Assembly: GCA_042852035.1 (NCBI GenBank) | Contig: BAAFHK010000003.1 | Span: forward strand, 224,473-256,472 | Length of the DNA: 32,000 nt | Source: Candidatus Saccharimonadota bacterium | GTDB taxonomy: Bacteria > Patescibacteriota > Gracilibacteria > BD1-5 > UBA2023 | Direction: 5' to 3' | Shown: one piece after another, positions 1 to 32,000 of the stretch | Layout: every line of letters begins with the position of its first letter | How positions within the stretch are numbered: the first letter of the stretch is position 1 | The notes under the pieces: generated by a model | Seen by the model: the letters and a program-made list of their open reading frames with translations, nothing else | What the model was told of the DNA's origin: nothing | The model's database searches: none | Program-made: the position numbers and the translations under genes

Positions 1-1
1 A

Positions 2-268
2 GCGCCCTTATTTTGATGTTGTTATGGCGACTGATATATAGAAGTACGAAATGATCTCCCAGAAAGAGTAAGAAAATTTGTGCGAGCACATGAGCTCTAT
101 CATCACTCAGATAGTGCAAATTGGTGATGATGGATTTGAAGAGAAATACGTGCAAACTTATTTCCTTGACTAAAGGATCCACTAGGTCTTGTTTCAACAA
201 TTATTCTTACATTAGTAACAAAGGAAAGAATCGCTTTTTATCTTGAAAGAGTGAGGAAAAGGTATTAG
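2..268 (+). CDS. Hypothetical protein, C-terminal fragment entering from the window edge (contains AHELYHH, an HExxH-like motif)
   Basis: Frame is open from the window edge to TAG at 266-268 once TGA is read as Gly. No family recognised beyond the HExxH-like string. Confidence 0.35.
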
Positions 269-333
269 ATTCCCCCAATTCCTAAAAATACTATATACTT
301 GCATAAATAAAAATATTATTGTATATTAATTTT

Positions 334-927
334 ATGCAACGTTTTTTTATTGTACTCTTTTCATTCCTAGTTTTGAGCTTCCCGCCTTCTCTATTTGCTT
401 ATAAAATTACCGAGCAAATAGGCGATAATGAATTTTGTAAAATCATAAAAGTAGATGATGGAGATACTTTTAGCCTTGATTGTAGTGGTCGACAATATCC
501 AAATGTACGACTTTTATGAGTCAATGCTCCTGATAAAAACCAAAAAGATGGAAAAAAGTCCTGCTTTTATTCTGAAGCAAAAAGGTATCTCGAAAATCGA
601 AAGGATCGACTCTATAAGGTTGAGTTTTATGGGAGCGATCTTTGCAAAGATCCGTATAAATGATGCCGAAATCTCGTGCGACTTATTGATCTTGAGGGGG
701 ATTTTGACTTGTGAGAACGTATGATAGAGAAAGGTTTTGCATTTAGCTGGACGAATTTCTCCGTGGTTCCTCAATCTATTCGTGCTGTATATAGTCAGAG
801 AGAGGTATTTGCATTTGAGAAATGACTCTGACTCTGGGGAAAATGTGAAGTCGAGTTTTACGACGATTCTCGTATGAACTCGAGCTATCCAGATAAGATG
901 ACATCATCGAGTAAGCGGTACGAATAA
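334..927 (+). CDS. Secreted thermonuclease (staphylococcal nuclease / SNase-like) family protein
   Basis: ATG at 334 (alternative TTG at 319), TAA at 925-927. Hydrophobic N-terminal signal-like segment FFIVLFSFLVLSF. Motifs VDDGDTF and VRLL-G-VNAPD, the G encoded by TGA, match the SNase RLxGIDAPE signature. Five in-frame TGA codons. Confidence 0.8.
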
Positions 928-948
928 CACGGAGTTTTCTATATATTT

Positions 949-1731
949 TTAATTATCCTCAGATGGATGAGGTGTCTTCTCTTTGGTTCATTCTCAATAG
1001 AATGACTGATATGCTACGAAAAGAATAAATGTACAAAGCGTAAAATATCACCCAATAATATCAATCATAAAATTCGATATCATATCGATTATAAAATTTC
1101 CCGTAAAGGAAAGGGTATCGAAATCTACAATGTAGAGTCAAAGTACAAGGTAATATACGAAACTTATAGCGAATCAGAGAATCAATGGAGTGAGAAAAAG
1201 CCCTAAGAGGATACTGAATGTTTTCCACCAACGCCCCATAATCAAGGATTTACTATGATTGCGTGCTTTTTCACCATCGACTCAAAAAAATAAGATGATA
1301 TACGTGATAAAACTCCAGTATGTTCCATAAATAACCCCTGGTACAATAAGAAGGAGTGTAAGGAGTCCAATCATAATACCCGTTATAAAGTTTGCCAGAA
1401 CTACTTTTCACCATGATTTGATGGCAATCTCAAGGGACTGTTTGATAGAAATAGTTTGTTTCTCAATTTTTCTGGTGATAAGCACTACGATTGCGAGAGT
1501 TGCAATAATTCCGATAAATTGTTCTAAATATCCAAGAATTCTAATATATTCCTTGAGAGATATTTCTGGGGAATTATTAAGAAAGAAGAGAAGTGTATCT
1601 ACTGGAATATATACAATAGCGAGAATGGTGATAATCTCACGAAAATTCTGAGTAAATAGATCCCAAGAAATGCCAATAATTCCTCAGAACGTGAGGGTAT
1701 CATCTTGAAATTTAATTTGAGGGAGATTCAT
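949..1731 (-). CDS. Multi-pass membrane protein, function unknown
   Basis: 261-codon code-25 ORF, ATG at 1731-1729 and TAA at 951-949. Several long hydrophobic stretches (IITILAIVYIPV, GIMIGLLTLLLIVPGVIYG, SILLGLFLTPLILGFAISFVYYLVLGLY). Confidence 0.6.
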
Positions 1732-1875
1732 AGTAAAGAGCTTATAAATTGAATATATCATAAATCCATTCTTTATCAAATTTGAGAGCCATCAGTGAGA
1801 AAAGTTTGAAATAAAATTTGCATTTTCCTCGGGTGTTGCTATAATCCGCGAGCGTTCCTTTTGTAGGGAATCCTT

Positions 1876-1951
1876 GCACCCATAGCTCAATTGGAAGAGT
1901 AGCGGTCTTCGAAACCGTTGGTTGTAGGTTCGAACCCTACTGGGTGCACCA
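1876..1951 (+). tRNA. tRNA-Arg (anticodon TCG), CCA encoded
   Basis: Hand-folded cloverleaf: acceptor GCACCCA/TGGGTGC, anticodon stem GCGGT/ACCGT with loop CTTCGAA, T arm GTAGG-TTCGAAC-CCTAC, discriminator A, CCA. Confidence 0.75.
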
Positions 1952-1977
1952 TAAAATCCTCATGGTTTCAGGTAAAT

Positions 1978-2061
1978 GCCCAGGTGGTGGAATGGTAGAC
2001 ACGTACGTTTGAGGTGCGTATGCCTTCGGGTGTGTGGGTTCAAGTCCCATCTTGGGCACCA
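1978..2061 (+). tRNA. tRNA-Leu (anticodon GAG), long variable arm, CCA encoded
   Basis: Acceptor GCCCAGG/CTTGGGC, Leu-type D arm GTGGAATGGTAGACAC, anticodon stem TACGT/GCGTA with loop TTGAGGT, long variable arm, T loop TTCAAGT. Confidence 0.7.
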
Positions 2062-2074
2062 TTCAAAAAAATTG

Positions 2075-2105
2075 AATCCCGTTTGAAAAAACGGGATTTT
2101 ATTTT
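2075..2105 (+). terminator. Rho-independent terminator after tRNA-Leu
   Basis: 8-bp stem AATCCCGT/ACGGGATT followed by TTTTATTTT. Confidence 0.6.
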
Positions 2106-2154
2106 CGGCTTGCTTTTTCCTCTTTTTTATTATAATGCCCGAGCACTCGAGTTT

Positions 2155-2232
2155 GGCACCATGGCAGAGTGGTCAATTGCAAGGGCCTGCAAAGCTCTAA
2201 AGTCATCGGTTCAAATCCGATTGGTGCCTCCA
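2155..2232 (+). tRNA. tRNA-Cys (anticodon GCA), CCA encoded
   Basis: Acceptor GGCACCA/TGGTGCC, anticodon stem AGGGC/GCTCT with loop CTGCAAA, T arm ATCGG-TTCAAAT-CCGAT, discriminator T, CCA. Confidence 0.7.
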
Positions 2233-2382
2233 TACCAACATTTTGGTCAATGAAATTTCTATAATTTTCTCCTACCATAGAAACCTATTAGGTAAAGCAA
2301 AGTTAAGAAATGGAAAATGACATAAGAAATAAGATGAATTGTAAAAACAGAGGAATAAACAAAAAATCTCCAACCTTTTGAT

Positions 2383-2401
2383 AGGGGGGAGATTTTTTTG
2401 A
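2383..2401. repeat. att-like core copy A (AGGGGGGAGATTTTTTTGA), putative attL of element A
   Basis: 19 of 19 nt identical to 12212-12230. The first 14 nt are identical to 16600-16613. The left flank AAAAAATCTCC can pair with GGAGATTTTTT. Confidence 0.55.
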
Positions 2402-2405
2402 GACT

Positions 2406-3152
2406 TTACTTTGCTTTATTTGCTAAATCTAATATCCATTTTTTAGTGATTACCATTAAATTCTTTTGTTTATAATTTTTATCAAGATACCAAACTCTCA
2501 AAGTTTCAGATGGTAAATTATAAATATCTAATAGCTCTTGTTTGGTGAGTTTTTGTTTGTTATATGTTGTGTTAGGTTTCTCACAAGCAATTTTTTTTAT
2601 TTCAGTCAAATCTTTATTGAGATCATCTATATAACTCTTATTTGCTTTTAGTTTTTTATATCATAAAGCATAGTTCTTATAATCATTTAAGAGCAGTCAG
2701 GTTATTTTATTACATCTTGTATCATAAAGTATTTGAATGTTATTACTTTGATTATTTTGTATATGATTTCATAGTTTTCTTAATAATCCTTCCCTCTTCT
2801 TCATTTTAATAATTCACTCAATGGCAATAGTATATGAGTAATTTGAATAAGTTGTTATATTATCAATGGTATCTGCTTTAATCCACATTCAAGCCTCATA
2901 TAATCCAGCAGCACAAATTAAAGGTGCTACTCATACTTTGGTAGCCTCTTTTAATGTCATTGTTGCTAACTCCAAAACTCATTCTTTAACAATTTCAGCA
3001 TCATCATTACTATATAATGCTTCTGCTAATCATAAATAAGGAACACAATCCTTTGCAACATCATTTGTGTATTCTGTTGCAGTTTTTGCATAGAGATTAT
3101 TTGAAGCAACTAAAATGATAAAAGAAATTACTATTAGAAATATTTTTTTCAT
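2406..3152 (-). CDS. Secreted hypothetical protein
   Basis: 249-codon code-25 ORF, ATG at 3152 and TAA at 2408-2406. N-terminal signal-like MKKIFLIVISFIILVASNNLYA. Nine in-frame TGA codons. Confidence 0.55.
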
Positions 3153-3177
3153 AATAAAGAGATTAAAAAAATAAGAC

Positions 3178-3480
3178 CTAACTTTTATAAAATTTATAAA
3201 GTTGGTAAGGAATAAGAAGAGAGCCTATAAGCATAGATAAACATAATTTTAAGAAGTTCCAAAATAACCAGAACCACCAAGTTCCAACAAGACCTATTGT
3301 TTGAGGCTTGTGTTGATTAATAAAACTCCATCAGAGAGGAATTCAAGTAAATCAATAAACAGCAAGAATAGTTTCAGAAGAAGGGTTTCCTTGTTGTAAT
3401 GAGGACATTAATCAAATTATTCAAAAGACTAGTCATAACCATAGAGGTTTGAGTAAGTCCCAATTTCTTTTTTTATTCAT
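3178..3480 (-). CDS. Small membrane protein, function unknown
   Basis: 101-codon code-25 ORF directly upstream of 2406-3152 on the same strand. Trp-rich hydrophobic segments (LWLGLVFGIIGLM, GLVGTWWFWLFWNFL). Confidence 0.5.
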
Positions 3481-3489
3481 AAAATATAA

Positions 3490-3865
3490 AAAGGTTAATG
3501 TTAAATGGATAACATCAACCTTTAAAAGAAATCAGCACTAAAAAAGGAGGATATATCCTAGTGAGTGCTGATTTCACATTTACATCTTCTAATAGTAGAG
3601 GAGGTTGGATATACCCTCCTTGTTTACTACTATTAAAAAGACATCAAATTAGAAATTTGAGCAAGAAAAAAAGATGTTTTTGTGAAATCAGCCTGTGTAT
3701 TCTATTTAAAGTTTCTTGTATTGCAAGAGCATACAGGGATTAATATATCAAAAATACCAAACAAAATAGAAAAAGAAATATAACTGCAAAATATAAAACT
3801 CTTCAAATAAAAGACAATGTAGTATTTCCAATCTCCACATTGCTTTTATTTTTTATAAGAGTTTT
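3490..3865. other. Non-coding cluster of five large hairpins
   Basis: Stems read directly: 3490-3523; 3528-3575 (12-bp perfect stem GAAATCAGCACT/AGTGCTGATTTC with an inner AGGATATATCCT palindrome); about 3593-3632; 3692-3738; 3795-3865 (three stem segments of 9, 8 and 6 bp). Confidence 0.5.
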
Positions 3866-3900
3866 TGAGATAGTTTTGCATATTTCTTAACTTTCTATTT

Positions 3901-4212
3901 ATGCTTACTTCTATTTTTTGAAATACTATTACCTTCTCTTTTAATACCCCTGTATCTGAAACAGGATTTTTATCAGAGAACTTTGATCTCACTAAAAAAT
4001 CTGCTTATGCTACAATTTGAATACAAGATTTGTTAAAATTCAAAAATGATATTCAACTACAATTTATCCTTTCTAAAATATTTTCTGCTATTAATGAAAC
4101 TGCAAAAATTCAAAAATTAGATTATTTCCAAAATATCAACATAAATTGAAATGATGTATGGTGCATAGATGATGGAAATACTATTTGTCTTATGTTAAAA
4201 GAGGAGTATTAA
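3901..4212 (+). CDS. Hypothetical protein (103 aa)
   Basis: Code-25 ORF from ATG 3901 to TAA 4210-4212, followed immediately by a terminator hairpin. No family recognised. Confidence 0.4.
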
Positions 4213-4233
4213 GCTCCTCTTTTTGCTTTTTTT
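4200..4233 (+). terminator. Rho-independent terminator
   Basis: Stem AGAGGAG/CTCCTCT followed by TTTTGCTTTTTTT. Confidence 0.6.
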
Positions 4234-4278
4234 CAATTTTTCATATAATCTAGGCAATTTTACTAATAAGTTAAGAAA

Positions 4279-6270
4279 ATGGCTCTAAATCAACAAGAAA
4301 AAGAATTTCTATTGCAACTTATTAATGAATGAAAAGATATACCAGAAGATTTCAAATATAAACTTTTTCCTACTCTACAAAAGGAGTATGAGTTAAGTTA
4401 TGCAGGTAAGATGAGAAAAGAAGATCTTTTTGCTAATGAAGATGGTGTTTTTCCTGTTCCACTTCAAGTAGAAAAAACTTTTAATTGAAATGAATATAAA
4501 TGATTTGAAGATGGATGGAAAAATATGATCGTGTTTTGAGATAATTTACAATTCTTAAAAACAATTTATGAGAATAAAGATGATACCATTAAAGATAAGA
4601 TTAAAGGAAAAGTGCAATTAATATATATTGACCCACCATTTGCAACTACTGATGAATTCCAAAATAAAGAATGAGCTAAGGCTTATAATGATAAAAAAAT
4701 AGGGTCTGAATTTATTGAATTTCTTAGAAGAAGACTACTGATTGCAAGAGAAATACTTAGTGATAAGGGGGTAATATATATTCATCTGGATTGGAAAATG
4801 TCTCAATATATCAAAATAGTTTTAGATGAAATATTTTGAAAAAATAATTTTAGAAATGAAATTGCTTGGTGTTATAGTTGACCTTGAAAAAGCAGTAAAT
4901 CTTTTATAAGAAAACATGATACAATTTTATTTTATGCAAAAAATTGGAAAGAAAGCACTTTTAATATACAAAGAATAGAGCATAAATCATGAATTCATAA
5001 TAGAGGAGCATATCTATGAAAGGAAAATGAAGATGCATGAGAACTTGTTGAAAAACTTGAAGAAGAATGAAAGAGATTAGAAGATTGGTGGACTGATATA
5101 TATACTGCAGACAGAAAAAGAAATGAACTAATCTGATACCCTACACAGAAACCAGAAGCACTATTAGAGAGAATAATTATGGCAAGTTCTAATGAGTGAG
5201 ACATAGTTATGGATTTTTTTGGAGGCTCATGAACTACAATGGCTGTTGCAGAGAAATTATGAAGAAAATGGATTAGTTGTGATTTATGAAAACTAGCCTA
5301 TTTTACAGAACAAAAAAGAATACTTACTATTCAAGATAGTAAATCCCTATTAGATGAAAAGAAAAACTATTGAAAAAAAGCAAGGAGTTTTATGACCTGC
5401 ACTCTATGAATGTATAACTTGAAGGATACTCTTGATTTAGAATGGAGTAAGTATAAAGAATTTGTAGGAACACTTTTTGATATAGATATTAAAACTACTA
5501 CTATTTGATGAGTTGAATTTGATGGGAAAAAGTGATCTGCTCCTGTAAAAATGTGGGACTATAATAAGCATAAGGATGCAAATGTTGATGAAACATATAT
5601 TAATACACTTCATCAGTCTATTAAGGCAAAAACAAGTAGAGTTTATATTGTTGCCCCTGCAAATAATATAGGTTTTATTAGTGATTATTTTGAAATAGAT
5701 GGAACAAGATACTATTTCTTAAAAATACCTTATCAGGTTATAAAAGAACTTCATAAAAAATCATTTCATAAAATTAGACAACCACAAAGTAAGAAGAATG
5801 TAAATGATCTTGAAGAAGCAATAGGCTTTCACTTTATCAAGAAACCAGAAGTAAAATCAAAAATAGTTGTTTCTAATGATGAAATATGTGTAGAAATTTC
5901 AGAGTTTAGAAGTCAGTATTATAAAGATGAAGAATGAAAAATATTAGAAAATTTTGAAACTCTATCTGCTGTTTTTATAGATGCTAATTTTAATGGAGAT
6001 CAGTTTATAATGACAGATGTAAAATTTGCTGATGATTTATTGTCAAAGAAGAAAAAAGGTAAGAAGGTAGATGAAGATGAAGAGATTGATGCAGAATTAG
6101 ATGAAGATGAAGAAGGGGTAAGTAATGAAGAGATTAGAGCAGAATTAAAAGAAACAGCAAATAAAGGATTAAAAATAATACTTCCAAGAAAAAAAGTAGG
6201 AGATAAAGTAATGCTTATCTATACAGATATTTATGGGAATGATTTTACAGAAATACTAACAGTCAATTAA
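4279..6270 (+). CDS. mod: Type III restriction-modification DNA methyltransferase (Mod, beta-class amino-methyltransferase)
   Basis: 663-aa code-25 ORF. Motif IV IYIDPPF comes before motif I DFFGGS-G-TT. Also I-G-YPTQKPEALLERII and F-G-DNLQFLK, with the G residues encoded by TGA. Acidic low-complexity C-terminal tail. The next gene starts 1 nt after the stop. Confidence 0.85.
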
Positions 6271-6271
6271 T

Positions 6272-8872
6272 ATGCAAGATATACATATTTTTAGAAATCA
6301 AGACCTAGTCTTAAAAGTTAATCCTACTTATGATCCTACAAAATTAAGATTAAAAGAATGGGATAGTTTTTTAGATAAACTTTGTTGAGATAGAGATTAT
6401 CAGAAAGAAGCAATAAAGCAGGTGATTATCTTTATGGTGTGAGGAAAATATAAAAAAATAGAGGATTTAGCAGAGGAGAATTATAAAAATAATCCTGAAC
6501 TACAAATAAAATATTCATCTCTTGAAGATTATTTACATAAATTACAAATTCAGGGAAAGTTATTTGCTAATATTGATCTTGCCACCTGAACTGGAAAATC
6601 TTATGTAATGTATGGTATAGCACAAATAATGTTGGGATTATGAGTTGTAGACAGAGTATTGCTACTTTGTCCCTCTTTGACTATTGAAGCAGGGTTAAAA
6701 GAAAAATTTGAAAGTTTAAGTTGAAACCAGCAACTAAAAGATGCTATACCTGAAAACTCCATAATAAAAAATCCAAGAATTATTGATGCAAACCAAACCA
6801 TTAAAAGCGGAGATATATGTATAGAAAACATACATGCAGTATATGAAAAAACAGGATCTTCTATACAAGATAGTCTAAAATGAACTGGCAGTAATGTATT
6901 AGTTCTTAATGATGAATCACACCATATTTTTAATAAATCTTCTGATAAAGATGTTAAAAAATGGAAGGAGTTTTTAACTAATGATGATTTTTGATTTCAG
7001 TATATAGTTTGATTTACAGGAACAGCATATATTGATAATAACTATTTCAATGATGTTATATATAGATTTTCATTAAGAGAAGCAATAGAAAATAAGTTTG
7101 TGAAAAGTATTGAGTATGTAGCAAAAGATGATAGTATTTGAAAATGAGAAAAATTTCAAAAGATCCATCAAAACCATATTGATAATATAGATAGATACCC
7201 AAAGATTAAACCTCTTACTATTCTGATTACAGCAGATATTGAAAAAGCAGAAGAATTAAAAGATGATTTAGTTGAGTTCTTGATGCAAAAAGAGAATAAA
7301 AGTAAAGAACAGATAGAAGAAAAGGTTTTAATTATCACTTCTCATAAAGATCATAAAAGTAATTTACTAAAACTAAAAACAGTTGATAGCAAAGAAAATA
7401 AAACTGAATGGATTATATCAGTTTCTATGTTAAGTGAAGGTTGGGATGTAAAAAATGTTTTTCAAATTGTTCCTTGGGAAGATAGGGCATTTAATTCAAA
7501 ACTACTTATATCACAAGTTTTATGAAGAGGTTTAAGAGTGCCACCAGAATATGAATTACCACAACCAAAAGTGATAGTATTTAATCATGATGCTTGGAGT
7601 AGAAATATCATAGAACTTGTAAATGAAGTGTTGGAGATTGAAAAAAGAGTGGTAAGTGAGGTGCTTGATAGTTGAGACAGAAGTAAATATAATTTTGAAG
7701 TATTTAATCTAGATTATTCAAAAGAAGAAGTGGAAGTTGAATTAGAAACAAAAGAAAGTGTGATGAATTTTAGTAGAATATTTAATGAATGAATTAAATT
7801 GGAAGCACAGGTTGAGGAAATAGAAAAATGAACTGTATTTGAGAGTTTAGGTTGAACTCAATCCCAGAGAGAAAAAAATTACTTGATTGAATATGCAACA
7901 ACTTCTGTTGATGATATAGTAGATAAAATCTATTCTGAATTTGAAATGAGGGATTGGGAATGAAAAGTGCTACAACTTAATCAAGAACAATATACTCAAA
8001 ATAATCTACCTCCTAGAACAGTAATTAAGGAAATTATTATAAAATCAATGCAAAAACTCTGAATTAAGGGGGAAAGATTGATAGAAAAAAATAAAAATCA
8101 TATCCTTTCAGGATTTTGAACTTTATTAAGAAAAAAGAATAAAACAGTTATTACAAAACTTAAAGTCAATGATCCTATACTAATAAAAACCATAGAAGTA
8201 GATAGAGAAAGTTTAGGAATTTGAAATTTTAGAAAAGATTGCACTGTATTTCTGACAACAAACTATTTACAGGAAGTAAATGAAGAACAAGGTGCTATTC
8301 TTTCTGAATTAAGTGAAGATGAAAGCCTCCCTAGAAGTGCAATCAAAGAGCAGAATGAGTATTTATTTAAAACACCCCTTAATGTTATCTTAACAAAATG
8401 AGAACCTGAAAGAAAATTTATTGAAGGTTTATGTAAGCAAGATGTTGTTGAAAAAATTAATTGTTGGATTAAATCGAGAGATAGAGGCTTTTATGGTATA
8501 GAGTATAGTTTGAGATATTGAGATAAATGAAGTAATACAAGGAGATATACAAATAAAAAATTTAACCCTGATTTCTTTATTCAAATACAAAAAGAAGATA
8601 TAAAATATACTCTTGTTATTGAAACAAAGATGGATTGAGATGATAGTGAAGAGAACAAAGCAAAATATAAATATGCATTAGAACATTTTAATAGATTAAA
8701 TGAAGAACTAGAACAGAGAGGAATAAATGAAAAATACATTTTTCATTTTCTTAGCCCCCAATGATATTCAACATTTTTTGAATATTTAAAAGATGGAAGA
8801 ATATTGGAAGGACAAGAAAAGTATAGGTGTGCTCTTGAAAATAGCCTAGAAAATAATGAAGAGGAGCTATAA
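6272..8872 (+). CDS. res: Type III restriction enzyme Res subunit (SF2 helicase plus C-terminal PD-(D/E)xK nuclease)
   Basis: 866-aa code-25 ORF. Walker A DLAT-G-TGKS, DEAH-type box NDESHH, MLSEGWDV, QVL-G-RGLR. C-terminal NPDFFI ... LVIETK nuclease motif. Translationally coupled to mod. Confidence 0.85.
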
Positions 8873-9619
8873 TAAGGAAATTGCATACTTCCCTGTAAAG
8901 TTTTCTTTTAGGATTTCTTCATATTTTTCTTTTTTATAATCCCAACAAGACACAATCAAAATAAGGTTCTTTTCTCTAAACAGAGGAAAGAACTTTTTAT
9001 TATTCTTTCTAGTATTCATATCTTCATATCCTAGTACTTTCTGATGAAACTGTTTGTATGAGTTCATATTTTCTAATTCAAGACAATAGGCTGTATTTCA
9101 GATACTTAATAGTAAATCTGGTATCATAACAAAATCTAGATATTCATATTTAGTTTCAGGATTTTTTAACTCTGTTTGAAGTATTTTTTGGATTGTTTTT
9201 GATCCTGTAAAATATTCTGCTTTCAATACAAAATCCTTATTTTTATTTCTAATCTTTCATAGGAAATAAACAAAGAGATCTCATAATAGTAGTTGATGAT
9301 TATATAGGGTATAACTGGTATTATAAATTGATGGTTCATATTTTATTCAGGTCTCATAATAAATCCTGTTTAGGACTATTTCAGTAGTATTTAGCATATA
9401 AATACTATACTGGCTTATACTTTTATATTCTTGTTTCAGTTCTTTTATAAATCAATGCTTTTTCAGGAGGAGTAGCCTTATATTAAAGGTTTTATGTTGG
9501 GTTTCTGGACTAACAATATTTTTTAGATTTCTAGAACTACAAAATCATAATTCATTTAAAGTATGAAATATTAACAAGTCCCTAGGTGTTAAAACTATAT
9601 TTTCTCTGGTTTTATTCAT
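8867..9619 (-). CDS. Replication-relaxation (Replic_Relax)-like protein: N-terminal wHTH plus PD...ELE nuclease-like motif
   Basis: 250-aa code-25 ORF. N-terminus LTPRDLLIFHTLNELGFCSSRNL resembles the family as I recall it. IPDLLL...CLELEN motif. Its ATG overlaps the stop of the upstream ATPase gene. Confidence 0.45.
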
Positions 9620-11066
9620 ACTTTTCTCAATTAGATTTTAAAAGTTTCTGTATATTTTGATCTCAAATATTTAAAGACTGTGTTAATATGCTTAAAGTTC
9701 AGTGGTTAATAGTGTCAAAAACAGAATAGAACTCTCATCTTTTGAGATTAACAATATCTTTTTCACTTATTGCAAACTTTTGCTCTAATCAAGAATTGGT
9801 AATAGGAACAAATAACTCTGCCTGTTCTGGTGGTAATGCAAAAATAAGTGAATAACTCAAATTATTTAGTAAATCCTGTAATTCTCTACTGATACTCTGG
9901 AATATAAACAACATATTTATTTTTTTCTTCCTGTGTTCATTTAGTATTTTCTCTAAAATATCTAACATATGATTTTTACTACCTTGGAGTTCGAGAAAAC
10001 TTTGAAATTCATCACAAGTATAATAATGGCTTCATAAGTTGGGATTATTATGATTTTTACCTGCTCCAATGTGATATAAAATGTTTGTAAGGAAAGATAT
10101 TACTACTCTTCTTTCTTGGGTATTGAATACTGAAAAATCAAATAGATATACTTCTGTTTGTTTCTTTTCTCAACTCATATAGTGTTCTATGTCCAATGTA
10201 AGTTCTTTATAACTTTTTCAATATCCAAAAGTATCTCCTAATCAAAAACTAAAATCTTTCAATTTTGTTAAACTGGTAATATGAGACTGTTTATCTACTT
10301 GAAGATCTTTAAGAAAAGTTTTTAACTCTTGGTCTACTCCATTTGCAAGTTGGAGTATGTCAGAATGAGTAGAAGAAAATAGTTTTTTTCTATCTTCATC
10401 AAGATAAGTAGGAAGTTTCTGGCATCTACTGGTATAATCTAACAAATCATATAAATCCCTATAAGATAATAAAACATTGTCAGGATCTCTATGGTATCTT
10501 TCTATATTGATAACTATAAAACTTCTTATAAGTCCCTCTAATACTTTTGTGTTTGAGGGTCAGAAAGCAGAGTAGTTAAATACTCATTTCAAAGAGGAGA
10601 TATTATAGTTTACCCATTTATTTAAGTCTGTAATATCTTCTACAAGAGACAAAGCAAATAGTGGATTAAAGAAAAATGTTTTATCCATATAAAACCCTCT
10701 ATATTTTTTATTATTTTCAATAGTTTCATTGGAAAATCTAAAAATATCTCAATATCTGCTTAATTTTGGATTATCTATTAAGTATTCTCATAAAAGATTT
10801 AACAAAGGATTTATAAATGAGTTATGGGGATCAATACAAACAAAAGTATCTCCATACTTTGTATTATCTGGTTGAGACTGTTGTAAAATTGAAGATTTTA
10901 TAGTAGAAAATAGGGTAGATACTAAACTGTATGTTTTGCCACTTCAAGATTTTCAGAATATTCATCAATGACCGGATTTTAAAATATTGTAGTTGAGTGA
11001 TAAAAGTGCTTTATCTTCTAGTATATGGGACTTCTGGACTGTCCCTATGGGTATAATGTGAGACAT
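9612..11066 (-). CDS. Type IV coupling protein-like ATPase (VirD4/TraG/TraD family), no obvious N-terminal TM segment
   Basis: 484-aa code-25 ORF. Walker A GKSGSGKT. Walker B and TraG-D_C-like region YYTCDEFQSFLE ... HRKKKINMLFIFQS. Confidence 0.6.
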
Positions 11067-11142
11067 AGTATAGGCTGGTTAAGTGATATGTTATATTGTA
11101 TTAATAAAAATTAAGATTTTTGATTAAATTACATTCAAAAAA

Positions 11143-12003
11143 TCATGAACTAGGTAAAATTATGGCTTTATCCTGAATAGTTCCTGAAATATGGGAAAGT
11201 GGTAAAAATAGCCCTTGTGATAATAGTGCTTCCGGTTGAAGTAGTCTTTTATACTGTGGTATATAATCTAAAAATGTTTTATATTCAGTTATTGAGTAGG
11301 AATTATACAGAGATGCATATAGTCCAAGGTTCTTATACAAAATACTTTTAATATCCCTATATTGCAGGTTATGTGATATATTAAATTGAAATAGAAACAT
11401 GTTCTGGCTTTCAGTAAAAGAACTTATAAAACTCTCCTGCTCCTTTTCATTCATATTTTTACTTTTCTGGGTATATAAATAATCCTTTACTAATGATGAA
11501 TAAGATCCCTTTGAGAATGAAAAGAGTATTTTAATAACTTCATTTTCATTAATGAAGGGCAATATTTCCTGTATGAATGAACTTTTTATAGATGAGGAGG
11601 TTGTAAAGTCTCAGGCTCATAAAGCACCAAGTTTCTTAATTTGTAATACAGAGTGGTTATTAAGTCAGATTTTATAAATATGCTTGTATGATTGTCTTAA
11701 TATGAAATCCCTTTTTATGTCTATTGAAAAACTGATCTTTCAGTTGTAGAGTTTGATAAAAAACTGCATTATATAATTAATACCTTCAAGACTATTAGAA
11801 AATATATATTCATCTATAAAAACTCTATTTTTAGCCTGATAGCAATGTGTTTCCATTCAAAACCATAGATGAGGGAGGTAGAAAGCATTTAAATCATTCT
11901 TGATGGAATTTATAAGGTTTTCTCAAAAGTTGGTTCAAGGATTGATTTTTAAATAGAAAAGTTGATGCTCTGGAAAATATGGAATATTTGAAATTTGAAA
12001 CAT
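11143..12003 (-). CDS. Hypothetical protein (286 aa), first gene of the minus-strand mobilisation operon
   Basis: Code-25 ORF from ATG 12003 to TGA-free stop at 11143. No family recognised. Confidence 0.45.
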
Positions 12004-12088
12004 GGAGATCAAAATTAATAAAACAAATAATCATTATATTAATTTTTAGAAACTATGGATTATGTCATTGTATATTCTTCATTACCTA

Positions 12089-12216
12089 CCCCTGTAATTT
12101 TTAGACTTTCTTTTATTTAAAAGGAAAAGAGCCTAATAGGTCATAACTTAAAACTTATGACCTATTAGGCTCTAACCACACCTTATTTATAGTGGAAAGT
12201 CTAAAAATTACAGGGG
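12089..12216. repeat. Nested perfect palindromes (22-bp outer arms, 19-bp inner hairpin)
   Basis: Outer arms CCCCTGTAATTTTTAGACTTTC (12089-12110) and GAAAGTCTAAAAATTACAGGGG (12195-12216). Inner arms AGAGCCTAATAGGTCATAA (12128-12146) and TTATGACCTATTAGGCTCT (12155-12173). Confidence 0.85.
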
Positions 12217-12230
12217 GGAGATTTTTTTGA
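12212..12230. repeat. att-like core copy B (AGGGGGGAGATTTTTTTGA), internal attP-like junction
   Basis: Identical to copy A over 19 nt. Its left flank AAGTCTAAAAATTACA resembles the left flank of copy C, AACTCTAAAAAAATAGA. Confidence 0.55.
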
Positions 12231-12276
12231 CTAAAGGAAGAAAAAGATATACTTGATATTAATTAATGTAATTATT

Positions 12277-13311
12277 ATGACTAGATTAATAGATGGGGTA
12301 AGGGAGGCAGGATTGGAACAAGGAACAGATGGAAGAGTAAGCAAAGAAAAAGTAAATGAGATGTTAGAGTTTTTTAGTAAAGCATTTTGAGAAGATGCTA
12401 TATTATCTGTATGAGGATTTGATAAGAAATTAGTTGATGCTGTTAAAGAAAATGACAATATCATTAAAAGATTATTACAATCAGAATTAGAAAGAAATTG
12501 TAGATATGAAATGAATATAAGCACTTCTAATGTTAAAGAAGTTATTGAGTGGATTGATATTATCAATAACAACCAAGAAAAAAATGGTTGAATTATCTGA
12601 AAACAATTTAGATTTACTGCTAGTATTATTGAGGCATTACTTGCATTTTTAAAACTCTATCAATCTGCAAATATTGTTAATCAAAATGAAAATGGAAGAG
12701 AAAAAGAAATAATTCTGGTTTTGATTGTTAAGACTTTAAGGTATGCAATAGGTTCTGGAAAGAATGGTTTTACAGGAATAAAGTCTGATTTATTTTCAAA
12801 GTTTGAAGAAGTATTGCATAGGATTTTTGATGATGCTGATATTGAAACAGATGAGAAAACACAACTTATTTTTCAGTGAAGTGCAGGATCTTATGGAAAT
12901 GCACCAAAAAATAATGTATGGATAGAAGATTTTATTAGATCTGTTTCAGGAGATGGCTGAAATGTATTAGTTCATTTTTTAAAAAAATCACAACTCAATA
13001 AAACAGAGTTATTATTATATACTGATAAAAATATTGTAGAAGTTATCATTGAATATTGAAATAACTTTATATTTATTCTTACAAATAGTAGAGAATGGAA
13101 AAAGGAGGCAGTTTTACTTTATAAAACTACTGAAAATATCTTGCAGGATCAAGTTAATAGATGATGAATTGAAAAAATTATTAATCTATTTCTTCAATGA
13201 GGTTTACCAGTTGAAAAGAATGATAATCTAAAAGTTATTAGTAGAAATGATATTTTAGATAGAAAGTTTATTGCAGAAGAAGACTTTGGTAAAATTATTC
13301 AAATTTCTTAA
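12277..13311 (+). CDS. Hypothetical protein (344 aa)
   Basis: Code-25 ORF from ATG 12277 to TAA 13309-13311, with about 12 in-frame TGA codons. No family recognised. Confidence 0.5.
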
Positions 13312-13350
13312 TTTCCTTTTATTAAGGTGGGTATGGGTATTTTTTAAATT

Positions 13351-14904
13351 ATGGACTTACAAAAAAAGATTACAGACACTCTGGATTTACAAATAAATGC
13401 TGATGATATTTTATATTCAAATATTGATAAGTTAGGCTTTTATTTTAAGTCATCAGAACTATTCTGATATTTTAAATCAAAAGATCCATTTCCAGATAAA
13501 GAAGAAGTTATTACTATCTGAGATACAAAGTATAATTTTCTAGTTTATCTTTCAGATAAAGACTTGAATGGATATGATAAAAAACTATGACTAAAAATAG
13601 AATATAGAGGGGAATATTATGAGGTTATAGATATTCTATTTAACATAAAAGAAAGTAGATATTTATGTGTTTTTCATGGAAAGTTGTGGAGGTTTTCAAC
13701 TCTAAAAGAGTTTGGATTTTCAAATCAAATATTAATTGAATTTATATCAAAAAACTTTACAGAGATACAATTAAGAGAAATTCATATTTGTTTAGATGTA
13801 GAAGAGAAAGAAGATTATCTAACTAGGATTAATGAATATATTAAAAACTATGTTCCAAAGGTATTCAATAAAGATACCTACAATTTTAGTAGTTGAAATT
13901 TATGAAGACAAATTGAAATAGGTTTGCCAGACAGAAAGAATAATAAAGAGTTTTTTTATAAAATTTATAATAAGACTTTACAGGCTAGGAAGATGTGAAT
14001 TGATAAAATATATGTTGATTATTGTTTATCTACTGAAAAGAATGTGTTTAGATATGAAATAGAGTTTAGACAAAATATAGCAAAAACCATTAAATTAGAA
14101 GACTTAAAGTTAATCTGACCTATACTAGAAAATAAGAAACAGATGCATGCAGGGAAGTATATTTTGAATGAATGGATTTGTAGAACTCTTATTTCATATT
14201 TTGTAGACAAACAAAAATTTGATTTTGTGTTTTGACAACTCAATATTGAGAATGTGAAACTTAAAAGGTCTGAAAATAGAGCCACAGGTTCAGTTGGCAA
14301 AAGAATAAGTGATTTAAACCTGATAGGACAGCTAAAATCTTTAAGAACCCAAGCAAAGAATATAGAAAGCACTACTTGAATACCCTTGAAGAACAACTTT
14401 GATAAGTTAGATGAAATTATAGGAGAAAGTCAGGATTACAGATATTATATCACTATTTATAGAGGAATTTTCAGGACAATAAAAAACCATTATGAAGAAA
14501 ATGAGGTAAAGGATTTTGATGAACTTTCTGAATTGATAAAGGGGGCTACTACCTATGCACTCAATTTTCTAAAAACTGATTATAACAACTTCTTTAAGAT
14601 TATAAGATGATGAATTAATAGGAATGCTGATAGTGTAATAGAGTTTCTTGCAGATAATGAAAACTCTTTAAGTGAATTGATTTATTTTTATTACTTTTGA
14701 AGATTAAGAGAATGAATATTGTTTGATTTCCTAGATGTTCTAAAAGAATGAAATATGCCATTATTTCAAAAATATTTTGAAGATGATAAGAAGTTAAGAG
14801 AGAGTATTGCAAATAAACAAAAATCAATAAGTATGCTGAATGATGATAGTAATTTATCCTTTGATGATTACTCAAAGTCAGTTTTTAATATATTTTATAA
14901 ATAA
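13351..14904 (+). CDS. Putative replication initiator (Rep_trans / phage CRI-like)
   Basis: 517-aa code-25 ORF. LREIHICLDV and FRYEIEFR resemble the RxDxAxD and RxExE(F)R strands of rolling-circle or phage gene II-type initiators as I recall them. Confidence 0.4.
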
Positions 14905-14915
14905 TCTCATTTTCT

Positions 14916-16814
14916 ATGGAACAATCAAAGAAAAAAAGAGTAGGAATATACATTAGAGTTTCTACATTAGACCAAGCAAAAAAAGGAACTTCTCTTGAAG
15001 ATCAAGAGCAGAGTTTAAAATTATATATACAAGCAAACTCAATAGATGGTTGGGAACTTGCTGAAAATGGAGTTTACAGAGATGATGGAATTAGTGGTTT
15101 TAAGGGTATAGCAGATAGACCTGAATTTGATAGATTAATGAATGATGTGAATGACAAAAGATTAGATATTGTTTTGGTATATAGAATAGATAGACTAGCA
15201 AGAAATACAGAATTACTGCTGAATACTGTTAAGAAATTTAAAGTAAAGTGAGTGCAGTTTGTGAGTATGAGTGATAGAATTGATACAGATACAGCAAGTG
15301 GGAAGATGCTACTTGCTATACTAGGTGCTATGGCTGAAATGGAAAGGAACTTGATTTATGAAAGGACATATGCTTGAAAGATTAGAAAATTAAGTATGGG
15401 TTATGCTTCCTGATGATGATTTGATTTACCACTTGGTTATAAAAAATGAGAAGATGGGAAGATAATGATTGATGAGCCATATAAAGAGTTAATCCAAGAG
15501 ATTTTTGATCTTTGTACTGGGGAGAAGCACTTTACACCAAAAGAAATTGCTGCTGAATTATCATCAAGGGAAGAAACTACTTGGTGGGATAAAAAAATGG
15601 CAAAACTTAAAAAGAAACAAGTTAAAACAGGTGTCTGGAATGCAGATACAGTAAGAAAGATACTTCTCAATCCTATTTATAAATGAGTATACTATTTTTG
15701 AAAAACAAGAAAAGTGCTTGCAGATAATGAAGAAGATGAAATTACTGTAAAAGTTCCAGAAGAAGAATGGCTACCAGTTCCTATGCCTTGTGGTTGAATT
15801 ATTACAGAGAAACAATGGGAAGATGCTAAATATCAAATTCAAAAGATTAATAAAATTAATAGAGGAAGATGAAGAAGCCATATCTTTACAGGTCTAATTA
15901 AGTGTGGGTTTGACTGAATGAGTTATATTTGTTATAGGTCAAAACAGAAGAAAGTTGAATACTTTTATTATAGATGTGGTGGAACAAATGCGTCTAAAAA
16001 TGAGAATAAAAGAAAAGATACTGATGTAGGAAATATTGATATGCCTTTGTGTAATAATCTACAAGTTCCTGAATTAGAACTTTATAACTACTGTATTGAT
16101 ATTATTACAAGGTTCATAGAAGAACCAGAAGCACTATATAAACAAAAAATAGGGAATGATGAGGAGTTTAAGAAACAAAAAAAGATCCTTGAAACAAAAA
16201 TAGAGGAAGATAAGTTAAAAATTAAAGAACTTGAAGTTACTATAACATCATTGTATTATCAGAAATCAAAAGATAAAATAAATGCTGATAACATACAAAA
16301 TGTGCTTGATACATACACACAAGATAAAGAAGCAGCATTGAAAAGACTTGAAAATAATGAAAAAGATTTGCTAAATTCAGAAAATCAGTTAAATTCTGGC
16401 AAGCAAATGAAACAGTTTGCTGAGACTTACAAAGATAAACTTGCAAATCTTACAGAGGAACAAGGAACAGAACTTATTAGGTTGTTAGTTGATAGGATTG
16501 AAGTTAAAGGAACGTTAATTACAGTATTCTTTAAGTTCAAACCACACCCAGAGAGTTTTACACATAGTCAAACTCTAAAAAAAAACTCTAAAAAAATAGA
16601 GGGGGGAGATTTTACAACAAGTTCTACACCAAACAAGCAGTCTCTCCAACATATATGCAGCCGTAGTTCAGTTGGATTAGAACGCCTCCCTGCGAAGGAG
16701 GAGGTCACAGGTTCGAGCCCTGCTGGTTGCACCATTTCAACTCATAGAAGACTCTTCAGTACCATTTTTTGGCTCTGGGGAGCTTTTTTTAGGTTCGTAC
16801 TCATCTATACTTAA
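14916..16814 (+). CDS. Large serine recombinase LSR-A. The integrated-state ORF has no stop before the att core and runs through tRNA-Arg
   Basis: VGIYIRVSTLDQ (catalytic Ser), YRIDRLARN, recombinase domain, Zn ribbon CGFD-G-...YYRCGG, long coiled coil. The first code-25 stop is TAA at 16812-16814. The native end is probably just after core C (about 16613). Confidence 0.85.
16600..16613. repeat. att-like core copy C (AGGGGGGAGATTTT), putative attR of element A, inside the LSR-A ORF
   Basis: 14-nt identity with copies A and B, 44 nt upstream of tRNA-Arg. Confidence 0.55.
16657..16734 (+). tRNA. tRNA-Arg (anticodon GCG as folded by hand), CCA encoded
   Basis: Acceptor GCAGCCG/TGGTTGC, D arm GTTC..GAAC, anticodon stem CCTCC/GGAGG with loop CTGCGAA, T loop TTCGAGC, discriminator A, CCA. 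Confidence 0.7.
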
Positions 16815-18356
16815 TCAAACCTTGGAAGGTTGGAACCGATAGTTAATTGCTATTACTGGTCTTAAGTTCTCACGTGTAACCACTATATCTCTCACAAGAA
16901 TATTGATAATTTGCTTTTTTTGAGAAAAGGAGAGATTCTCAATTTTTGTCTCGATTGTTTTAGAAAATTCCTCAAGAGAGATTTTCATCTCTTCAGCTTG
17001 TACTATCCCATCAAGCTTCTCATCGAGATCCTGTATCTGTTTTTCACAAGCTTCTCTATCCTGAGATATTTTTGCAAGGACTTTTTCATATTTCTCTTCG
17101 GAGAGCATACCTTTCCTGTAATCTAATTCAGTTGATAGATCAGCATCTTCGAGCCTTTCAAGTTCTATCTGACGACGTTCACGCTCTTTAGTATATGTGT
17201 CGTAATCTCTACTGTCGACAGATTGCTTACGGAAGATATCATATAATTCCTGAGGTCTTTTAATAAAAGTCTCAATATGTTCCCATACCAATTCCTCTAG
17301 ACTCAATCAAGGAATATCAAAGTTTTTGTAATACTTTCCTCGGATAGTTCGAGCTGGACGACGGTAACTTATTCCACCTTTTGTTCGACTCACTCATACA
17401 AATTTCCGACCAGTTTCAAGATCGGTTACTTTTCTGGAGAGCAAATATTCTACGTTTCCACCTCATCTGACAGGATCCTCCTCACTCTCTTTGATGAGAT
17501 TTTTTGCAAGCTCGAAGGTGAGATCGTCTATAATCCTTGGCACCTCGATCGGTACTTGTGTCTCATATCACTTCTCGTCCTTGCTCTTGTACACAGCTCT
17601 CCCAGTATAAGCACCTCTTTCGAGAATATTTCTAATATCAGTATGATACCAAATTTTAGCTTTATTTTCTCTCGTATTCCCCTTTCCCTTATCGACCTTG
17701 TTTTCTGTAAGGATATTAGCGATTTCTTGATAGGTTTTCCCAGATAAGAATTCTGAGAAAATTCTCTTCACCCAAATTGCTTCTTCTGGAATAACAATTA
17801 ATGATCTTCATTCACGCTTATCACTTTTATCCTTAATATAACCAAATGGAGTCGTACTTAGTACATAATTCCCTAACCTTGCAGAGGCAAGCTTTCATTC
17901 TTTCGTTCTTGTCTTTATAGTTTCCCTCTCAAATTCTGCTAAAGCTCAAAATATCTGAAATGTAAGTTTACCGATGGGACCAGTAAAATCTATATTCTCT
18001 TTCAGAGAGAAAAATCAAACCTTATTTTTTTGTAAGATTTCAAATGTTGATAGAAGATGGGAGAGGTTCCGAGATAGTCTATCTATTTTCCACACAGCAA
18101 CCATATCAAACTTCCCAAGCATAGCGTCTTCTATCATTTTTTTATACTGAGGTCTATTCAGATCAGCACCAGTCTTTCCTAGGTCCTGATACACCCATTC
18201 TGGATTATGTATCCAGTTATTGTGTTTTCCTCGAAAAACAATCATTTCCTGTAATCACTGAAGTTGCATTTCTGGTCAATAGCCATTCTTTTGTTCTTCA
18301 GTCGATACACGGATATAAAATGCAACTCGATGGGGTTTATCACTAATTGTAAGCAT
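16677..18356 (-). CDS. Large serine recombinase LSR-B. Code-25 reading continues past TGA at 16817-16815 into the antisense of tRNA-Arg
   Basis: VAFYIRVSTEEQ, WKIDRLSRN, G-ALAEFERETI, coiled-coil C-terminus. Internal TGA codons sit at conserved Gly positions. Under code 25 the first stop is TAA at 16679-16677. The homology-like end (…INYRFQPSKV) is at 16818. Confidence 0.8.
16752..16797. repeat. Direct repeat, left copy (putative attL of element B)
   Basis: TGGCTCTGGGGAGCTTTTTTTAGGTTCG (16770-16797) matches 23347-23374 at 27 of 28 nt. The upstream CTCTTCAGT is also shared. Contains a weak GCTC/GAGC hairpin plus a T7 run. Confidence 0.65.
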
Positions 18357-18381
18357 ATAAACATAGTTAATGTATGCTTAC
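18349..18381. promoter_or_regulatory. 9-bp inverted repeat spanning the LSR-B start codon (possible operator)
   Basis: GTAAGCATA (18349-18357) and TATGCTTAC (18373-18381). The ATG is at 18356-18354. Confidence 0.3.
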
Positions 18382-18459
18382 ATAATATTTTTCATTAAGG
18401 AAAAGTAAAGAAAATATCTATCAGAAGATTAATAAAAATAGACTATACCAAGATATAAT

Positions 18460-18805
18460 CTACTTTCCCAAAATGCAATCAAGTATTCTATGGTCAATAA
18501 TATCCGCTTCTAACTTAGATGGACTATCGAAATTAGCAATTACAGTAATAGGCACTCTCCGCTTTCATTGAGGTGGTATTTTTCAGATTATGATTGAATT
18601 ATTTTGCTTTTCCATCTAAGGAGTAACGTTCAGATTATTGTCAAAGTTACCCCCCAGTAACAATAAAATCGTAATCTTTTTTCAGTGGTTGTACAATTTG
18701 TACCACTCAGATATCGTATTTCTCCTGATCTAGATCAGCAAATATATTTTTTGAAATTACATATCTCTGATACAAATACTTATTCAATATAAGTTTGCCA
18801 ATATG
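18460..18805 (-). pseudogene. Possible decayed gene, broken at a G6 run and by an in-frame TAG
   Basis: Minus-strand reading ...KNIFADLDQEKYDIGVVQIVQPLKKDYDFIVTGG stops at the GGGGGG run (18650-18655). A 1-nt shift continues as NFDNNLNVTP, then TAG, then MEKQNNSIIIGKIPPQGKRRVPITVIANFDSPSKLEADIIDHRILDCILGK. Confidence 0.25.
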
Positions 18806-18829
18806 CTAATTATTTATATGATACAGAGG

Positions 18830-19022
18830 CTAAAATGTATCCGTAATCTATAACCTGCGAAAAAGAAAAGGGCAACTTATTGTTGTCCCCCTTTTCACTT
18901 CTTCGGAGGTTGTAAGGATACGTTTTAGCGAACACTGGACACTTAGGTTGCCCTTTTGTTTGCTAAAACGTTCCACCCATTCCCAAAGATACTTTTAGCG
19001 TTATATTTTTATAACGCTTTTT
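18830..19022 (+). promoter_or_regulatory. Structured leader with mutually exclusive helices, ending in a terminator 3 nt before an ATG (attenuator or riboswitch-like)
   Basis: Helix 18830-18842:18916-28 (13 bp). Helix 18921-34:18957-70 (14 bp), which shares CGTTTTAG with the first. GCTAAAA (18962-68) can also pair with TTTTAGC (18993-99). Terminator AGCGTTAT/ATAACGCT (18997-19018) plus a T run. Confidence 0.5.
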
Positions 19023-19024
19023 CT

Positions 19025-19345
19025 ATGGAAAAATCCGATAAATTAGGTTGATATCTCTTCTGGATATTACTTGGTGTTATTCTTATATCACTTAACTGGG
19101 ACCGTATAAAAAGCTTACAATCTGAAACGTGGCAAGGATTTTTTTATCCCAGAGGTTGTCTGTGGTGTCAGAGTGAGTATATCTATAGTCGTCCTTATAA
19201 ATCCCGTGAAGAGTGTCTTGCTTGGTGATCTCAACTCAAAGCACAGAGGAATATTCCAGAAGATAAATTCGAGTGTTGAAAGAATTGTAAGCCACCCAAC
19301 ACAAAGGATTGACTCTATGTATGTGAGAGTACCGTAGATTATTAA
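19025..19345 (+). CDS. Small membrane-anchored Cys-rich protein (106 aa)
   Basis: Code-25 ORF from ATG 19025 to TAA 19343-19345. TM-like YLFWILLGVILISL followed by eight Cys residues. Confidence 0.45.
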
Positions 19346-19360
19346 ATAACCTTATAAGAT

Positions 19361-19666
19361 ATGTTAAATCCATCAGACCCCCACTATATAGAACATAATA
19401 AGAGACTCCGAGAAGCTGAAAAAGCCTGAAATGTCCAATACCTCACAAATCCATCAGAAATAGATATACGAATAGCAGATTGGGAAGACCAATTTCTCAA
19501 GGATTTCCCAGAGTTAAACTTTTTAGATAATCGGGAGGCTATGCTTCTGAAGTTTCGGGAAGTGGCTCAATATGATCCTTTATCATCTCAAGGCAAGGAT
19601 CGATTTATCGAAGAACACTGATTTCTTCCCGAGCAGATTTTCTCTTCAGATATGGAGTCCCAGTAA
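19361..19666 (+). CDS. Hypothetical protein (101 aa under code 25; 86 aa if the TGA at 19619 terminated)
   Basis: ATG 19361. In-frame TGA at 19619-19621, TAA at 19664-19666. The code-25 tail overlaps the convergent gene by 62 nt. Confidence 0.4.
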
Positions 19667-20117
19667 TACTGCCGTATTCTCCAGATTCAAGGACTTTAGC
19701 CTTCTTTTCAATAGATTTTAGTATCTCAAAAGCTCTCTTGGGACTAATATCGAGAATGATATTTTGAGGACCATTATTGATAGTTACTTTATCTTTGTCT
19801 ATACGCCACTCTGGATCTGTATGCTTCAAAAATTGGAGAGAGACTTGTATATCTCCTTCAGCAAGTGCTTTATTGATATTTTGTTTTGCGAGAAGGCGAG
19901 AATAGACTCATTTTGTGTTGCGAATTTCCTCTCGAAACTCTGGATTTTTATCCAGAAAACGGTAAAAGGCAGATACCGAGAAACCGCAAGCAAAAGAGGA
20001 TTCTTCGATTGTATGTCATAGTGAAATATACTCCTTGAATTTCGAGAGATTAGAAGGAGTTATTTTTGAGGGTCTGCCAATTTTATTATGTGTTTTAGTT
20101 GTATAGATCTTGGGCAT
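19605..20117 (-). CDS. Phage terminase small subunit-like HTH protein
   Basis: 170-aa code-25 ORF. The N-terminus GRPSKITPSNLSKFKEYISL-G-HTIEESSFACGFSVSAFYRFLDKNPEFREEI matches the GRPxKYxP...G.T...A...vS..T...W....peF pattern of small terminase or HTH_23-type proteins, from memory. Confidence 0.5.
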
Positions 20118-20140
20118 AGTCAGATTATCTTATTAAAAGT

Positions 20141-21169
20141 CTATGTTACTATTCTAAAATTAAAATTCACAGCATCTATGGAGTAAATAGTGATATCCTC
20201 ACATCTTACCTTATTGTCACGAAACAAAGCTATATTATATCACTGTGGATTCAAAGAACTATCGTATATTAAACCATCATATCATCACAAAACTTTTAAA
20301 AATTCAGCAATATATTGCGTTGGGAGATAATCTAACTCTTTGTCATCTTTTAGATTTGGCTTTGAAAACTCATTACTCATTCTTGAAATGAAGTGAATAT
20401 AAGGATAATAGTCTTCTATTTTTTCCCTCTCTGAAAGACGCATAAAATCAATAGAATCTTTCCTCAGATCAACTAAAATCAAATCCTCTAGTACTATGAA
20501 TTTCCCAGTGCATATTTGATCATAATGGGAGGCTCTAGTTTCATAGAATGTAGTAACAACATCACCTGATAGATATAAATAGGGTATTCCTATTGGGTTA
20601 ATTCTTCAGCCTTTAGAGGATACTTTATTTATAGGAGGCATACCCAAATCTTGGATATTATATAAATTTCAAGATCTACTAATCCTGCTTCTATACAATA
20701 AGTTATCAGCATCAATGGTAGTAGTGTGATAGTTTATTAAAATATATTCTATCTCTTCTAAATCTAACGCATTTGTTATATGGAATCGATTAGTATTTTT
20801 TAATTCATTGGTAAAGTTATCCCATCATTTAGTTAGGTGTATTTTTTGAGATGGAACTAATTTAGCATTGTCAAAAATTGGATATTTATGGGTGATAAAT
20901 ATGTCACTAAGTAATCTATTACTGCCTCATCAGGGATTAAAAATGCTTCAAAATTCTCAAAGTATAGAATCTATAGTTCAGATTGAACTCTCAATATCTT
21001 CAATATGTAGTTTTGAAAGACCCTCAAACATATGACCAAAGTCCACATCGCTAATATCACAAACGTGAACATTATTACTCTCGCAATAATCACACTCACC
21101 CTGTTGATTTAAAGAGCTAATGTACGCTTTAACATATGGACTATTGAAACAATTTTTACAACAAAGCAT
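20141..21169 (-). CDS. RES domain protein with N-terminal Cys-rich (Zn-ribbon-like) domain; predicted NAD-targeting toxin or effector
   Basis: 342-aa code-25 ORF. CCKNCF...CDYCES at the N-terminus. RES signature GGRINPIGIPYLYLSGDVVTTFYETR and C-terminal G-G-YDGLIYDSSLNPQ-G-YNIALF. The start lies 3 nt after the stop of the upstream gene. Confidence 0.75.
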
Positions 21170-21172
21170 ATA

Positions 21173-22126
21173 CTATACTAAACTAACCATTAATTCTATA
21201 TGATTCATAATCGCAAGCTTCTTTATAGAACCAAGTCAAGGGAAGTGACCAGTATTGTATAAATCTATAAATTCTTTAATGCCTTGTGTTTCAATTCCAG
21301 TATTCTTGGACCATTCTACTAATTTTGAGTTTGCCTCATTAAATTTTCAGGCAACATCAGATCTATCTCAATTTGAATCTGAAACAAAATGCCTTACCAT
21401 TACTTTCCCCGAAGTATCTTTATACGAAATATGTATAGCTACTGCAAAAGGCATAAATCCAGCTTCTGAATAGTTATCTCAAATGGTAGCAAAATCTCAA
21501 AATCCGACAAATTGTTCCGTCTTATAAAATAGATGCTCTTCGGTAAAAGCACTTGATTTGTCTTTATAATCAGAGTTCCTATTTTGTGATTCGAAATAAT
21601 CTGCTAGTGAAACCCTGGAAGATTCTATAAACTCTCTATAATAACGACGATTGCTGTTTGTTTTATCGAAATTAATTACGTTATATTTAATTTTTGCAAT
21701 CGAACTAAGATCATCTTGAAGTGACTTAATATTATCAGCATCTAAAACACTATTATGAATTAAGGATAACCCGCTTCAAACAGGTCCAGTTGTCACTAAA
21801 CAGCCTTTAATTTCGCTTGCTTTTAGAAAGTAGTTATCGTTTATGATAAGTCATATTTGAAAATTACTATAATCTCATAGCTCGGTAGTAACTAACTCCA
21901 TTATTTGTTCATACTTATCTTGAGCATCGCCATATTCAGGATTTAGAACAATAGTAAAATTAACGTTACTCTCTTTGAGTTTCCGTAGAGTTATATCAAA
22001 TGTTGTCGAAAACTTAACGGGCTCAATTATTGGTGAAACCTTTTCATTATTCAGGGCTAAAAAAGAGCTCATATCTCTAAGTGCCATTAATTCGAATTGC
22101 TTTCATCTTAGATACGGAAAATACAT
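21173..22126 (-). CDS. T4 Beta-protein / sce7725-like family protein (function unknown)
   Basis: 317-aa code-25 ORF. The N-terminus MYFPYLR-G-KQFELMALRDM and FVGF-G-DFATI-G-DNYS match my recollection of that family. 2-nt gap to the upstream gene. Confidence 0.45.
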
Positions 22127-22128
22127 AT

Positions 22129-23058
22129 TTATGAAACTTTAGTATTTAAATACTGATTCAGCTTTTGAAGCTCTTTGCTGTCTAGCCCTATGTTATAGCA
22201 AGAATACCTTAATGCCTCAGGTGCTGTCTTTAAGTAATTTTGATAACTTACATTCTTTTTGCGTTCTTTTAGCCTTTCGAAAGCTAGTTTCTGAAATTTG
22301 GTTACTTCTATATTCTTAGCAAGATCTAAGCAATAACGGAATTGTTTAGTATTTGGTACATCAACCTTAGTATTGAAATAGTTCTCGATTAAATTCAAAT
22401 ATTCATCTTTTCTCAAGGTTTTAAATATTGTGTCGTGATCAAACCTTGTCATATCCACAATGGCTTCTTGTACAGTCTTGAGAGTATTTCTATTTGTAAA
22501 TTCAATGATTCCTATATTAGTATCCTTATACTCTTCGATGATTTTTGCTAATAACTTTTTACTACTGACTATATAAACTTTATTTGCGAATTTTCTATAG
22601 TCATTTATTTGTTTTTCTAGCTTATCAAGTGTGTCTAATTCTGTCTTTACTTCAAATATCTTTACCTCACCATTGAGTAAGACGAAATCAGCAATTGAGG
22701 ATCATATAGTAAACTCATCAAATACTACAGTATGACTTGTCTTATATTTTGATAATTGACTATGTAAGAGTTTATTCTTATAAAAATACTCATTTCTATA
22801 ATTCCTTAGCAAGTACTCATATAGACTCTCTACAATGTCCTTATATGTAGAACCTTCTTGAATATCAAAATGTTTACTGATTCGATACCTAAACGCCGAA
22901 AAATCACCATCTATAAATTTTTTGATAGACGATGCCGAAAGAAGGGAGGCAATACTGATGAGAGCGTCTTTTTGTAGATCTTGTAACATATTGATTTTCC
23001 TCATTCTAATCGAATTGCTCGATAAAACAACATTTTTACTATACATAAAATTGCACAT
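22129..23058 (-). CDS. PD-(D/E)xK nuclease-fold protein (sce7726-like); start codon uncertain
   Basis: Code-25 ORF. YRNEYFYKNKLL then VVFDEFTI-G-SSIADFVLLNGEVKIFEVKTELD (a D...EVK motif). Candidate starts at 23058, 23046 and further in-frame Met codons downstream. Confidence 0.5.
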
Positions 23059-23094
23059 TCTGTTATATCTTGATTAAAGTAACTATTTTCCTCT

Positions 23095-23316
23095 CTATAC
23101 TATAACACCCTCTCTTTCCACCCTCTCAAGAAATGATCAGACTGAGTTCTTCGGTGTTTGGACTCGGATTGATTCTTGATATTCCTTAAGCTTCTTTACT
23201 TCCTCACGGTGCATTGTCACGTACTGACTTTTCCATCGATTTCCTATTTGCAACTTACGTAACTTGAAATACAGAGGAAGGACAAAGTAACGTTCTGAGT
23301 TTTTACCACCATACAT
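23095..23316 (-). CDS. Small basic ORF (73 aa) abutting the right repeat; in frame with LSR-B across a reconstituted attP
   Basis: ATG 23316 to TAG 23097-23095. The frame stays open upstream through the repeat. Unusually long stop-free stretch for this composition. Confidence 0.35.
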
Positions 23317-23327
23317 ATTGGAATTAG

Positions 23328-23374
23328 CTCTTCAGTCGTCACTTTGTGGCTCTGGAGAGCTTTTTTTAGGTTCG
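23328..23374. repeat. Direct repeat, right copy (putative attR of element B)
   Basis: TGGCTCTGGAGAGCTTTTTTTAGGTTCG (23347-23374) plus the upstream CTCTTCAGT. See 16752-16797. Confidence 0.65.
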
Positions 23375-23707
23375 CCCACTGCTTCATTTCCGACTATCTT
23401 TGATTGGTCGAACCTTTGTTTTTCTTAGCATTTGATAAACCTTAACAATTCTTAACATCTTTCCATATATTTCATGTAACTGATATACCTGGAGAAATGA
23501 CTTATTTGAACTACGCATACAGTTGAAATTTTAGCCAACAGCTACTGCTTATTTTCTTGATGTAAATTTCTATTTCATATAAAATCAATACTTCAGATTT
23601 TTCAAAAATATATCGGAAATCTTAATTTTTACACCATACAATTTAGTTTAGCTTTGAATTATATACAGTATACATATAATTTATCTATCCCCTAAACAAG
23701 AAGTTTT

Positions 23708-25960
23708 ATGCTACAATCTCTTGCGTGAAATCTCCAACTTGAACCAGAAAATTGATCACAAAGAATCTGGCAATTCCTACATCAATATCTGTCACAATTA
23801 GGATCCAATGGTATATTAGGTTATAAGATACCATCATTGTGAAATGAGCAAGAATGGGTTCCTTCAATTATTTTTAGATCAAAAGAACATGGGATAATAT
23901 TAATTGAAATCGCAAAAGATAAACTAGAATCAGTCAATGATAGTGATTATTGGTTTTATAAAACATGACATACTCACACTAGAAATAAAGATAATGTTTT
24001 AGATACATTTAAATGAGAAGTTGAAAATAGACTAAGAAAGAGTAATCAACTATATGATAGAAAAAACAAGATGTTCTTAGTTGAAATTAAAACAATATTA
24101 ATTCTTCCTTTTAATGATAAAGTAGATGAAAAATCACTCTTAACAGAATTATATCCAGATTGGCTCTGTGATAAAGTTCTCTACTCAGATAACTATGAAG
24201 ATGAATTAAAATCACTGCTTTGAGAAAAAGATTTAAATTATGGTGAAGATCAATTGAGTATGATAGATGCATTGCTGGAATGAACAGAATCATTTATTTC
24301 AAAAAATGATTTTATTCCCAATGATCCTAAAACAAAAAATGATTTTATAAAAGAATCTCTCAATGAAACTTTTAGATTAGACCAAACTCAGAGATCTCTA
24401 GCCATGCAAATTCCTAGTTGACCACAACGAATTAGATGACTTGCAGGTACTTGAAAGACAGTGATTTTGTGCATGAAAACAGCCCTAGTACATAAGGATC
24501 ATAAAGATTTTAAAGTACTGTTTTTATTTAATACTCAAAGCATGTACTGACAAATTCGAGATAAGATAACAAAGTATTATTTAAACGAGAAAAAAAGTAT
24601 ACCAGACTGGAATAATGTTCATATTTTACATGCCTGGTGATGAAGATCTCGTGAGTGATTATATTATAGGCTCTGCAATGAGTTGAATATTAAACCAAAA
24701 ACCCTTTTGGATATTCCAAGATGATTTGATGGTACTGAAGTAATTTATAAAGACATTTTAAAATATAAGGATCAACTCAAGCAAGAATATGATATGGTTT
24801 TAATTGATGAGGCTCAAGATTTTCCACAGGAAGTATTTGAGACACTGTTCTATATAACGAAGTGAGATCCTTGAAAGAAAAAAATTATTTGGGCGTACGA
24901 TGAATTTCAAACATTAAAAGATATTAAAATCAAACAACCTGAACAATTATTCTGAAGAGACAATGATGGCAACCCAAATATGCCAAACAATATATTAGAT
25001 TGACAGTATCTTTGATGAATAAAAAAGGACTTCGTTTTACCAAATTCATATAGAAACCCACGCCTCACTTTAATGGTGGCTCATGGAATATGAATGTGAT
25101 TATATAGCGAAAAAGATATAATTCCTATGGAAGATAGGGAATCCTGGATTGCTCGATGATATACTGTCATTGAGCCCGCACAAAAGAATAACTTCTCTGC
25201 AAATGATCAAGTGGTGGTTGAAAGAGAAGACACTTATAGTAAGAATATTTTAGAGAGATTGTTATCTGAAAAATGAAATCATAATGATACATTAATACAA
25301 TTTCATGATGCTGATAATCTAATTTCCGAATTAACTTATGTTAGCTCAGAAATTAAGAAGCTAATTACAGAAGACGGTGTTCCTCCTGAAGAAATAATTG
25401 TTATTACACTTCGAACATCAACATCCAAAAAAGATCTAGAAATGCTAAGATCACTACTTAATCAAAATGGTATAAGTGCGATTACGCCTTGATATGTGGA
25501 ATCTTCAAATATGTTTAAGGAACCATGATCTGTAACCTTGGTTACGCCATTTAGAGCAAAAGGAAATGAGGCAAATATCGTTTTTGTAATAAATTCTCAA
25601 CAAGTTATAGCAAATGCAACTTATGTTGCAAGAGGATCATTTTTTGTATCTGTAACTAGATCCCGATGATGGTGTTATATTTCATGAAATGGAGATTTTA
25701 TAGATAAATTATGACTCGAAATTAATAAAATTATTAGTGATTATCCAAAATTCAAATTTTCATTTCCTAATCCTGAAAGCCTTCAGAGGAGACTTAATCT
25801 TATCAACAATTCAGATAAGGCGGAAAAGGTGGATGAACAAATTGATTTATTATTCTCTGACGAGGTCTCAAAAAGTGTTTTAATGGAAAGATTACTTAAA
25901 GATGAGGCTTTTAAAAAAGTTTATAATGAATATCAAGCAAAAAACAGCAATGATGTTTAG
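23708..25960 (+). CDS. Fused PD-(D/E)xK (NERD-like) nuclease and SF1 UvrD-like helicase
   Basis: 750-aa code-25 ORF. N-terminal HGIILIEIAKDK nuclease-like core. Walker A GLAGT-G-KT, Walker B MVLIDEAQDF, late SF1 motifs TPFRAKGNEANIVFV and VSVTRSR. Confidence 0.7.
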
Positions 25961-26714
25961 TAGAAGAAAATCAGATTTATGAAAAGAGCTTCTGGATGAA
26001 TTAAATCTTATTAATTCATATTTCTCAGAACTCATAATAAGCTCTTGATTTTGTTTAGATCAGGTTAATTCAATAACATGGTGAAACTATGAGCGTGGAA
26101 TTTCTTCCCAATTCTATACCCAAGAATATATGAACCTTGTTAATAAAAGACAATATAGTTTTCTGCTTAAAGAAAATAAAGGATTTATACAATTTTTCTT
26201 TAGCACTGACTGAAATGTTATCACTAAATGAAAGATGGCATTTTATCCATACCCTGTTGAAGTTAATATAGAACTGAATGATATTGAAGAATTGCTTATG
26301 TCTTCGGACGATGATATTTTATGAGAGCATTTAATAAATATACATGAATTACTCGATTCTGAGATTTCATGATCAAATCTAGATAACGAGGAAAGTATTG
26401 CTTATAAGTATTTAAAGAAATACCCTATTACAAATTCTTCACATCTTAGGGTTGATTACTCTCCTGGTGTAAGCAGTCATCAGATTTGTGAAATGCAAAT
26501 GTGATGAATAAATACTGTTCGGTTACCCTTTGCGGTTTTTATTCGTCCATTTATATTTTTCTCATTCATTGTAAAAAATATTTTTCCTGAAGAATATAAA
26601 AATCTTAAGACTCATAAATCAGATCCAATTGATAAATTAATTCAATCACACAAGAAAAAAAGTCTTTTTATAAAAGACTTTAAAGAAGAGAACTTTTATT
26701 TTACCCATATTTAA
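25950..26714 (+). CDS. Uncharacterised partner protein (254 aa) overlapping the helicase stop by 11 nt
   Basis: Code-25 ORF from ATGATG at 25950 to TAA 26712-26714. HLRVDYSPGVSSHQICEMQ followed by a hydrophobic stretch. Possibly a DUF2290-type protein, but that is a weak recollection. Confidence 0.5.
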
Positions 26715-26907
26715 TTAACTTAGTTTAAGTACCCAATTGGAGTAAAAGGTAGAATATACTCTTTTTCTAAGGTTTAAAATTAAATCCATTATTCTAATAT
26801 AACTAAATATTGCTAATTTTTGCAGATGTATATATTTTATCATAATTTTCGACAAAATTCTTTATTGCGGTTCGTGCATGTGCCGTAATTTGTGCACCAT
26901 TATATAT

Positions 26908-26936
26908 AAAATGGCTCTACTAAGTAGAGCCATTTT
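26908..26936. terminator. Bidirectional-looking terminator hairpin
   Basis: AAAATGGCTCTAC-TAA-GTAGAGCCATTTT, a 13-bp stem with an A run on one side and a T run on the other. Confidence 0.55.
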
Positions 26937-26981
26937 TAAATTTGGATGTGGGCCGGTGGTGCCGGCCCGAGGTTGAAGGAT

Positions 26982-27317
26982 TCAGTCCTCTTTGGGGGTG
27001 GGTTTCTTCTTCTCGGCTACCGTCTGTTGGACGATGTGTACCGGGGTGAATGCGCCCAGCGTCACGGAAGCCACGATGGCAATTCCGATGAATCCCCAGA
27101 AGGATTCGAATTGGCTCACTTGGCAGCCGAAGATCTTGTGGAATGCCACCCAGAAGGGGTAGCCAAGAACCTCGATACACCAATACAAGCCATCCTTTAT
27201 CCACTGGAACACTCCAGGGATGACATGGTAGAGTGTTACCCCTACGATGCCGATGACGAGAATGGAGAAGATAGTACTTCCCACACTCCGCCAGTCTGTT
27301 GGCCACACGTTTTTCAA
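26982..27317 (-). CDS. Small Trp-rich membrane protein (3 predicted TM segments) encoded by a GC-rich foreign-looking segment
   Basis: TTG start at 27317 preceded by GGAGAA. 111 codons without an internal TGA, GC-rich third positions. Ends on TGA (26984-26982), followed by the GC hairpin GGGCCGG-TGGTG-CCGGCCC. Under code 25 it would read on to TAA at about 26873-26875. Confidence 0.55.
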   Translation of the reverse strand: MKNVWPTDWRSVGSTIFSILVIGIVGVTLYHVIPGVFQWIKDGLYWCIEVLGYPFWVAFHKIFGCQVSQFESFWGFIGIAIVASVTLGAFTPVHIVQQTVAEKKKPTPKED

Positions 27318-27504
27318 AGTGTTCTCCGAAAGTCAAAGACAAATGTATTATAATTAGTATTTTATATATTTCAAGCAACTCACTTACCACTTACTTACTT
27401 CGCCCTGCTACAATATGGTTATCTTCTCTTCCAGAAGTCTTGGTGTCATAACAAGAAGTGTCATCTATTTCTGGAAGGAAGGTTTCTATTCTTAATTTTC
27501 TCAT

Positions 27505-28113
27505 ATGAAAAATAAATTTATCCTTTCCGGACTTATCATCTCTACAGGTTTCTGATTGTCTGCTACTACATGGGCCTCAAGCAGCACCAACGAGAGAACT
27601 CTTCCTCCTGAATTCTCGGTTCTCTCTGATTCTGATCGAGAAACTCTTTCGACTCTTACTGGTACAGCGCGTGATACATTTCTCGAATCAAAAGGAATCA
27701 CACGACCAGAAGCTGGAAGTGGTATGGAACACGGTTTGAACCATATAGATCTCACAGATGCTGAGAAAACAGCGCTAGAATCTATGACAGAAACTGAGCG
27801 ACAAGCGTTTTTTGTTTCGAAGGGAATCACTCCTCCTACAAATACATGATCAAGTAATCCTCTCTCGAATCAAAATGACCGAAGAAGTTTATGATGAAGA
27901 AACCGATGAGATTCGACTCAAGCTGGACTTATCCAGACTGGCACAACCCAAACTGGGGCAACTATTTCTCGAGCACAAAGACTCAAAAATAATCAAGCAA
28001 AACTCACTTCAGCACGAATAGAGAAAATCCAAAATAAAGTTGTAAGTGGTGAAAAACTTACTCGTCTCGAAAAAGTATTTGCTCGAAAAAATAATATAGA
28101 TGTCGGAGAGTAA
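27505..28113 (+). CDS. Secreted protein with two roughly 29-aa internal repeats
   Basis: Code-25 ORF with signal-like MKNKFILSGLIISTGF. Repeats SDSDRETLSTLTGTARDTFLESKGITRPE and TDAEKTALESMTETERQAFFVSKGITPPT. Confidence 0.55.
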
Positions 28114-28163
28114 TAAAAATGCCCAGGATTCTATAGTGTCAGGCATTGATTTCTGAGAGAAAC

Positions 28164-29279
28164 TTATGGCCTTCTTTCAATAGCATCAAGAGATCTTTTT
28201 AATCTTGCCATTAATTCATCTATTTTTCCTGAAATCAATCAATCAAGTATCTTATTTGCTCTATCGGAAGTTCAAGCGCATAGAGCAGTATTTCTTTCAA
28301 CGATTTTTCGTCATATTTCGACTGGATTTTTCCACACCGTTGAAACATCAACCCCATACGGTGCAATAACGTAGTAATTCAGTCATAATTTTTTAGCATG
28401 TTCGAGACCGTAAAATGCATGACCAGAGCCAACATTTATGATAACTTGATCATATTTTGATGACCTCGCTGCCTCTATCTCTGCACGTGCGGTGTCTATG
28501 AATCGATGTTGGTTAAAATGAGTAATTGCTGTAGAATATTGTCTTATTCCATCACATCAGCATTGCTTTGATTGTTGATCTAAGGTATCTCCATTAAATA
28601 GAGCTAAGCTTGCGCTTCTTACGGTGTGTGGTGACTTCAATCCAATAGCCTGACAGGCTACAGAATCCGTACTGAGTATGTTTTGAGCATAATGTATGCT
28701 ATAATCATCCCTTACCTGTACATCATAGGATGCAACTGGAACAAGATGCTCAATTTTTCCTCACGCAGTTCAATGTACGGCAGATATTAGTTCTGATGCT
28801 TGATGCATTGATTTTCATGCGAGAGCCAGTGCTTGAGAATAGCCTCAATCGAGGGGGTTTGGATCTTGTGGAGTTTTTTTCAGATGGGGAAGGAGGAGAT
28901 TTCATGCAATATTTCTTCTTACCAATTCCTCTCCCTTTTCTCATTTCTTTCTATCCCATCACTCATGAACGAATCCGATTCAGCCTCATTTTATTCATTG
29001 GTTTAAGAGGGTGTCTAAAATCGGTAGGGAATTTCTCTGGGTTTCGAGTCATGAAGGATTCAATCCATTGCTTACGCCAGAGACTCAGTTTCATCTTGCA
29101 TGATTATCAAGTACATAGAAGAGAGTTTTTTTATTTTTCGGTTCAATGTGGGATGCGATGACTCTTGCATGTTGCAAATCAACAGAGTAGCCATTTCAGA
29201 GTTCAATAGGGGCACTATTTGCACTCCCAATAGTTCATGCTAATGAAAAAACGGCAGCTGCCGTAGAGGAAAGTTTCAT
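28164..29279 (-). CDS. Secreted hypothetical protein (371 aa)
   Basis: Code-25 ORF with many TGA-encoded Gly and signal-like MKLSSTAAAVFSLAGTIGSANSA. INVGSGHAF is faintly reminiscent of TraB/ChaN/Tiki-type GxGH proteins, which is not enough for a call. Confidence 0.5.
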
Positions 29280-29350
29280 ATAGTTATAATAAATATTATT
29301 ACAATAATGTCAATTTATATTCACTCAATTTGATAATCCCCCTTCTACAT

Positions 29351-29378
29351 AAAAATCCCCGAATATTCGGGGATTTTT
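29351..29378 (-). terminator. Rho-independent terminator (perfect palindrome)
   Basis: AAAAATCCCCGAATATTCGGGGATTTTT, directly after the TAA at 29382-29380. Confidence 0.7.
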
Positions 29379-29379
29379 A

Positions 29380-29718
29380 TTATTTACTTCTTGGCATACC
29401 ATAGAAATCGAGTCCTTTTTGATCCACCATAGTTTTGGTGATATAATTTTTTTTCTTTCATTTCTTGAAGAATCCGCGTTCATCGATGATACCCATTTCG
29501 ATAAGTTGATCTATATTTTTCGTTGGGAGACGTTTTGGAGGAAAAGCTTCTTTATTCTGATAATAACGATTTCTTTTTTTATAGGACATATTGAAACGAG
29601 ACTCTTTATTTTCATTTCCAGTATAGACAAGGGCCGCCTTCTTCTTGCCTTTTGCAAGTTTACGAGCAGCTGCTTGTTTTTTTACCAGTCGAGATGAAAG
29701 TCCGTGACTATTAGCCAT
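29380..29718 (-). CDS. Small Lys-rich basic protein (112 aa), function unknown
   Basis: ATG 29718 to TAA 29382-29380 with one in-frame TGA. The standard-code ORF start at 29760 was trimmed because it overlaps the tRNA. Confidence 0.5.
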
Positions 29719-29728
29719 TGTTTTTTTA

Positions 29729-29807
29729 TGGAGCGGGGGACCGGGTTCGAACCGACACACCCAAGGGTTGAAGCCTTAGTACACTCACTCTTTTATGTTA
29801 CCCCCGC
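29729..29807 (-). tRNA. tRNA-Gly (anticodon UCA), the UGA-decoding tRNA of genetic code 25
   Basis: Reverse complement GCGGGGG-TA-ACAT..GTGT-..-TAAGG-CTTCAAC-CCTTG-GGTGT-GTCGG-TTCGAAC-CCGGT-CCCCCGC-T-CCA. Anticodon loop C-U-UCA-A-C. G1:C72, C2:G71, G3:C70 and U73 are bacterial GlyRS identity elements. Confidence 0.8.
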
Positions 29808-29875
29808 ATATTGGATAATCGGTTTCCCGAAGTGCGTGCGTATATTATAGTGAGAAAGAAAAAAGTCAAAAAGTT

Positions 29876-31612
29876 TTGGTGAAAGAATATTTGTATATAG
29901 GATTATATGAAAAATTCATGCAATCCACCTTCCTCCACGAATTCATTTGTATACTTCTCAATGACTCTTCTTTAACAACGAAGAGGGATTATCAAAAAGT
30001 GAAAAATACACTTCTCGCAAAATATGGCAATGAAGTTGAGGATGTAAGTTCTATTGAGGTACTTGAATTTTATCGAGAAGGAATTACAAATAAGATATAT
30101 ATATATGACTCGAGAGTGTGGAAAATTCTTCGTAAAAGATGAGTGCGTTCTCTTTCGGGGGTTTCTGTGATCTCTCTTCTCACAAAGTTTTGGGGATGTC
30201 CTGGGAAATGTATATATTGCCCGACTTATGATGGGCTTCCGAAAAGTTATATAACGTGAGAGCCAGCTGTTCAACGAGCAGAAATGAATGAATTCGATCC
30301 CGTCCGCCAAGTCCAAAACCGTCTCAGATCACTTGAGATAACGGGAAATGCAATAGCGAAATGCGATGTGAGAATTATTTGAGGCACCTGGAGCGTATAC
30401 CCACTGGAGTATCAAGAAATGTTTATAAAATGAATTTATGATGCTCATACAACCTATAGTGATTTACGACCATTTCTTGCTTCAGTAGAGACAGGGGAAG
30501 ACGTTTTTGCGCGTTTTAAAGTAGAGAAATGATTTAAAATGAAGGCTTCAGAAACTTTGGAGGATGCAAAAGAAAGAAATCAAACAGCGGAGTCTCGCGT
30601 CATTGGAATTGCGATTGAAACTCGACCGGATTGGATTACCCCAGAAGAAATTATACGACTCAGAAAATATGGAATTACACGAGTGGAGATAGGGTACCAA
30701 ACAACAGATGATACCATAAATCTACTCAATAAAAGATGACATGGAAATAAGGAATCGATTGAGGCAACTCGGCTTCTCAAGGACGCTGGTTTTAAAGTTG
30801 TAGCCCATATGATGCCCAATCTCCTAGGATCTACACCAGAGAAAGATAGATGGTCTATGAAAGAGGTTTTCGAGAGCTCTGATTTTAGGCCTGATGAACT
30901 CAAAATTTACCCTATGGTTGTGACCCCTTATTCTGAGCTAGAAAATATATGGAGAACGGGTTGATTTCGAGCCTATGACGATGACACGCTTATTAATCTC
31001 ATGGCAGATCTTCAAGGAATGATACCCGAGTATGTACGACTCAATCGTATGTATCGAGATATCCCAGCAGATCAGATTTTAGCGGGATCAAAACTTGCAA
31101 ATCTGAGACAACTGACAGAAGCAAAAATGAAAGAGAAATCAATCATGCGTCTTGATATTTCCTCAAGAGAAATTCGAGCTAAGTGAAATAATCCTCATGA
31201 TGCCGTTTTAGATGAGTATTTTTATGAGGCAAGTGGTGGTCATGAATACTTTCTCCAGTATATTGATCCCAATGATAGAACGATTTTTTGACTTCTCCGT
31301 TTGCGCATTCCTTCACAGTATTTTACTCGAGAAAAGCATTTTGTAGAGGTGTTGGAAGGTGCTGCAATAGTAAGAGAACTTCATGTTTTTTGAGACCAAC
31401 TTTCTATCGGATGATCTCCTGATGGAAGTGGTCAACATATGGGCTTTTGAAAAAAACTCATGCGAAGAGCTGAAGAAATTGTACAATCAAAGTATCCAGA
31501 AATATCAAAATTAGCAGTCATAGCTTGAGTTTGAGTACGAAAATATTATGAGAAACTTGGATATTTTCACGAAGAAGAGTATATGATAAAGCCTCAAATA
31601 TCAGAAAATTAA
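29876..31612 (+). CDS. elp3: ELP3-family radical SAM / GNAT tRNA U34 carboxymethyl-modification enzyme homologue
   Basis: Code-25 ORF. Start at TTG 29876 or ATG 29918. Radical SAM cluster GCPGKCIYCP, ETRPDWIT, RVEIGYQT, KIYPMVV. C-terminal GNAT motif GQHMGF-G-KKLMRRAEE. Confidence 0.8.
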
Positions 31613-31875
31613 CACTTTTTATAAAACTACTATTCAAGAACTTGATTGTGGTCCTTTAAATAAGGGTATATGCTCTATGTTTTCTTTATTTTAAGCCGTC
31701 TATAGTCTCTATTGACGCTATTTCTCTATATTTCATGAATTATTTAATCTCAATAATACTCCCGAGAGAATATTAATTTAAAAAATAGTATATTTTTTTG
31801 TCTCTACTCTTTCACTTTTCTTTCACATTGAAAATGTATAATGGACCTGTCCTTTATTTCTTTTTTTCTTCACGT

Positions 31876-32000
31876 ATGAAACTTTCTTCTCGTGGTTTTA
31901 CTCTTGTGGAACTCATGATCGTAATTGCGATTATCGGTATCCTTGCTGCAGCTCTCTTCCCATCACTCTCTGCTTACCTTAAGCGTTCTCGTGATGCAGG
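31876..32000 (+). CDS. Type IV pilin / pseudopilin-like protein, N-terminal fragment
   Basis: MKLSSRGFTLVELMIVIAIIGILAA is a prepilin cleavage/methylation motif. The ORF runs off the window. Confidence 0.75.
   Translation, partial: MKLSSRGFTLVELMIVIAIIGILAAALFPSLSAYLKRSRDA

What the first reader, a model, noticed from the sequence alone, without database searches (positions are those of the whole stretch)
16551..16814. The attachment core lies inside the LSR-A ORF, so integration swaps its C-terminus and deletes its stop codon
In the integrated state the LSR-A frame passes through core C (…KKIEGGDF…). It finds no TAA or TAG for about 67 more codons, translating straight across tRNA-Arg. Joining C-left to the B right arm gives AAA ATA GAG GGG GGA GAT TTT TTT GAC TAA, a clean end …KKIEGGDFFD-stop. 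Joining to the A right arm gives a 12-codon tail. So the excised form encodes a normal-length recombinase and the integrated form a tailed variant. This could make activity depend on integration state, comparable to myxophage Mx8 intP/attP.
Basis: partly seen in the sequence, partly recalled or inferred. Interest (0 to 1): 0.75.

Follow-up and report, generated by a model that had tools for sequence, protein, structure and literature searches.

The report
Recombinase gene runs off its element's end

Summary
The sequence facts hold. AGGGGGGAGATTTT occurs three times (2383, 12212, 16600). The LSR-A frame runs through copy C and tRNA-Arg to TAA at 16812-16814. Joining C-left to B-right gives ...GGDFFD-stop.

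Five related elements from other samples are colinear with the window up to 16648 (...GT[C/G]TCTCCA) and unrelated after it. The right boundary is therefore 35 bp past copy C. Two of these relatives, on long contigs, run straight through copy B. B is thus an internal conserved motif in a ~14-kb element, and the "B-C circle with a clean stop" is not a real product.

The broader idea survives. In all six elements the LSR frame has no TAA or TAG before the boundary. It ends 7, 13, 54 or 63 codons into unrelated flanking DNA, or runs off the contig. The crossover therefore lies inside the ORF.

AlphaFold places the last folded strand at residue ~540. Residues 543-632 are predicted disordered, so the variable tail is probably neutral.

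The left junction is unresolved: 2367-2374 or 2235-2241, giving excised tails of 33 or 13 aa. No empty site or circle junction was found.

LSR-B and a third LSR read out of their elements in the same way.

The parts
14916..16814 (+). LSR-A ORF as it stands in the integrated state (632 aa; NCBI GAB0175332.1). It is element-encoded up to 16648 (577 codons plus 2 nt). The last 54 codons are flanking DNA, including tRNA-Arg.
   Evidence: Pfam Resolvase, Recombinase and marginal Zn_ribbon; exact look-up; translation
16643..16648 (+). TCTCCA, the last bases shared by all six related elements. This is the right end of the element and the probable crossover region.
   Evidence: Alignment A2 is conserved to column 90 and unrelated afterwards. 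The BLAST matches of L001 and L006 both end at 16648.
16559..16648 (+). Conserved right-terminal block. It includes the putative P arm and overlaps the codons for the disordered LSR tail (residues ~549-578).
   Evidence: 59 of 90 columns are invariant between two lineages whose LSRs are only ~50% identical; 7 of the 8 codons that differ in the last 48 nt are non-synonymous (my reading of the sequences)
16600..16613 (+). It lies 35 bp inside the element's right end and is not the crossover.
12212..12225 (+). Motif copy B. This internal motif (CAGGGGGGAGATTTTTTTGAC) is conserved in L001, L006/L008 and L007. It sits at the 3' edge of a 128-nt hairpin in the divergent ORF11/ORF12 intergenic region.
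12089..12216 (.). Large inverted repeat or hairpin (dG -70 kcal/mol, z -13) in the element's divergent intergenic region. It may be an origin or a regulatory site.
2383..2396 (+). Motif copy A. It shares 19 nt with B and forms the 3' half of the terminator hairpin after ORF4. No counterpart was found in the left 2.3 kb of the L008 contig.
2361..2399 (.). Bidirectional terminator-like hairpin AAAAAATCTCC...GGAGATTTTTT (dG -18.4, z -4.6), 7 nt after the ORF4 stop codon.
2367..2374 (+). Left-junction candidate L1. TCTCCAAC is identical to 16643-16650.
2235..2241 (+). Left-junction candidate L2. CCAACAT is identical to 16646-16652 and begins 3 nt after tRNA-Cys.
2155..2232 (+). tRNA-Cys, host DNA on the left flank. 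It is the last gene of a tRNA Arg-Leu-Cys cluster.
   Evidence: conserved in L010
16657..16734 (+). tRNA-Arg(GCG), host DNA 8 bp to the right of the element end. The LSR-A frame reads through it in sense and the LSR-B frame in antisense.
4279..8872 (+). Cargo of the element: type III-like restriction-modification genes (methyltransferase 4279-6270, ResIII helicase/nuclease 6272-8872).
   Evidence: Pfam N6_N4_Mtase and ResIII on the homologues in L006; colinearity
8867..14904 (.). Conserved backbone: ORF9, ORF10 (HerA/DUF87-like ATPase) and ORF11 on the minus strand; ORF12 and ORF13 (unknown function, no Pfam hit) on the plus strand, upstream of LSR-A.
16677..18356 (-). LSR-B, the recombinase of a second, adjacent element. 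Its ORF also reads out through its own att repeat.
16763..16797 (.). Left copy of the att repeat of the LSR-B element. It contains the tRNA-Arg terminator at 16771-16784. The partner copy is at 23340-23374 (91% identical).

Best explanation
LSR-A is the integrase of a ~14.3-kb integrative element that carries defence genes. The element sits between tRNA-Cys and tRNA-Arg(GCG) in a Candidatus Altimarinota (Gracilibacteria, genetic code 25) genome. Its left end lies between 2235 and 2374, and its right end is at 16648.

Shown:
- The recombinase gene is the last gene of the element, and its reading frame has no stop codon before the element's end.
- Every insertion therefore appends a different, arbitrary peptide until the first TAA or TAG in the flank. 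Here that is 54 codons, because the G+C-rich tRNA-Arg happens to lack stops in that frame.

Inferred:
- In a circular form, the tail would be read from the element's left end: 13 or 33 aa, depending on which left junction is real.
- The swapped segment is appended to an already unstructured C-terminal extension that follows the last strand of the zinc-ribbon domain. It is most likely tolerated rather than used as a switch.
- The three copies of AGGGGGGAGATTTT are element-borne motifs, not recombination cores. Two lie near the ends and one at the internal palindromic intergenic region. Their function is unknown; they may be terminator halves or binding sites.
For: Right boundary:
- Six elements in two sublineages (LSRs ~50% identical) align up to TCTCCA and are unrelated beyond it.

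Copy B is internal:
- L006/L008 is one 15.1-kb contig that aligns to window 5135-16648 in a single 11.5-kb match.
- L007 aligns from 8888 to 13802. Both run across copy B.
- The B motif is conserved in all of them.

No in-element stop:
- Tails after the junction are 54, 13, 7 and 63 aa. Two more run to the contig end.

Left side:
- ORF4 to ORF13 have 25-28% G+C, apart from ORF5 (0.30), against 33-39% for flanking host genes.
- Short identities spanning the junction occur at 2367-2374 and 2235-2241.

Protein:
- In the AlphaFold model, strands 525-531 and 534-539 are the last folded elements. pLDDT is below 50 for residues 543-632.
- Forty-two other LSRs carry 0-222 aa (median ~42) after the same motif.

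The open frame across the tRNA is not unusual (16% of shuffles).

Parallel cases:
- LSR-B reads through its own att repeat.
- P0004/L012 reads across an antisense tRNA-Phe.
Against: - No empty site and no circle junction was found. The attB pattern for candidate L1 gave 0 hits in genome contigs and metagenome contigs.
- The left junction is ambiguous. No left end of a relative could be matched to the window's.
- I saw no dyad symmetry between the putative P and P' arms, although serine-integrase attP sites usually show some.
- The stop-free 35 codons before the junction are conserved in length in both lineages. That could mean selection for read-out rather than neutrality.
- Activity of any form is untested.
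Confidence: 0.72

Rival explanations
1. The 14-nt motif AGGGGGGAGATTTT is the att core; A, B and C are attL, a hybrid site and attR of tandem elements. Excision of the B-C segment restores a normal-length recombinase ending ...GGDFFD-stop.
For: - Three exact copies against 0 expected by chance.
- The right arms of A and B share TTTGA, and the left arms of B and C are similar.
- The C-left/B-right join does give a stop two codons after the motif.
Against: - The 35 bp after copy C are present in all six elements. They diverge in step with the LSR gene and are followed by six unrelated flanks.
- Copy B and about 85 bp to its left are conserved inside elements that are colinear over 8-11 kb.
- No A-type copy occurs in the left 2.3 kb of the L008 contig.
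- In the L002/L003/L007 lineage the C motif has diverged (GGTAGGAGATTTT) while B has not. An att core that must match its partner would not do this.
Confidence: 0.03
2. A state-dependent switch. The boundary is at TCTCCA as in the best explanation, but the lack of an in-element stop is selected because the appended tail, or the fate of the mRNA, changes recombinase level or activity between the circular and integrated states. In this window, RNase P/Z processing of tRNA-Arg out of the LSR-A transcript would leave a non-stop mRNA. The recombinase would then be tagged by tmRNA and degraded, silencing it after integration.
For: - All six family members in two lineages lack a stop before the junction.
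- LSR-B and P0004 do the same.
- Precedents exist in tyrosine systems: the new 3' end of Mx8 int alters integrase behaviour (PMC6070905). In integration-dependent immunity, integration removes a C-terminal degradation tag (PMC3694055).
- LSR-A reads into the tRNA in the sense direction.
Against: - Tails are unrelated in length and sequence (7 to 63 aa), and two relatives stop within 13 codons of the junction.
- The predicted excised tails (13 or 33 aa) show no recognisable tag.
- The region is predicted disordered, and tail length varies widely among LSRs.
- In an A+T-rich genome with only two stop codons, a 35-codon open stretch is only mildly improbable (about 0.14 by my estimate from composition).
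Confidence: 0.12
3. A fossil element. LSR-A lost its original stop codon by decay, and the element is fixed, so the read-through has no biological meaning.
For: - One relative (L003/L004) carries an in-frame TAA in the catalytic domain.
- No circle or empty site was found.
Against: - The LSR-A ORF is intact over 577 codons with all domains and a confident fold.
- Close relatives (83-93% identity) sit in three different flanks, which implies recent mobility.
- The stop-less architecture is shared by lineages only ~50% identical, so it predates them.
Confidence: 0.08

Closest known systems
Myxophage Mx8 intP/attP (tyrosine integrase)
   Same: attP lies inside the integrase coding sequence, so integration creates a recombinant gene with a new 3' end (PMC6070905). 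The window shows the same geometry: the crossover is inside the ORF and the C-terminus is supplied by DNA across the junction.
   Different: Mx8 Int is a tyrosine recombinase with defined attB1/attB2 sites, and the prophage form has experimentally altered properties. Here the enzyme is a large serine recombinase, the flanks differ in every copy, the swapped part is a predicted disordered tail, and no functional consequence has been shown.
Integration-dependent immunity of mycobacteriophages BPs/Brujita
   Same: attP lies inside an ORF, and integration replaces that protein's C-terminus (PMC3694055).
   Different: There the split gene is the repressor, and what is removed is an ssrA-like degradation tag. 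Here the split gene is the recombinase itself, and no tag-like tail is seen in either candidate excised form.
Multi-targeting large serine recombinases and serine transposases (Durrant et al. 2022, PMC10083194; TnpX/TndX by my own knowledge)
   Same: Closely related LSRs (83-93% identity) are found next to unrelated flanks, with only a short conserved end sequence. This resembles the 'multi-targeting' behaviour described.
   Different: No DUF4368 domain was detected in LSR-A. Only six junctions are available, so no target motif could be derived. LSR-B, by contrast, looks site-specific, always sitting downstream of tRNA-Arg.
Canonical phage serine integrases (phiC31, Bxb1, A118, TP901-1)
   Same: They share the domain order: catalytic domain, recombinase domain, zinc ribbon with a coiled-coil insert. 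The gene also lies next to the att site.
   Different: To my knowledge, in the textbook systems attP lies in intergenic DNA beside int. Here the crossover falls within the coding frame, and the gene has no stop of its own.

Membership tests
Large serine recombinase (serine integrase) | N-terminal resolvase-type catalytic domain | tested here: met
   PF00239 at 2.9e-38, residues 11-162; best PDB match is the TP901-1 integrase catalytic domain, 9.6e-25
Large serine recombinase (serine integrase) | Recombinase domain (PF07508) followed by a zinc-ribbon domain | tested here: met
   PF07508 at 1.6e-14. PF13408 scores 24.7 bits, just under its 25.3 cut-off. Cysteines C330, C354 and C379 are nearly invariant in alignment A3.
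Large serine recombinase (serine integrase) | Long coiled-coil inserted in the zinc-ribbon domain | tested here: met
   The AlphaFold model has helices 415-452 and 454-508, followed by the return strands 525-539
Large serine recombinase (serine integrase) | Short attP and attB sites with a 2-bp crossover and imperfect dyad symmetry | tested here: inconclusive
   The right boundary is mapped to TCTCCA. The left junction is ambiguous, and I saw no clear dyad symmetry between the candidate arms.
attP-within-integrase-gene systems (Mx8 IntP type) | Crossover lies inside the integrase ORF, so integration gives a new 3' end | tested here: met
   There is no TAA or TAG before the boundary in six elements, and the tails come from six different flanks
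attP-within-integrase-gene systems (Mx8 IntP type) | The prophage-form integrase has altered activity or specificity | not testable with these tools
   This needs biochemistry. The model shows only that the swapped part is disordered.
attP-within-integrase-gene systems (Mx8 IntP type) | Tyrosine recombinase chemistry | tested here: not met
   LSR-A is a serine recombinase
Integration-dependent immunity (BPs/Brujita type) | attP lies inside the repressor gene, and integration removes a C-terminal degradation tag | tested here: not met
   The interrupted gene is the recombinase. The candidate excised tails ...HFGQGNFYNFLLP and ...ITIKFFCL do not look like ssrA-type tags.
Multi-targeting LSR clade (Durrant et al. 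2022) | Close orthologues integrated at several unrelated targets | tested here: met
   The window, L001 and L006 (LSR 93% identical to L001; L006 ~86% at the DNA level) have three unrelated right flanks. L002, L003 and L007 have three more.
Multi-targeting LSR clade (Durrant et al. 2022) | DUF4368 domain, present in most clade members | tested here: not met
   No DUF4368 hit at E <= 0.01
   Homology continues 35 bp past copy C and through copy B

The most novel reading that the evidence does not exclude
Stop-less large serine recombinase genes are a selected design in TGA-recoded candidate-phylum bacteria. Because the crossover lies inside the ORF, the recombinase's C-terminus and the 3' end of its mRNA report whether the element is circular or integrated. 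In this window, the integrated transcript runs into tRNA-Arg. Processing of the tRNA would leave a non-stop mRNA, and tmRNA tagging would destroy the recombinase, locking the island in place. The circular form would end at a normal stop and terminator.
Probability: 0.1. Interest if true: 0.7.

Novelty: new variant of a known kind. Interest (0 to 1): 0.4.

Why it matters
If attP routinely overlaps the 3' end of serine-integrase genes in these recoded, A+T-rich genomes, three things follow.

1. Automated annotation will report inflated, context-dependent recombinase lengths. NCBI already lists this one as 632 aa, including a translated tRNA gene.
2. Pipelines that reconstruct attP and attB for genome-engineering LSRs should look inside the ORF.
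3. It offers a natural serine-recombinase counterpart to the Mx8 IntP situation, in which the effect of a swapped C-terminus on directionality could be tested.

As it stands, the evidence points to a tolerated by-product rather than a regulatory device.

Tried and rejected
- Empty-site scan for candidate L1 (AAATCTCCAACATATATGCAGCC): 0 hits in genome contigs and in metagenome contigs.
- Right-end pattern in viral contigs: 0 hits.
- The search for related loci with LSR-A in genome contigs found no relative. In the metagenome collection it found only one 39%-identity locus, L005, which I did not pursue.
- Attempts to recognise a conserved left end (P' arm) in L008, L009 and L007 gave only chance-level matches or shared terminator hairpins.
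- Alignment of the tRNA-Cys downstream spacer between the window and L010 was not significant.
- The GDFTTSS peptide shared by ORF11 and the LSR-A tail has no DNA-level similarity, so I take it as chance.
- My first impression of a '100% identical terminal block versus 86% elsewhere' between the window and L001 was overstated. The whole 3' half of the gene is 85-100% identical.
- L014 looked like a possible LSR-to-ORF6 circle junction, but it carries a tyrosine recombinase instead.
- Literature searches found no description of attP inside a serine-integrase ORF. This is absence in the held library only.

Full report
**Setting**

The window uses TGA as a sense codon. With only TAA and TAG as stops, ORFs are long; under table 11 they fragment. 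TGA also falls on the glycines of a Walker A motif (GKSGSGKT), which fits code 25. Exact protein look-ups identify the source as an NCBI MAG, 'HHAS10', of Candidatus Altimarinota in the Patescibacteria group. That record annotates LSR-A as a 632-aa recombinase and LSR-B as a 559-aa one.

**Checking the observation**

LSR-A (14916-16814, +) has Resolvase and Recombinase domains and a marginal zinc-ribbon hit. The 14-mer AGGGGGGAGATTTT occurs exactly three times, at 2383 (A), 12212 (B) and 16600 (C). None is expected by chance.

The LSR-A frame passes through C as ...KKIEGGDF.... It stays open for 67 codons, the stop included, across tRNA-Arg(GCG) (16657-16734) to TAA at 16812-16814. Joining C-left to B-right gives ...GGDFFD*. 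So the stated sequence facts are essentially correct.

The open frame across the tRNA is not itself remarkable. About 16% of shuffles of that stretch also lack TAA and TAG.

**Where the element really ends**

A protein search found close and intermediate relatives of LSR-A only in Logan assemblies. I fetched their contigs.

Six elements fall into two sublineages whose recombinases are ~50% identical:
- window, L001 and L006
- L002, L003/L004 and L007

All six align up to ...GT(C/G)TCTCCA and are unrelated from the next base on. The BLAST matches of L001 and L006 to the window both stop at exactly 16648.

The 35 bp between copy C and this point are therefore element DNA. They are present in every copy, they diverge in step with the gene, and they stay in frame. 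The right boundary, and so the crossover region, is TCTCCA at 16643-16648. It is not the 14-mer.

**Copy B is internal**

L006 and L008 are two views of one 15.1-kb contig. It aligns to window 5135-16648 in a single 11.5-kb match at 85.5% identity. Further matches reach back to 3148. The more distant L007 aligns across 8888-13802.

Gene order is the same in all three: a 103-aa ORF, defence cargo, three minus-strand ORFs that include a HerA/DUF87-like ATPase, an intergenic palindrome, two unknown ORFs, then the LSR.

Copy B (CAGGGGGGAGATTTTTTTGAC) is conserved in all of them. It sits at the edge of a 128-nt hairpin with dG -70 kcal/mol and z -13. The 4.4-kb 'B-C circle' and its clean FFD-stop therefore have no support.

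**What survives of the interpretation**

In all six elements the LSR frame has no TAA or TAG before the boundary. It terminates in unrelated flanking DNA:
- 54 aa (window)
- 13 aa (L001)
- 7 aa (L002)
- 63 aa (L003)
- L006 and L007 reach the contig end still open

The crossover thus lies inside the ORF, and the element does not encode the stop codon. This matches the geometry of Mx8 intP/attP, here in a serine recombinase.

The same holds for two further recombinases:
- LSR-B reads through its own att repeat (16763-16797, paired with 23340-23374) and the antisense tRNA-Arg. All members of its 90% cluster end the same way.
- P0004 is 30% identical to LSR-A and comes from another TGA-recoded genome. 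Its ORF runs across an antisense tRNA-Phe at the edge of a defence island.

**The left end**

ORF4 through ORF13 have 25-28% G+C, apart from ORF5 (0.30), against 33-39% for flanking host genes. The tRNA Arg-Leu-Cys cluster ends at 2232. The left end therefore lies between 2233 and about 2400.

Two short identities span the right junction:
- L1: TCTCCAAC at 2367-2374
- L2: CCAACAT at 2235-2241

L1 shares all six terminal bases, but it would split the strong terminator hairpin after ORF4 (2361-2399, dG -18.4) between host and element. L2 leaves that hairpin whole. It would place attB in a ~14-bp spacer between tRNA-Cys and tRNA-Arg.

I cannot decide between them. Relatives carry different cargo at their left ends, and no common terminal sequence emerged.

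The predicted excised tails are 33 aa for L1 (PFDRGEIF...FFCL) and 13 aa for L2 (HFGQGNFYNFLLP).

**Does the tail matter?**

An AlphaFold model built on 46 sequences has mean pLDDT 76.9. It places the last folded elements at strands 525-531 and 534-539. Residues 543-632 score below 50. This low-confidence stretch covers both the 35 element-encoded residues before the junction and the read-through.

In 42 other LSRs, the stretch after the same motif ranges from 0 to 222 aa, with a median of ~42. In the last 48 nt, 7 of the 8 codons that differ between the two lineages are non-synonymous, while many DNA positions are invariant. This suggests the region is constrained as a DNA site rather than as a peptide.

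Together these results favour a tolerated, arbitrary tail. A regulatory role is not excluded. The most concrete version is that processing of tRNA-Arg from the LSR-A transcript would create a non-stop mRNA. I rate that as a minority possibility.

**The 14-mer**

A and B share 19 nt, so A is not a chance terminator. Yet the left 2.3 kb of the L008 contig has no A-type copy. In the L002 lineage, C has drifted while B has not.

The copies are element-borne motifs of unknown role. Each precedes a T-run, and two close hairpins. Terminator halves or protein-binding sites are the obvious guesses.

**A related host**

L010 and L011 carry the LSR-B element at 99.5% identity beside a diverged tRNA-Arg. 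They have ribF upstream of that tRNA and no LSR-A element. This shows that the LSR-A element is not a fixed neighbour of tRNA-Arg. The locus is rearranged, however, so it is not a true empty site.

**Verdict**

The specific model (core, B junction, clean stop) is wrong. The general claim, that the recombination site lies inside the recombinase ORF and the C-terminus depends on context, is supported and recurs in three LSR lineages of recoded genomes. I found no description of this for serine integrases in the held literature. I class it as a new variant of a known kind, of moderate interest.

Noticed in passing
window 16677-18356 (-), 16763-16797, 23340-23374, 23095-23316: LSR-B also lacks an in-element stop. 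It reads through its att repeat and the antisense tRNA-Arg. In a circular form, its frame would continue in phase into ORF21 (73 aa) at the other end of the element, giving an LSR-B/ORF21 fusion.
   Followed up: partly
L010 3252-3329, 4456-11702, 11623-11700, 12180-12575 versus window 2104-2232, 16655-23378, 29393-29783: In a related genome, the block 'tRNA-Arg plus LSR-B element' is inverted and relocated relative to tRNA-Cys and to the region around window 29.4 kb. ribF lies upstream of tRNA-Arg. The LSR-B element is 99.5% identical while host DNA is 81-93% identical, which suggests recent horizontal spread.
   Followed up: partly
L012 10001-11911, tRNA-Phe 11733-11807 (-): A third LSR (P0004, 30% identical to LSR-A) sits at the edge of a type III RM / OLD / Abi island in another TGA-recoded genome. 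Its ORF runs across an antisense tRNA-Phe. Read-out of LSR ORFs into flanking tRNA genes may be common in these genomes.
   Followed up: partly
window 12089-12216: A 128-nt near-perfect hairpin (dG -70 kcal/mol, z -13) with an inner 46-nt palindrome lies in the divergent ORF11/ORF12 intergenic region. It is conserved in L001, L006 and L007. It may be an origin or an operator. One Logan contig (L001) breaks exactly inside it.
   Followed up: partly
L003 112-2076 and L004: The LSR of this relative carries an in-frame TAA (FLI*IMGAL where relatives have FLISIMGAL) in two samples. It is probably an inactivated, fixed copy.
   Followed up: no
L014 3-803, 866-1177: A homologue of the element's conserved 103-aa ORF6 lies directly downstream of a tyrosine recombinase. 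The backbone modules may pair with either recombinase class.
   Followed up: no
window 29729-29807 (-): ARAGORN calls this 'tRNA-SeC (tca)'. In a genome that reads TGA as glycine, it is presumably the tRNA-Gly(UCA) that defines code 25.
   Followed up: no
window 4279-8872; L007 1691-5521: The cargo slot between ORF6 and ORF9 holds different defence genes in different copies: a type III-like Mod/Res pair here and in L006, and MvaI/BcnI, a methylase and an OLD-family nuclease in L007.
   Followed up: no
window 11554-11637 (-) versus 16604-16625: ORF11 contains the peptide GDFTTSS, which also occurs in the LSR-A tail. The DNA is unrelated, so I take it as chance.
   Followed up: yes
L006 and L007 right ends: Both long Logan contigs stop 21-25 bp after the TCTCCA boundary. 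This might reflect an assembly-graph branch caused by mixed junctions in those samples. I could not test it without reads.
   Followed up: no

What the first reader, a model, noticed from the sequence alone, without database searches (positions are those of the whole stretch)
16657..23374. Two convergent serine recombinase ORFs read through the same tRNA gene, and the element B recombinase may be split by integration
LSR-B (minus strand) reaches a TGA at 16817-16815, exactly where the protein looks finished. Under code 25 it continues for about 46 codons antisense through tRNA-Arg and overlaps the LSR-A read-through (16677-16814). Element B is flanked by 28-nt near-identical direct repeats. 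Joining its ends as in a circle places the 73-codon ORF 23095-23316 in frame with LSR-B across the repeat, with CCA at 16772-70 equivalent to 23349-47 and an open frame down to the ATG at 23316. That stop-free stretch of about 100 codons is unlikely by chance in DNA this AT-rich. Excision may therefore rebuild a longer recombinase.
Basis: partly seen in the sequence, partly recalled or inferred. Interest (0 to 1): 0.75.

Follow-up and report, generated by a model that had tools for sequence, protein, structure and literature searches.

The report
Integrase gene split by its integration
A small mobile island in a Gracilibacteria-type genome inserts at the end of a tRNA-Arg gene using a crossover site inside its own serine-integrase gene, so insertion detaches the enzyme's last ~72 amino acids and excision re-attaches them; this layout was previously described only for archaeal tyrosine integrases.

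Summary
The window uses genetic code 25 (TGA = Gly). LSR-A (14916-16814, +) and LSR-B (18356-16677, -) are both large serine recombinases whose ORFs run through tRNA-Arg(GCG) 16657-16734. Relatives of LSR-B occur in two states. Integrated copies always end antisense in a tRNA gene. Three closed-circle contigs of 5-12 kb with no tRNA carry an uninterrupted 604-622-aa LSR whose extra C-terminal module is homologous to the window's 73-codon ORF. Two matched sets (circle L002 versus integrated L025; both junctions on L023) place the crossover in a 5-6-nt identity (ATGGT(G), antisense of the tRNA's CCA end). In the window these are 16730-16735 and 23307-23312, not the 28-nt repeat. Element B is therefore 6,577 nt, and excision would rebuild a 612-aa ORF. 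The 28-nt repeat is the 3' half of a terminator-like hairpin plus T-run encoded inside the LSR linker. Its right-hand copy belongs to a 39-codon relic of an older LSR gene. The tails read through the tRNA are flank-encoded by-products. The module's function, possibly directionality control, is inferred only. I found no report of a serine recombinase with attP inside its own ORF.

The parts
16657..16734 (+). tRNA-Arg(GCG), the integration target. Both LSR ORFs read through it. It looks chimeric: the 5' 53 nt are of one allele type, and the T-loop to 3' end are of another.
   Evidence: ARAGORN; allele comparison
16730..16735 (.). attL crossover identity CACCAT: the last 5 nt of the tRNA (including CCA) plus 1 nt. 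This is the left boundary of element B.
   Evidence: Identical hexamer at 23307-23312. Placed by homology with the matched sets L002/L025 (ATGGT) and L023 (ATGGTG).
16736..23312 (.). Element B, an integrative island of 6,577 nt: LSR-B, two small + strand ORFs, and a minus-strand cargo operon headed by the detached module.
16677..18356 (-). LSR-B ORF as it stands when integrated (559 codons, TAA at 16679-16677). Codons 1 to about 510 (16827-18356) form the folded LSR body. Codons from about 511 to 540 are element-encoded linker. The last 18 codons (16680-16733) are antisense tRNA.
   Evidence: Pfam PF00239 at 2.5e-36 and PF07508 at 1.5e-16; homologues; AF2 model of the fused relative P0008
16752..16790 (+). 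Element-borne terminator-like hairpin (stem 16752-16759 / 16775-16782) plus T7 run (16784-16790), 17 nt after the tRNA 3' end. On the minus strand it encodes the linker peptide EPKKSSPEP.
   Evidence: Terminator scan; folds with z = -3.8; 17-site comparison
23095..23316 (-). Detached C-terminal module of LSR-B (73-codon ORF). The module proper is 23098-23306. The ATG at 23316-23314 lies just outside the element, in the relic. It is the first ORF of the cargo operon.
   Evidence: Homology to the C-termini of circle-borne LSRs. 7 synonymous versus 1 nonsynonymous codon changes in its first 45 codons against L008. AF2 beta-hairpin plus helix, pLDDT 83-94.
23307..23312 (.). attR crossover identity CACCAT, the right boundary of element B.
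23313..23424 (-). Relic of the 3' end of an older, P0007-type LSR gene (matches P0007 residues 507-545). It holds a spacer, a hairpin (23326-23361) with T7 run (23361-23367), and 17 further codons.
   Evidence: tblastn 79% identity over 39 aa, E = 4.5e-15; the same kind of relic in L021/L022, L008, P0246 and L015
19605..23073 (-). Cargo operon: sce7726-family (22129-23073), sce7725-family (21173-22138), RES / HEPN_RES_NTD1 protein (20141-21172) and an unknown 170-aa protein (19605-20129).
   Evidence: Pfam; NCBIfam NF033831 at 8e-82 and NF033832 at 3e-43
14916..16814 (+). LSR-A ORF (632 codons). The part conserved with its relatives ends at 16648. Codons beyond that (16649-16814, through the tRNA in sense) are flank-encoded.
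   Evidence: Pfam; P0121 diverges after ...PNKQSLQ; DNA similarity to L020 stops at 16648

Best explanation
**What it is.** Element B (about 16736-23312) is a small integrative island with defence-type cargo. It belongs to a Gracilibacteria/Patescibacteria lineage whose large serine recombinase (LSR) carries its attP site inside its own reading frame. The site lies in a disordered linker between the complete LSR body (about 510 aa) and a C-terminal module of about 72 aa.

**What is shown.**
- In the free circular form, the gene is one ORF of about 612 aa.
- Recombination takes place in a 5-6-bp identity (ATGGT(G) on the LSR strand) at the CCA end of a tRNA gene. Here the target is tRNA-Arg(GCG).
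- Integration leaves the tRNA intact.
- Integration cuts the LSR gene in two. The body stays at attL. It reads on into the antisense tRNA until the first TAA, because TGA is a sense codon in this organism.
- The module ends up 6.6 kb away at attR, at the head of the cargo operon.
- The LSR linker also encodes, on the opposite strand, a hairpin plus U-run. After integration this sits 15-17 nt downstream of the tRNA.
- The second copy of this hairpin at the right end of element B belongs to a relic of an earlier LSR gene.

**What is inferred.**
- The hairpin replaces the tRNA's native terminator, which integration displaces.
- The relic is left from repeated use of the same tRNA site. A new element arriving next to an old one would fuse the old LSR to the new module, which would explain why the relic is in frame.
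- Excision would rebuild the long ORF.
- Because the enzyme differs between the two states, the module probably biases or controls the direction of recombination or attP recognition.

**LSR-A.** It follows the same principle on the other side of the tRNA. Its conserved sequence ends 8 nt before the tRNA, and its stop codon is supplied by the flank. No detachable module could be shown for it.
For: - Code 25 is in use. Both proteins are LSRs.
- Of the 120 listed LSR-B homologues, 27 end with the antisense tRNA-Arg tail ...GATSRARTCDLLLRREAF and 14 end with tails from other tRNAs. Three carry a clear module fusion and at least six more distant ones a module-like fusion.
- The three clear fusions lie on contigs with terminal overlaps of 30, 27 and 30 nt and no tRNA. 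None of 8 other whole contigs has such an overlap.
- Every integrated copy examined abuts a tRNA in antisense.
- Matched set 1: circle L002 versus integrated L025. The two alignment blocks overlap by exactly ATGGT at the tRNA-Met CCA end. The attR of L025/L024 has no hairpin copy.
- Matched set 2: L023 at tRNA-Arg. Only ATGGTG is shared between attL and attR. Its attR flank is a native host terminator.
- The module stays in frame with the LSR across the junction in 5 of 5 independent elements: window, L008, L017+L021, L023 and L025.
- Joining the window's ends gives a 612-aa ORF.
- The module is under purifying selection, 7 synonymous to 1 nonsynonymous codon change. It is predicted to fold, with pLDDT 83-94.
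- The linker is kept open by compensating frameshifts: the same DNA is read as SDDGRAN or SGTEELN, at a constant length of 68 nt.
- The hairpin was examined at 17 sites. It starts 15-17 nt after CCA, has 11-14 bp and 5-7 U, and is more stable on the tRNA-sense strand in 14 of 17. Stems show compensatory changes.
- LSR 3' relics occur at attR in the window, L021/22, L008 and P0246, and at the otherwise empty site L015.
- The AF2 model of the fused P0008 shows a complete LSR body to about residue 512, followed by a low-confidence linker.
Against: - No circular form or empty site of element B itself was found. The window's crossover position is inferred by homology from relatives at 47-57% protein identity.
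- Circularity of L001-L003 rests on k-mer-sized terminal overlaps only. Read-level support was not available.
- The module has no recognisable fold or family, so its role in recombination is conjecture.
- In the full-length model the module is poorly predicted.
- Engineered Int-RDF fusions favour excision rather than integration (PMC5737554). A simple 'module = RDF' reading therefore does not fit an episome-specific fusion.
- Searches for the module in JGI metagenome contigs and IMG/VR found nothing, so the sample is small.
- Integration next to a resident LSR 3' end, which the relics imply, is not typical LSR behaviour.
Confidence: 0.8

Rival explanations
1. The 28-35-nt direct repeats are the att duplication. 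The crossover lies inside the repeat, in the loop or centre of the dyad-symmetric hairpin, and element B runs from about 16770 to 23374.
For: - The hairpin is an imperfect inverted repeat of the size of an LSR att site (about 36-42 bp). It is conserved with compensatory changes in attL, attP and relic sites.
- The window and L008 share sequence up to the outer edge of the right-hand core copy.
- The frame is also preserved across this junction.
Against: - In both matched sets (L002/L025 and L023) attR carries no hairpin or core copy. Identity between the junctions is only ATGGT(G) at the tRNA end.
- Three further attR-type ORFs of the L002 subfamily (P0245, P0247, P0248) have unrelated sequence right up to G|RNRMKGY.
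- Outside the right-hand core copy the flank continues as an LSR 3' coding relic of variable length: 17, 30 or 0-1 codons. A simple att duplication does not explain this.
- G·U pairs make the hairpin more stable on the tRNA-sense strand in 14 of 17 sites. This points to an RNA signal rather than a protein-binding site.
Confidence: 0.1
2. Coincidence. The 73-codon ORF is an independent small gene, the first gene of the cargo operon. LSR-B is complete as it stands, and the in-frame relation and read-through are by-products of a code with only two stop codons.
For: - The ORF has its own ATG in the window and is annotated as a separate hypothetical protein (P0241).
- Free-standing versions exist on other contigs (P0242-P0249).
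- Open frames through a tRNA are expected by chance under code 25.
Against: - The same sequence is the C-terminus of uninterrupted LSR ORFs in three circular contigs from different samples and lineages, and in at least six distant relatives.
- The in-frame relation holds in 5 of 5 independent integrated elements.
- L008 has no in-frame ATG at the module start.
- Compensating frameshifts keep the linker open.
- The window's ATG lies outside the element, in the relic.
Confidence: 0.05
3. The architecture is real but functionally neutral for recombination. attP simply lies in a tolerant linker. The module acts on something else, such as cargo regulation or replication and maintenance of the episome, and the two LSR isoforms recombine equally well. 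Directionality, if any, is set by a separate factor.
For: - The LSR body upstream of attP is complete.
- The tail acquired on integration is dispensable (L012).
- The module has no similarity to known RDFs or DNA-binding folds.
- Small unannotated ORFs that could be RDFs exist in the element (18947-19345, 19358-19666).
Against: - Fusion to the LSR is maintained across lineages at 29% module identity. The frame is preserved by compensating indels, which argues that the covalent link itself is selected.
- C-terminal extensions next to DBD2 have been proposed as a way to control LSR directionality (PMC12286644), and C-terminal fusion of an RDF has been shown to do so (PMC5737554).
Confidence: 0.3

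Closest known systems
SSV-type (type I, 'suicidal') tyrosine integrases of archaeal viruses and plasmids (SSV1, pTN3, pT26-2)
   Same: - attP lies inside the integrase ORF, and the att sequence is translated as part of the protein.
- Integration at a tRNA gene partitions the gene into two parts at opposite ends of the element, and excision or tandem integration rebuilds it.
- Hybrid genes and relics arise from successive integrations (PMC7253208).
   Different: - Those enzymes are tyrosine recombinases, stated to be 'so far restricted to archaea' (PMC7253208).
- Their split gives two inactive pseudogenes, with the catalytic Tyr in Int(C).
- Here the enzyme is a bacterial serine recombinase. 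The split is near the 3' end, so the whole catalytic and DNA-binding body stays intact and only a ~72-aa module is detached.
- The attP/attB identity is 5-6 nt, not a long tRNA segment.
Integration-dependent immunity of mycobacteriophages (BPs, Brujita, MabB/MabN prophages)
   Same: - attP lies inside a coding sequence, so integration changes the C-terminus of a regulatory protein.
- The 3' remnant is left at attR.
- Tandem prophages place the remnant of one gene in frame with the body of another (PMC9934374, PMC4557955).
   Different: - There the split gene is the repressor, the recombinase is a tyrosine integrase, and the removed piece is a short ssrA-like degradation tag.
- Here the split gene is the recombinase itself, and the removed piece is a conserved, apparently folded module of about 72 aa.
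Canonical large serine integrases with separate RDFs (phiC31, Bxb1, TP901-1, SPbeta SprA), and engineered Int-RDF fusions
   Same: - Same domain series: resolvase catalytic domain, recombinase domain, beta-ribbon DBD2 with a long coiled coil.
- Minimal identity at the crossover.
- A polypeptide attached to the C-terminus next to DBD2 can set directionality (PMC5737554, PMC12286644).
   Different: - In the canonical systems attP lies outside the int ORF, the enzyme is the same in both states, and direction is set by a separate RDF protein.
- LSR-B gives no Zn_ribbon_recom hit.
- Here the C-terminal appendage is present only when the element is excised.
tRNA-targeting genomic islands (Islander-type, tyrosine integrases)
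   Same: - Site-specific integration at the 3' end of a tRNA gene.
- The element carries sequence that restores what integration displaces.
- Repeated use of one tRNA gives arrays and relics (PMC4383910).
   Different: - Those islands restore the 3' part of the tRNA itself through a long identity block.
- Here the tRNA is untouched (crossover at CCA) and what appears to be restored is its terminator hairpin, encoded antisense inside the LSR linker.

Membership tests
Large serine recombinase (serine integrase) family | N-terminal resolvase-type catalytic domain with the serine nucleophile | tested here: met
   PF00239 at E = 2.5e-36 (LSR-B) and 2.9e-38 (LSR-A). The R-x-S-T-x-x-Q motif (YIRVSTEEQ) is present, with S, R and Q invariant in a 71-sequence alignment. 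PDB sequence hits include TP901-1 integrase and SPbeta integrase.
Large serine recombinase (serine integrase) family | Recombinase domain (DBD1) after the long alpha-E helix | tested here: met
   PF07508 at E = 1.5e-16 (LSR-B) and 1.6e-14 (LSR-A). In the AF2 model of the fused relative P0008, helix 128-162 is followed by a confident domain at 175-296.
Large serine recombinase (serine integrase) family | Zinc-ribbon domain (DBD2) with an inserted coiled coil | tested here: inconclusive
   LSR-A has a weak PF13408 hit (24.7 bits, cut-off 25.3). LSR-B has none. The model of P0008 shows a beta-ribbon (312-351), a long coiled coil (384-469) and closing strands (490-508). The fold is therefore present, but metal binding is doubtful.
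Large serine recombinase (serine integrase) family | Short att sites with identity limited to a few bp at the crossover | tested here: met
   attL, attR and attP share only ATGGT (L002/L025) or ATGGTG (L023 and the window). The exact cleavage dinucleotide was not determined.
Large serine recombinase (serine integrase) family | Catalyses attP x attB integration | not testable with these tools
   Activity is only inferred, from finding the same element type both as circles and integrated.
SSV-type 'suicidal' integrases | attP lies within the integrase ORF, and integration partitions the gene | tested here: met
   Fused ORFs in circles versus split ORFs in integrated copies.
SSV-type 'suicidal' integrases | Tyrosine recombinase fold and chemistry | tested here: not met
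   The enzyme has serine recombinase domains. It is analogous in layout, not homologous.
SSV-type 'suicidal' integrases | Both halves are inactive pseudogenes after integration | tested here: not met
   The attL part retains all LSR domains up to about residue 510. Activity itself was not tested.
Integration-dependent immunity systems | attP lies inside the repressor gene, and integration removes a C-terminal ssrA-like degradation tag | tested here: not met
   The split gene is the recombinase. The detached piece is a conserved module of about 72 aa with a predicted beta-hairpin plus helix, not a short tag.
Intrinsic (rho-independent) terminator | G+C-containing hairpin immediately followed by a U-run, downstream of a gene on its sense strand | tested here: met
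   Scan hits at 16771-16784 and 23348-23361. Folds have z-scores of -3.2 to -7.2. Across 17 sites the hairpin has 11-14 bp and 5-7 U and starts 15-17 nt after the tRNA CCA. Termination activity was not tested.
Recombination directionality factor (for the module) | Small element-encoded protein that binds the LSR DBD2/coiled-coil region and switches direction | not testable with these tools
   There is no sequence or fold similarity to anything. No interaction prediction with error estimates was available.

The most novel reading that the evidence does not exclude
The family is a self-contained, one-gene integration/excision switch. Because attP lies inside the ORF, the cell makes a long LSR (body plus module) only from the free circle, and a short LSR plus a possibly separately expressed module only from the integrated copy. 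The module would act as a built-in directionality or attP-recognition determinant, so the topological state of the element sets the recombinase isoform and hence the permitted reaction, with no separate RDF gene. The same linker would also double, on the other strand, as a portable terminator for the target tRNA.
Probability: 0.3. Interest if true: 0.8.

Novelty: new variant of a known kind. Interest (0 to 1): 0.66.

Why it matters
How large serine integrases control direction, especially the many that have no identifiable RDF, is an open question for both phage biology and genome engineering. A natural family in which the recombinase gains or loses a C-terminal module according to whether it is integrated gives a directly testable case: two defined proteins and four short sites.

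It also extends the 'attP inside the integrase gene' layout from archaeal tyrosine integrases to bacterial serine integrases. Here the layout is non-destructive, because the catalytic body survives.

It shows one stretch of DNA serving three roles: protein linker, recombination site and, on the opposite strand, a terminator-like signal for the tRNA.

It identifies a set of very small (5-12 kb) circular or integrative defence-gene carriers in Gracilibacteria and other Patescibacteria, whose mobile elements are poorly known.

For annotation, it explains why LSR genes in code-25 genomes appear to run antisense through tRNA genes.

Tried and rejected
- **TGA at 16817 as a stop or recoding site.** Rejected. 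LSR-B has 11 other in-frame TGAs, and homologues continue with a conserved linker.
- **Crossover in the 28-nt repeat.** I favoured this at first because of its dyad symmetry. I rejected it after the matched sets L002/L025 and L023.
- **Co-variation of spacer type with LSR lineage or tRNA allele.** Inconclusive. All combinations occur.
- **Same-host pairs with and without an element, using the flank beyond the tRNA.** None found. Flanks are at most 77-88% identical, apart from the same locus re-fetched (L004/L018, L006/L016) or identical across two samples (L004/L005, L008/L009).
- **RNAalifold on a MAFFT alignment of the hairpins.** It predicted no pairs because the stems were out of register. 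I replaced it with per-site folding.
- **Module survey with the search for related loci.** Closer alignments matched 87 pattern stretches in the metagenome contigs (in both scans) and 39 in IMG/VR, but none was confirmed by tblastn.
- **Function of the module.** No Pfam hit. No Foldseek hit in PDB or BFVD, with best E-values about 0.5-3. My guess from the sequence pattern that it resembles an AP2/arm-type DNA-binding domain was not supported.
- **A second module or LSR relic further right in the window, marking the far end of the older element.** None found.
- **Left end of element A and a possible detachable module for LSR-A.** Not resolved. L020 starts inside the element and shares nothing beyond 16648.
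- **Literature.** Searches for a serine recombinase with attP inside its own ORF found nothing. This covers only the open-access library held here.

Full report
**1. The observation**

The window is AT-rich and uses genetic code 25. Reading TGA as sense raises the summed length of stop-to-stop ORFs of at least 100 aa from 3,960 to 14,755 aa. TGA falls at positions where Gly fits a motif I recalled as typical of LSRs (for example NPIYKGVYYFGK in LSR-A). ARAGORN calls a 'tRNA-SeC(tca)' at 29729-29807, which is probably the tRNA that decodes UGA. The window's 73-aa ORF is identical to a protein from a 'Candidatus Altimarinota' MAG in the Patescibacteria group. DNA matches to the att region come only from Gracilibacteria and Peribacteria-labelled MAGs.

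- tRNA-Arg(GCG) lies at 16657-16734 on the + strand.
- LSR-B runs on the minus strand from 18356. It has a TGA at 16817-16815 and reads 46 more codons to a TAA at 16679-16677.
- LSR-A runs from 14916 to a TAA at 16812-16814.
- The direct repeat is 16763-16797 / 23340-23374 (35 nt, 91% identity). Both copies encode EPKKSSPEP in the same minus-strand frame.
- The minus-strand frame 23424-23095 is open, with an ATG at 23316.

Both proteins are large serine recombinases (PF00239 and PF07508; PDB sequence matches).

**2. What the relatives show**

A search with the full read-through form of LSR-B returned 360 proteins. Those at 47-57% identity are 553-563 aa long. They end with ...EPKKSSPEP-(about 12 aa)-YGATSRARTCDLLLRREAF, which is the antisense translation of tRNA-Arg.

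Every integrated copy I fetched abuts a tRNA-Arg(GCG) in antisense (L004-L009, L011-L014, L016-L019, L023). One subfamily abuts tRNA-Met instead (L025). Of the 120 listed homologues, 27 carry the tRNA-Arg tail and 14 carry tails typical of other tRNAs read in antisense.

Three proteins are longer: P0008 (616 aa), P0037 (622 aa) and P0039 (604 aa). In place of the tRNA tail they carry a segment homologous to the window's 73-codon ORF. For example, P0008 has YGATTSKGYFQMRLYSKMYKRQLGNRWKTYFDLLSRDEV where the window has YGGKNSERYFVLPLYFKLRKLQIGNRWKSQYVTMHREEV.

Their contigs come from three different sequencing runs: L001 (12,245 nt), L002 (5,056 nt) and L003 (6,074 nt). These contigs have terminal direct overlaps of 30, 27 and 30 nt, as expected for closed cycles in a k = 31 assembly. 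They contain no tRNA, and they pass through the att region without a break. None of eight other whole contigs has such an overlap. At least six more distant family members also carry module-like fusions (P0050, P0053, P0056, P0057, P0069, P0094).

**3. Where the crossover is**

I first suspected the repeat itself, because it is half of a dyad-symmetric sequence. Two matched sets show otherwise.

- *Set 1.* Circle L002 aligns with the integrated element in L025 in two blocks. L002 178-1957 matches L025 7397-9176 (LSR side, 82%). L002 1953-2532 matches L025 4584-5182 (module side, 72%). The blocks overlap by exactly ATGGT, the antisense of the CCA end of a tRNA-Met plus one base. The attR side of L025, and of L024 from the same assembly, is plain host DNA: a second tRNA-Met and 48 nt, with no copy of the hairpin or core.
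- *Set 2.* L023 carries both junctions of a tRNA-Arg element on one contig. Its attL reads ...GACT|ATGGTG|CAACC(tRNA). Its attR reads (host terminator)...TTTTC|ATGGTG|AAAAC...(module). Only the hexamer is shared.

Three more attR-type ORFs (P0245, P0247, P0248) have unrelated sequence right up to the G|RNRMKGY start of the module.

In the window the same hexamer (CACCAT on the + strand) is at 16730-16735 and 23307-23312. Element B is therefore 6,577 nt. Joining its ends gives a single 612-aa ORF, within the 604-622 aa range of the circle-borne genes.

The module is in the LSR frame across the junction in all five independent integrated elements examined: the window, L008, L017+L021, L023 and L025.

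**4. What the 28-nt repeat is**

On the tRNA-sense strand, the region between the CCA end and the conserved GGTTCG folds into a hairpin followed by a U-run. This holds in every site type: attL, attP inside the circles' ORFs, and the relic sites. Z-scores range from -3.2 to -7.2, and the terminator scan hits both window copies.

Across 17 distinct sites the stem starts 15-17 nt after CCA, has 11-14 bp and is followed by 5-7 U. It shows compensatory changes between lineages (L002/L025, L007/L023, L017). In 14 of 17 sites it is more stable on the tRNA-sense strand than on the LSR-sense strand, because of G·U pairs.

The peptide EPKKSSPEP is its antisense translation. The spacer is conserved as DNA, not as peptide: GTGACGACTGAAGAGCTAAT is read as SDDGRAN, while GTGGGACTGAAGAGCTTAAT is read as SGTEELN. 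These two have compensating -1/+1 indels, and the total length stays at 68 nt in nearly all sites.

In L023 the displaced host flank carries a native hairpin plus T-run about 13 nt from the crossover. The simplest reading is therefore that the element brings a replacement terminator for the tRNA. This is an inference; no termination assay was possible.

**5. Why there is a second copy at the right end**

The sequence just outside the crossover at attR (23313-23424, minus strand) matches residues 507-545 of P0007, another LSR of this family (79% identity over 39 aa, E = 4.5e-15). It comprises 17 codons of LSR C-terminus, then the core and spacer, and nothing further upstream.

The same kind of relic precedes the module elsewhere:
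- L021/L022: 30 codons plus core and spacer.
- L008: core and spacer only.
- P0246.

The apparently empty site L015 is also a decayed relic next to the tRNA.

This fits repeated use of the same tRNA end. A new element arriving between the tRNA and a resident element would fuse the resident LSR to the new module, and later deletion would leave a 3' stump. A comparable scenario is described for archaeal SSV-type integrases and for tandem mycobacterial prophages (PMC7253208, PMC9934374).

The window's ATG at 23316 lies in the relic, outside the element. L008 has no ATG at that position.

**6. The protein**

An AF2 model of the natural fusion P0008, built on a 71-sequence alignment, gives a confident and complete LSR body. 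It has the catalytic domain, helix E (128-162), the recombinase domain, a beta-ribbon (312-351), a long coiled coil (384-469) and closing strands (490-508). A low-confidence stretch follows from residue 516. The att site and hairpin are thus encoded in a linker that imposes little constraint on the protein.

Modelled alone, the module is a beta-hairpin plus helix with pLDDT 83-94 over residues 11-50. It has no significant match in PDB, BFVD or Pfam. Between the window and L008, its first 45 codons differ at 8 codons, 7 of them synonymous.

The tail that the LSR acquires on integration is not conserved by selection. L012 has a TAA right after the core. Three of the six tRNA frames are fully open under code 25 and a fourth runs 18 codons.

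**7. LSR-A**

LSR-A has few relatives. P0121 is about 95% identical once the W/G translation difference is set aside. It diverges after ...PNKQSLQ, and P0122 and P0123 diverge at the same point. DNA similarity between the window and L020 stops at 16648, 8 nt before the tRNA.

The boundary of element A therefore also lies inside the 3' end of its LSR ORF. The 55-codon tail through the tRNA is flank-encoded. I could not find the other end of element A or any detachable module, so whether a longer LSR-A is rebuilt on excision remains open.

**8. Mechanism and comparison**

*Shown:* two states of one element type, a split versus fused gene, the position of the crossover, and the hairpin.

*Inferred:* the hairpin acts as a terminator, the relics arise from tandem integration, and the module influences the reaction.

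The closest known layout is the SSV-type 'suicidal' integrase, described as restricted to archaea and belonging to the tyrosine family (PMC7253208). In that case both halves are dead after integration. Here the enzyme body survives.

Integration-dependent immunity splits a repressor rather than the recombinase (PMC4557955, PMC9934374).

For LSRs, directionality normally needs a separate RDF. Fusing an RDF to the C-terminus flips direction (PMC5737554). Natural C-terminal extensions have also been suggested as an alternative solution (PMC12286644). A module that is attached only in the excised state is therefore a plausible natural switch, but a simple RDF role does not fit its polarity.

I found no report of a serine recombinase with attP inside its own ORF, within the limits of the library.

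**9. Verdict**

The finding is a new variant of a known kind and merits experimental follow-up.

Noticed in passing
window 16657-16734: The tRNA-Arg(GCG) looks chimeric. Its 5' 53 nt are identical to the allele in L004/L006/L008. Its T-loop, 3' T-stem strand and position 66 match the allele in L007/L013. This gives an A49·C65 mismatch and a G7·U66 pair. It may have been acquired with element B by homologous exchange within the tRNA.
   Followed up: partly
window 2155-2232, 16657-23312, 29729-29807: In L008, L004 and L007 the order is tRNA-Cys ... element ... tRNA-Arg followed by tRNA(UCA) on the same strand. In the window the block 'tRNA-Arg + element B' is inverted, with element A at one edge and about 6 kb of other genes (including a UvrD-like helicase, 23696-25960) at the other. 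This suggests a recombinase-mediated inversion or further insertions.
   Followed up: no
window 29729-29807 (-): ARAGORN calls a tRNA-SeC with anticodon tca. In a code-25 genome this is most likely the tRNA-Gly(UCA) that reads UGA. The same gene sits next to tRNA-Arg in L004 and L007.
   Followed up: no
window 12089-12216: Nested palindromes: 36-nt arms at 83% complementarity, enclosing a 22-nt perfect-like palindrome at 12128-12173. They sit exactly where the related contig L020 begins. They may be a replication origin or a hairpin end of element A.
   Followed up: no
window 4270-16648: Element A carries a methyltransferase-like protein (666 aa) and a helicase-like protein (870 aa), which I guessed from the sequence to be a type III-like restriction-modification pair, plus a 488-aa protein that looks like an ATPase and two conserved unknown proteins shared with L020. 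These were read from the translated ORFs only and were not run against any family library. Its left end was not located.
   Followed up: no
window 20141-23073; L001, L003, L004, L006, L021, L022, L008: Members of this element family are minimal carriers of defence-type cargo:
- window: sce7725/sce7726 plus a RES toxin-like protein
- L001, L006: type I restriction-modification
- L004: N6_N4_Mtase plus ResIII (the same pair also occurs in L021/L022)
- L021/L022: Shedu SduA, plus Fic in L022
- L003: DUF4411 / Peptidase_M78
- L008: AAA plus S8 protease

   Followed up: partly
L012:2597-2627: In this integrated copy the LSR ORF stops at a TAA directly after the core (EPKKSSPEP*). The tRNA-antisense tail is therefore dispensable, and this copy could no longer rebuild a fused protein without reversion.
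   Followed up: yes
P0023 (578 aa), P0047, P0058, P0067, P0068: Some family members have long C-terminal tails that are neither antisense tRNA nor recognisably module-like (for example P0023 ...YGAPTTEQSWKIVSYLLENSDEIYENL...). They may be other integration sites, other modules, or tandem junctions.
   Followed up: no
attP sequences of L001-L003 and reconstructed attP of the window, L023, L021, L025: A motif AAAGGTTAC (AACGTTAC in the window) lies 19 nt from the TGG of the crossover on the module side in all lineages, even where modules share only about 29% identity. It encodes the conserved KGY, but it could also be a recombinase-binding motif of the P' arm.
   Followed up: no

What the first reader, a model, noticed from the sequence alone, without database searches (positions are those of the whole stretch)
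20141..23058. Three-gene operon: PD-(D/E)xK-fold protein, T4 Beta/sce7725-like protein and Zn-ribbon RES protein, a candidate undescribed NAD-depleting defence system
The three minus-strand genes are packed with 2- and 3-nt gaps inside a mobile island. The first has a restriction-endonuclease-like D...EVK core. The second resembles the uncharacterised T4 Beta / sce7725 family, which I recall usually pairs with sce7726-like proteins. The third is a clear RES domain, the NAD+ degrading or ADP-ribosylating toxin fold, fused to a Cys-rich N-terminal domain. There is no recognisable Xre-type antitoxin upstream. A sensor or nuclease pair coupled to a RES effector looks like an abortive-infection module not among named systems I know of.
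Basis: partly seen in the sequence, partly recalled or inferred. Interest (0 to 1): 0.85.

Follow-up and report, generated by a model that had tools for sequence, protein, structure and literature searches.

The report
RES-armed relative of P4 Gop-beta-cII defence
A tightly packed three-gene cassette in a candidate-phylum bacterium with a recoded genetic code is a widespread, untested cousin of the phage-P4 Gop-beta-cII anti-phage system, with the small membrane toxin replaced by an NAD-attacking RES enzyme.

Summary
Three minus-strand genes (A 22129-23058, B 21173-22126, C 20141-21169) are separated by 2 and 3 nt and are readable only with TGA=Gly. A passes the NCBIfam sce7726 cut-off. B passes sce7725. 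C is a Zn-ribbon + HEPN/RES-NTD1 + RES protein.

The trio is not a one-off. The same order A-B-C occurs in 77 of 80 retrieved species genomes. It also occurs on Rhizobium, Shinella and Moraxella plasmids, in a Salmonella ICE, in Neobacillus, in Pseudohongiella and in gut contigs.

It is not wholly undescribed. A is a homologue of phage P4 cII (PADLOC 'cll', E=1.6e-17). B is a remote homologue of P4 Beta (hhalign 84%, E=8e-6; same best structural neighbour; parallel topology). P4 gop-beta-cII is an experimentally validated anti-phage system in which Beta restrains the toxic Gop. Here RES takes the place of Gop and the gene order differs.

My best reading is a Gop-beta-cII-type abortive-infection module with a swapped NAD-targeting effector. 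The RES form is absent from PADLOC v2 and from the searchable literature. No function was tested. I class it as a new variant of a known kind, of moderate interest.

The parts
22129..23058 (-). Gene A: sce7726 / P4 cII-family protein with a PD-(D/E)xK-like motif. It is 309 aa as annotated by NCBI (GAB0175339.1). The probable true start is M24 at 22989, giving 286 aa.
   Evidence: NCBIfam sce7726_fam 148 bits against cut-off 70. PADLOC 'cll' E=1.6e-17. BLASTP against P4 cII E=1e-12. Shares phrog_984 with P4 cII. E115, D124, E136, K138 and D142 are conserved in 75-76 of 76 members. Start evidence.
21173..22126 (-). Gene B: sce7725-family protein, 317 aa. It has a TIM-barrel-like alpha/beta fold and is a remote homologue of P4 Beta (PF14350).
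   Evidence: NCBIfam sce7725_fam 275 bits against cut-off 60. AF2 model pLDDT 90.7, pTM 0.91. Weak TIM-barrel matches in the PDB, TM 0.37-0.39. Deep hhalign against the Beta family gives probability 83.8%, E=7.9e-6. B and Beta share the same top BFVD hit, A0A5J6TRS2. 73 columns are invariant.
20141..21169 (-). Gene C: 342-aa putative effector, annotated 'hypothetical protein' by NCBI (GAB0175337.1).
   Evidence: Pfam RES 58.8 bits and HEPN_RES_NTD1 28.4 bits.
21080..21169 (-). C residues 1-30: Cys-rich segment (CxxC...CxxC), putative Zn-ribbon.
   Evidence: C4, C7 and C29 are at least 90% conserved and C26 is invariant in 34 family members. This Zn-ribbon + NTD1 + RES architecture is noted in PMC3710099.
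20771..21106 (-). C residues 22-133: HEPN/RES N-terminal domain 1.
   Evidence: Pfam PF18870, 28.4 bits against gathering score 27.4, E=2.3e-6.
20195..20638 (-). C residues 178-325: RES domain with candidate catalytic residues intact.
   Evidence: Pfam PF08808, E=8.2e-16. Invariant R160, R162, R189, N191, Y199, E210, Y281, S304 and N312.
23038..23066 (-). Weak sigma-70-like -35/-10 match upstream of the M24 start of A. This is a possible operon promoter, with low confidence.
   Evidence: The region has fewer promoter-like sites than its shuffles, so this is only consistent with the shorter A and is not evidence for it.
16763..16797 (+). Left copy of a 35-nt direct repeat, 29 nt 3' of tRNA-Arg(GCG). 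Possible boundary of a 6.6-kb integrative element that carries the trio.
   Evidence: The repeat contains a hairpin plus a T-run, so it may instead be a duplicated terminator.
23340..23374 (+). Right copy of the 35-nt direct repeat (91% identical), about 280 nt upstream of gene A.
16677..18356 (-). Large serine recombinase inside the repeat-bounded segment. Probable mobility gene of the element.
   Evidence: Pfam Resolvase 125 bits and Recombinase 61 bits.

Best explanation
The three genes form one operon encoding a Gop-beta-cII-type, toxin-antitoxin-like abortive-infection system in which the effector has been swapped.

- Gene A (sce7726 / P4 cII family, nuclease-like E-D-ExK core) and gene B (sce7725, a TIM-barrel-like remote homologue of P4 Beta) are the conserved sensor/regulator pair.
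- Gene C (Zn-ribbon + HEPN/RES-NTD1 + RES) is the toxic effector. It occupies the role that the small two-TM protein Gop has in P4.

By analogy with P4, where Beta prevents Gop from killing the cell and a phage protein (orf184) unleashes the toxicity, B (with A) keeps C inactive in uninfected cells. A phage cue relieves this restraint. The RES domain then consumes NAD+ (phosphorolysis to ADP-ribose-1''-phosphate) or ADP-ribosylates a target, and the infected cell stops growing before the phage completes.

Shown here: the gene structure, the family memberships, the homologies to cII and Beta, intact conserved residues, and conservation of the trio across phyla.

Inferred: the division of labour, the trigger, the chemistry of C and the anti-phage phenotype.

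In this window the cassette is cargo of a small recombinase-bearing island beside tRNA-Arg, in a code-25 (TGA=Gly) Candidatus Altimarinota genome.
For: 1. Operon. Gaps are 2 and 3 nt. B-C gaps are -4 to +5 nt in 76 of 77 other loci.

2. Conserved trio.
- A-B-C in the same order in 77 of 80 species genomes. Two exceptions are cut by contig ends and one has transposase-like ORFs at the C position.
- The same trio at about 31% identity on Rhizobium, Shinella and Moraxella plasmids, where RefSeq names it sce7726 / sce7725 / 'RES family NAD+ phosphorylase'.
- A Salmonella houtenae ICE and a gut phage-like contig.
- The reciprocal test starting from distant C homologues gives the same trio in gut metagenomes, Neobacillus and Pseudohongiella.

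3. A = cII. P4 cII scores 151 bits on sce7726 and defines PADLOC 'cll'. Window A hits 'cll' at E=1.6e-17. BLASTP gives E=1e-12. The two share phrog_984. A newer Pfam release labels the equivalent genes PF26915 Phage_P4_cII.

4. B ~ Beta.
- hhalign probability 83.8%, E=7.9e-6 with deep profiles.
- Both AF2 models are confident with parallel strand/helix order.
- Both have the same top BFVD neighbour, A0A5J6TRS2.
- Faint PF14350 hits occur on sce7725-like genes.
- The N-terminal Y[FY]PxLRx[KR]xxE motif is shared.

5. C is a plausible active toxin. It has the RES domain and invariant R189, Y199, E210, S304 and N312.

6. Gop is unrelated to C. It is 133 aa with two hydrophobic segments and no RES hit. 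The third position is therefore an exchangeable effector slot.

7. The parent system is validated. gop-beta-cII protects against lambda and P1, and Gop is toxic without Beta (PMC9122126). Its toxicity is triggered by phage orf184 (bioRxiv 10.1101/2023.04.06.535777).

8. Window context is defence-rich and mobile. It holds a Helicase+DUF2290 system (E=6e-105), Type III RM and a HerA/mad8-like ATPase, serine recombinases and a direct repeat at tRNA-Arg.
Against: - No experiment exists for this trio, and the anti-phage role is by analogy only.
- B does not reach the Pfam Beta_protein or PADLOC 'beta' thresholds.
- Gene order differs from P4. P4 has gop then beta, with cII convergent. Here A, B and C are co-directional.
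- The two flanking genes on each side of the trio in 48 other genomes show no clear enrichment of known defence families.
- Beta restrains a membrane protein in P4. It is not obvious that the same mechanism can restrain a soluble RES enzyme.
- A Pseudohongiella MAG shows B fragmented while C is intact (L095). If this is real and not an assembly error, it argues against B being an indispensable antitoxin.
- The PD-(D/E)xK fold of A is not confirmed. There is no PDB sequence hit and only a sub-threshold MmcB-like Pfam hit.
- Solved RES toxins were not retrievable by sequence, so the catalytic-residue mapping is positional inference.
Confidence: 0.6

Rival explanations
1. The trio is a tripartite addiction (post-segregational killing) module. 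It stabilises plasmids, ICEs and small islands, and has no dedicated anti-phage role.
For: It sits on plasmids, an ICE and a recombinase island. Gop/Beta was first described as a toxin/antidote pair. Neighbours in 48 genomes are not enriched for defence genes.
Against: The homologous P4 system gives measurable phage resistance and is triggered by a phage protein. In Bacteroidota most copies are chromosomal, with heterogeneous non-MGE neighbours. The window copy lies between two recognised defence systems.
Confidence: 0.15
2. The system architecture is as proposed, but C is an ADP-ribosyltransferase. It modifies a protein or nucleic-acid target (ParT-like) or makes a signalling ADPr derivative, and does not deplete NAD+.
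For: RES belongs to the ART superfamily, and members attack NAD+ with different nucleophiles (PMC9503650). C has large N-terminal domains, Zn-ribbon and NTD1, that could recruit a macromolecular target.
Against: The characterised RES toxins summarised in PMC9503650 degrade NAD+ by phosphorolysis. RefSeq names the orthologues 'RES family NAD+ phosphorylase'. Nothing here discriminates between the chemistries.
Confidence: 0.2
3. Gene A is the real effector, a nuclease that degrades phage or host DNA. B and C are accessory or regulatory, for example C making an NAD-derived signal that activates A.
For: The E-D-ExK motif of A is almost invariant, as expected for a catalytically active nuclease. 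A is the component shared by both the P4-type and the RES-type systems.
Against: In P4 the toxic component is Gop and not cII. The variable third gene (a membrane protein or RES) behaves like an exchangeable effector. A is split in two ORFs in two loci where B and C are intact (L071, L075).
Confidence: 0.1

Closest known systems
Gop-beta-cII anti-phage system of satellite phage P4 (PADLOC/DefenseFinder 'gop_beta_cll'; Rousset et al. 2022, PMC9122126)
   Same: It has a cII/sce7726-family protein (A): both exceed the NCBIfam cut-off, and BLASTP gives E=1e-12. It has a Beta-like alpha/beta-barrel protein (B) that is a remote homologue of Beta. It has three genes, sits on a mobile element, and carries a toxic third component with no conventional antitoxin.
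   Different: The effector is a 342-aa Zn-ribbon/NTD1/RES protein and not the 133-aa two-TM Gop. B belongs to a distinct family: sce7725 rather than PF14350, and phrog_34524 rather than phrog_9159. The genes are co-directional (A-B-C), whereas P4 has gop-beta with a convergent cII. The PADLOC gop and beta models do not hit.
NCBIfam sce7725 / sce7726 paired families (NF033831 / NF033832)
   Same: B and A are full-length members above the curated cut-offs. RefSeq already annotates the pair side by side in many genomes.
   Different: These are naming models only. Nothing I retrieved gives them a function or a link to the third RES gene. The papers that mention them only list annotations.
RES-Xre type II toxin-antitoxin modules (MbcTA, ParST, NatRT, P. 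putida RES-Xre)
   Same: A RES-domain toxin of the ART superfamily that acts on NAD+.
   Different: No Xre/HTH antitoxin is adjacent. The RES protein is about twice as long, with Zn-ribbon and NTD1 extensions. It is coupled to two unrelated ~300-aa proteins. Solved RES toxins were not detected by a sequence profile.
HEPN/RES-NTD1 domain proteins (Anantharaman et al. 2013, PMC3710099)
   Same: [quoted passage not shown]
   Different: In the passages I read, that survey described the domain fusion and not an operon with sce7725/sce7726.
PD-Lambda-2 (Vassallo et al. 2022), component C
   Same: P4 Beta resembles PADLOC PD-Lambda-2_C (E=8e-14). Beta-like barrels therefore recur in more than one defence system.
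   Different: Window B does not hit PD-Lambda-2_C. Window A and C hit no PD-Lambda-2 model.

Membership tests
Gop-beta-cII system | cII-family protein (PADLOC 'cll' / NCBIfam sce7726 / Pfam PF26915) | tested here: met
   A scores 148 bits on sce7726, 'cll' E=1.6e-17, and BLASTP against P4 cII E=1e-12. P4 cII itself scores 151 bits on sce7726 and 376 bits on 'cll'.
Gop-beta-cII system | Beta protein (Pfam PF14350 / PADLOC 'beta') | tested here: not met
   B has no PF14350 or PADLOC 'beta' hit at E<0.1 and sits in a different PHROG. The homology is remote only: hhalign 83.8%, E=7.9e-6, and a shared best structural neighbour.
Gop-beta-cII system | Gop toxin (PADLOC 'gop', ~130 aa membrane protein) | tested here: not met
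   C has no PADLOC hit and is a RES protein. Gop has two hydrophobic segments and no RES hit.
Gop-beta-cII system | Gene layout: gop then beta, with cII convergent | tested here: not met
   The P4 and Pasteurella phage Pmp11 layout is shown. The window and all RES-type loci are co-directional A-B-C.
Gop-beta-cII system | Confers phage resistance; toxicity restrained by Beta | not testable with these tools
   Known for P4 only (PMC9122126; bioRxiv 10.1101/2023.04.06.535777).
NCBIfam sce7725 family | Full-length match above the curated cut-off (60 bits) | tested here: met
   275.4 bits over residues 2-315 of 317. NCBI names the exact protein 'sce7725 family protein'.
NCBIfam sce7726 family | Match above the curated cut-off (70 bits), adjacent to a sce7725 gene | tested here: met
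   148 bits. The gap to B is 2 nt. NCBI names it 'sce7726 family protein'.
RES-Xre type II TA | RES domain toxin | tested here: met
   PF08808, 58.8 bits against cut-off 23.2.
RES-Xre type II TA | Adjacent Xre/HTH (COG5642-type) antitoxin | tested here: not met
   The flanking genes are B (upstream) and a 170-aa protein with no Pfam hit (downstream). No conserved HTH partner appears in the other loci.
HEPN/RES-NTD1 architecture | NTD1 domain N-terminal to RES, optionally preceded by a Zn-ribbon | tested here: met
   PF18870 scores 28.4 bits against cut-off 27.4, which is marginal. The four Cys are conserved. The description is in PMC3710099.
PD-(D/E)xK nuclease superfamily (gene A) | Conserved D...(D/E)xK catalytic motif | tested here: met
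   D124, E136 and K138 are present in 75-76 of 76 members, and also in P4 cII.
PD-(D/E)xK nuclease superfamily (gene A) | Restriction-endonuclease-like alpha-beta-beta-beta-alpha-beta fold | tested here: inconclusive
   Only a sub-threshold MmcB-like hit (13.4 bits against cut-off 22). The profile finds no PDB relative.
TIM-barrel fold (gene B) | Eight-fold beta/alpha barrel with conserved residues at the C-terminal ends of strands | tested here: inconclusive
   The AF2 model is confident. The best PDB matches are TIM barrels (KDO8P synthase) but with TM only 0.37-0.39. Invariant residues follow the predicted strands.

The most novel reading that the evidence does not exclude
The cII-like nuclease-fold protein plus the Beta/sce7725 barrel form a general, ancient sensor-regulator chassis. 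Its barrel is a true enzyme that makes or destroys a small molecule, and that molecule gates interchangeable effectors: membrane Gop, or NTD1-RES through its NTD1 sensor domain. This would be a previously unrecognised signalling route in bacterial immunity. It would be shared from E. coli satellites to candidate-phyla bacteria, and the RES form would give a soluble, assayable read-out for the still unknown mechanism of Gop-beta-cII.
Probability: 0.2. Interest if true: 0.8.

Novelty: new variant of a known kind. Interest (0 to 1): 0.55.

Why it matters
Gop-beta-cII is a validated anti-phage system whose mechanism is unknown. Three results here bear on that.

1. Its cII and Beta components have a much larger, cross-phylum sister group (sce7726/sce7725, about 1,450 clusters at 50% identity).
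2. In every locus examined except one Enterococcus region, an intact, disrupted or contig-truncated RES enzyme follows the sce7726/sce7725 pair where P4 has the membrane toxin.
3. This separates a conserved sensor/regulator pair from an exchangeable effector.

The RES form offers an enzymatic read-out (NAD+ loss, ADPr-1''P) for working out how the pair senses infection and restrains a toxin without a classical antitoxin.

The work also links two curated but function-less NCBIfam families to a known defence system. It gives a function hypothesis to a protein annotated 'hypothetical' in this genome.

The copy in a code-25 Patescibacteria genome carries 21 TGA-Gly codons, several at invariant glycines. 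It has therefore been maintained under the host's own code.

Tried and rejected
- Pairwise BLASTP of B against P4 Beta found nothing.
- Shallow hhalign profiles gave only 14-41% probability. The link became convincing only with about 270 diverse sequences.
- PHROGs place B and Beta in different families.
- I tried to identify the shared structural neighbour (Gordonia phage Powerball protein) as a Beta_protein member by tblastn, without success.
- Profiles of the C and A families against PDB sequences gave no meaningful hits.
- The promoter/terminator scan was uninformative.
- A crude census of the two flanking genes on each side in 48 genomes gave no defence-island enrichment.
- The look-up of encoding contigs could not locate the exact window protein B.
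- Several literature searches returned only noise: PF14350/Beta_protein and PD-Lambda-2/cII/gop.
- The 2025 'component modularity networks' preprint mentions no gop, cII or sce77 term.
- I considered TGA=Trp (code 4) and rejected it. TGA makes up about 3% of codons, aligns with invariant Gly and never with Trp, and the UCA tRNA looks Gly-like.
- I considered that the two RES-less loci, E. faecium plasmid and 'Listeria phage', were independent evidence for another effector. They are the same DNA at 99-100% identity.
Full report
**1. Observation.**

Under the standard bacterial code the region 20141-23058 is a litter of short ORFs. If only TAA and TAG are stops, the whole window resolves into long ORFs with about 3% in-frame TGA.

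Three of these lie head to tail on the minus strand. Reading the sequence:
- Gene A ends with TAA at 22131-22129.
- Gene B starts with ATG at 22126, a 2-nt gap, and ends with TAG at 21175-21173.
- Gene C starts with ATG at 21169, a 3-nt gap, and ends at 20141.

TGA encodes glycine here. Eight of the 21 TGA codons in the three genes fall on columns that are nearly always Gly in homologues from standard-code bacteria (A-119; B-8, 216, 260, 297; C-188, 296, 310). None falls on a Trp column. A tRNA with anticodon UCA and a Gly-like acceptor stem lies at 29729-29807.

The code-25 translations are identical to NCBI proteins from a 256-kb contig of a Candidatus Altimarinota MAG, in the Patescibacteria group. 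So the described genes are real and at the stated coordinates.

One refinement concerns the start of A. It is probably M24 at nt 22989. Most homologues begin there, AGGA lies 6 nt upstream, and a related assembly calls a 286-aa product.

**2. What the three proteins are.**

Gene A scores 148 bits on NCBIfam sce7726 (cut-off 70). Gene B scores 275 bits on sce7725 (cut-off 60).

A keeps E115, D124, E136-x-K138 and D142 in 75-76 of 76 family members. This confirms the restriction-endonuclease-like motif. The fold itself is unconfirmed: there is only a sub-threshold MmcB-like Pfam hit and no PDB relative by profile.

B has no Pfam domain. An AlphaFold model built on 32 homologues is confident (pLDDT 90.7, pTM 0.91). 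It shows alternating strands and helices. Its best PDB matches are TIM barrels such as KDO8P synthase, but only at TM 0.37-0.39. Seventy-three columns are invariant, many just after predicted strands. That pattern is what one expects of an enzyme active site.

C matches Pfam RES (58.8 bits) and, marginally, HEPN/RES-NTD1 (28.4 bits against 27.4). Its family keeps four N-terminal cysteines and invariant R160, R162, R189, N191, Y199, E210, Y281, S304 and N312. Exactly this Zn-ribbon + NTD1 + RES architecture was noted by Anantharaman et al. 2013 (PMC3710099).

**3. The trio recurs.**

A scan of one genome per species for relatives of B found 420 species. In the 80 best loci, A, B and C occur in that order on one strand in 77. 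Two exceptions are cut by contig ends. In the third, transposase-like ORFs follow B. B-C gaps are -4 to +5 nt in 76 of 77 loci.

At about 31% identity the same trio occurs on Rhizobium, Shinella and Moraxella plasmids. RefSeq annotates it there as sce7726 / sce7725 / 'RES family NAD+ phosphorylase'. It also occurs in a Salmonella houtenae ICE and on a gut phage-like contig.

I also started from distant C homologues (30-32% identity). Gut metagenome contigs, Neobacillus and Pseudohongiella again show the cII-like gene, a ~313-aa gene and RES in a row. My family HMMs confirmed these assignments.

The exhaustive profile search finds 1,450 clusters of B at 50% identity among 1.84 billion representatives. 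Nearly all of the 150 listed are single-domain proteins of about 305-320 aa, apart from a few shorter, apparently partial sequences.

The only RES-less instance I saw is one Enterococcus faecium plasmid region with a GNAT gene downstream. An 'unverified Listeria phage' contig carries the same DNA at 99-100% identity.

**4. Link to a named system.**

The only PADLOC hit of the trio was A to model 'cll' (E=1.6e-17). That model is the cII protein of satellite phage P4:
- P4 cII scores 376 bits on it.
- P4 cII scores 151 bits on NCBIfam sce7726.
- RefSeq annotates P4 cII as 'sce7726 family protein'.
- P4 cII aligns with A at E=1e-12.
- P4 cII shares phrog_984 with A.
- A newer Pfam release names the equivalent genes PF26915 Phage_P4_cII.

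In P4, cII lies next to gop and beta. Beta is the founder of Pfam PF14350.

**5. Is B a Beta homologue?**

Direct and shallow comparisons were negative or weak:
- BLASTP found nothing.
- There were no PF14350 or PADLOC 'beta' hits.
- B and Beta belong to different PHROGs.
- hhalign gave 14-41% probability with 13-79 sequences, aligning mainly the N-terminal motif Y[FY]PxLRx[KR]xxE.

With about 270 diverse sce7725 sequences and 118 Beta sequences, hhalign gives 83.8% probability, E=7.9e-6, with 100 confidently aligned columns.

Independent evidence agrees:
- An AlphaFold model of the Beta family is confident (pLDDT 91.0).
- Its order of strands and helices parallels that of B. This includes the strand carrying the invariant G-x-D motif, a following beta-hairpin and the C-terminal helices.
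- In BFVD the top hit of both models is the same protein, A0A5J6TRS2 of Gordonia phage Powerball. Beta matches it at E=1.3e-12, TM 0.70. B matches it at E=1.6e-7, TM 0.48, and that was B's only hit below 1e-3.
- Precomputed Pfam annotations give a faint PF14350 hit on sce7725-like genes.

I conclude that sce7725 is a remote homologue of Beta, with confidence of about 0.8.

**6. What differs from P4.**

Gop is 133 aa with two N-terminal hydrophobic segments and a charged tail. It has no RES similarity.

In P4, and in Pasteurella phage Pmp11, the order is a small gene followed by beta, with cII convergent. In all RES-type loci the three genes are co-directional, with cII-like first.

So there are two sister architectures that share cII-like and Beta-like proteins and differ in the third gene. 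This is the signature of a conserved sensor/regulator pair with an exchangeable effector.

**7. What is known about the parent system.**

- Rousset et al. 2022 showed that gop-beta-cII protects E. coli against lambda and P1. They recalled that Gop is toxic without Beta (PMC9122126).
- Silas et al. 2023 showed that its toxicity is triggered by the phage accessory gene orf184.
- RES toxins phosphorolyse NAD+ to ADPr-1''P and are normally paired with an HTH antitoxin (PMC9503650).

None of the papers that mention sce7725 or sce7726 does more than list the annotation. None of my searches found a description of a sce7726-sce7725-RES system. The library covers open-access papers and bioRxiv only, so this absence is not proof.

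**8. Most likely mechanism (inference).**

A and B form the sensing and restraining module, and C is the toxin. In the resting cell, B, possibly together with A, keeps C off, as Beta does for Gop. A phage-derived cue relieves the restraint. RES then destroys NAD+ or ADP-ribosylates a target, and the infection aborts.

The absence of an Xre antitoxin is explained because B/A play that part.

The many invariant polar residues of B suggest it is an enzyme and not a mere plug. The NTD1 domain of C, shared with HEPN effectors, is a candidate receiver. Whether a small molecule passes between them is open.

Observations that temper the model:
- A is split into two ORFs in two loci with B and C intact (L071, L075).
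- C is split or lost in two loci (L022, L057).
- One MAG shows B fragmented next to an intact C (L095), although an otherwise matching marine contig has B intact (L094).
- Assembly errors cannot be excluded for any of these.

**9. Context in the window.**

The trio lies between two recognised defence systems. Immediately upstream, on the other strand, is a Helicase + DUF2290 pair (23696-26714; PADLOC Helicase E=6e-105 and DUF2290 E=1e-11). Further away are a Type III RM system (4270-8872) and a HerA/mad8-like ATPase.

Two large serine recombinases converge on tRNA-Arg at 16657-16734. A 35-nt direct repeat (91% identical) at 16763-16797 and 23340-23374 brackets one recombinase, a 170-aa protein of unknown family and the trio, a segment of 6,577 bp. 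This fits a small integrative element. However, the repeat contains a hairpin plus a T-run and could be a terminator.

In 48 other genomes the two genes on each side of the trio are heterogeneous and not visibly enriched in defence families. The 'defence island' argument therefore holds for this window but not generally.

**10. Verdict.**

This is a conserved three-gene module with a RES effector and no classical antitoxin, and it lacks models in PADLOC v2. But it is an effector-swapped relative of the named and validated Gop-beta-cII system, and two of its genes are already curated NCBIfam families.

I class it as a new variant of a known kind, interest 0.55. Function and chemistry remain untested.

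Noticed in passing
whole window; tRNA at 29729-29807 (-): The genome reads TGA as glycine (code 25). Long ORFs appear only with TGA read through. TGA codons align with invariant Gly in homologues. A tRNA with anticodon UCA has a GCG...CGC acceptor stem and U73, as in tRNA-Gly, although ARAGORN labels it tRNA-SeC. The source is a Candidatus Altimarinota MAG (Patescibacteria group).
   Followed up: yes
window 23696-25960 (+) and 25884-26714 (+): A UvrD/ResIII-type helicase (PADLOC 'Helicase' PDLC03002, E=6e-105) is followed by a DUF2290 protein (PDLC02998, E=1e-11). By its model numbering this looks like the Helicase-DUF2290 defence pair from the same P4-hotspot study as gop-beta-cII. It lies directly next to the trio.
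   Followed up: partly
window 4270-6270 (+) and 6260-8872 (+): A Type III restriction-modification pair. The methyltransferase hits MTase_III/MTase_II models, and the second protein hits REase_III. Both carry many TGA-Gly codons.
   Followed up: partly
window 8867-12033 (-), and 12235-14904 (+): A HerA/DUF87-like ATPase (9612-11078; PADLOC mad8 E=1e-13, HerA E=2e-6) is flanked by three or four proteins with no Pfam or PADLOC hit. This may be another uncharacterised defence or mobility module inside the same island.
   Followed up: no
window 14901-16814 (+), 16657-16734 (tRNA-Arg), 16677-18377 (-): Two large serine recombinases converge on one tRNA-Arg(GCG). With TGA read as sense, both ORFs run into the tRNA gene. 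This suggests two independent islands inserted on either side of the same tRNA.
   Followed up: partly
window 19605-20129 (-): A 170-aa gene starts only about 23 nt after the stop of C on the same strand. It has no Pfam or PADLOC hit and is not conserved next to the trio elsewhere. It is probably part of the island backbone.
   Followed up: partly
L084 (E. faecium plasmid NZ_CP019972.1) and L087 ('Listeria phage LM 4-14-1', OR848224.1): A sce7726-like + sce7725 pair has no RES gene and is followed after 44 nt by a GNAT acetyltransferase. The 'unverified Listeria phage' contig is 99-100% identical to the Enterococcus plasmid region, so its organism assignment is doubtful.
   Followed up: partly
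L081 (phage P4) 651-1718: P4 Beta also matches PADLOC PD-Lambda-2_C (E=8e-14 and E=2e-8). Beta-like barrel proteins therefore take part in at least one further named defence system.
   Followed up: no
BFVD entry A0A5J6TRS2 (Gordonia phage Powerball, 379 aa): An uncharacterised actinophage protein is the best structural match of both P4 Beta (TM 0.70) and sce7725 (TM 0.48). It was not found by tblastn with P4 Beta. It may represent a third branch of this fold family carried by a lytic or temperate phage.
   Followed up: partly
L095 3906-4998 (Pseudohongiella MAG); L071 and L075 (gene A); L022 (gene C): These are apparent pseudogenised copies. B is split into three ORFs next to an intact RES gene in one MAG. 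A is split in two loci, and C is split in one. If the B case is real and not an assembly error, it bears on whether B is an essential antitoxin.
   Followed up: no
L089 (Pasteurella phage Pmp11) 2601-4893: A complete temperate phage carries the P4-type arrangement next to its CI/Cro-like immunity region: a 131-aa ORF, a Beta homologue, and a convergent cII/sce7726-like gene. All three are annotated as hypothetical.
   Followed up: partly

Follow-up and report, generated by a model that had tools for sequence, protein, structure and literature searches.

The stretch of DNA between positions 23708 and 26714 of the window (the window being the whole 32,000-nucleotide stretch that was analysed) raises the question of whether genes exist there at all and, if they do, whether they form a defence system of a known kind. 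On its plus strand, the table-11 list of open reading frames contains no ORF of at least 60 aa. The first-pass annotation had placed here a nuclease–helicase fusion that is translationally coupled to a second, uncharacterised protein, and had regarded the two as a defence pair. The analysis described below shows that both genes are real, and that the locus is very probably a distant new member of the Helicase–DUF2290 anti-phage defence family, judged by sequence comparison, in a member of the Gracilibacteria that uses genetic code 25.

Reading frames and genetic code

Translation of the helicase frame with table 11 runs into 30 in-frame TGA codons. In an alignment with 24 homologues, 19 of the 30 TGA positions fall in columns with a majority of glycine, and in 14 of these 19 columns the glycine is invariant, including G249, the middle glycine of the GTGKT Walker A motif. 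The helicase gene has 44 glycine codons, of which TGA accounts for 30, and the DUF2290 gene contributes a further nine UGA codons read as glycine. A tRNA with anticodon UCA (Table 1) is a further line of evidence. Code 4, in which UGA specifies tryptophan, was tried and discarded, as not a single TGA position aligns to tryptophan, compared with the 19 that align to glycine. Both proteins are present in NCBI from a ‘Candidatus Altimarinota’ (Gracilibacteria) MAG; the helicase is 100% identical to protein P0005 (‘DEAD/DEAH box helicase’, Ca. Altimarinota), and the DUF2290 protein is identical to HHAS10_12220. The closest relatives of the two proteins, which use the standard code, are only 48% and 40% identical.

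Both genes are therefore real only if UGA is read as glycine (genetic code 25), to which the pair is fully adapted; gene calling with table 11 shows nothing because of the genetic code and not because the genes are absent. Read in this way, the 750-aa helicase with its GTGKT, DEAQDF and VTRSR motifs and the 254-aa partner with HLRVDYSP and SHQICEMQ, both described in the first-pass annotation, were confirmed. The coordinates are collected in Table 1. The practical consequence is that the default code 11 hides a 3-kb operon, so that anyone surveying defence systems in Gracilibacteria and Absconditabacteria has to use code 25; a literature search for such surveys in Gracilibacteria gave nothing specific.

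Table 1. Position of the genes, motifs and flanking elements in the window.
Feature	Coordinates	Strand	Remarks
Intergenic leader separating the helicase gene from the divergent sce7726 operon	23380..23707	+	sigma-70-like matches
Helicase gene of the Helicase–DUF2290 system	23708..25960	+	750 aa under code 25, TAG stop
NERD-derived domain and helical linker, residues 1 to ~220	23708..24367	+	triad positions S53, E67, A69
Walker A GTGKT, residues 247-251	24446..24460	+	invariant in alignment A1; G249 codon is TGA
Walker B / motif II DEAQDF, residues 367-372	24806..24823	+	D367, E368, A369, Q370 and D371 invariant in A1
Motif VI region VTRSR, residues 649-653	25652..25666	+	T650, R651 and R653 invariant in A1
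DUF2290 gene, 254 aa	25950..26714	+	11-nt overlap with the helicase gene if ATG 25950 is the start
DUF2290 conserved polar core, putative active site	26442..26522	+	H165-x-R167-x-D169-Y...H177-x3-E181-x-Q183-x-G185...R191 (254-aa numbering)
A-tract, 10-bp hairpin and T-tract (ATGGCTCTAC-TAA-GTAGAGCCAT, then TTTT)	26906..26938		read from sequence
tRNA, anticodon UCA	29729..29807	-	reads UGA, as both genes require

Family membership and linkage of the two genes

The system that combines a helicase with DUF2290 was experimentally validated by Rousset et al. (2022, Cell Host Microbe, PMC9122126), who found it in a P4-like satellite of K. pneumoniae SB5961, and it blocked phage T7 in E. coli (PMC9122126). 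It is listed as ‘Rst_HelicaseDUF2290’ in DefenseFinder and as ‘Helicase-DUF2290’ in PADLOC. The helicase of the present locus matches the PADLOC model PDLC03002 (E=6e-105, residues 87-710), and the partner matches PDLC02998 (E=1.1e-11) and PDLC02999 (E=2.4e-8) as well as the Pfam family DUF2290 (PF10053; E=1.5e-10; 41.2 bits, the gathering cutoff being 25). With the protein sequences taken from the supplement of PMC9122126, the validated SB5961 helicase reached 5.6e-200 on PDLC03002 and its DUF2290 protein, which matches both PDLC02998 and PDLC02999, reached 3.4e-99. Direct alignment to SB5961 gave 34% identity over the helicase core (E=2e-40) and 24% for DUF2290 (E=6e-8). The match to PDLC03002 alone is not discriminating, because a sister clade of helicases that lacks DUF2290 matches the model too.

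The two genes are closely linked. Of 80 genome loci found through the helicase, 71 have DUF2290 immediately downstream on the same strand; among the remaining nine, two lie at contig ends, one has a truncated helicase and six belong to the sister clade, so that all 71 in-clade loci with an intact helicase and downstream sequence have kept DUF2290. In the reverse direction, with loci found through the close-clade alignment A5 of DUF2290, the helicase was directly upstream in 18 of 18 testable cases. The overlap of the two genes in the family is mostly 4-14 nt, and the 11 nt reported here fits this norm, provided that translation starts at ATG 25950; other in-frame ATGs occur at 25953, 25926 (the NCBI start, giving 262 aa) and 25902. 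The pairwise distances of the two proteins are strongly correlated (r=0.92, Mantel p about 0.001), with a mean distance of 0.75 for DUF2290 and 0.64 for the helicase, i.e., DUF2290 evolves faster. Among the neighbours of the 71 loci no third conserved gene was found, the largest cluster being an integrase-like protein present in six loci. The adjacency is thus essentially obligate, and the proteins co-diverge. Conservation of the partner beside homologous helicases had been set beforehand as one of the two refutation tests of the first-pass annotation; the partner is conserved, and the proposed two-gene, translationally coupled defence-type module is supported.

The type of pair is already published, and standard defence finders detect the locus once the code is correct. 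The description of the second component as uncharacterised therefore has to be revised, since it belongs to a named family and a validated pair; no published mechanism for Helicase–DUF2290 members was found in the literature. Another family system, in P. aeruginosa, has phage-specific effects, and a Lactococcus homologue gave no protection from the phages tried, for which reason activity of the present pair cannot be assumed. By itself the locus adds little to what is known of the family, and its value is modest.

The helicase

The model of the helicase obtained with AF2 has a pLDDT of 84.4; the protein has a C-terminal tail of helices (residues 689-747), and the ATPase and helicase motifs are intact. 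Among structural matches to the full-length model, Schlafen-11/14 come first, followed by Dna2, Upf1, PcrA/UvrD and RecD, all with similar scores, so that the earlier term ‘UvrD-like’ is a loose one; the assignment to SF1 holds, but UvrD is only one of several comparable matches. In NCBIfam the helicase matches NF053713 (STM2767-family DEAD/DEAH box helicase) with 103.9 bits and E=7.5e-30 against a curated cutoff of 550, the best stretch covering residues 234-405 only; by sequence it is classed as a relative of this equivalog that lies outside its bounds. Pfam returned marginal matches to UvrD-helicase and UvrD_C_2 and weak ones to SLFN-g3_helicase/DUF2075.

These marginal UvrD matches, together with the presence of UvrD and PcrA in the structural list, are what could be cited for a housekeeping repair or recombination helicase of the UvrD, Rep, PcrA or RecB class that happens to precede an unrelated gene. 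Against it, the sole match to an NCBIfam housekeeping model was recB, with E=0.0058 and 14.7 bits where the cutoff is 696, and the A1 helicase profile found no PDB sequence at E<=0.01 (for neither protein did profile searches of the PDB sequences yield anything of use). The family is also taxonomically patchy, occurs on plasmids and in islands, is obligately linked to DUF2290, and has an island-like GC content at this locus (see below). Clustering with housekeeping repair helicases, which the first-pass annotation had named as a refuting outcome, was not found, and the housekeeping reading is effectively refuted. In the phage GenBank collection no relative of the helicase was detected at E<=1e-20, and the search of IMG/VR with the DUF2290 alignment A5 produced one related locus.

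The N-terminal domain

The first-pass annotation saw in the N-terminal region a PD-(D/E)xK/NERD-like nuclease fused to the helicase. The relationship is correct: the helicase N-terminus has no match to Pfam NERD (PF08378) at E<=1, but the N-termini of the sister clade match it at 1e-11, and hhalign of the N-domain against this NERD-bearing clade gave 97.6% probability and E=2.8e-12, the profiles compared being those of full-length homologues. The order of secondary-structure elements in the model is alpha-beta-beta-beta...alpha-beta, and the N-domain is homologous to NERD at the level of both profile and fold.

The catalytic part of the claim fared worse. The full D...ExK triad is found in 0 of 69 DUF2290-linked helicases, compared with 3 of 3 sister-clade proteins, and in the present protein the triad positions have become S53, E67 and A69. 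Judged from these residues, the N-domain has probably no activity as a PD-(D/E)xK nuclease, and ‘fused nuclease–helicase’ is probably wrong in the functional sense because the catalytic triad is missing. Given K72, a semi-conserved lysine five residues past the acidic residue of motif III, the N-domain could in formal terms still have a nuclease site of a non-canonical kind.

The same evidence bears on the likeness to Nhi, a single-protein nuclease–helicase immunity factor, which would make the downstream gene incidental. The architecture is superficially similar, with an N-terminal domain from a nuclease family ahead of an SF1 helicase; the Nhi model of PADLOC, PDLC02372, is in the library that was searched and the helicase gives no match to it at E<=0.1, the triad is absent, and the downstream gene is retained in every testable in-clade locus. 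A Nhi-like factor is accordingly a very improbable reading, and the likeness suggested earlier was not borne out.

The DUF2290 partner

The partner was modelled with AF2 at a pLDDT of 75.4 and a pTM of 0.72. Across 170 diverse members of the family, a set of polar residues is nearly fixed: an arginine and a histidine are conserved at 100%, and the values for the other positions are D/E (100%), H/E (100%), H/Q (98%), G (95%) and R (99%). R167, D169, H177, E181, Q183, G185 and R191 of the present protein fit these columns, with H-x3-E-x-Q here in place of the commoner H-x3-H-x-H. In the model, the core motifs lie on neighbouring beta strands. Judged from its sequence, the invariant set is enzyme-like.

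Foldseek searches with the DUF2290 model gave nothing significant (best E=0.29 in the PDB and 0.08 in BFVD), and neither Foldseek nor the profile searches detected a nuclease fold. The chemistry of DUF2290 is for this reason a guess. In the HMM and structure searches proposed in the first-pass annotation, both proteins match PADLOC family models and DUF2290 has no significant structural neighbour. The entries that recur at the top of its Foldseek results belong to the chorismate-lyase/UTRA ligand-binding fold, all of them non-significant (E>=0.29, probability <=0.06).

If they were taken at face value, these entries would favour a sensor over an effector role for DUF2290. The roles of the two proteins would then be swapped, with DUF2290 as a sensor, regulator or adaptor (e.g., a ligand- or phage-protein-binding subunit) and the helicase as the effector, which would use ATP to break up phage replication or packaging complexes or else act through a nuclease site of non-canonical type in its NERD-like domain, for which the semi-conserved lysine past motif III of the N-domain could be invoked. 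The faster evolution of DUF2290 points the same way, as sensors facing phage proteins often evolve rapidly. The UTRA-type entries are all non-significant, however, and residues that show no variation in the family (R, H and D/E) are typical of catalysis; moreover, the NERD triad has been lost exactly where DUF2290 occurs. A swap of roles is, on this balance, rather unlikely.

The hydrophobic segment noted in the partner is present, with a Kyte-Doolittle 19-residue maximum of 1.87 at VRLPFAVFIRPFIFFSFIV, but it is probably not a membrane helix. Homologues carry K, D and N residues within the same segment, which the model folds into a strand and a core helix; the transmembrane reading was rejected since the homologues are not hydrophobic there.

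Genomic setting

The neighbours of the pair are a Type III R-M system, a RES-sce7725-sce7726 trio, two serine recombinases and a tRNA-Arg, and the pair itself has a GC content of 29-31%, compared with 36-40% in the core-like flanks. The pair sits in an island of defence genes and mobile elements. The locus documents the stacking of defence systems within one island of a candidate-phyla-radiation genome, where a Type III R-M system, the RES-sce7725-sce7726 trio and Helicase–DUF2290 lie together. An assignment of the trio as gop-beta-cII was considered and not adopted, as the P4 ‘beta’ protein and the sce7725 protein have no BLASTP similarity.

Upstream of the helicase gene, the leader contains two sigma-70-like promoter matches, at 23442-23471 (10/12) and 23557-23585 (9/12); the assignment is weak because these are consensus matches only, and fewer than in shuffled sequence. 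Downstream, the hairpin flanked by A- and T-tracts is probably, by its sequence, a bidirectional terminator that closes both the operon and a convergent gene for a small membrane protein. It was not in the list of the terminator scan, and Rfam gave a weak stem-loop match at 26887-26936; an Rfam scan of the GC-rich 26650-27650 region gave nothing credible.

A further reading is that the pair acts chiefly as an abortive-infection or toxin–antitoxin-like addiction module that stabilises the mobile island, with DUF2290 as a toxin restrained by the helicase, and not as a system that degrades phage nucleic acid directly. The tight coupling of the genes by overlap, the occurrence of the family on plasmids and beside integrases, the RES-domain module close by and the narrow phage spectrum of the family are in keeping with it. 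Nothing in the pair suggests a labile partner of the antitoxin type, a 750-aa ATPase would be unusual as an antitoxin, and the validation of the family was by phage challenge, not by plasmid stabilisation. Such a role is for these reasons distinctly improbable.

Proposed mechanism

A sensing helicase with DUF2290 as the effector is the reading that is tentatively favoured here, at less than even confidence for the four steps taken together. The SF1 helicase would load onto phage DNA, e.g., at ends or replication intermediates, and translocate along it, while the non-catalytic NERD-like domain would serve in binding DNA or the partner. The action of the helicase would then activate or deliver DUF2290, and DUF2290 would act as the effector enzyme, most likely as a metal- or His-dependent hydrolase on nucleic acid. 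The overlap of stop and start codons may hold the two proteins at a fixed ratio, which is consistent with a complex. DUF2290 may in this way take over, as a separate protein acting in trans, the nuclease role that in the sister clade would fall to the NERD domain in cis; that the triad is missing in just those helicases that have DUF2290 speaks for DUF2290 as compensation for a lost effector.

The loss of the triad in 69 of 69 DUF2290-linked helicases, taken together with the R/D/H/H/H/R constellation of DUF2290, makes this a concrete, testable mechanism hypothesis. A more far-reaching version, which is doubtful, would make DUF2290 a new enzyme fold that became the effector after the NERD triad had been lost, i.e., an effector swap from cis to trans within a single lineage of helicases. 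The module would then have been kept in a code-25 Gracilibacteria lineage with reduced genomes in fully recoded form, with UGA for glycine even at invariant catalytic glycines, and the code would bar standard-code hosts and phages from expressing or borrowing it.

Comparison with known systems

Schlafen-11/14 of group III, which are eukaryotic, provide the best full-length structural matches (E=3e-14 to 1e-12), but the likeness is limited to the SF1 core, with TM-scores of only ~0.3 and no relationship between the N-terminal nuclease domains. Nhi of Staphylococcus shares the order of a nuclease-family N-terminal region and an SF1 helicase, as well as a defence-type role, but is a single protein with an active nuclease, whereas here the triad is lost and the partner obligatory.

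The NERD-domain helicases of the sister clade (‘nuclease-related domain-containing DEAD/DEAH box helicase’) are full-length homologues with the same domain order and match the same helicase model, L051 reaching 5e-154 on PDLC03002. Unlike the DUF2290-linked helicases, they have kept the D...ExK triad, match Pfam NERD and lack DUF2290, their partners being none or others, such as DUF6414 in L054 and a HEPN-like protein in L065.

Gabija GajB and Hachiman HamB differ in helicase subfamily and in the fold of the partner, and no homologue of GajA (OLD/TOPRIM) or HamA (Cap4-like nuclease) is found here. The matches of the helicase to GajB profiles are partial (E=1e-5 or weaker), and with DUF2290 in place of GajA the locus was not counted as Gabija. 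What these systems would share with the present pair, by analogy, is the division of labour proposed here, in which DNA is sensed by the helicase subunit while a second, small protein is the effector.

The Klebsiella Helicase–DUF2290 system differs from the present locus in its host, the latter belonging to code-25 Gracilibacteria. In both, an SF1 helicase gene is followed by a co-directional and overlapping DUF2290 gene, and the two systems have in common the helicase motifs, the core residues of DUF2290 and a setting in mobile elements or defence islands.

Reading frames and genetic code

Under the standard bacterial code (table 11), the frame-1 translation of the helicase region is interrupted by 30 stops, every one of them TGA, and the ORF listing contains no plus-strand ORF of at least 60 aa within 23708..26714. 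The TGA positions coincide with expected glycines, as in the Walker A motif, which then reads LAGT*KT; in an alignment of 24 homologues, 19 of the 30 fall in mostly-glycine columns (14 of these invariant) and none is aligned to tryptophan. TGA is the commonest glycine codon of the helicase gene (30/44), and once it is read as sense, the window's ORFs of 80 aa or longer add up to 14,579 aa, compared with 3,069 aa under table 11. A tRNA with anticodon UCA is likely the UGA decoder, and the NCBI proteins 100% identical to the helicase and its partner both come from a MAG of "Candidatus Altimarinota" (Patescibacteria group), which we take to be the equivalent of Gracilibacteria, a lineage that uses code 25. 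Given the TGA codons at glycine columns, the UCA tRNA and these NCBI matches, code 25 (UGA = Gly) is the code of the window and of its genome.

Provided this code is applied, the gene coordinates and motifs of the first-pass annotation are correct. The 11-nt overlap of the two genes that it reported holds if the partner starts at ATG 25950 (other in-frame starts are 25926, the NCBI choice, 25953 and 25902), and its size is typical of the family, in which the junctions mostly measure -4 to -14 nt.

Identity of the pair

The partner, earlier regarded as unknown, is a DUF2290 protein by its matches to Pfam PF10053 (DUF2290; 41.2 bits, cutoff 25) and to the PADLOC models PDLC02998 and PDLC02999. 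The helicase matches PADLOC PDLC03002 "Helicase" nearly end to end (E=6e-105), and the proposed likeness to Nhi, a single-protein nuclease-helicase, fails, with no match to the PADLOC Nhi model (PDLC02372) at E<=0.1. The validated proteins of Klebsiella pneumoniae SB5961, taken from Table S2 of Rousset et al. (2022; PMC9122126), match the same models (helicase 5.6e-200, DUF2290 3.4e-99), and direct alignment of the window proteins with them gave 34% identity over the helicase core (E=2e-40) and 24% for DUF2290 (E=6e-8). The window pair is a distant member of the known, catalogued Helicase-DUF2290 system; the reading as a two-gene defence pair stands, but not its novelty.

Genomic setting

Features of the window around the helicase-DUF2290 pair
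Feature	Position	Strand	Remarks
Type III R-M Mod (N6_N4_Mtase)	4279-6270		low-GC island (26-29% GC)
Type III R-M Res (ResIII)	6272-8872		low-GC island (26-29% GC)
HerA-like ATPase	9612-11066	-	low-GC island (26-29% GC)
Large serine recombinase	14916-16814	+	3' end overlaps tRNA-Arg
tRNA-Arg(gcg)	16657-16734
Large serine recombinase	16677-18356	-	3' end overlaps tRNA-Arg
35-nt direct repeat	16763-16797 and 23340-23374		91% identical
RES + HEPN_RES_NTD1 protein	20141-21169	-	three-gene operon 20141-23058
sce7725-family protein	21173-22126	-	three-gene operon 20141-23058
sce7726-family protein	22129-23058	-	also PADLOC "cll" model of gop-beta-cII, 1.6e-17
Helicase	23708-25960	+	750 aa; GTGKT 247-251, DEAQDF 367-372, VTRSR 649-653
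DUF2290 partner	25950-26714	+	254 aa; contains HLRVDYSP, SHQICEMQ
Hairpin terminator	26911-26937		between DUF2290 gene and next ORF
Small ORF, membrane-protein-like	26982-27317	-	111 aa; no Pfam match; convergent with DUF2290 gene
tRNA, anticodon UCA	29729-29807	-	ARAGORN label tRNA-SeC

The pair (29-31% GC, against 36-40% at the core-like ends of the window) occupies the margin of a low-GC region of 24 kb, whose stretch 4279-11066 also encodes several further proteins without a Pfam match. Two recombinases converge on the tRNA-Arg gene, an arrangement that points to tandem or nested integration events at a single hotspot. The 35-nt repeats bracket a 6.6-kb recombinase-RES-sce element beside this gene, including the minus-strand recombinase, and in each copy a T7 tract follows a terminator-like hairpin, which makes the repeats candidates for att sites or for shared terminators. 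The helicase starts 334 nt past the right copy, a distance consistent with the earlier placing of the pair just outside the island boundary. A small ORF at 23095-23379 (-) opens with EPKKSSPEP, a peptide also present near the C-terminus of this minus-strand recombinase. The RES-sce7725-sce7726 operon may be a module for defence or a toxin module; BLASTP of P4 "beta" against its sce7725 protein gave no similarity. Downstream of the pair, the small membrane-protein-like ORF sits in a GC-rich patch (GC up to 0.44 in 1-kb windows, about 0.30 in the adjoining sequence), across which an Rfam scan returned nothing credible.

Co-occurrence and spread

Relatives of the helicase number more than 1,000 at E<=1e-10, with full-length homologues (43-49% identity) in Bacteroidota, Cyanobacteria, Proteobacteria and other groups. 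A helicase-seeded scan with one genome per species gave 353 loci, 80 of which were analysed using an iterated HMM for downstream DUF2290 ORFs. Such an ORF lay directly downstream on the same strand in 71 of the 80; the nine others comprised two contig ends, one truncated helicase remnant and six loci of a divergent sister clade. Conversely, among 20 metagenome and viral loci seeded with DUF2290, 18 had upstream sequence, and in all of these the helicase came directly before DUF2290. Partner conservation beside homologous helicases, which the first-pass annotation had named as its own refutation test, is thus borne out. Pairwise distances of the two proteins are correlated (r=0.92, Mantel p ~0.001, 67 loci), no third conserved gene was found among the neighbours of the 71 loci (the commonest, an integrase-like protein, occurs at six), and relatives are carried on 47 plasmids. 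On the strength of adjacency, co-divergence, the lack of a third gene and the plasmids, the two genes form an obligate module that is mobile and self-contained, and a housekeeping function is excluded.

Decayed copies were also seen, one with the helicase truncated at its N-terminus and DUF2290 absent (L049, 5145-6197) and one with short remnants of both genes (L100, 3299-4333); evidently the module is lost as well as gained.

The helicase and its degenerate NERD domain

The AF2 model of the helicase (pLDDT 84.4) has its best PDB matches in Schlafen-11/14, Dna2, Upf1, PcrA/UvrD and RecD (E=1e-14 to 1e-9, TM-scores about 0.3-0.4), so that the SF1 assignment stands and the label "UvrD-like" is only approximate. 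The helicase profile matched no PDB sequence; hence the system is without any solved structure.

The N-terminal ~220 residues had been read as a nuclease domain. They do not match Pfam NERD, but the corresponding part of the sister-clade proteins does (E=1e-11), and hhalign joins the two regions with 97.6% probability (E=2.8e-12); in the model, the predicted order alpha-beta-beta-beta...alpha-beta is that of PD-(D/E)xK folds. The catalytic D...(D/E)xK triad is present in 3/3 full-length sister-clade proteins ("EPDI...IECKG") and in 0/69 DUF2290-linked helicases, the window helicase having S53, E67 and A69 at these positions. Since the triad is absent from all 69 DUF2290-linked helicases, the domain, a nuclease homologue, is most probably not itself a nuclease.

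The sister-clade loci (L051, L054, L062, L064, L065 and L072) come from cyanobacteria, Chloroflexota and one Heimdallarchaeota MAG. The triad is intact, as D...ExK, in the full-length members L051, L054 and L072 and not in L065. These helicases stand alone or beside other partners, and a DUF6414 protein (L054, 7140-8117) and a HEPN-like protein with an RNASSH motif (L065, 4929-5588), each following the helicase, may be alternative effector partners.

The DUF2290 core

The DUF2290 family (~1,600 cluster representatives, 973 at E<=1e-10) consists almost entirely of standalone proteins of 215-265 aa. Among 170 diverse members, the conserved positions, named by the window's residue in its 254-aa numbering, are E75 (D in 96% of members), Q81 (99%), R167 (100%), D169 (D/E 100%), H177 (100%), E181 (H/E 100%), Q183 (H/Q 98%), G185 (95%) and R191 (99%). 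In the model, whose core is confident (pLDDT 75, pTM 0.72), they sit on neighbouring beta strands and look like an active site. Fold searches with this model gave nothing significant (best PDB E=0.29, best BFVD E=0.08), chorismate-lyase/UTRA-fold proteins recurring among these non-significant matches merely as a lead, and the sequence profiles had no match in the PDB. The hydrophobic segment noted earlier is present (Kyte-Doolittle 19-residue score 1.87); a membrane anchor is unconvincing because homologues have charged residues here and the model places the segment in a strand and helix of the core.

A possible mechanism

The pair combines an intact helicase motor, a degenerate NERD domain and an enzyme-like DUF2290 core. 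We tentatively propose that the helicase would be the subunit that senses DNA and translocates, and that DUF2290 would be the effector, supplying in trans the nuclease role once provided in cis by an ancestral NERD domain; the overlap of stop and start would tie the synthesis of the two together in stoichiometric amounts, as suits a complex. As a whole this model is possible rather than probable. Its main rival, in which DUF2290 and the helicase exchange these roles, seems to us unlikely, and an abortive-infection or addiction module more unlikely still. Inactivation of the NERD domain that tracks DUF2290 offers a testable mechanism for a system otherwise without one, and it is this correlation, together with the code-25 host, that makes the window pair of interest.

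Relation to known Helicase-DUF2290 systems

Reviews give the domain roles of Helicase + DUF2290 as unexplored; later papers report no more than phage-specific effects in P. aeruginosa and a lack of activity in a Lactococcus homologue. The closest relatives of the window proteins are just 48% and 40% identical and use the standard code, which points to horizontal acquisition long ago and thorough recoding afterwards. With 104 bits against a cutoff of 550 for the NCBIfam STM2767 equivalog, the window helicase belongs to a subfamily other than the enterobacterial one.

What the first reader, a model, noticed from the sequence alone, without database searches (positions are those of the whole stretch)
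29729..29807. UGA is a sense (Gly) codon here, and the decoding tRNA is in the window
In-frame TGA falls on invariant Gly positions in at least six unrelated families: methylase FxGxG and GYPTQKP, SNase RLxGxDAP, helicase Walker A, the serine recombinase GxxAEFER region, ELP3 GNAT QHxGxG, and the RES C-terminal GYDG. Trp is always TGG. A tRNA with anticodon UCA carries the Gly identity set (G1:C72, C2:G71, G3:C70, U73). Every gene call in this window depends on this reading, and standard-code annotation would see almost nothing.
Basis: partly seen in the sequence, partly recalled or inferred. Interest (0 to 1): 0.6.

Follow-up and report, generated by a model that had tools for sequence, protein, structure and literature searches.

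The report
Known UGA=glycine code and its tRNA

Summary
Observation and interpretation both hold, and the phenomenon is already known (NCBI table 25).

- **tRNA:** ARAGORN and Rfam find a tRNA with anticodon UCA at exactly 29729-29807 (-). It has G1:C72, C2:G71, G3:C70, U73 and an encoded CCA. It is the only UCA tRNA in the 1.30 Mb genome.
- **Conservation:** 29 of 30 same-order relatives carry it, with compensatory stem changes.
- **Coding density:** ORFs of 150 aa or more cover 5.8% of the window under table 11 and 83.7% with TGA as sense. Across the three contigs the figures are 12-19% and about 90%.
- **TGA columns are Gly columns:**
  - Methylase: 61.5% G, 2.6% W.
  - Elp3: 47.7% G, 0.7% W.
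  - MnmA, outside the window: 10 of 12 aligned TGA positions are G.
- **Codon exchange:** between relatives, TGA exchanges with GGN (26) or stays TGA (19), and never with TGG.
- **Codon usage:** TGA is the most used Gly codon (2.38% of codons).
- **Release factors:** RF2 was not found here or in 30 relatives. It is present in 47 of 61 genomes of the class.
- **Other codons:** CGA and CGG remain Arg.

Earlier notes of this scan on other DNA of this genome already treat it as UGA=Gly.

Small additions:
- This order's tRNA(UCA) has an extra nucleotide in the anticodon arm and no GG in the D loop.
- It is only about 60% identical to the tRNA(UCA) of another recoded family.
- Elp3 lies divergently beside it.

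The parts
29729..29807 (-). tRNA-Gly(UCA), the UGA decoder. 79 nt with encoded CCA. Has G1:C72, C2:G71, G3:C70, U73, anticodon loop CUUCAAC, an extra nucleotide in the anticodon arm and a 10-nt D loop without GG.
   Evidence: ARAGORN. Rfam tRNA 43.5 bits. Sequence. Only UCA tRNA in the genome. Present in 29/30 relatives. Covariation in 7 pairs, 99.1% of cells paired.
29842..29869 (-). Promoter-like site (TTGACT, 16 nt, TAATAT) about 35 nt upstream of the tRNA. Weak evidence only.
   Evidence: Consensus scan. The number of sites is not above the shuffled expectation.
29876..31612 (+). Elp3-type radical-SAM/GNAT tRNA U34 modification enzyme with 14 in-frame TGA, divergent neighbour of the tRNA.
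   Evidence: Pfam Radical_SAM and Radical_SAM_C. PDB Elp3 at E 4.5e-90. TGA columns counted. NCBIfam ELP3 451.8 bits.
4279..6270 (+). N6/N4 DNA methylase with 23 in-frame TGA, including the FxGxG and xYPTQKP motif glycines.
   Evidence: Pfam PF01555 at 2.7e-50. TGA column counts. PDB alignments.
6272..8872 (+). Type III restriction res/helicase subunit with 24 in-frame TGA, one in Walker A (LATxTGKS).
   Evidence: Pfam ResIII. Translation.
319..927 (+). SNase-like nuclease with 5 in-frame TGA, one in the RLxGxDAP-type motif (VRLLxVNAPD).
   Evidence: Pfam SNase. Translation.
9612..11066 (-). HerA/FtsK-like ATPase with 17 in-frame TGA, two in Walker A (IFxKSxSGKT).
   Evidence: Pfam DUF87. Translation.
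16677..18356 (-). Large serine recombinase with 12 in-frame TGA, one in IFxALAEFERE.
   Evidence: Pfam Resolvase and Recombinase. Translation.
14916..16814 (+). Large serine recombinase with 11 in-frame TGA. Its frame runs through the tRNA-Arg(GCG) gene.
   Evidence: Pfam. Translation. tRNA at 16657-16734.
20141..21169 (-). RES-domain protein with 11 in-frame TGA, two in LxxYDGL.
   Evidence: Pfam RES. Translation.
23708..25960 (+). UvrD/ResIII-like helicase with 30 in-frame TGA (68% of its Gly codons), two in Walker A.
   Evidence: Pfam. Translation. Codon counts.

Best explanation
The window is chromosomal DNA, carrying integrated mobile islands, of a Gracilibacteria (BD1-5)-type Patescibacterium that uses genetic code 25.

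Shown here:
- UGA is an ordinary glycine codon, in fact the most used one.
- UAA and UAG are the only stops.
- UGG remains Trp, and CGA and CGG remain Arg.
- A single dedicated tRNA gene at 29729-29807 (-) has an anticodon, UCA, that pairs with UGA and an acceptor end matching tRNA-Gly.
- No release factor 2 was found.

Inferred from the sequence and from published work on related lineages:
- The genome's dimeric-type GlyRS charges this tRNA with glycine.
- With no RF2, nothing competes at UGA.
- U34 is probably modified so that UGG is not misread. Elp3 and MnmA are encoded; MnmG was not found.
For: - tRNA. It is the only UCA tRNA of 38 in the genome, alongside Gly(GCC), Gly(UCC) and Trp(CCA). 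Its nearest tRNA in the genome is Gly(UCC), at 66%.
- Conservation: present in 29/30 same-order genomes at 85-100% identity. 7 pairs show double-sided changes, and 0 of 500 shuffles reach the observed values.
- Coding density: 5.8% against 83.7% in the window, and 12-19% against about 90% in the three contigs.
- Gly columns: methylase, Elp3, PDB alignments for methylase, Elp3 and MnmA.
- Codon exchange: own TGA aligns to TGA 19 times, GGN 26 times and TGG 0 times in 8 relatives. The reverse direction gives the same counts.
- Composition: GGN 4.71% plus TGA 2.38% gives 7.08% Gly. TGG is 1.09%. Reading TGA as Trp would make Trp 3.47%.
- Release factors: RF2 not found in this genome. In 30 relatives the prfB hits are the prfA loci and all score below cut-off. 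RF2 is over cut-off in 47/61 genomes of the class.
- Other enzymes: GlyRS dimeric type. MnmA present with 13 in-frame TGA. Elp3 present. MnmG not found.
- Lineage: the nearest named Elp3 homologues are Candidatus Gracilibacteria.
- Literature: proteomics gave 97 peptides unique to UGA=Gly against 3 for Trp in a BD1-5 bacterium (PMC4032931). Codetta infers UGA=Gly in Gracilibacteria and Absconditabacteria (PMC8629427).
Against: - No direct evidence exists for this organism: no peptides, no aminoacylation assay, no tRNA sequencing.
- A36 replaces C36, which is a GlyRS identity element in standard systems (my knowledge). Charging is therefore inferred from the acceptor end and from published work on SR1.
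- RF1 is also missing from this assembly. The assembly is 90.8% complete, so the RF2 result for this genome alone is weak. The 30 relatives carry that argument.
- Several TGA columns are not Gly in homologues, for example Elp3 positions 89, 128, 363 and 513, though these are variable columns.
- A small GC-rich ORF at 26982-27317 (-) ends at a TGA. Other notes of this scan report conserved TGA-ended small genes in this genome. Context-dependent behaviour of a few UGA codons is therefore not excluded.
Confidence: 0.96

Rival explanations
1. UGA is read as tryptophan (code 4, as in Mycoplasma and some insect endosymbionts), and the UCA tRNA is a tRNA-Trp.
For: TGA as sense restores ORFs equally well under code 4. 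A few database homologues show W in the TGA columns, 2.6% of cells.
Against: - TGA columns hold 48-62% G and 0.7-2.6% W.
- The scattered W cells fall in otherwise all-G columns. They look like other recoded genomes translated with code 4 (inference).
- TGA never exchanges with TGG between relatives.
- The tRNA has G1:C72 and U73, whereas this genome's tRNA-Trp(CCA) has A1:U72 and G73.
- Trp would make up 3.47% of residues.
Confidence: 0.01
2. The tRNA is a selenocysteine tRNA, as ARAGORN labels it, and the TGAs are Sec codons or true stops in pseudogenes.
For: ARAGORN's label 'tRNA-SeC'. Anticodon UCA.
Against: - There are 8,023 in-frame TGA in 650 long ORFs, and 640 of the 650 contain at least one.
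- The tRNA is 76 nt plus CCA, with a 7-bp acceptor stem and a 4-5 nt variable loop. Bacterial tRNA-Sec has an 8-bp acceptor stem and a long variable arm (my knowledge).
- SelA was not found.
- TGA sits at conserved Gly positions, not Cys/Sec positions.
Confidence: 0.005
3. The tRNA(UCA) is a suppressor tRNA carried by one of the mobile elements or a phage in the window, not part of the host's translation apparatus.
For: The window holds two integrated islands with serine recombinases, restriction-modification genes and defence genes. Phage-borne suppressor tRNAs are known (my knowledge).
Against: - The tRNA lies outside the islands as delimited by the other notes, 2383-16613 and 16657-23374.
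- It is the genome's only UCA tRNA.
- TGA is sense across all three contigs.
- The same tRNA is present in 29/30 relatives across three families.
- It lies beside the housekeeping gene elp3 in 9 of them, this genome included.
Confidence: 0.01
4. UGA is mainly Gly but keeps a second, context-dependent meaning (termination or stalling) at a few genes, such as the GC-rich small ORF ending at 26982.
For: The ORF at 26982-27317 (-) has no internal TGA and ends on a TGA. Under code 25 it would gain 39 residues. Earlier notes report conserved TGA-ended small genes in this genome and its relatives.
Against: No RF2 was found to recognise UGA. I did not test conservation of the extension. Ten of 650 long ORFs lacking TGA may simply be chance. 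This rival modifies the main reading rather than replacing it.
Confidence: 0.08

Closest known systems
Genetic code 25 of Gracilibacteria (BD1-5/GN02): Rinke et al. 2013; Hanke et al. 2014 (PMC4032931); Codetta screen (PMC8629427)
   Same: - UGA is read as Gly.
- A tRNA(UCA) carries G1:C72, C2:G71, G3:C70 and U73.
- No RF2 was found.
- The genome is small and of low GC.
- UGG stays Trp.
- The nearest named homologues are Candidatus Gracilibacteria.
   Different: Nothing essential; this is a further genome of that clade. TGA here is the single most used Gly codon: 34% of Gly codons genome-wide and 46% in the window's long ORFs.
SR1/Absconditabacteria UGA=Gly with tRNA-Gly(UCA) (Campbell et al. 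2013, cited; not held in the library, so details are from my knowledge)
   Same: The same reassignment and the same acceptor-stem identity set.
   Different: - Absconditabacteria are also predicted to read CGA and CGG as Trp (PMC8629427). Here CGA is common (116 per 10,000 codons) and aligns to conserved Arg, and tRNA(UCG) and tRNA(CCG) have A73.
- Another recoded family of the class (f91, identity unnamed) has a tRNA(UCA) only about 60% identical. It has a normal 5-bp anticodon stem, GG in the D loop and G37.
Code 4 (UGA=Trp) of Mycoplasmatales, Entomoplasmatales and insect endosymbionts
   Same: UGA is captured as a sense codon by a tRNA with anticodon UCA in a small, AT-rich genome without RF2.
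   Different: The amino acid is Gly, not Trp. The decoder must therefore avoid UGG, whereas a tRNA-Trp(UCA) may read both codons (point made in PMC8629427).

Membership tests
NCBI translation table 25 (UGA=Gly; Gracilibacteria/SR1) | In-frame TGA is frequent in real genes, and long ORFs appear only when TGA is sense. | tested here: met
   Window cover is 5.8% against 83.7%, and contig cover 12-19% against about 90%. 640 of 650 ORFs of 300 aa or more contain TGA.
NCBI translation table 25 (UGA=Gly; Gracilibacteria/SR1) | TGA positions align to conserved Gly in homologues from standard-code organisms. | tested here: met
   Methylase G 61.5% against a 5.4% background. Elp3 G 47.7% against 6.1%. 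PDB Elp3 shows 8/13 G, and PDB MnmA 10/12 G.
NCBI translation table 25 (UGA=Gly; Gracilibacteria/SR1) | TGA is interchangeable with GGN codons between related genomes. | tested here: met
   In elp3 of 8 relatives: TGA to TGA 19, to GGN 26, to TGG 0, in both directions.
NCBI translation table 25 (UGA=Gly; Gracilibacteria/SR1) | tRNA with anticodon UCA and the Gly acceptor identity (G1:C72, C2:G71, G3:C70, U73). | tested here: met
   The criterion is the one used in PMC8629427. These positions are invariant in the 15 distinct copies from relatives.
NCBI translation table 25 (UGA=Gly; Gracilibacteria/SR1) | No release factor 2. | tested here: met
   Not found in this genome or in 30 relatives, where the hits are the prfA loci and score below cut-off. 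Positive control: RF2 is over cut-off in 47/61 genomes of the class. Caveat: this assembly is 90.8% complete and also lacks prfA.
NCBI translation table 25 (UGA=Gly; Gracilibacteria/SR1) | UGG remains Trp, with a separate tRNA-Trp(CCA). | tested here: met
   tRNA-Trp(CCA) is present. TGG columns hold 62.6% W. TGG stays TGG in 35 aligned codons and never becomes TGA.
NCBI translation table 25 (UGA=Gly; Gracilibacteria/SR1) | The tRNA is charged with glycine, and Gly is found at UGA positions in peptides. | not testable with these tools
   Published only for related lineages (proteomics, PMC4032931).
Code 4 (UGA=Trp) | TGA aligns to conserved Trp, and the tRNA(UCA) has Trp identity (G73). | tested here: not met
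   W is 0.7-2.6% of cells in TGA columns. The discriminator is U73.
Bacterial tRNA-Sec / selenoprotein decoding | 8-bp acceptor stem, long variable arm, SelA/SelB machinery and rare TGA at Sec sites. | tested here: not met
   7-bp acceptor stem and 4-5 nt variable loop. SelA not found. TGA makes up 2.38% of codons.
Absconditabacteria extended code (CGA/CGG=Trp, PMC8629427) | CGA and CGG are rare and align to Trp, and the tRNA(UCG)/tRNA(CCG) have Trp identity. | tested here: not met
   CGA is 116 and CGG 25 per 10,000 codons. CGA columns in Elp3 are conserved Arg. Both tRNAs have A73. CGG rests on a single column.

The most novel reading that the evidence does not exclude
The UGA decoder of this order is not a lightly edited tRNA-Gly. 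It is a remodelled tRNA whose odd body is functional.
- It has an extra nucleotide in the anticodon arm, giving either a 6-bp stem or a bulged U.
- It has a 10-nt D loop without the G18-G19 pair.
- It has A37.
- These features are fixed across three families of the order.
- They are absent from the tRNA(UCA) of another recoded family, which is only about 60% identical although tRNA-Gly(UCC) is 84-88% identical between the same genomes.

The reading would be that the two recoded lineages shaped, or recruited, their decoders separately. The longer anticodon stem, together with U34 modification by the neighbouring Elp3 and by MnmA, would keep the tRNA from misreading UGG. This would mirror the report that 4-bp anticodon stems loosen decoding (PMC13092985).
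Probability: 0.12. Interest if true: 0.5.

Novelty: already known. Interest (0 to 1): 0.12.

Why it matters
Practically, it matters a great deal for this window. Under the standard code almost no gene is called, and under code 4 every TGA-encoded glycine would be written as tryptophan, including catalytic-motif glycines. Code 25 must therefore be used for all downstream work on this genome.

Scientifically, it is a correct rediscovery of a reassignment described in 2013 and validated by proteomics in 2014, so it adds another member genome rather than a new principle.

The side observations touch an acknowledged open point: how a U34 tRNA-Gly(UCA) avoids reading UGG (PMC8629427). These observations are the atypical, order-specific tRNA body, the contrast with another recoded family, and the set of U34 modification genes.

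Tried and rejected
- **Free-energy fold of the tRNA alone.** It was uninformative (z -0.67, no cloverleaf). The covariance model and covariation were used instead.
- **RF1/RF2 in this genome.** Neither was found, so the RF2 result for this genome alone is not decisive. I relied on the 30 relatives and the class-level control.
- **Elp3 as a marker of the recoded clade.** Rejected. Elp3 is over cut-off in 65 of 151 sampled Patescibacteria, and their matches (other than this genome's) carry no in-frame TGA.
- **Adjacency of tRNA(UCA) and elp3.** Seen in only 9 of the 30 tRNA loci examined (this genome included), all in one family. It is therefore not a conserved operon-like link.
- **First Elp3 homologue search.** It returned only close relatives that had already been translated with G at TGA, so they are not independent. 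I used 50%-identity representatives instead.
- **Campbell et al. 2013.** Not held in the library. Statements about it rest on my knowledge and on citations in other papers.
- **BLAST of the tRNA against the class.** It missed the tRNA(UCA) of the other recoded families. A covariance model found it in two genomes of family f91, and none was seen among the listed hits for G214 (f102).
- **Absconditabacteria-type CGA/CGG=Trp.** Tested and rejected for CGA. CGG rests on one column.

Full report
**1. The observation**

ARAGORN finds five tRNAs in the window. Rfam's tRNA model scores it at 43.5 bits against a gathering score of 29.

Read 5' to 3', the tRNA has these features:
- a 7-bp acceptor stem with G1:C72, C2:G71 and G3:C70
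- discriminator U73 and an encoded CCA
- a 4-bp D stem and a 10-nt D loop
- the anticodon loop CUUCAAC
- a 4-5 nt variable loop
- a normal T arm

ARAGORN's name 'tRNA-SeC' is only a consequence of the anticodon. The molecule has neither the 8-bp acceptor stem nor the long variable arm of bacterial tRNA-Sec (my knowledge), and SelA was not found in the genome.

- DFFGGSxTT and LIxYPTQKP in the methylase
- VRLLxVNAPD in the SNase-like protein
- LATxTGKS, IFxKSxSGKT and RxLAGTxKT in three Walker A loops
- IFxALAEFERE in a serine recombinase
- QHMGFxKK in Elp3
- LxxYDGL in the RES protein

**2. TGA is a sense codon**

Under table 11 the window has 17 ORFs of 100 aa or more, and the longest is 298 aa. 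With TGA as sense it has ORFs of 866, 750, 663, 632 and 578 aa.

| Sequence | ORF cover (150 aa or more), table 11 | ORF cover, TGA as sense |
|---|---|---|
| Window | 5.8% | 83.7% |
| Three contigs of the 1.30 Mb genome | 12-19% | about 90% |

Making TAG or TAA sense instead does little. Pfam families are found across these frames.

**3. TGA means Gly**

I translated TGA as X so that the alignments were not biased, then counted what homologues carry in those columns.

| Protein | Homologues | TGA columns | G in cells | W in cells | Background G |
|---|---|---|---|---|---|
| Methylase | 119 full-length, 51-71% identical | 23 | 61.5% | 2.6% | 5.4% |
| Elp3 | 114 representatives, mostly 36-47% identical | 14 | 47.7% | 0.7% | 6.1% |

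- **Methylase.** The named homologues include Treponema, Sulfurimonas and Aliarcobacter records. The query's own GGN columns hold 71.7% G and its TGG columns hold 62.6% W. The few W cells sit in otherwise all-G columns. They are most simply other recoded genomes translated with code 4 (inference).
- **Elp3.** Seven of the 14 TGA columns are near-invariant G.
- **Solved structures.** Dehalococcoides and archaeal Elp3, and the RsrI and MboIIA methylases, show the same pattern.
- **MnmA, outside the window.** It has 13 in-frame TGA, and 10 of the 12 aligned ones are G in a solved MnmA. This includes both glycines of the SGGxDS loop.

An annotation-free test agrees. In elp3 of eight relatives, this genome's TGA codons align to TGA 19 times, to GGN 26 times and to TGG never. 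The reverse direction gives the same counts. This genome's TGG aligns to TGG 35 times and to TGA never.

Composition points the same way. GGN is 4.71% of codons and TGA 2.38%, which sum to an ordinary 7.08% Gly. TGG is 1.09%. Reading TGA as Trp would give 3.47% Trp. TGA is the commonest single Gly codon (8,023 against 7,086 GGA). In the window's long ORFs it supplies 46% of Gly codons, and up to 68% in the helicase.

**4. The decoder and the rest of the apparatus**

- The genome has 38 tRNAs. They include one UCA tRNA (this one), Gly(GCC), Gly(UCC) and Trp(CCA).
- The UCA tRNA is most like Gly(UCC), at 66%. tRNA-Trp(CCA) has A1:U72 and G73.
- The same tRNA, full length and 85-100% identical, is present in 29 of 30 genomes of the same order, across three families.
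- In the 15 distinct copies, 99.1% of cells pair and seven pairs show changes on both sides. No shuffle of 500 reaches the observed values. The identity positions and the anticodon loop are invariant.
- RF2 was not found in this genome. In the 30 relatives the prfB hits fall on the prfA loci and score below cut-off. Those prfA genes carry 1-17 in-frame TGA.
- As a positive control, RF2 is over cut-off in 47 of 61 genomes sampled from the class. Most of the remainder belong to this order or to two other families whose RF1 genes are full of TGA.
- This assembly also lacks prfA. This is most simply an assembly gap, since the assembly is 90.8% complete and 29 of 30 relatives have the gene.
- GlyRS is the dimeric type.
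- CGA and CGG are still Arg, unlike the extension proposed for Absconditabacteria.

**5. Comparison with what is known**

This is NCBI table 25.
- UGA=Gly was reported for SR1 and Gracilibacteria in 2013 (cited).
- It was validated by proteomics in a BD1-5 bacterium, with 97 peptides unique to the Gly translation against 3 for Trp (PMC4032931).
- The nearest named homologues are Candidatus Gracilibacteria.
- The database copy of this window's own proteins is 100% identical to the code-25 translation.
- Earlier notes of this scan on other parts of this genome already call it a UGA=Gly bacterium.

The finding is therefore right, and it is not new.

**6. What is slightly unusual**

The tRNA body is atypical.
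- There is one nucleotide too many between the D stem and the anticodon stem. This gives either a 6-bp stem topped by C:G and U·G, or a 5-bp stem with a bulged U. The extra pair never varies, so covariation cannot decide between the two.
- The D loop has no GG.

A covariance model built from these copies found the tRNA(UCA) of another recoded family in the class. That tRNA has a normal 5-bp stem, GG in the D loop and G37. It is only about 60% identical to this one, although tRNA-Gly(UCC) is 84-88% identical between the same genomes.

The gene next to the tRNA, divergently placed, is elp3, a U34-modifying enzyme.
- MnmA is present and MnmG was not found.
- The adjacency holds in only 9 of the 30 tRNA loci examined, this genome included, all in one family.
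- Elp3 is common in standard-code Patescibacteria.

Elp3 is therefore a plausible modifier of this tRNA, not a signature of the recoding.

**7. Verdict**

The phenomenon is already known, and interest is low except as an annotation prerequisite.

Noticed in passing
window 29729-29807 (-); L053:1504-1577 (-), L055:1504-1577 (-): This order's tRNA(UCA) has an extra nucleotide in the anticodon arm (6-bp stem or bulged U), a GG-less D loop and A37. The tRNA(UCA) of another TGA-recoded family in the class has a standard 5-bp stem, GG in the D loop and G37, and is only about 60% identical. tRNA-Gly(UCC) is 84-88% identical between the same genomes.
   Followed up: partly
window 29876-31612 (+) next to 29729-29807 (-): elp3 (tRNA U34 modification) is the divergent neighbour of the U34 tRNA-Gly(UCA). 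The adjacency recurs in 9 of the 30 tRNA loci examined, this genome included, all in one family. MnmA is present and MnmG was not found in the genome. Elp3 is widespread in standard-code Patescibacteria.
   Followed up: partly
whole genome (G000): No class I release factor at all is found in this assembly: neither prfA nor prfB, by HMM or by tblastn with a relative's RF1. 29 of 30 relatives have prfA. This is probably an assembly gap, since the assembly has 3 contigs and is 90.8% complete.
   Followed up: partly
window 26982-27317 (-): A small GC-rich ORF (47.5% GC locally, against 37% for the genome) has no in-frame TGA and ends at a TGA. Code 25 would extend it by 39 residues to 26862. Another note of this scan treats it as a conserved TGA-ended membrane-protein gene.
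   Followed up: no
window 16763-16797 and 23340-23374: A 35-nt direct repeat (91% identical) that looks like a terminator lies just downstream of tRNA-Arg(GCG). The two copies bracket a 6.6-kb segment with a serine recombinase and a RES-domain cassette. Both convergent serine recombinase frames run into the tRNA gene. Other notes of this scan cover this.
   Followed up: no
window 4000-16000: The low-GC island (about 27% GC, against 37% for the genome) uses TGA for 50-60% of its Gly codons, more than the genome average of 34%. Its methylase nevertheless has 51-71% identical full-length homologues in standard-code bacteria. This suggests long residence of the element in recoded, lower-GC hosts after transfer across the code boundary.
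   Followed up: no
G000 C1:462340-462415 (-): ARAGORN calls a second tRNA-Trp(CCA) with odd ends. It is not followed by CCA and the acceptor boundaries look shifted. I did not examine it.
   Followed up: no
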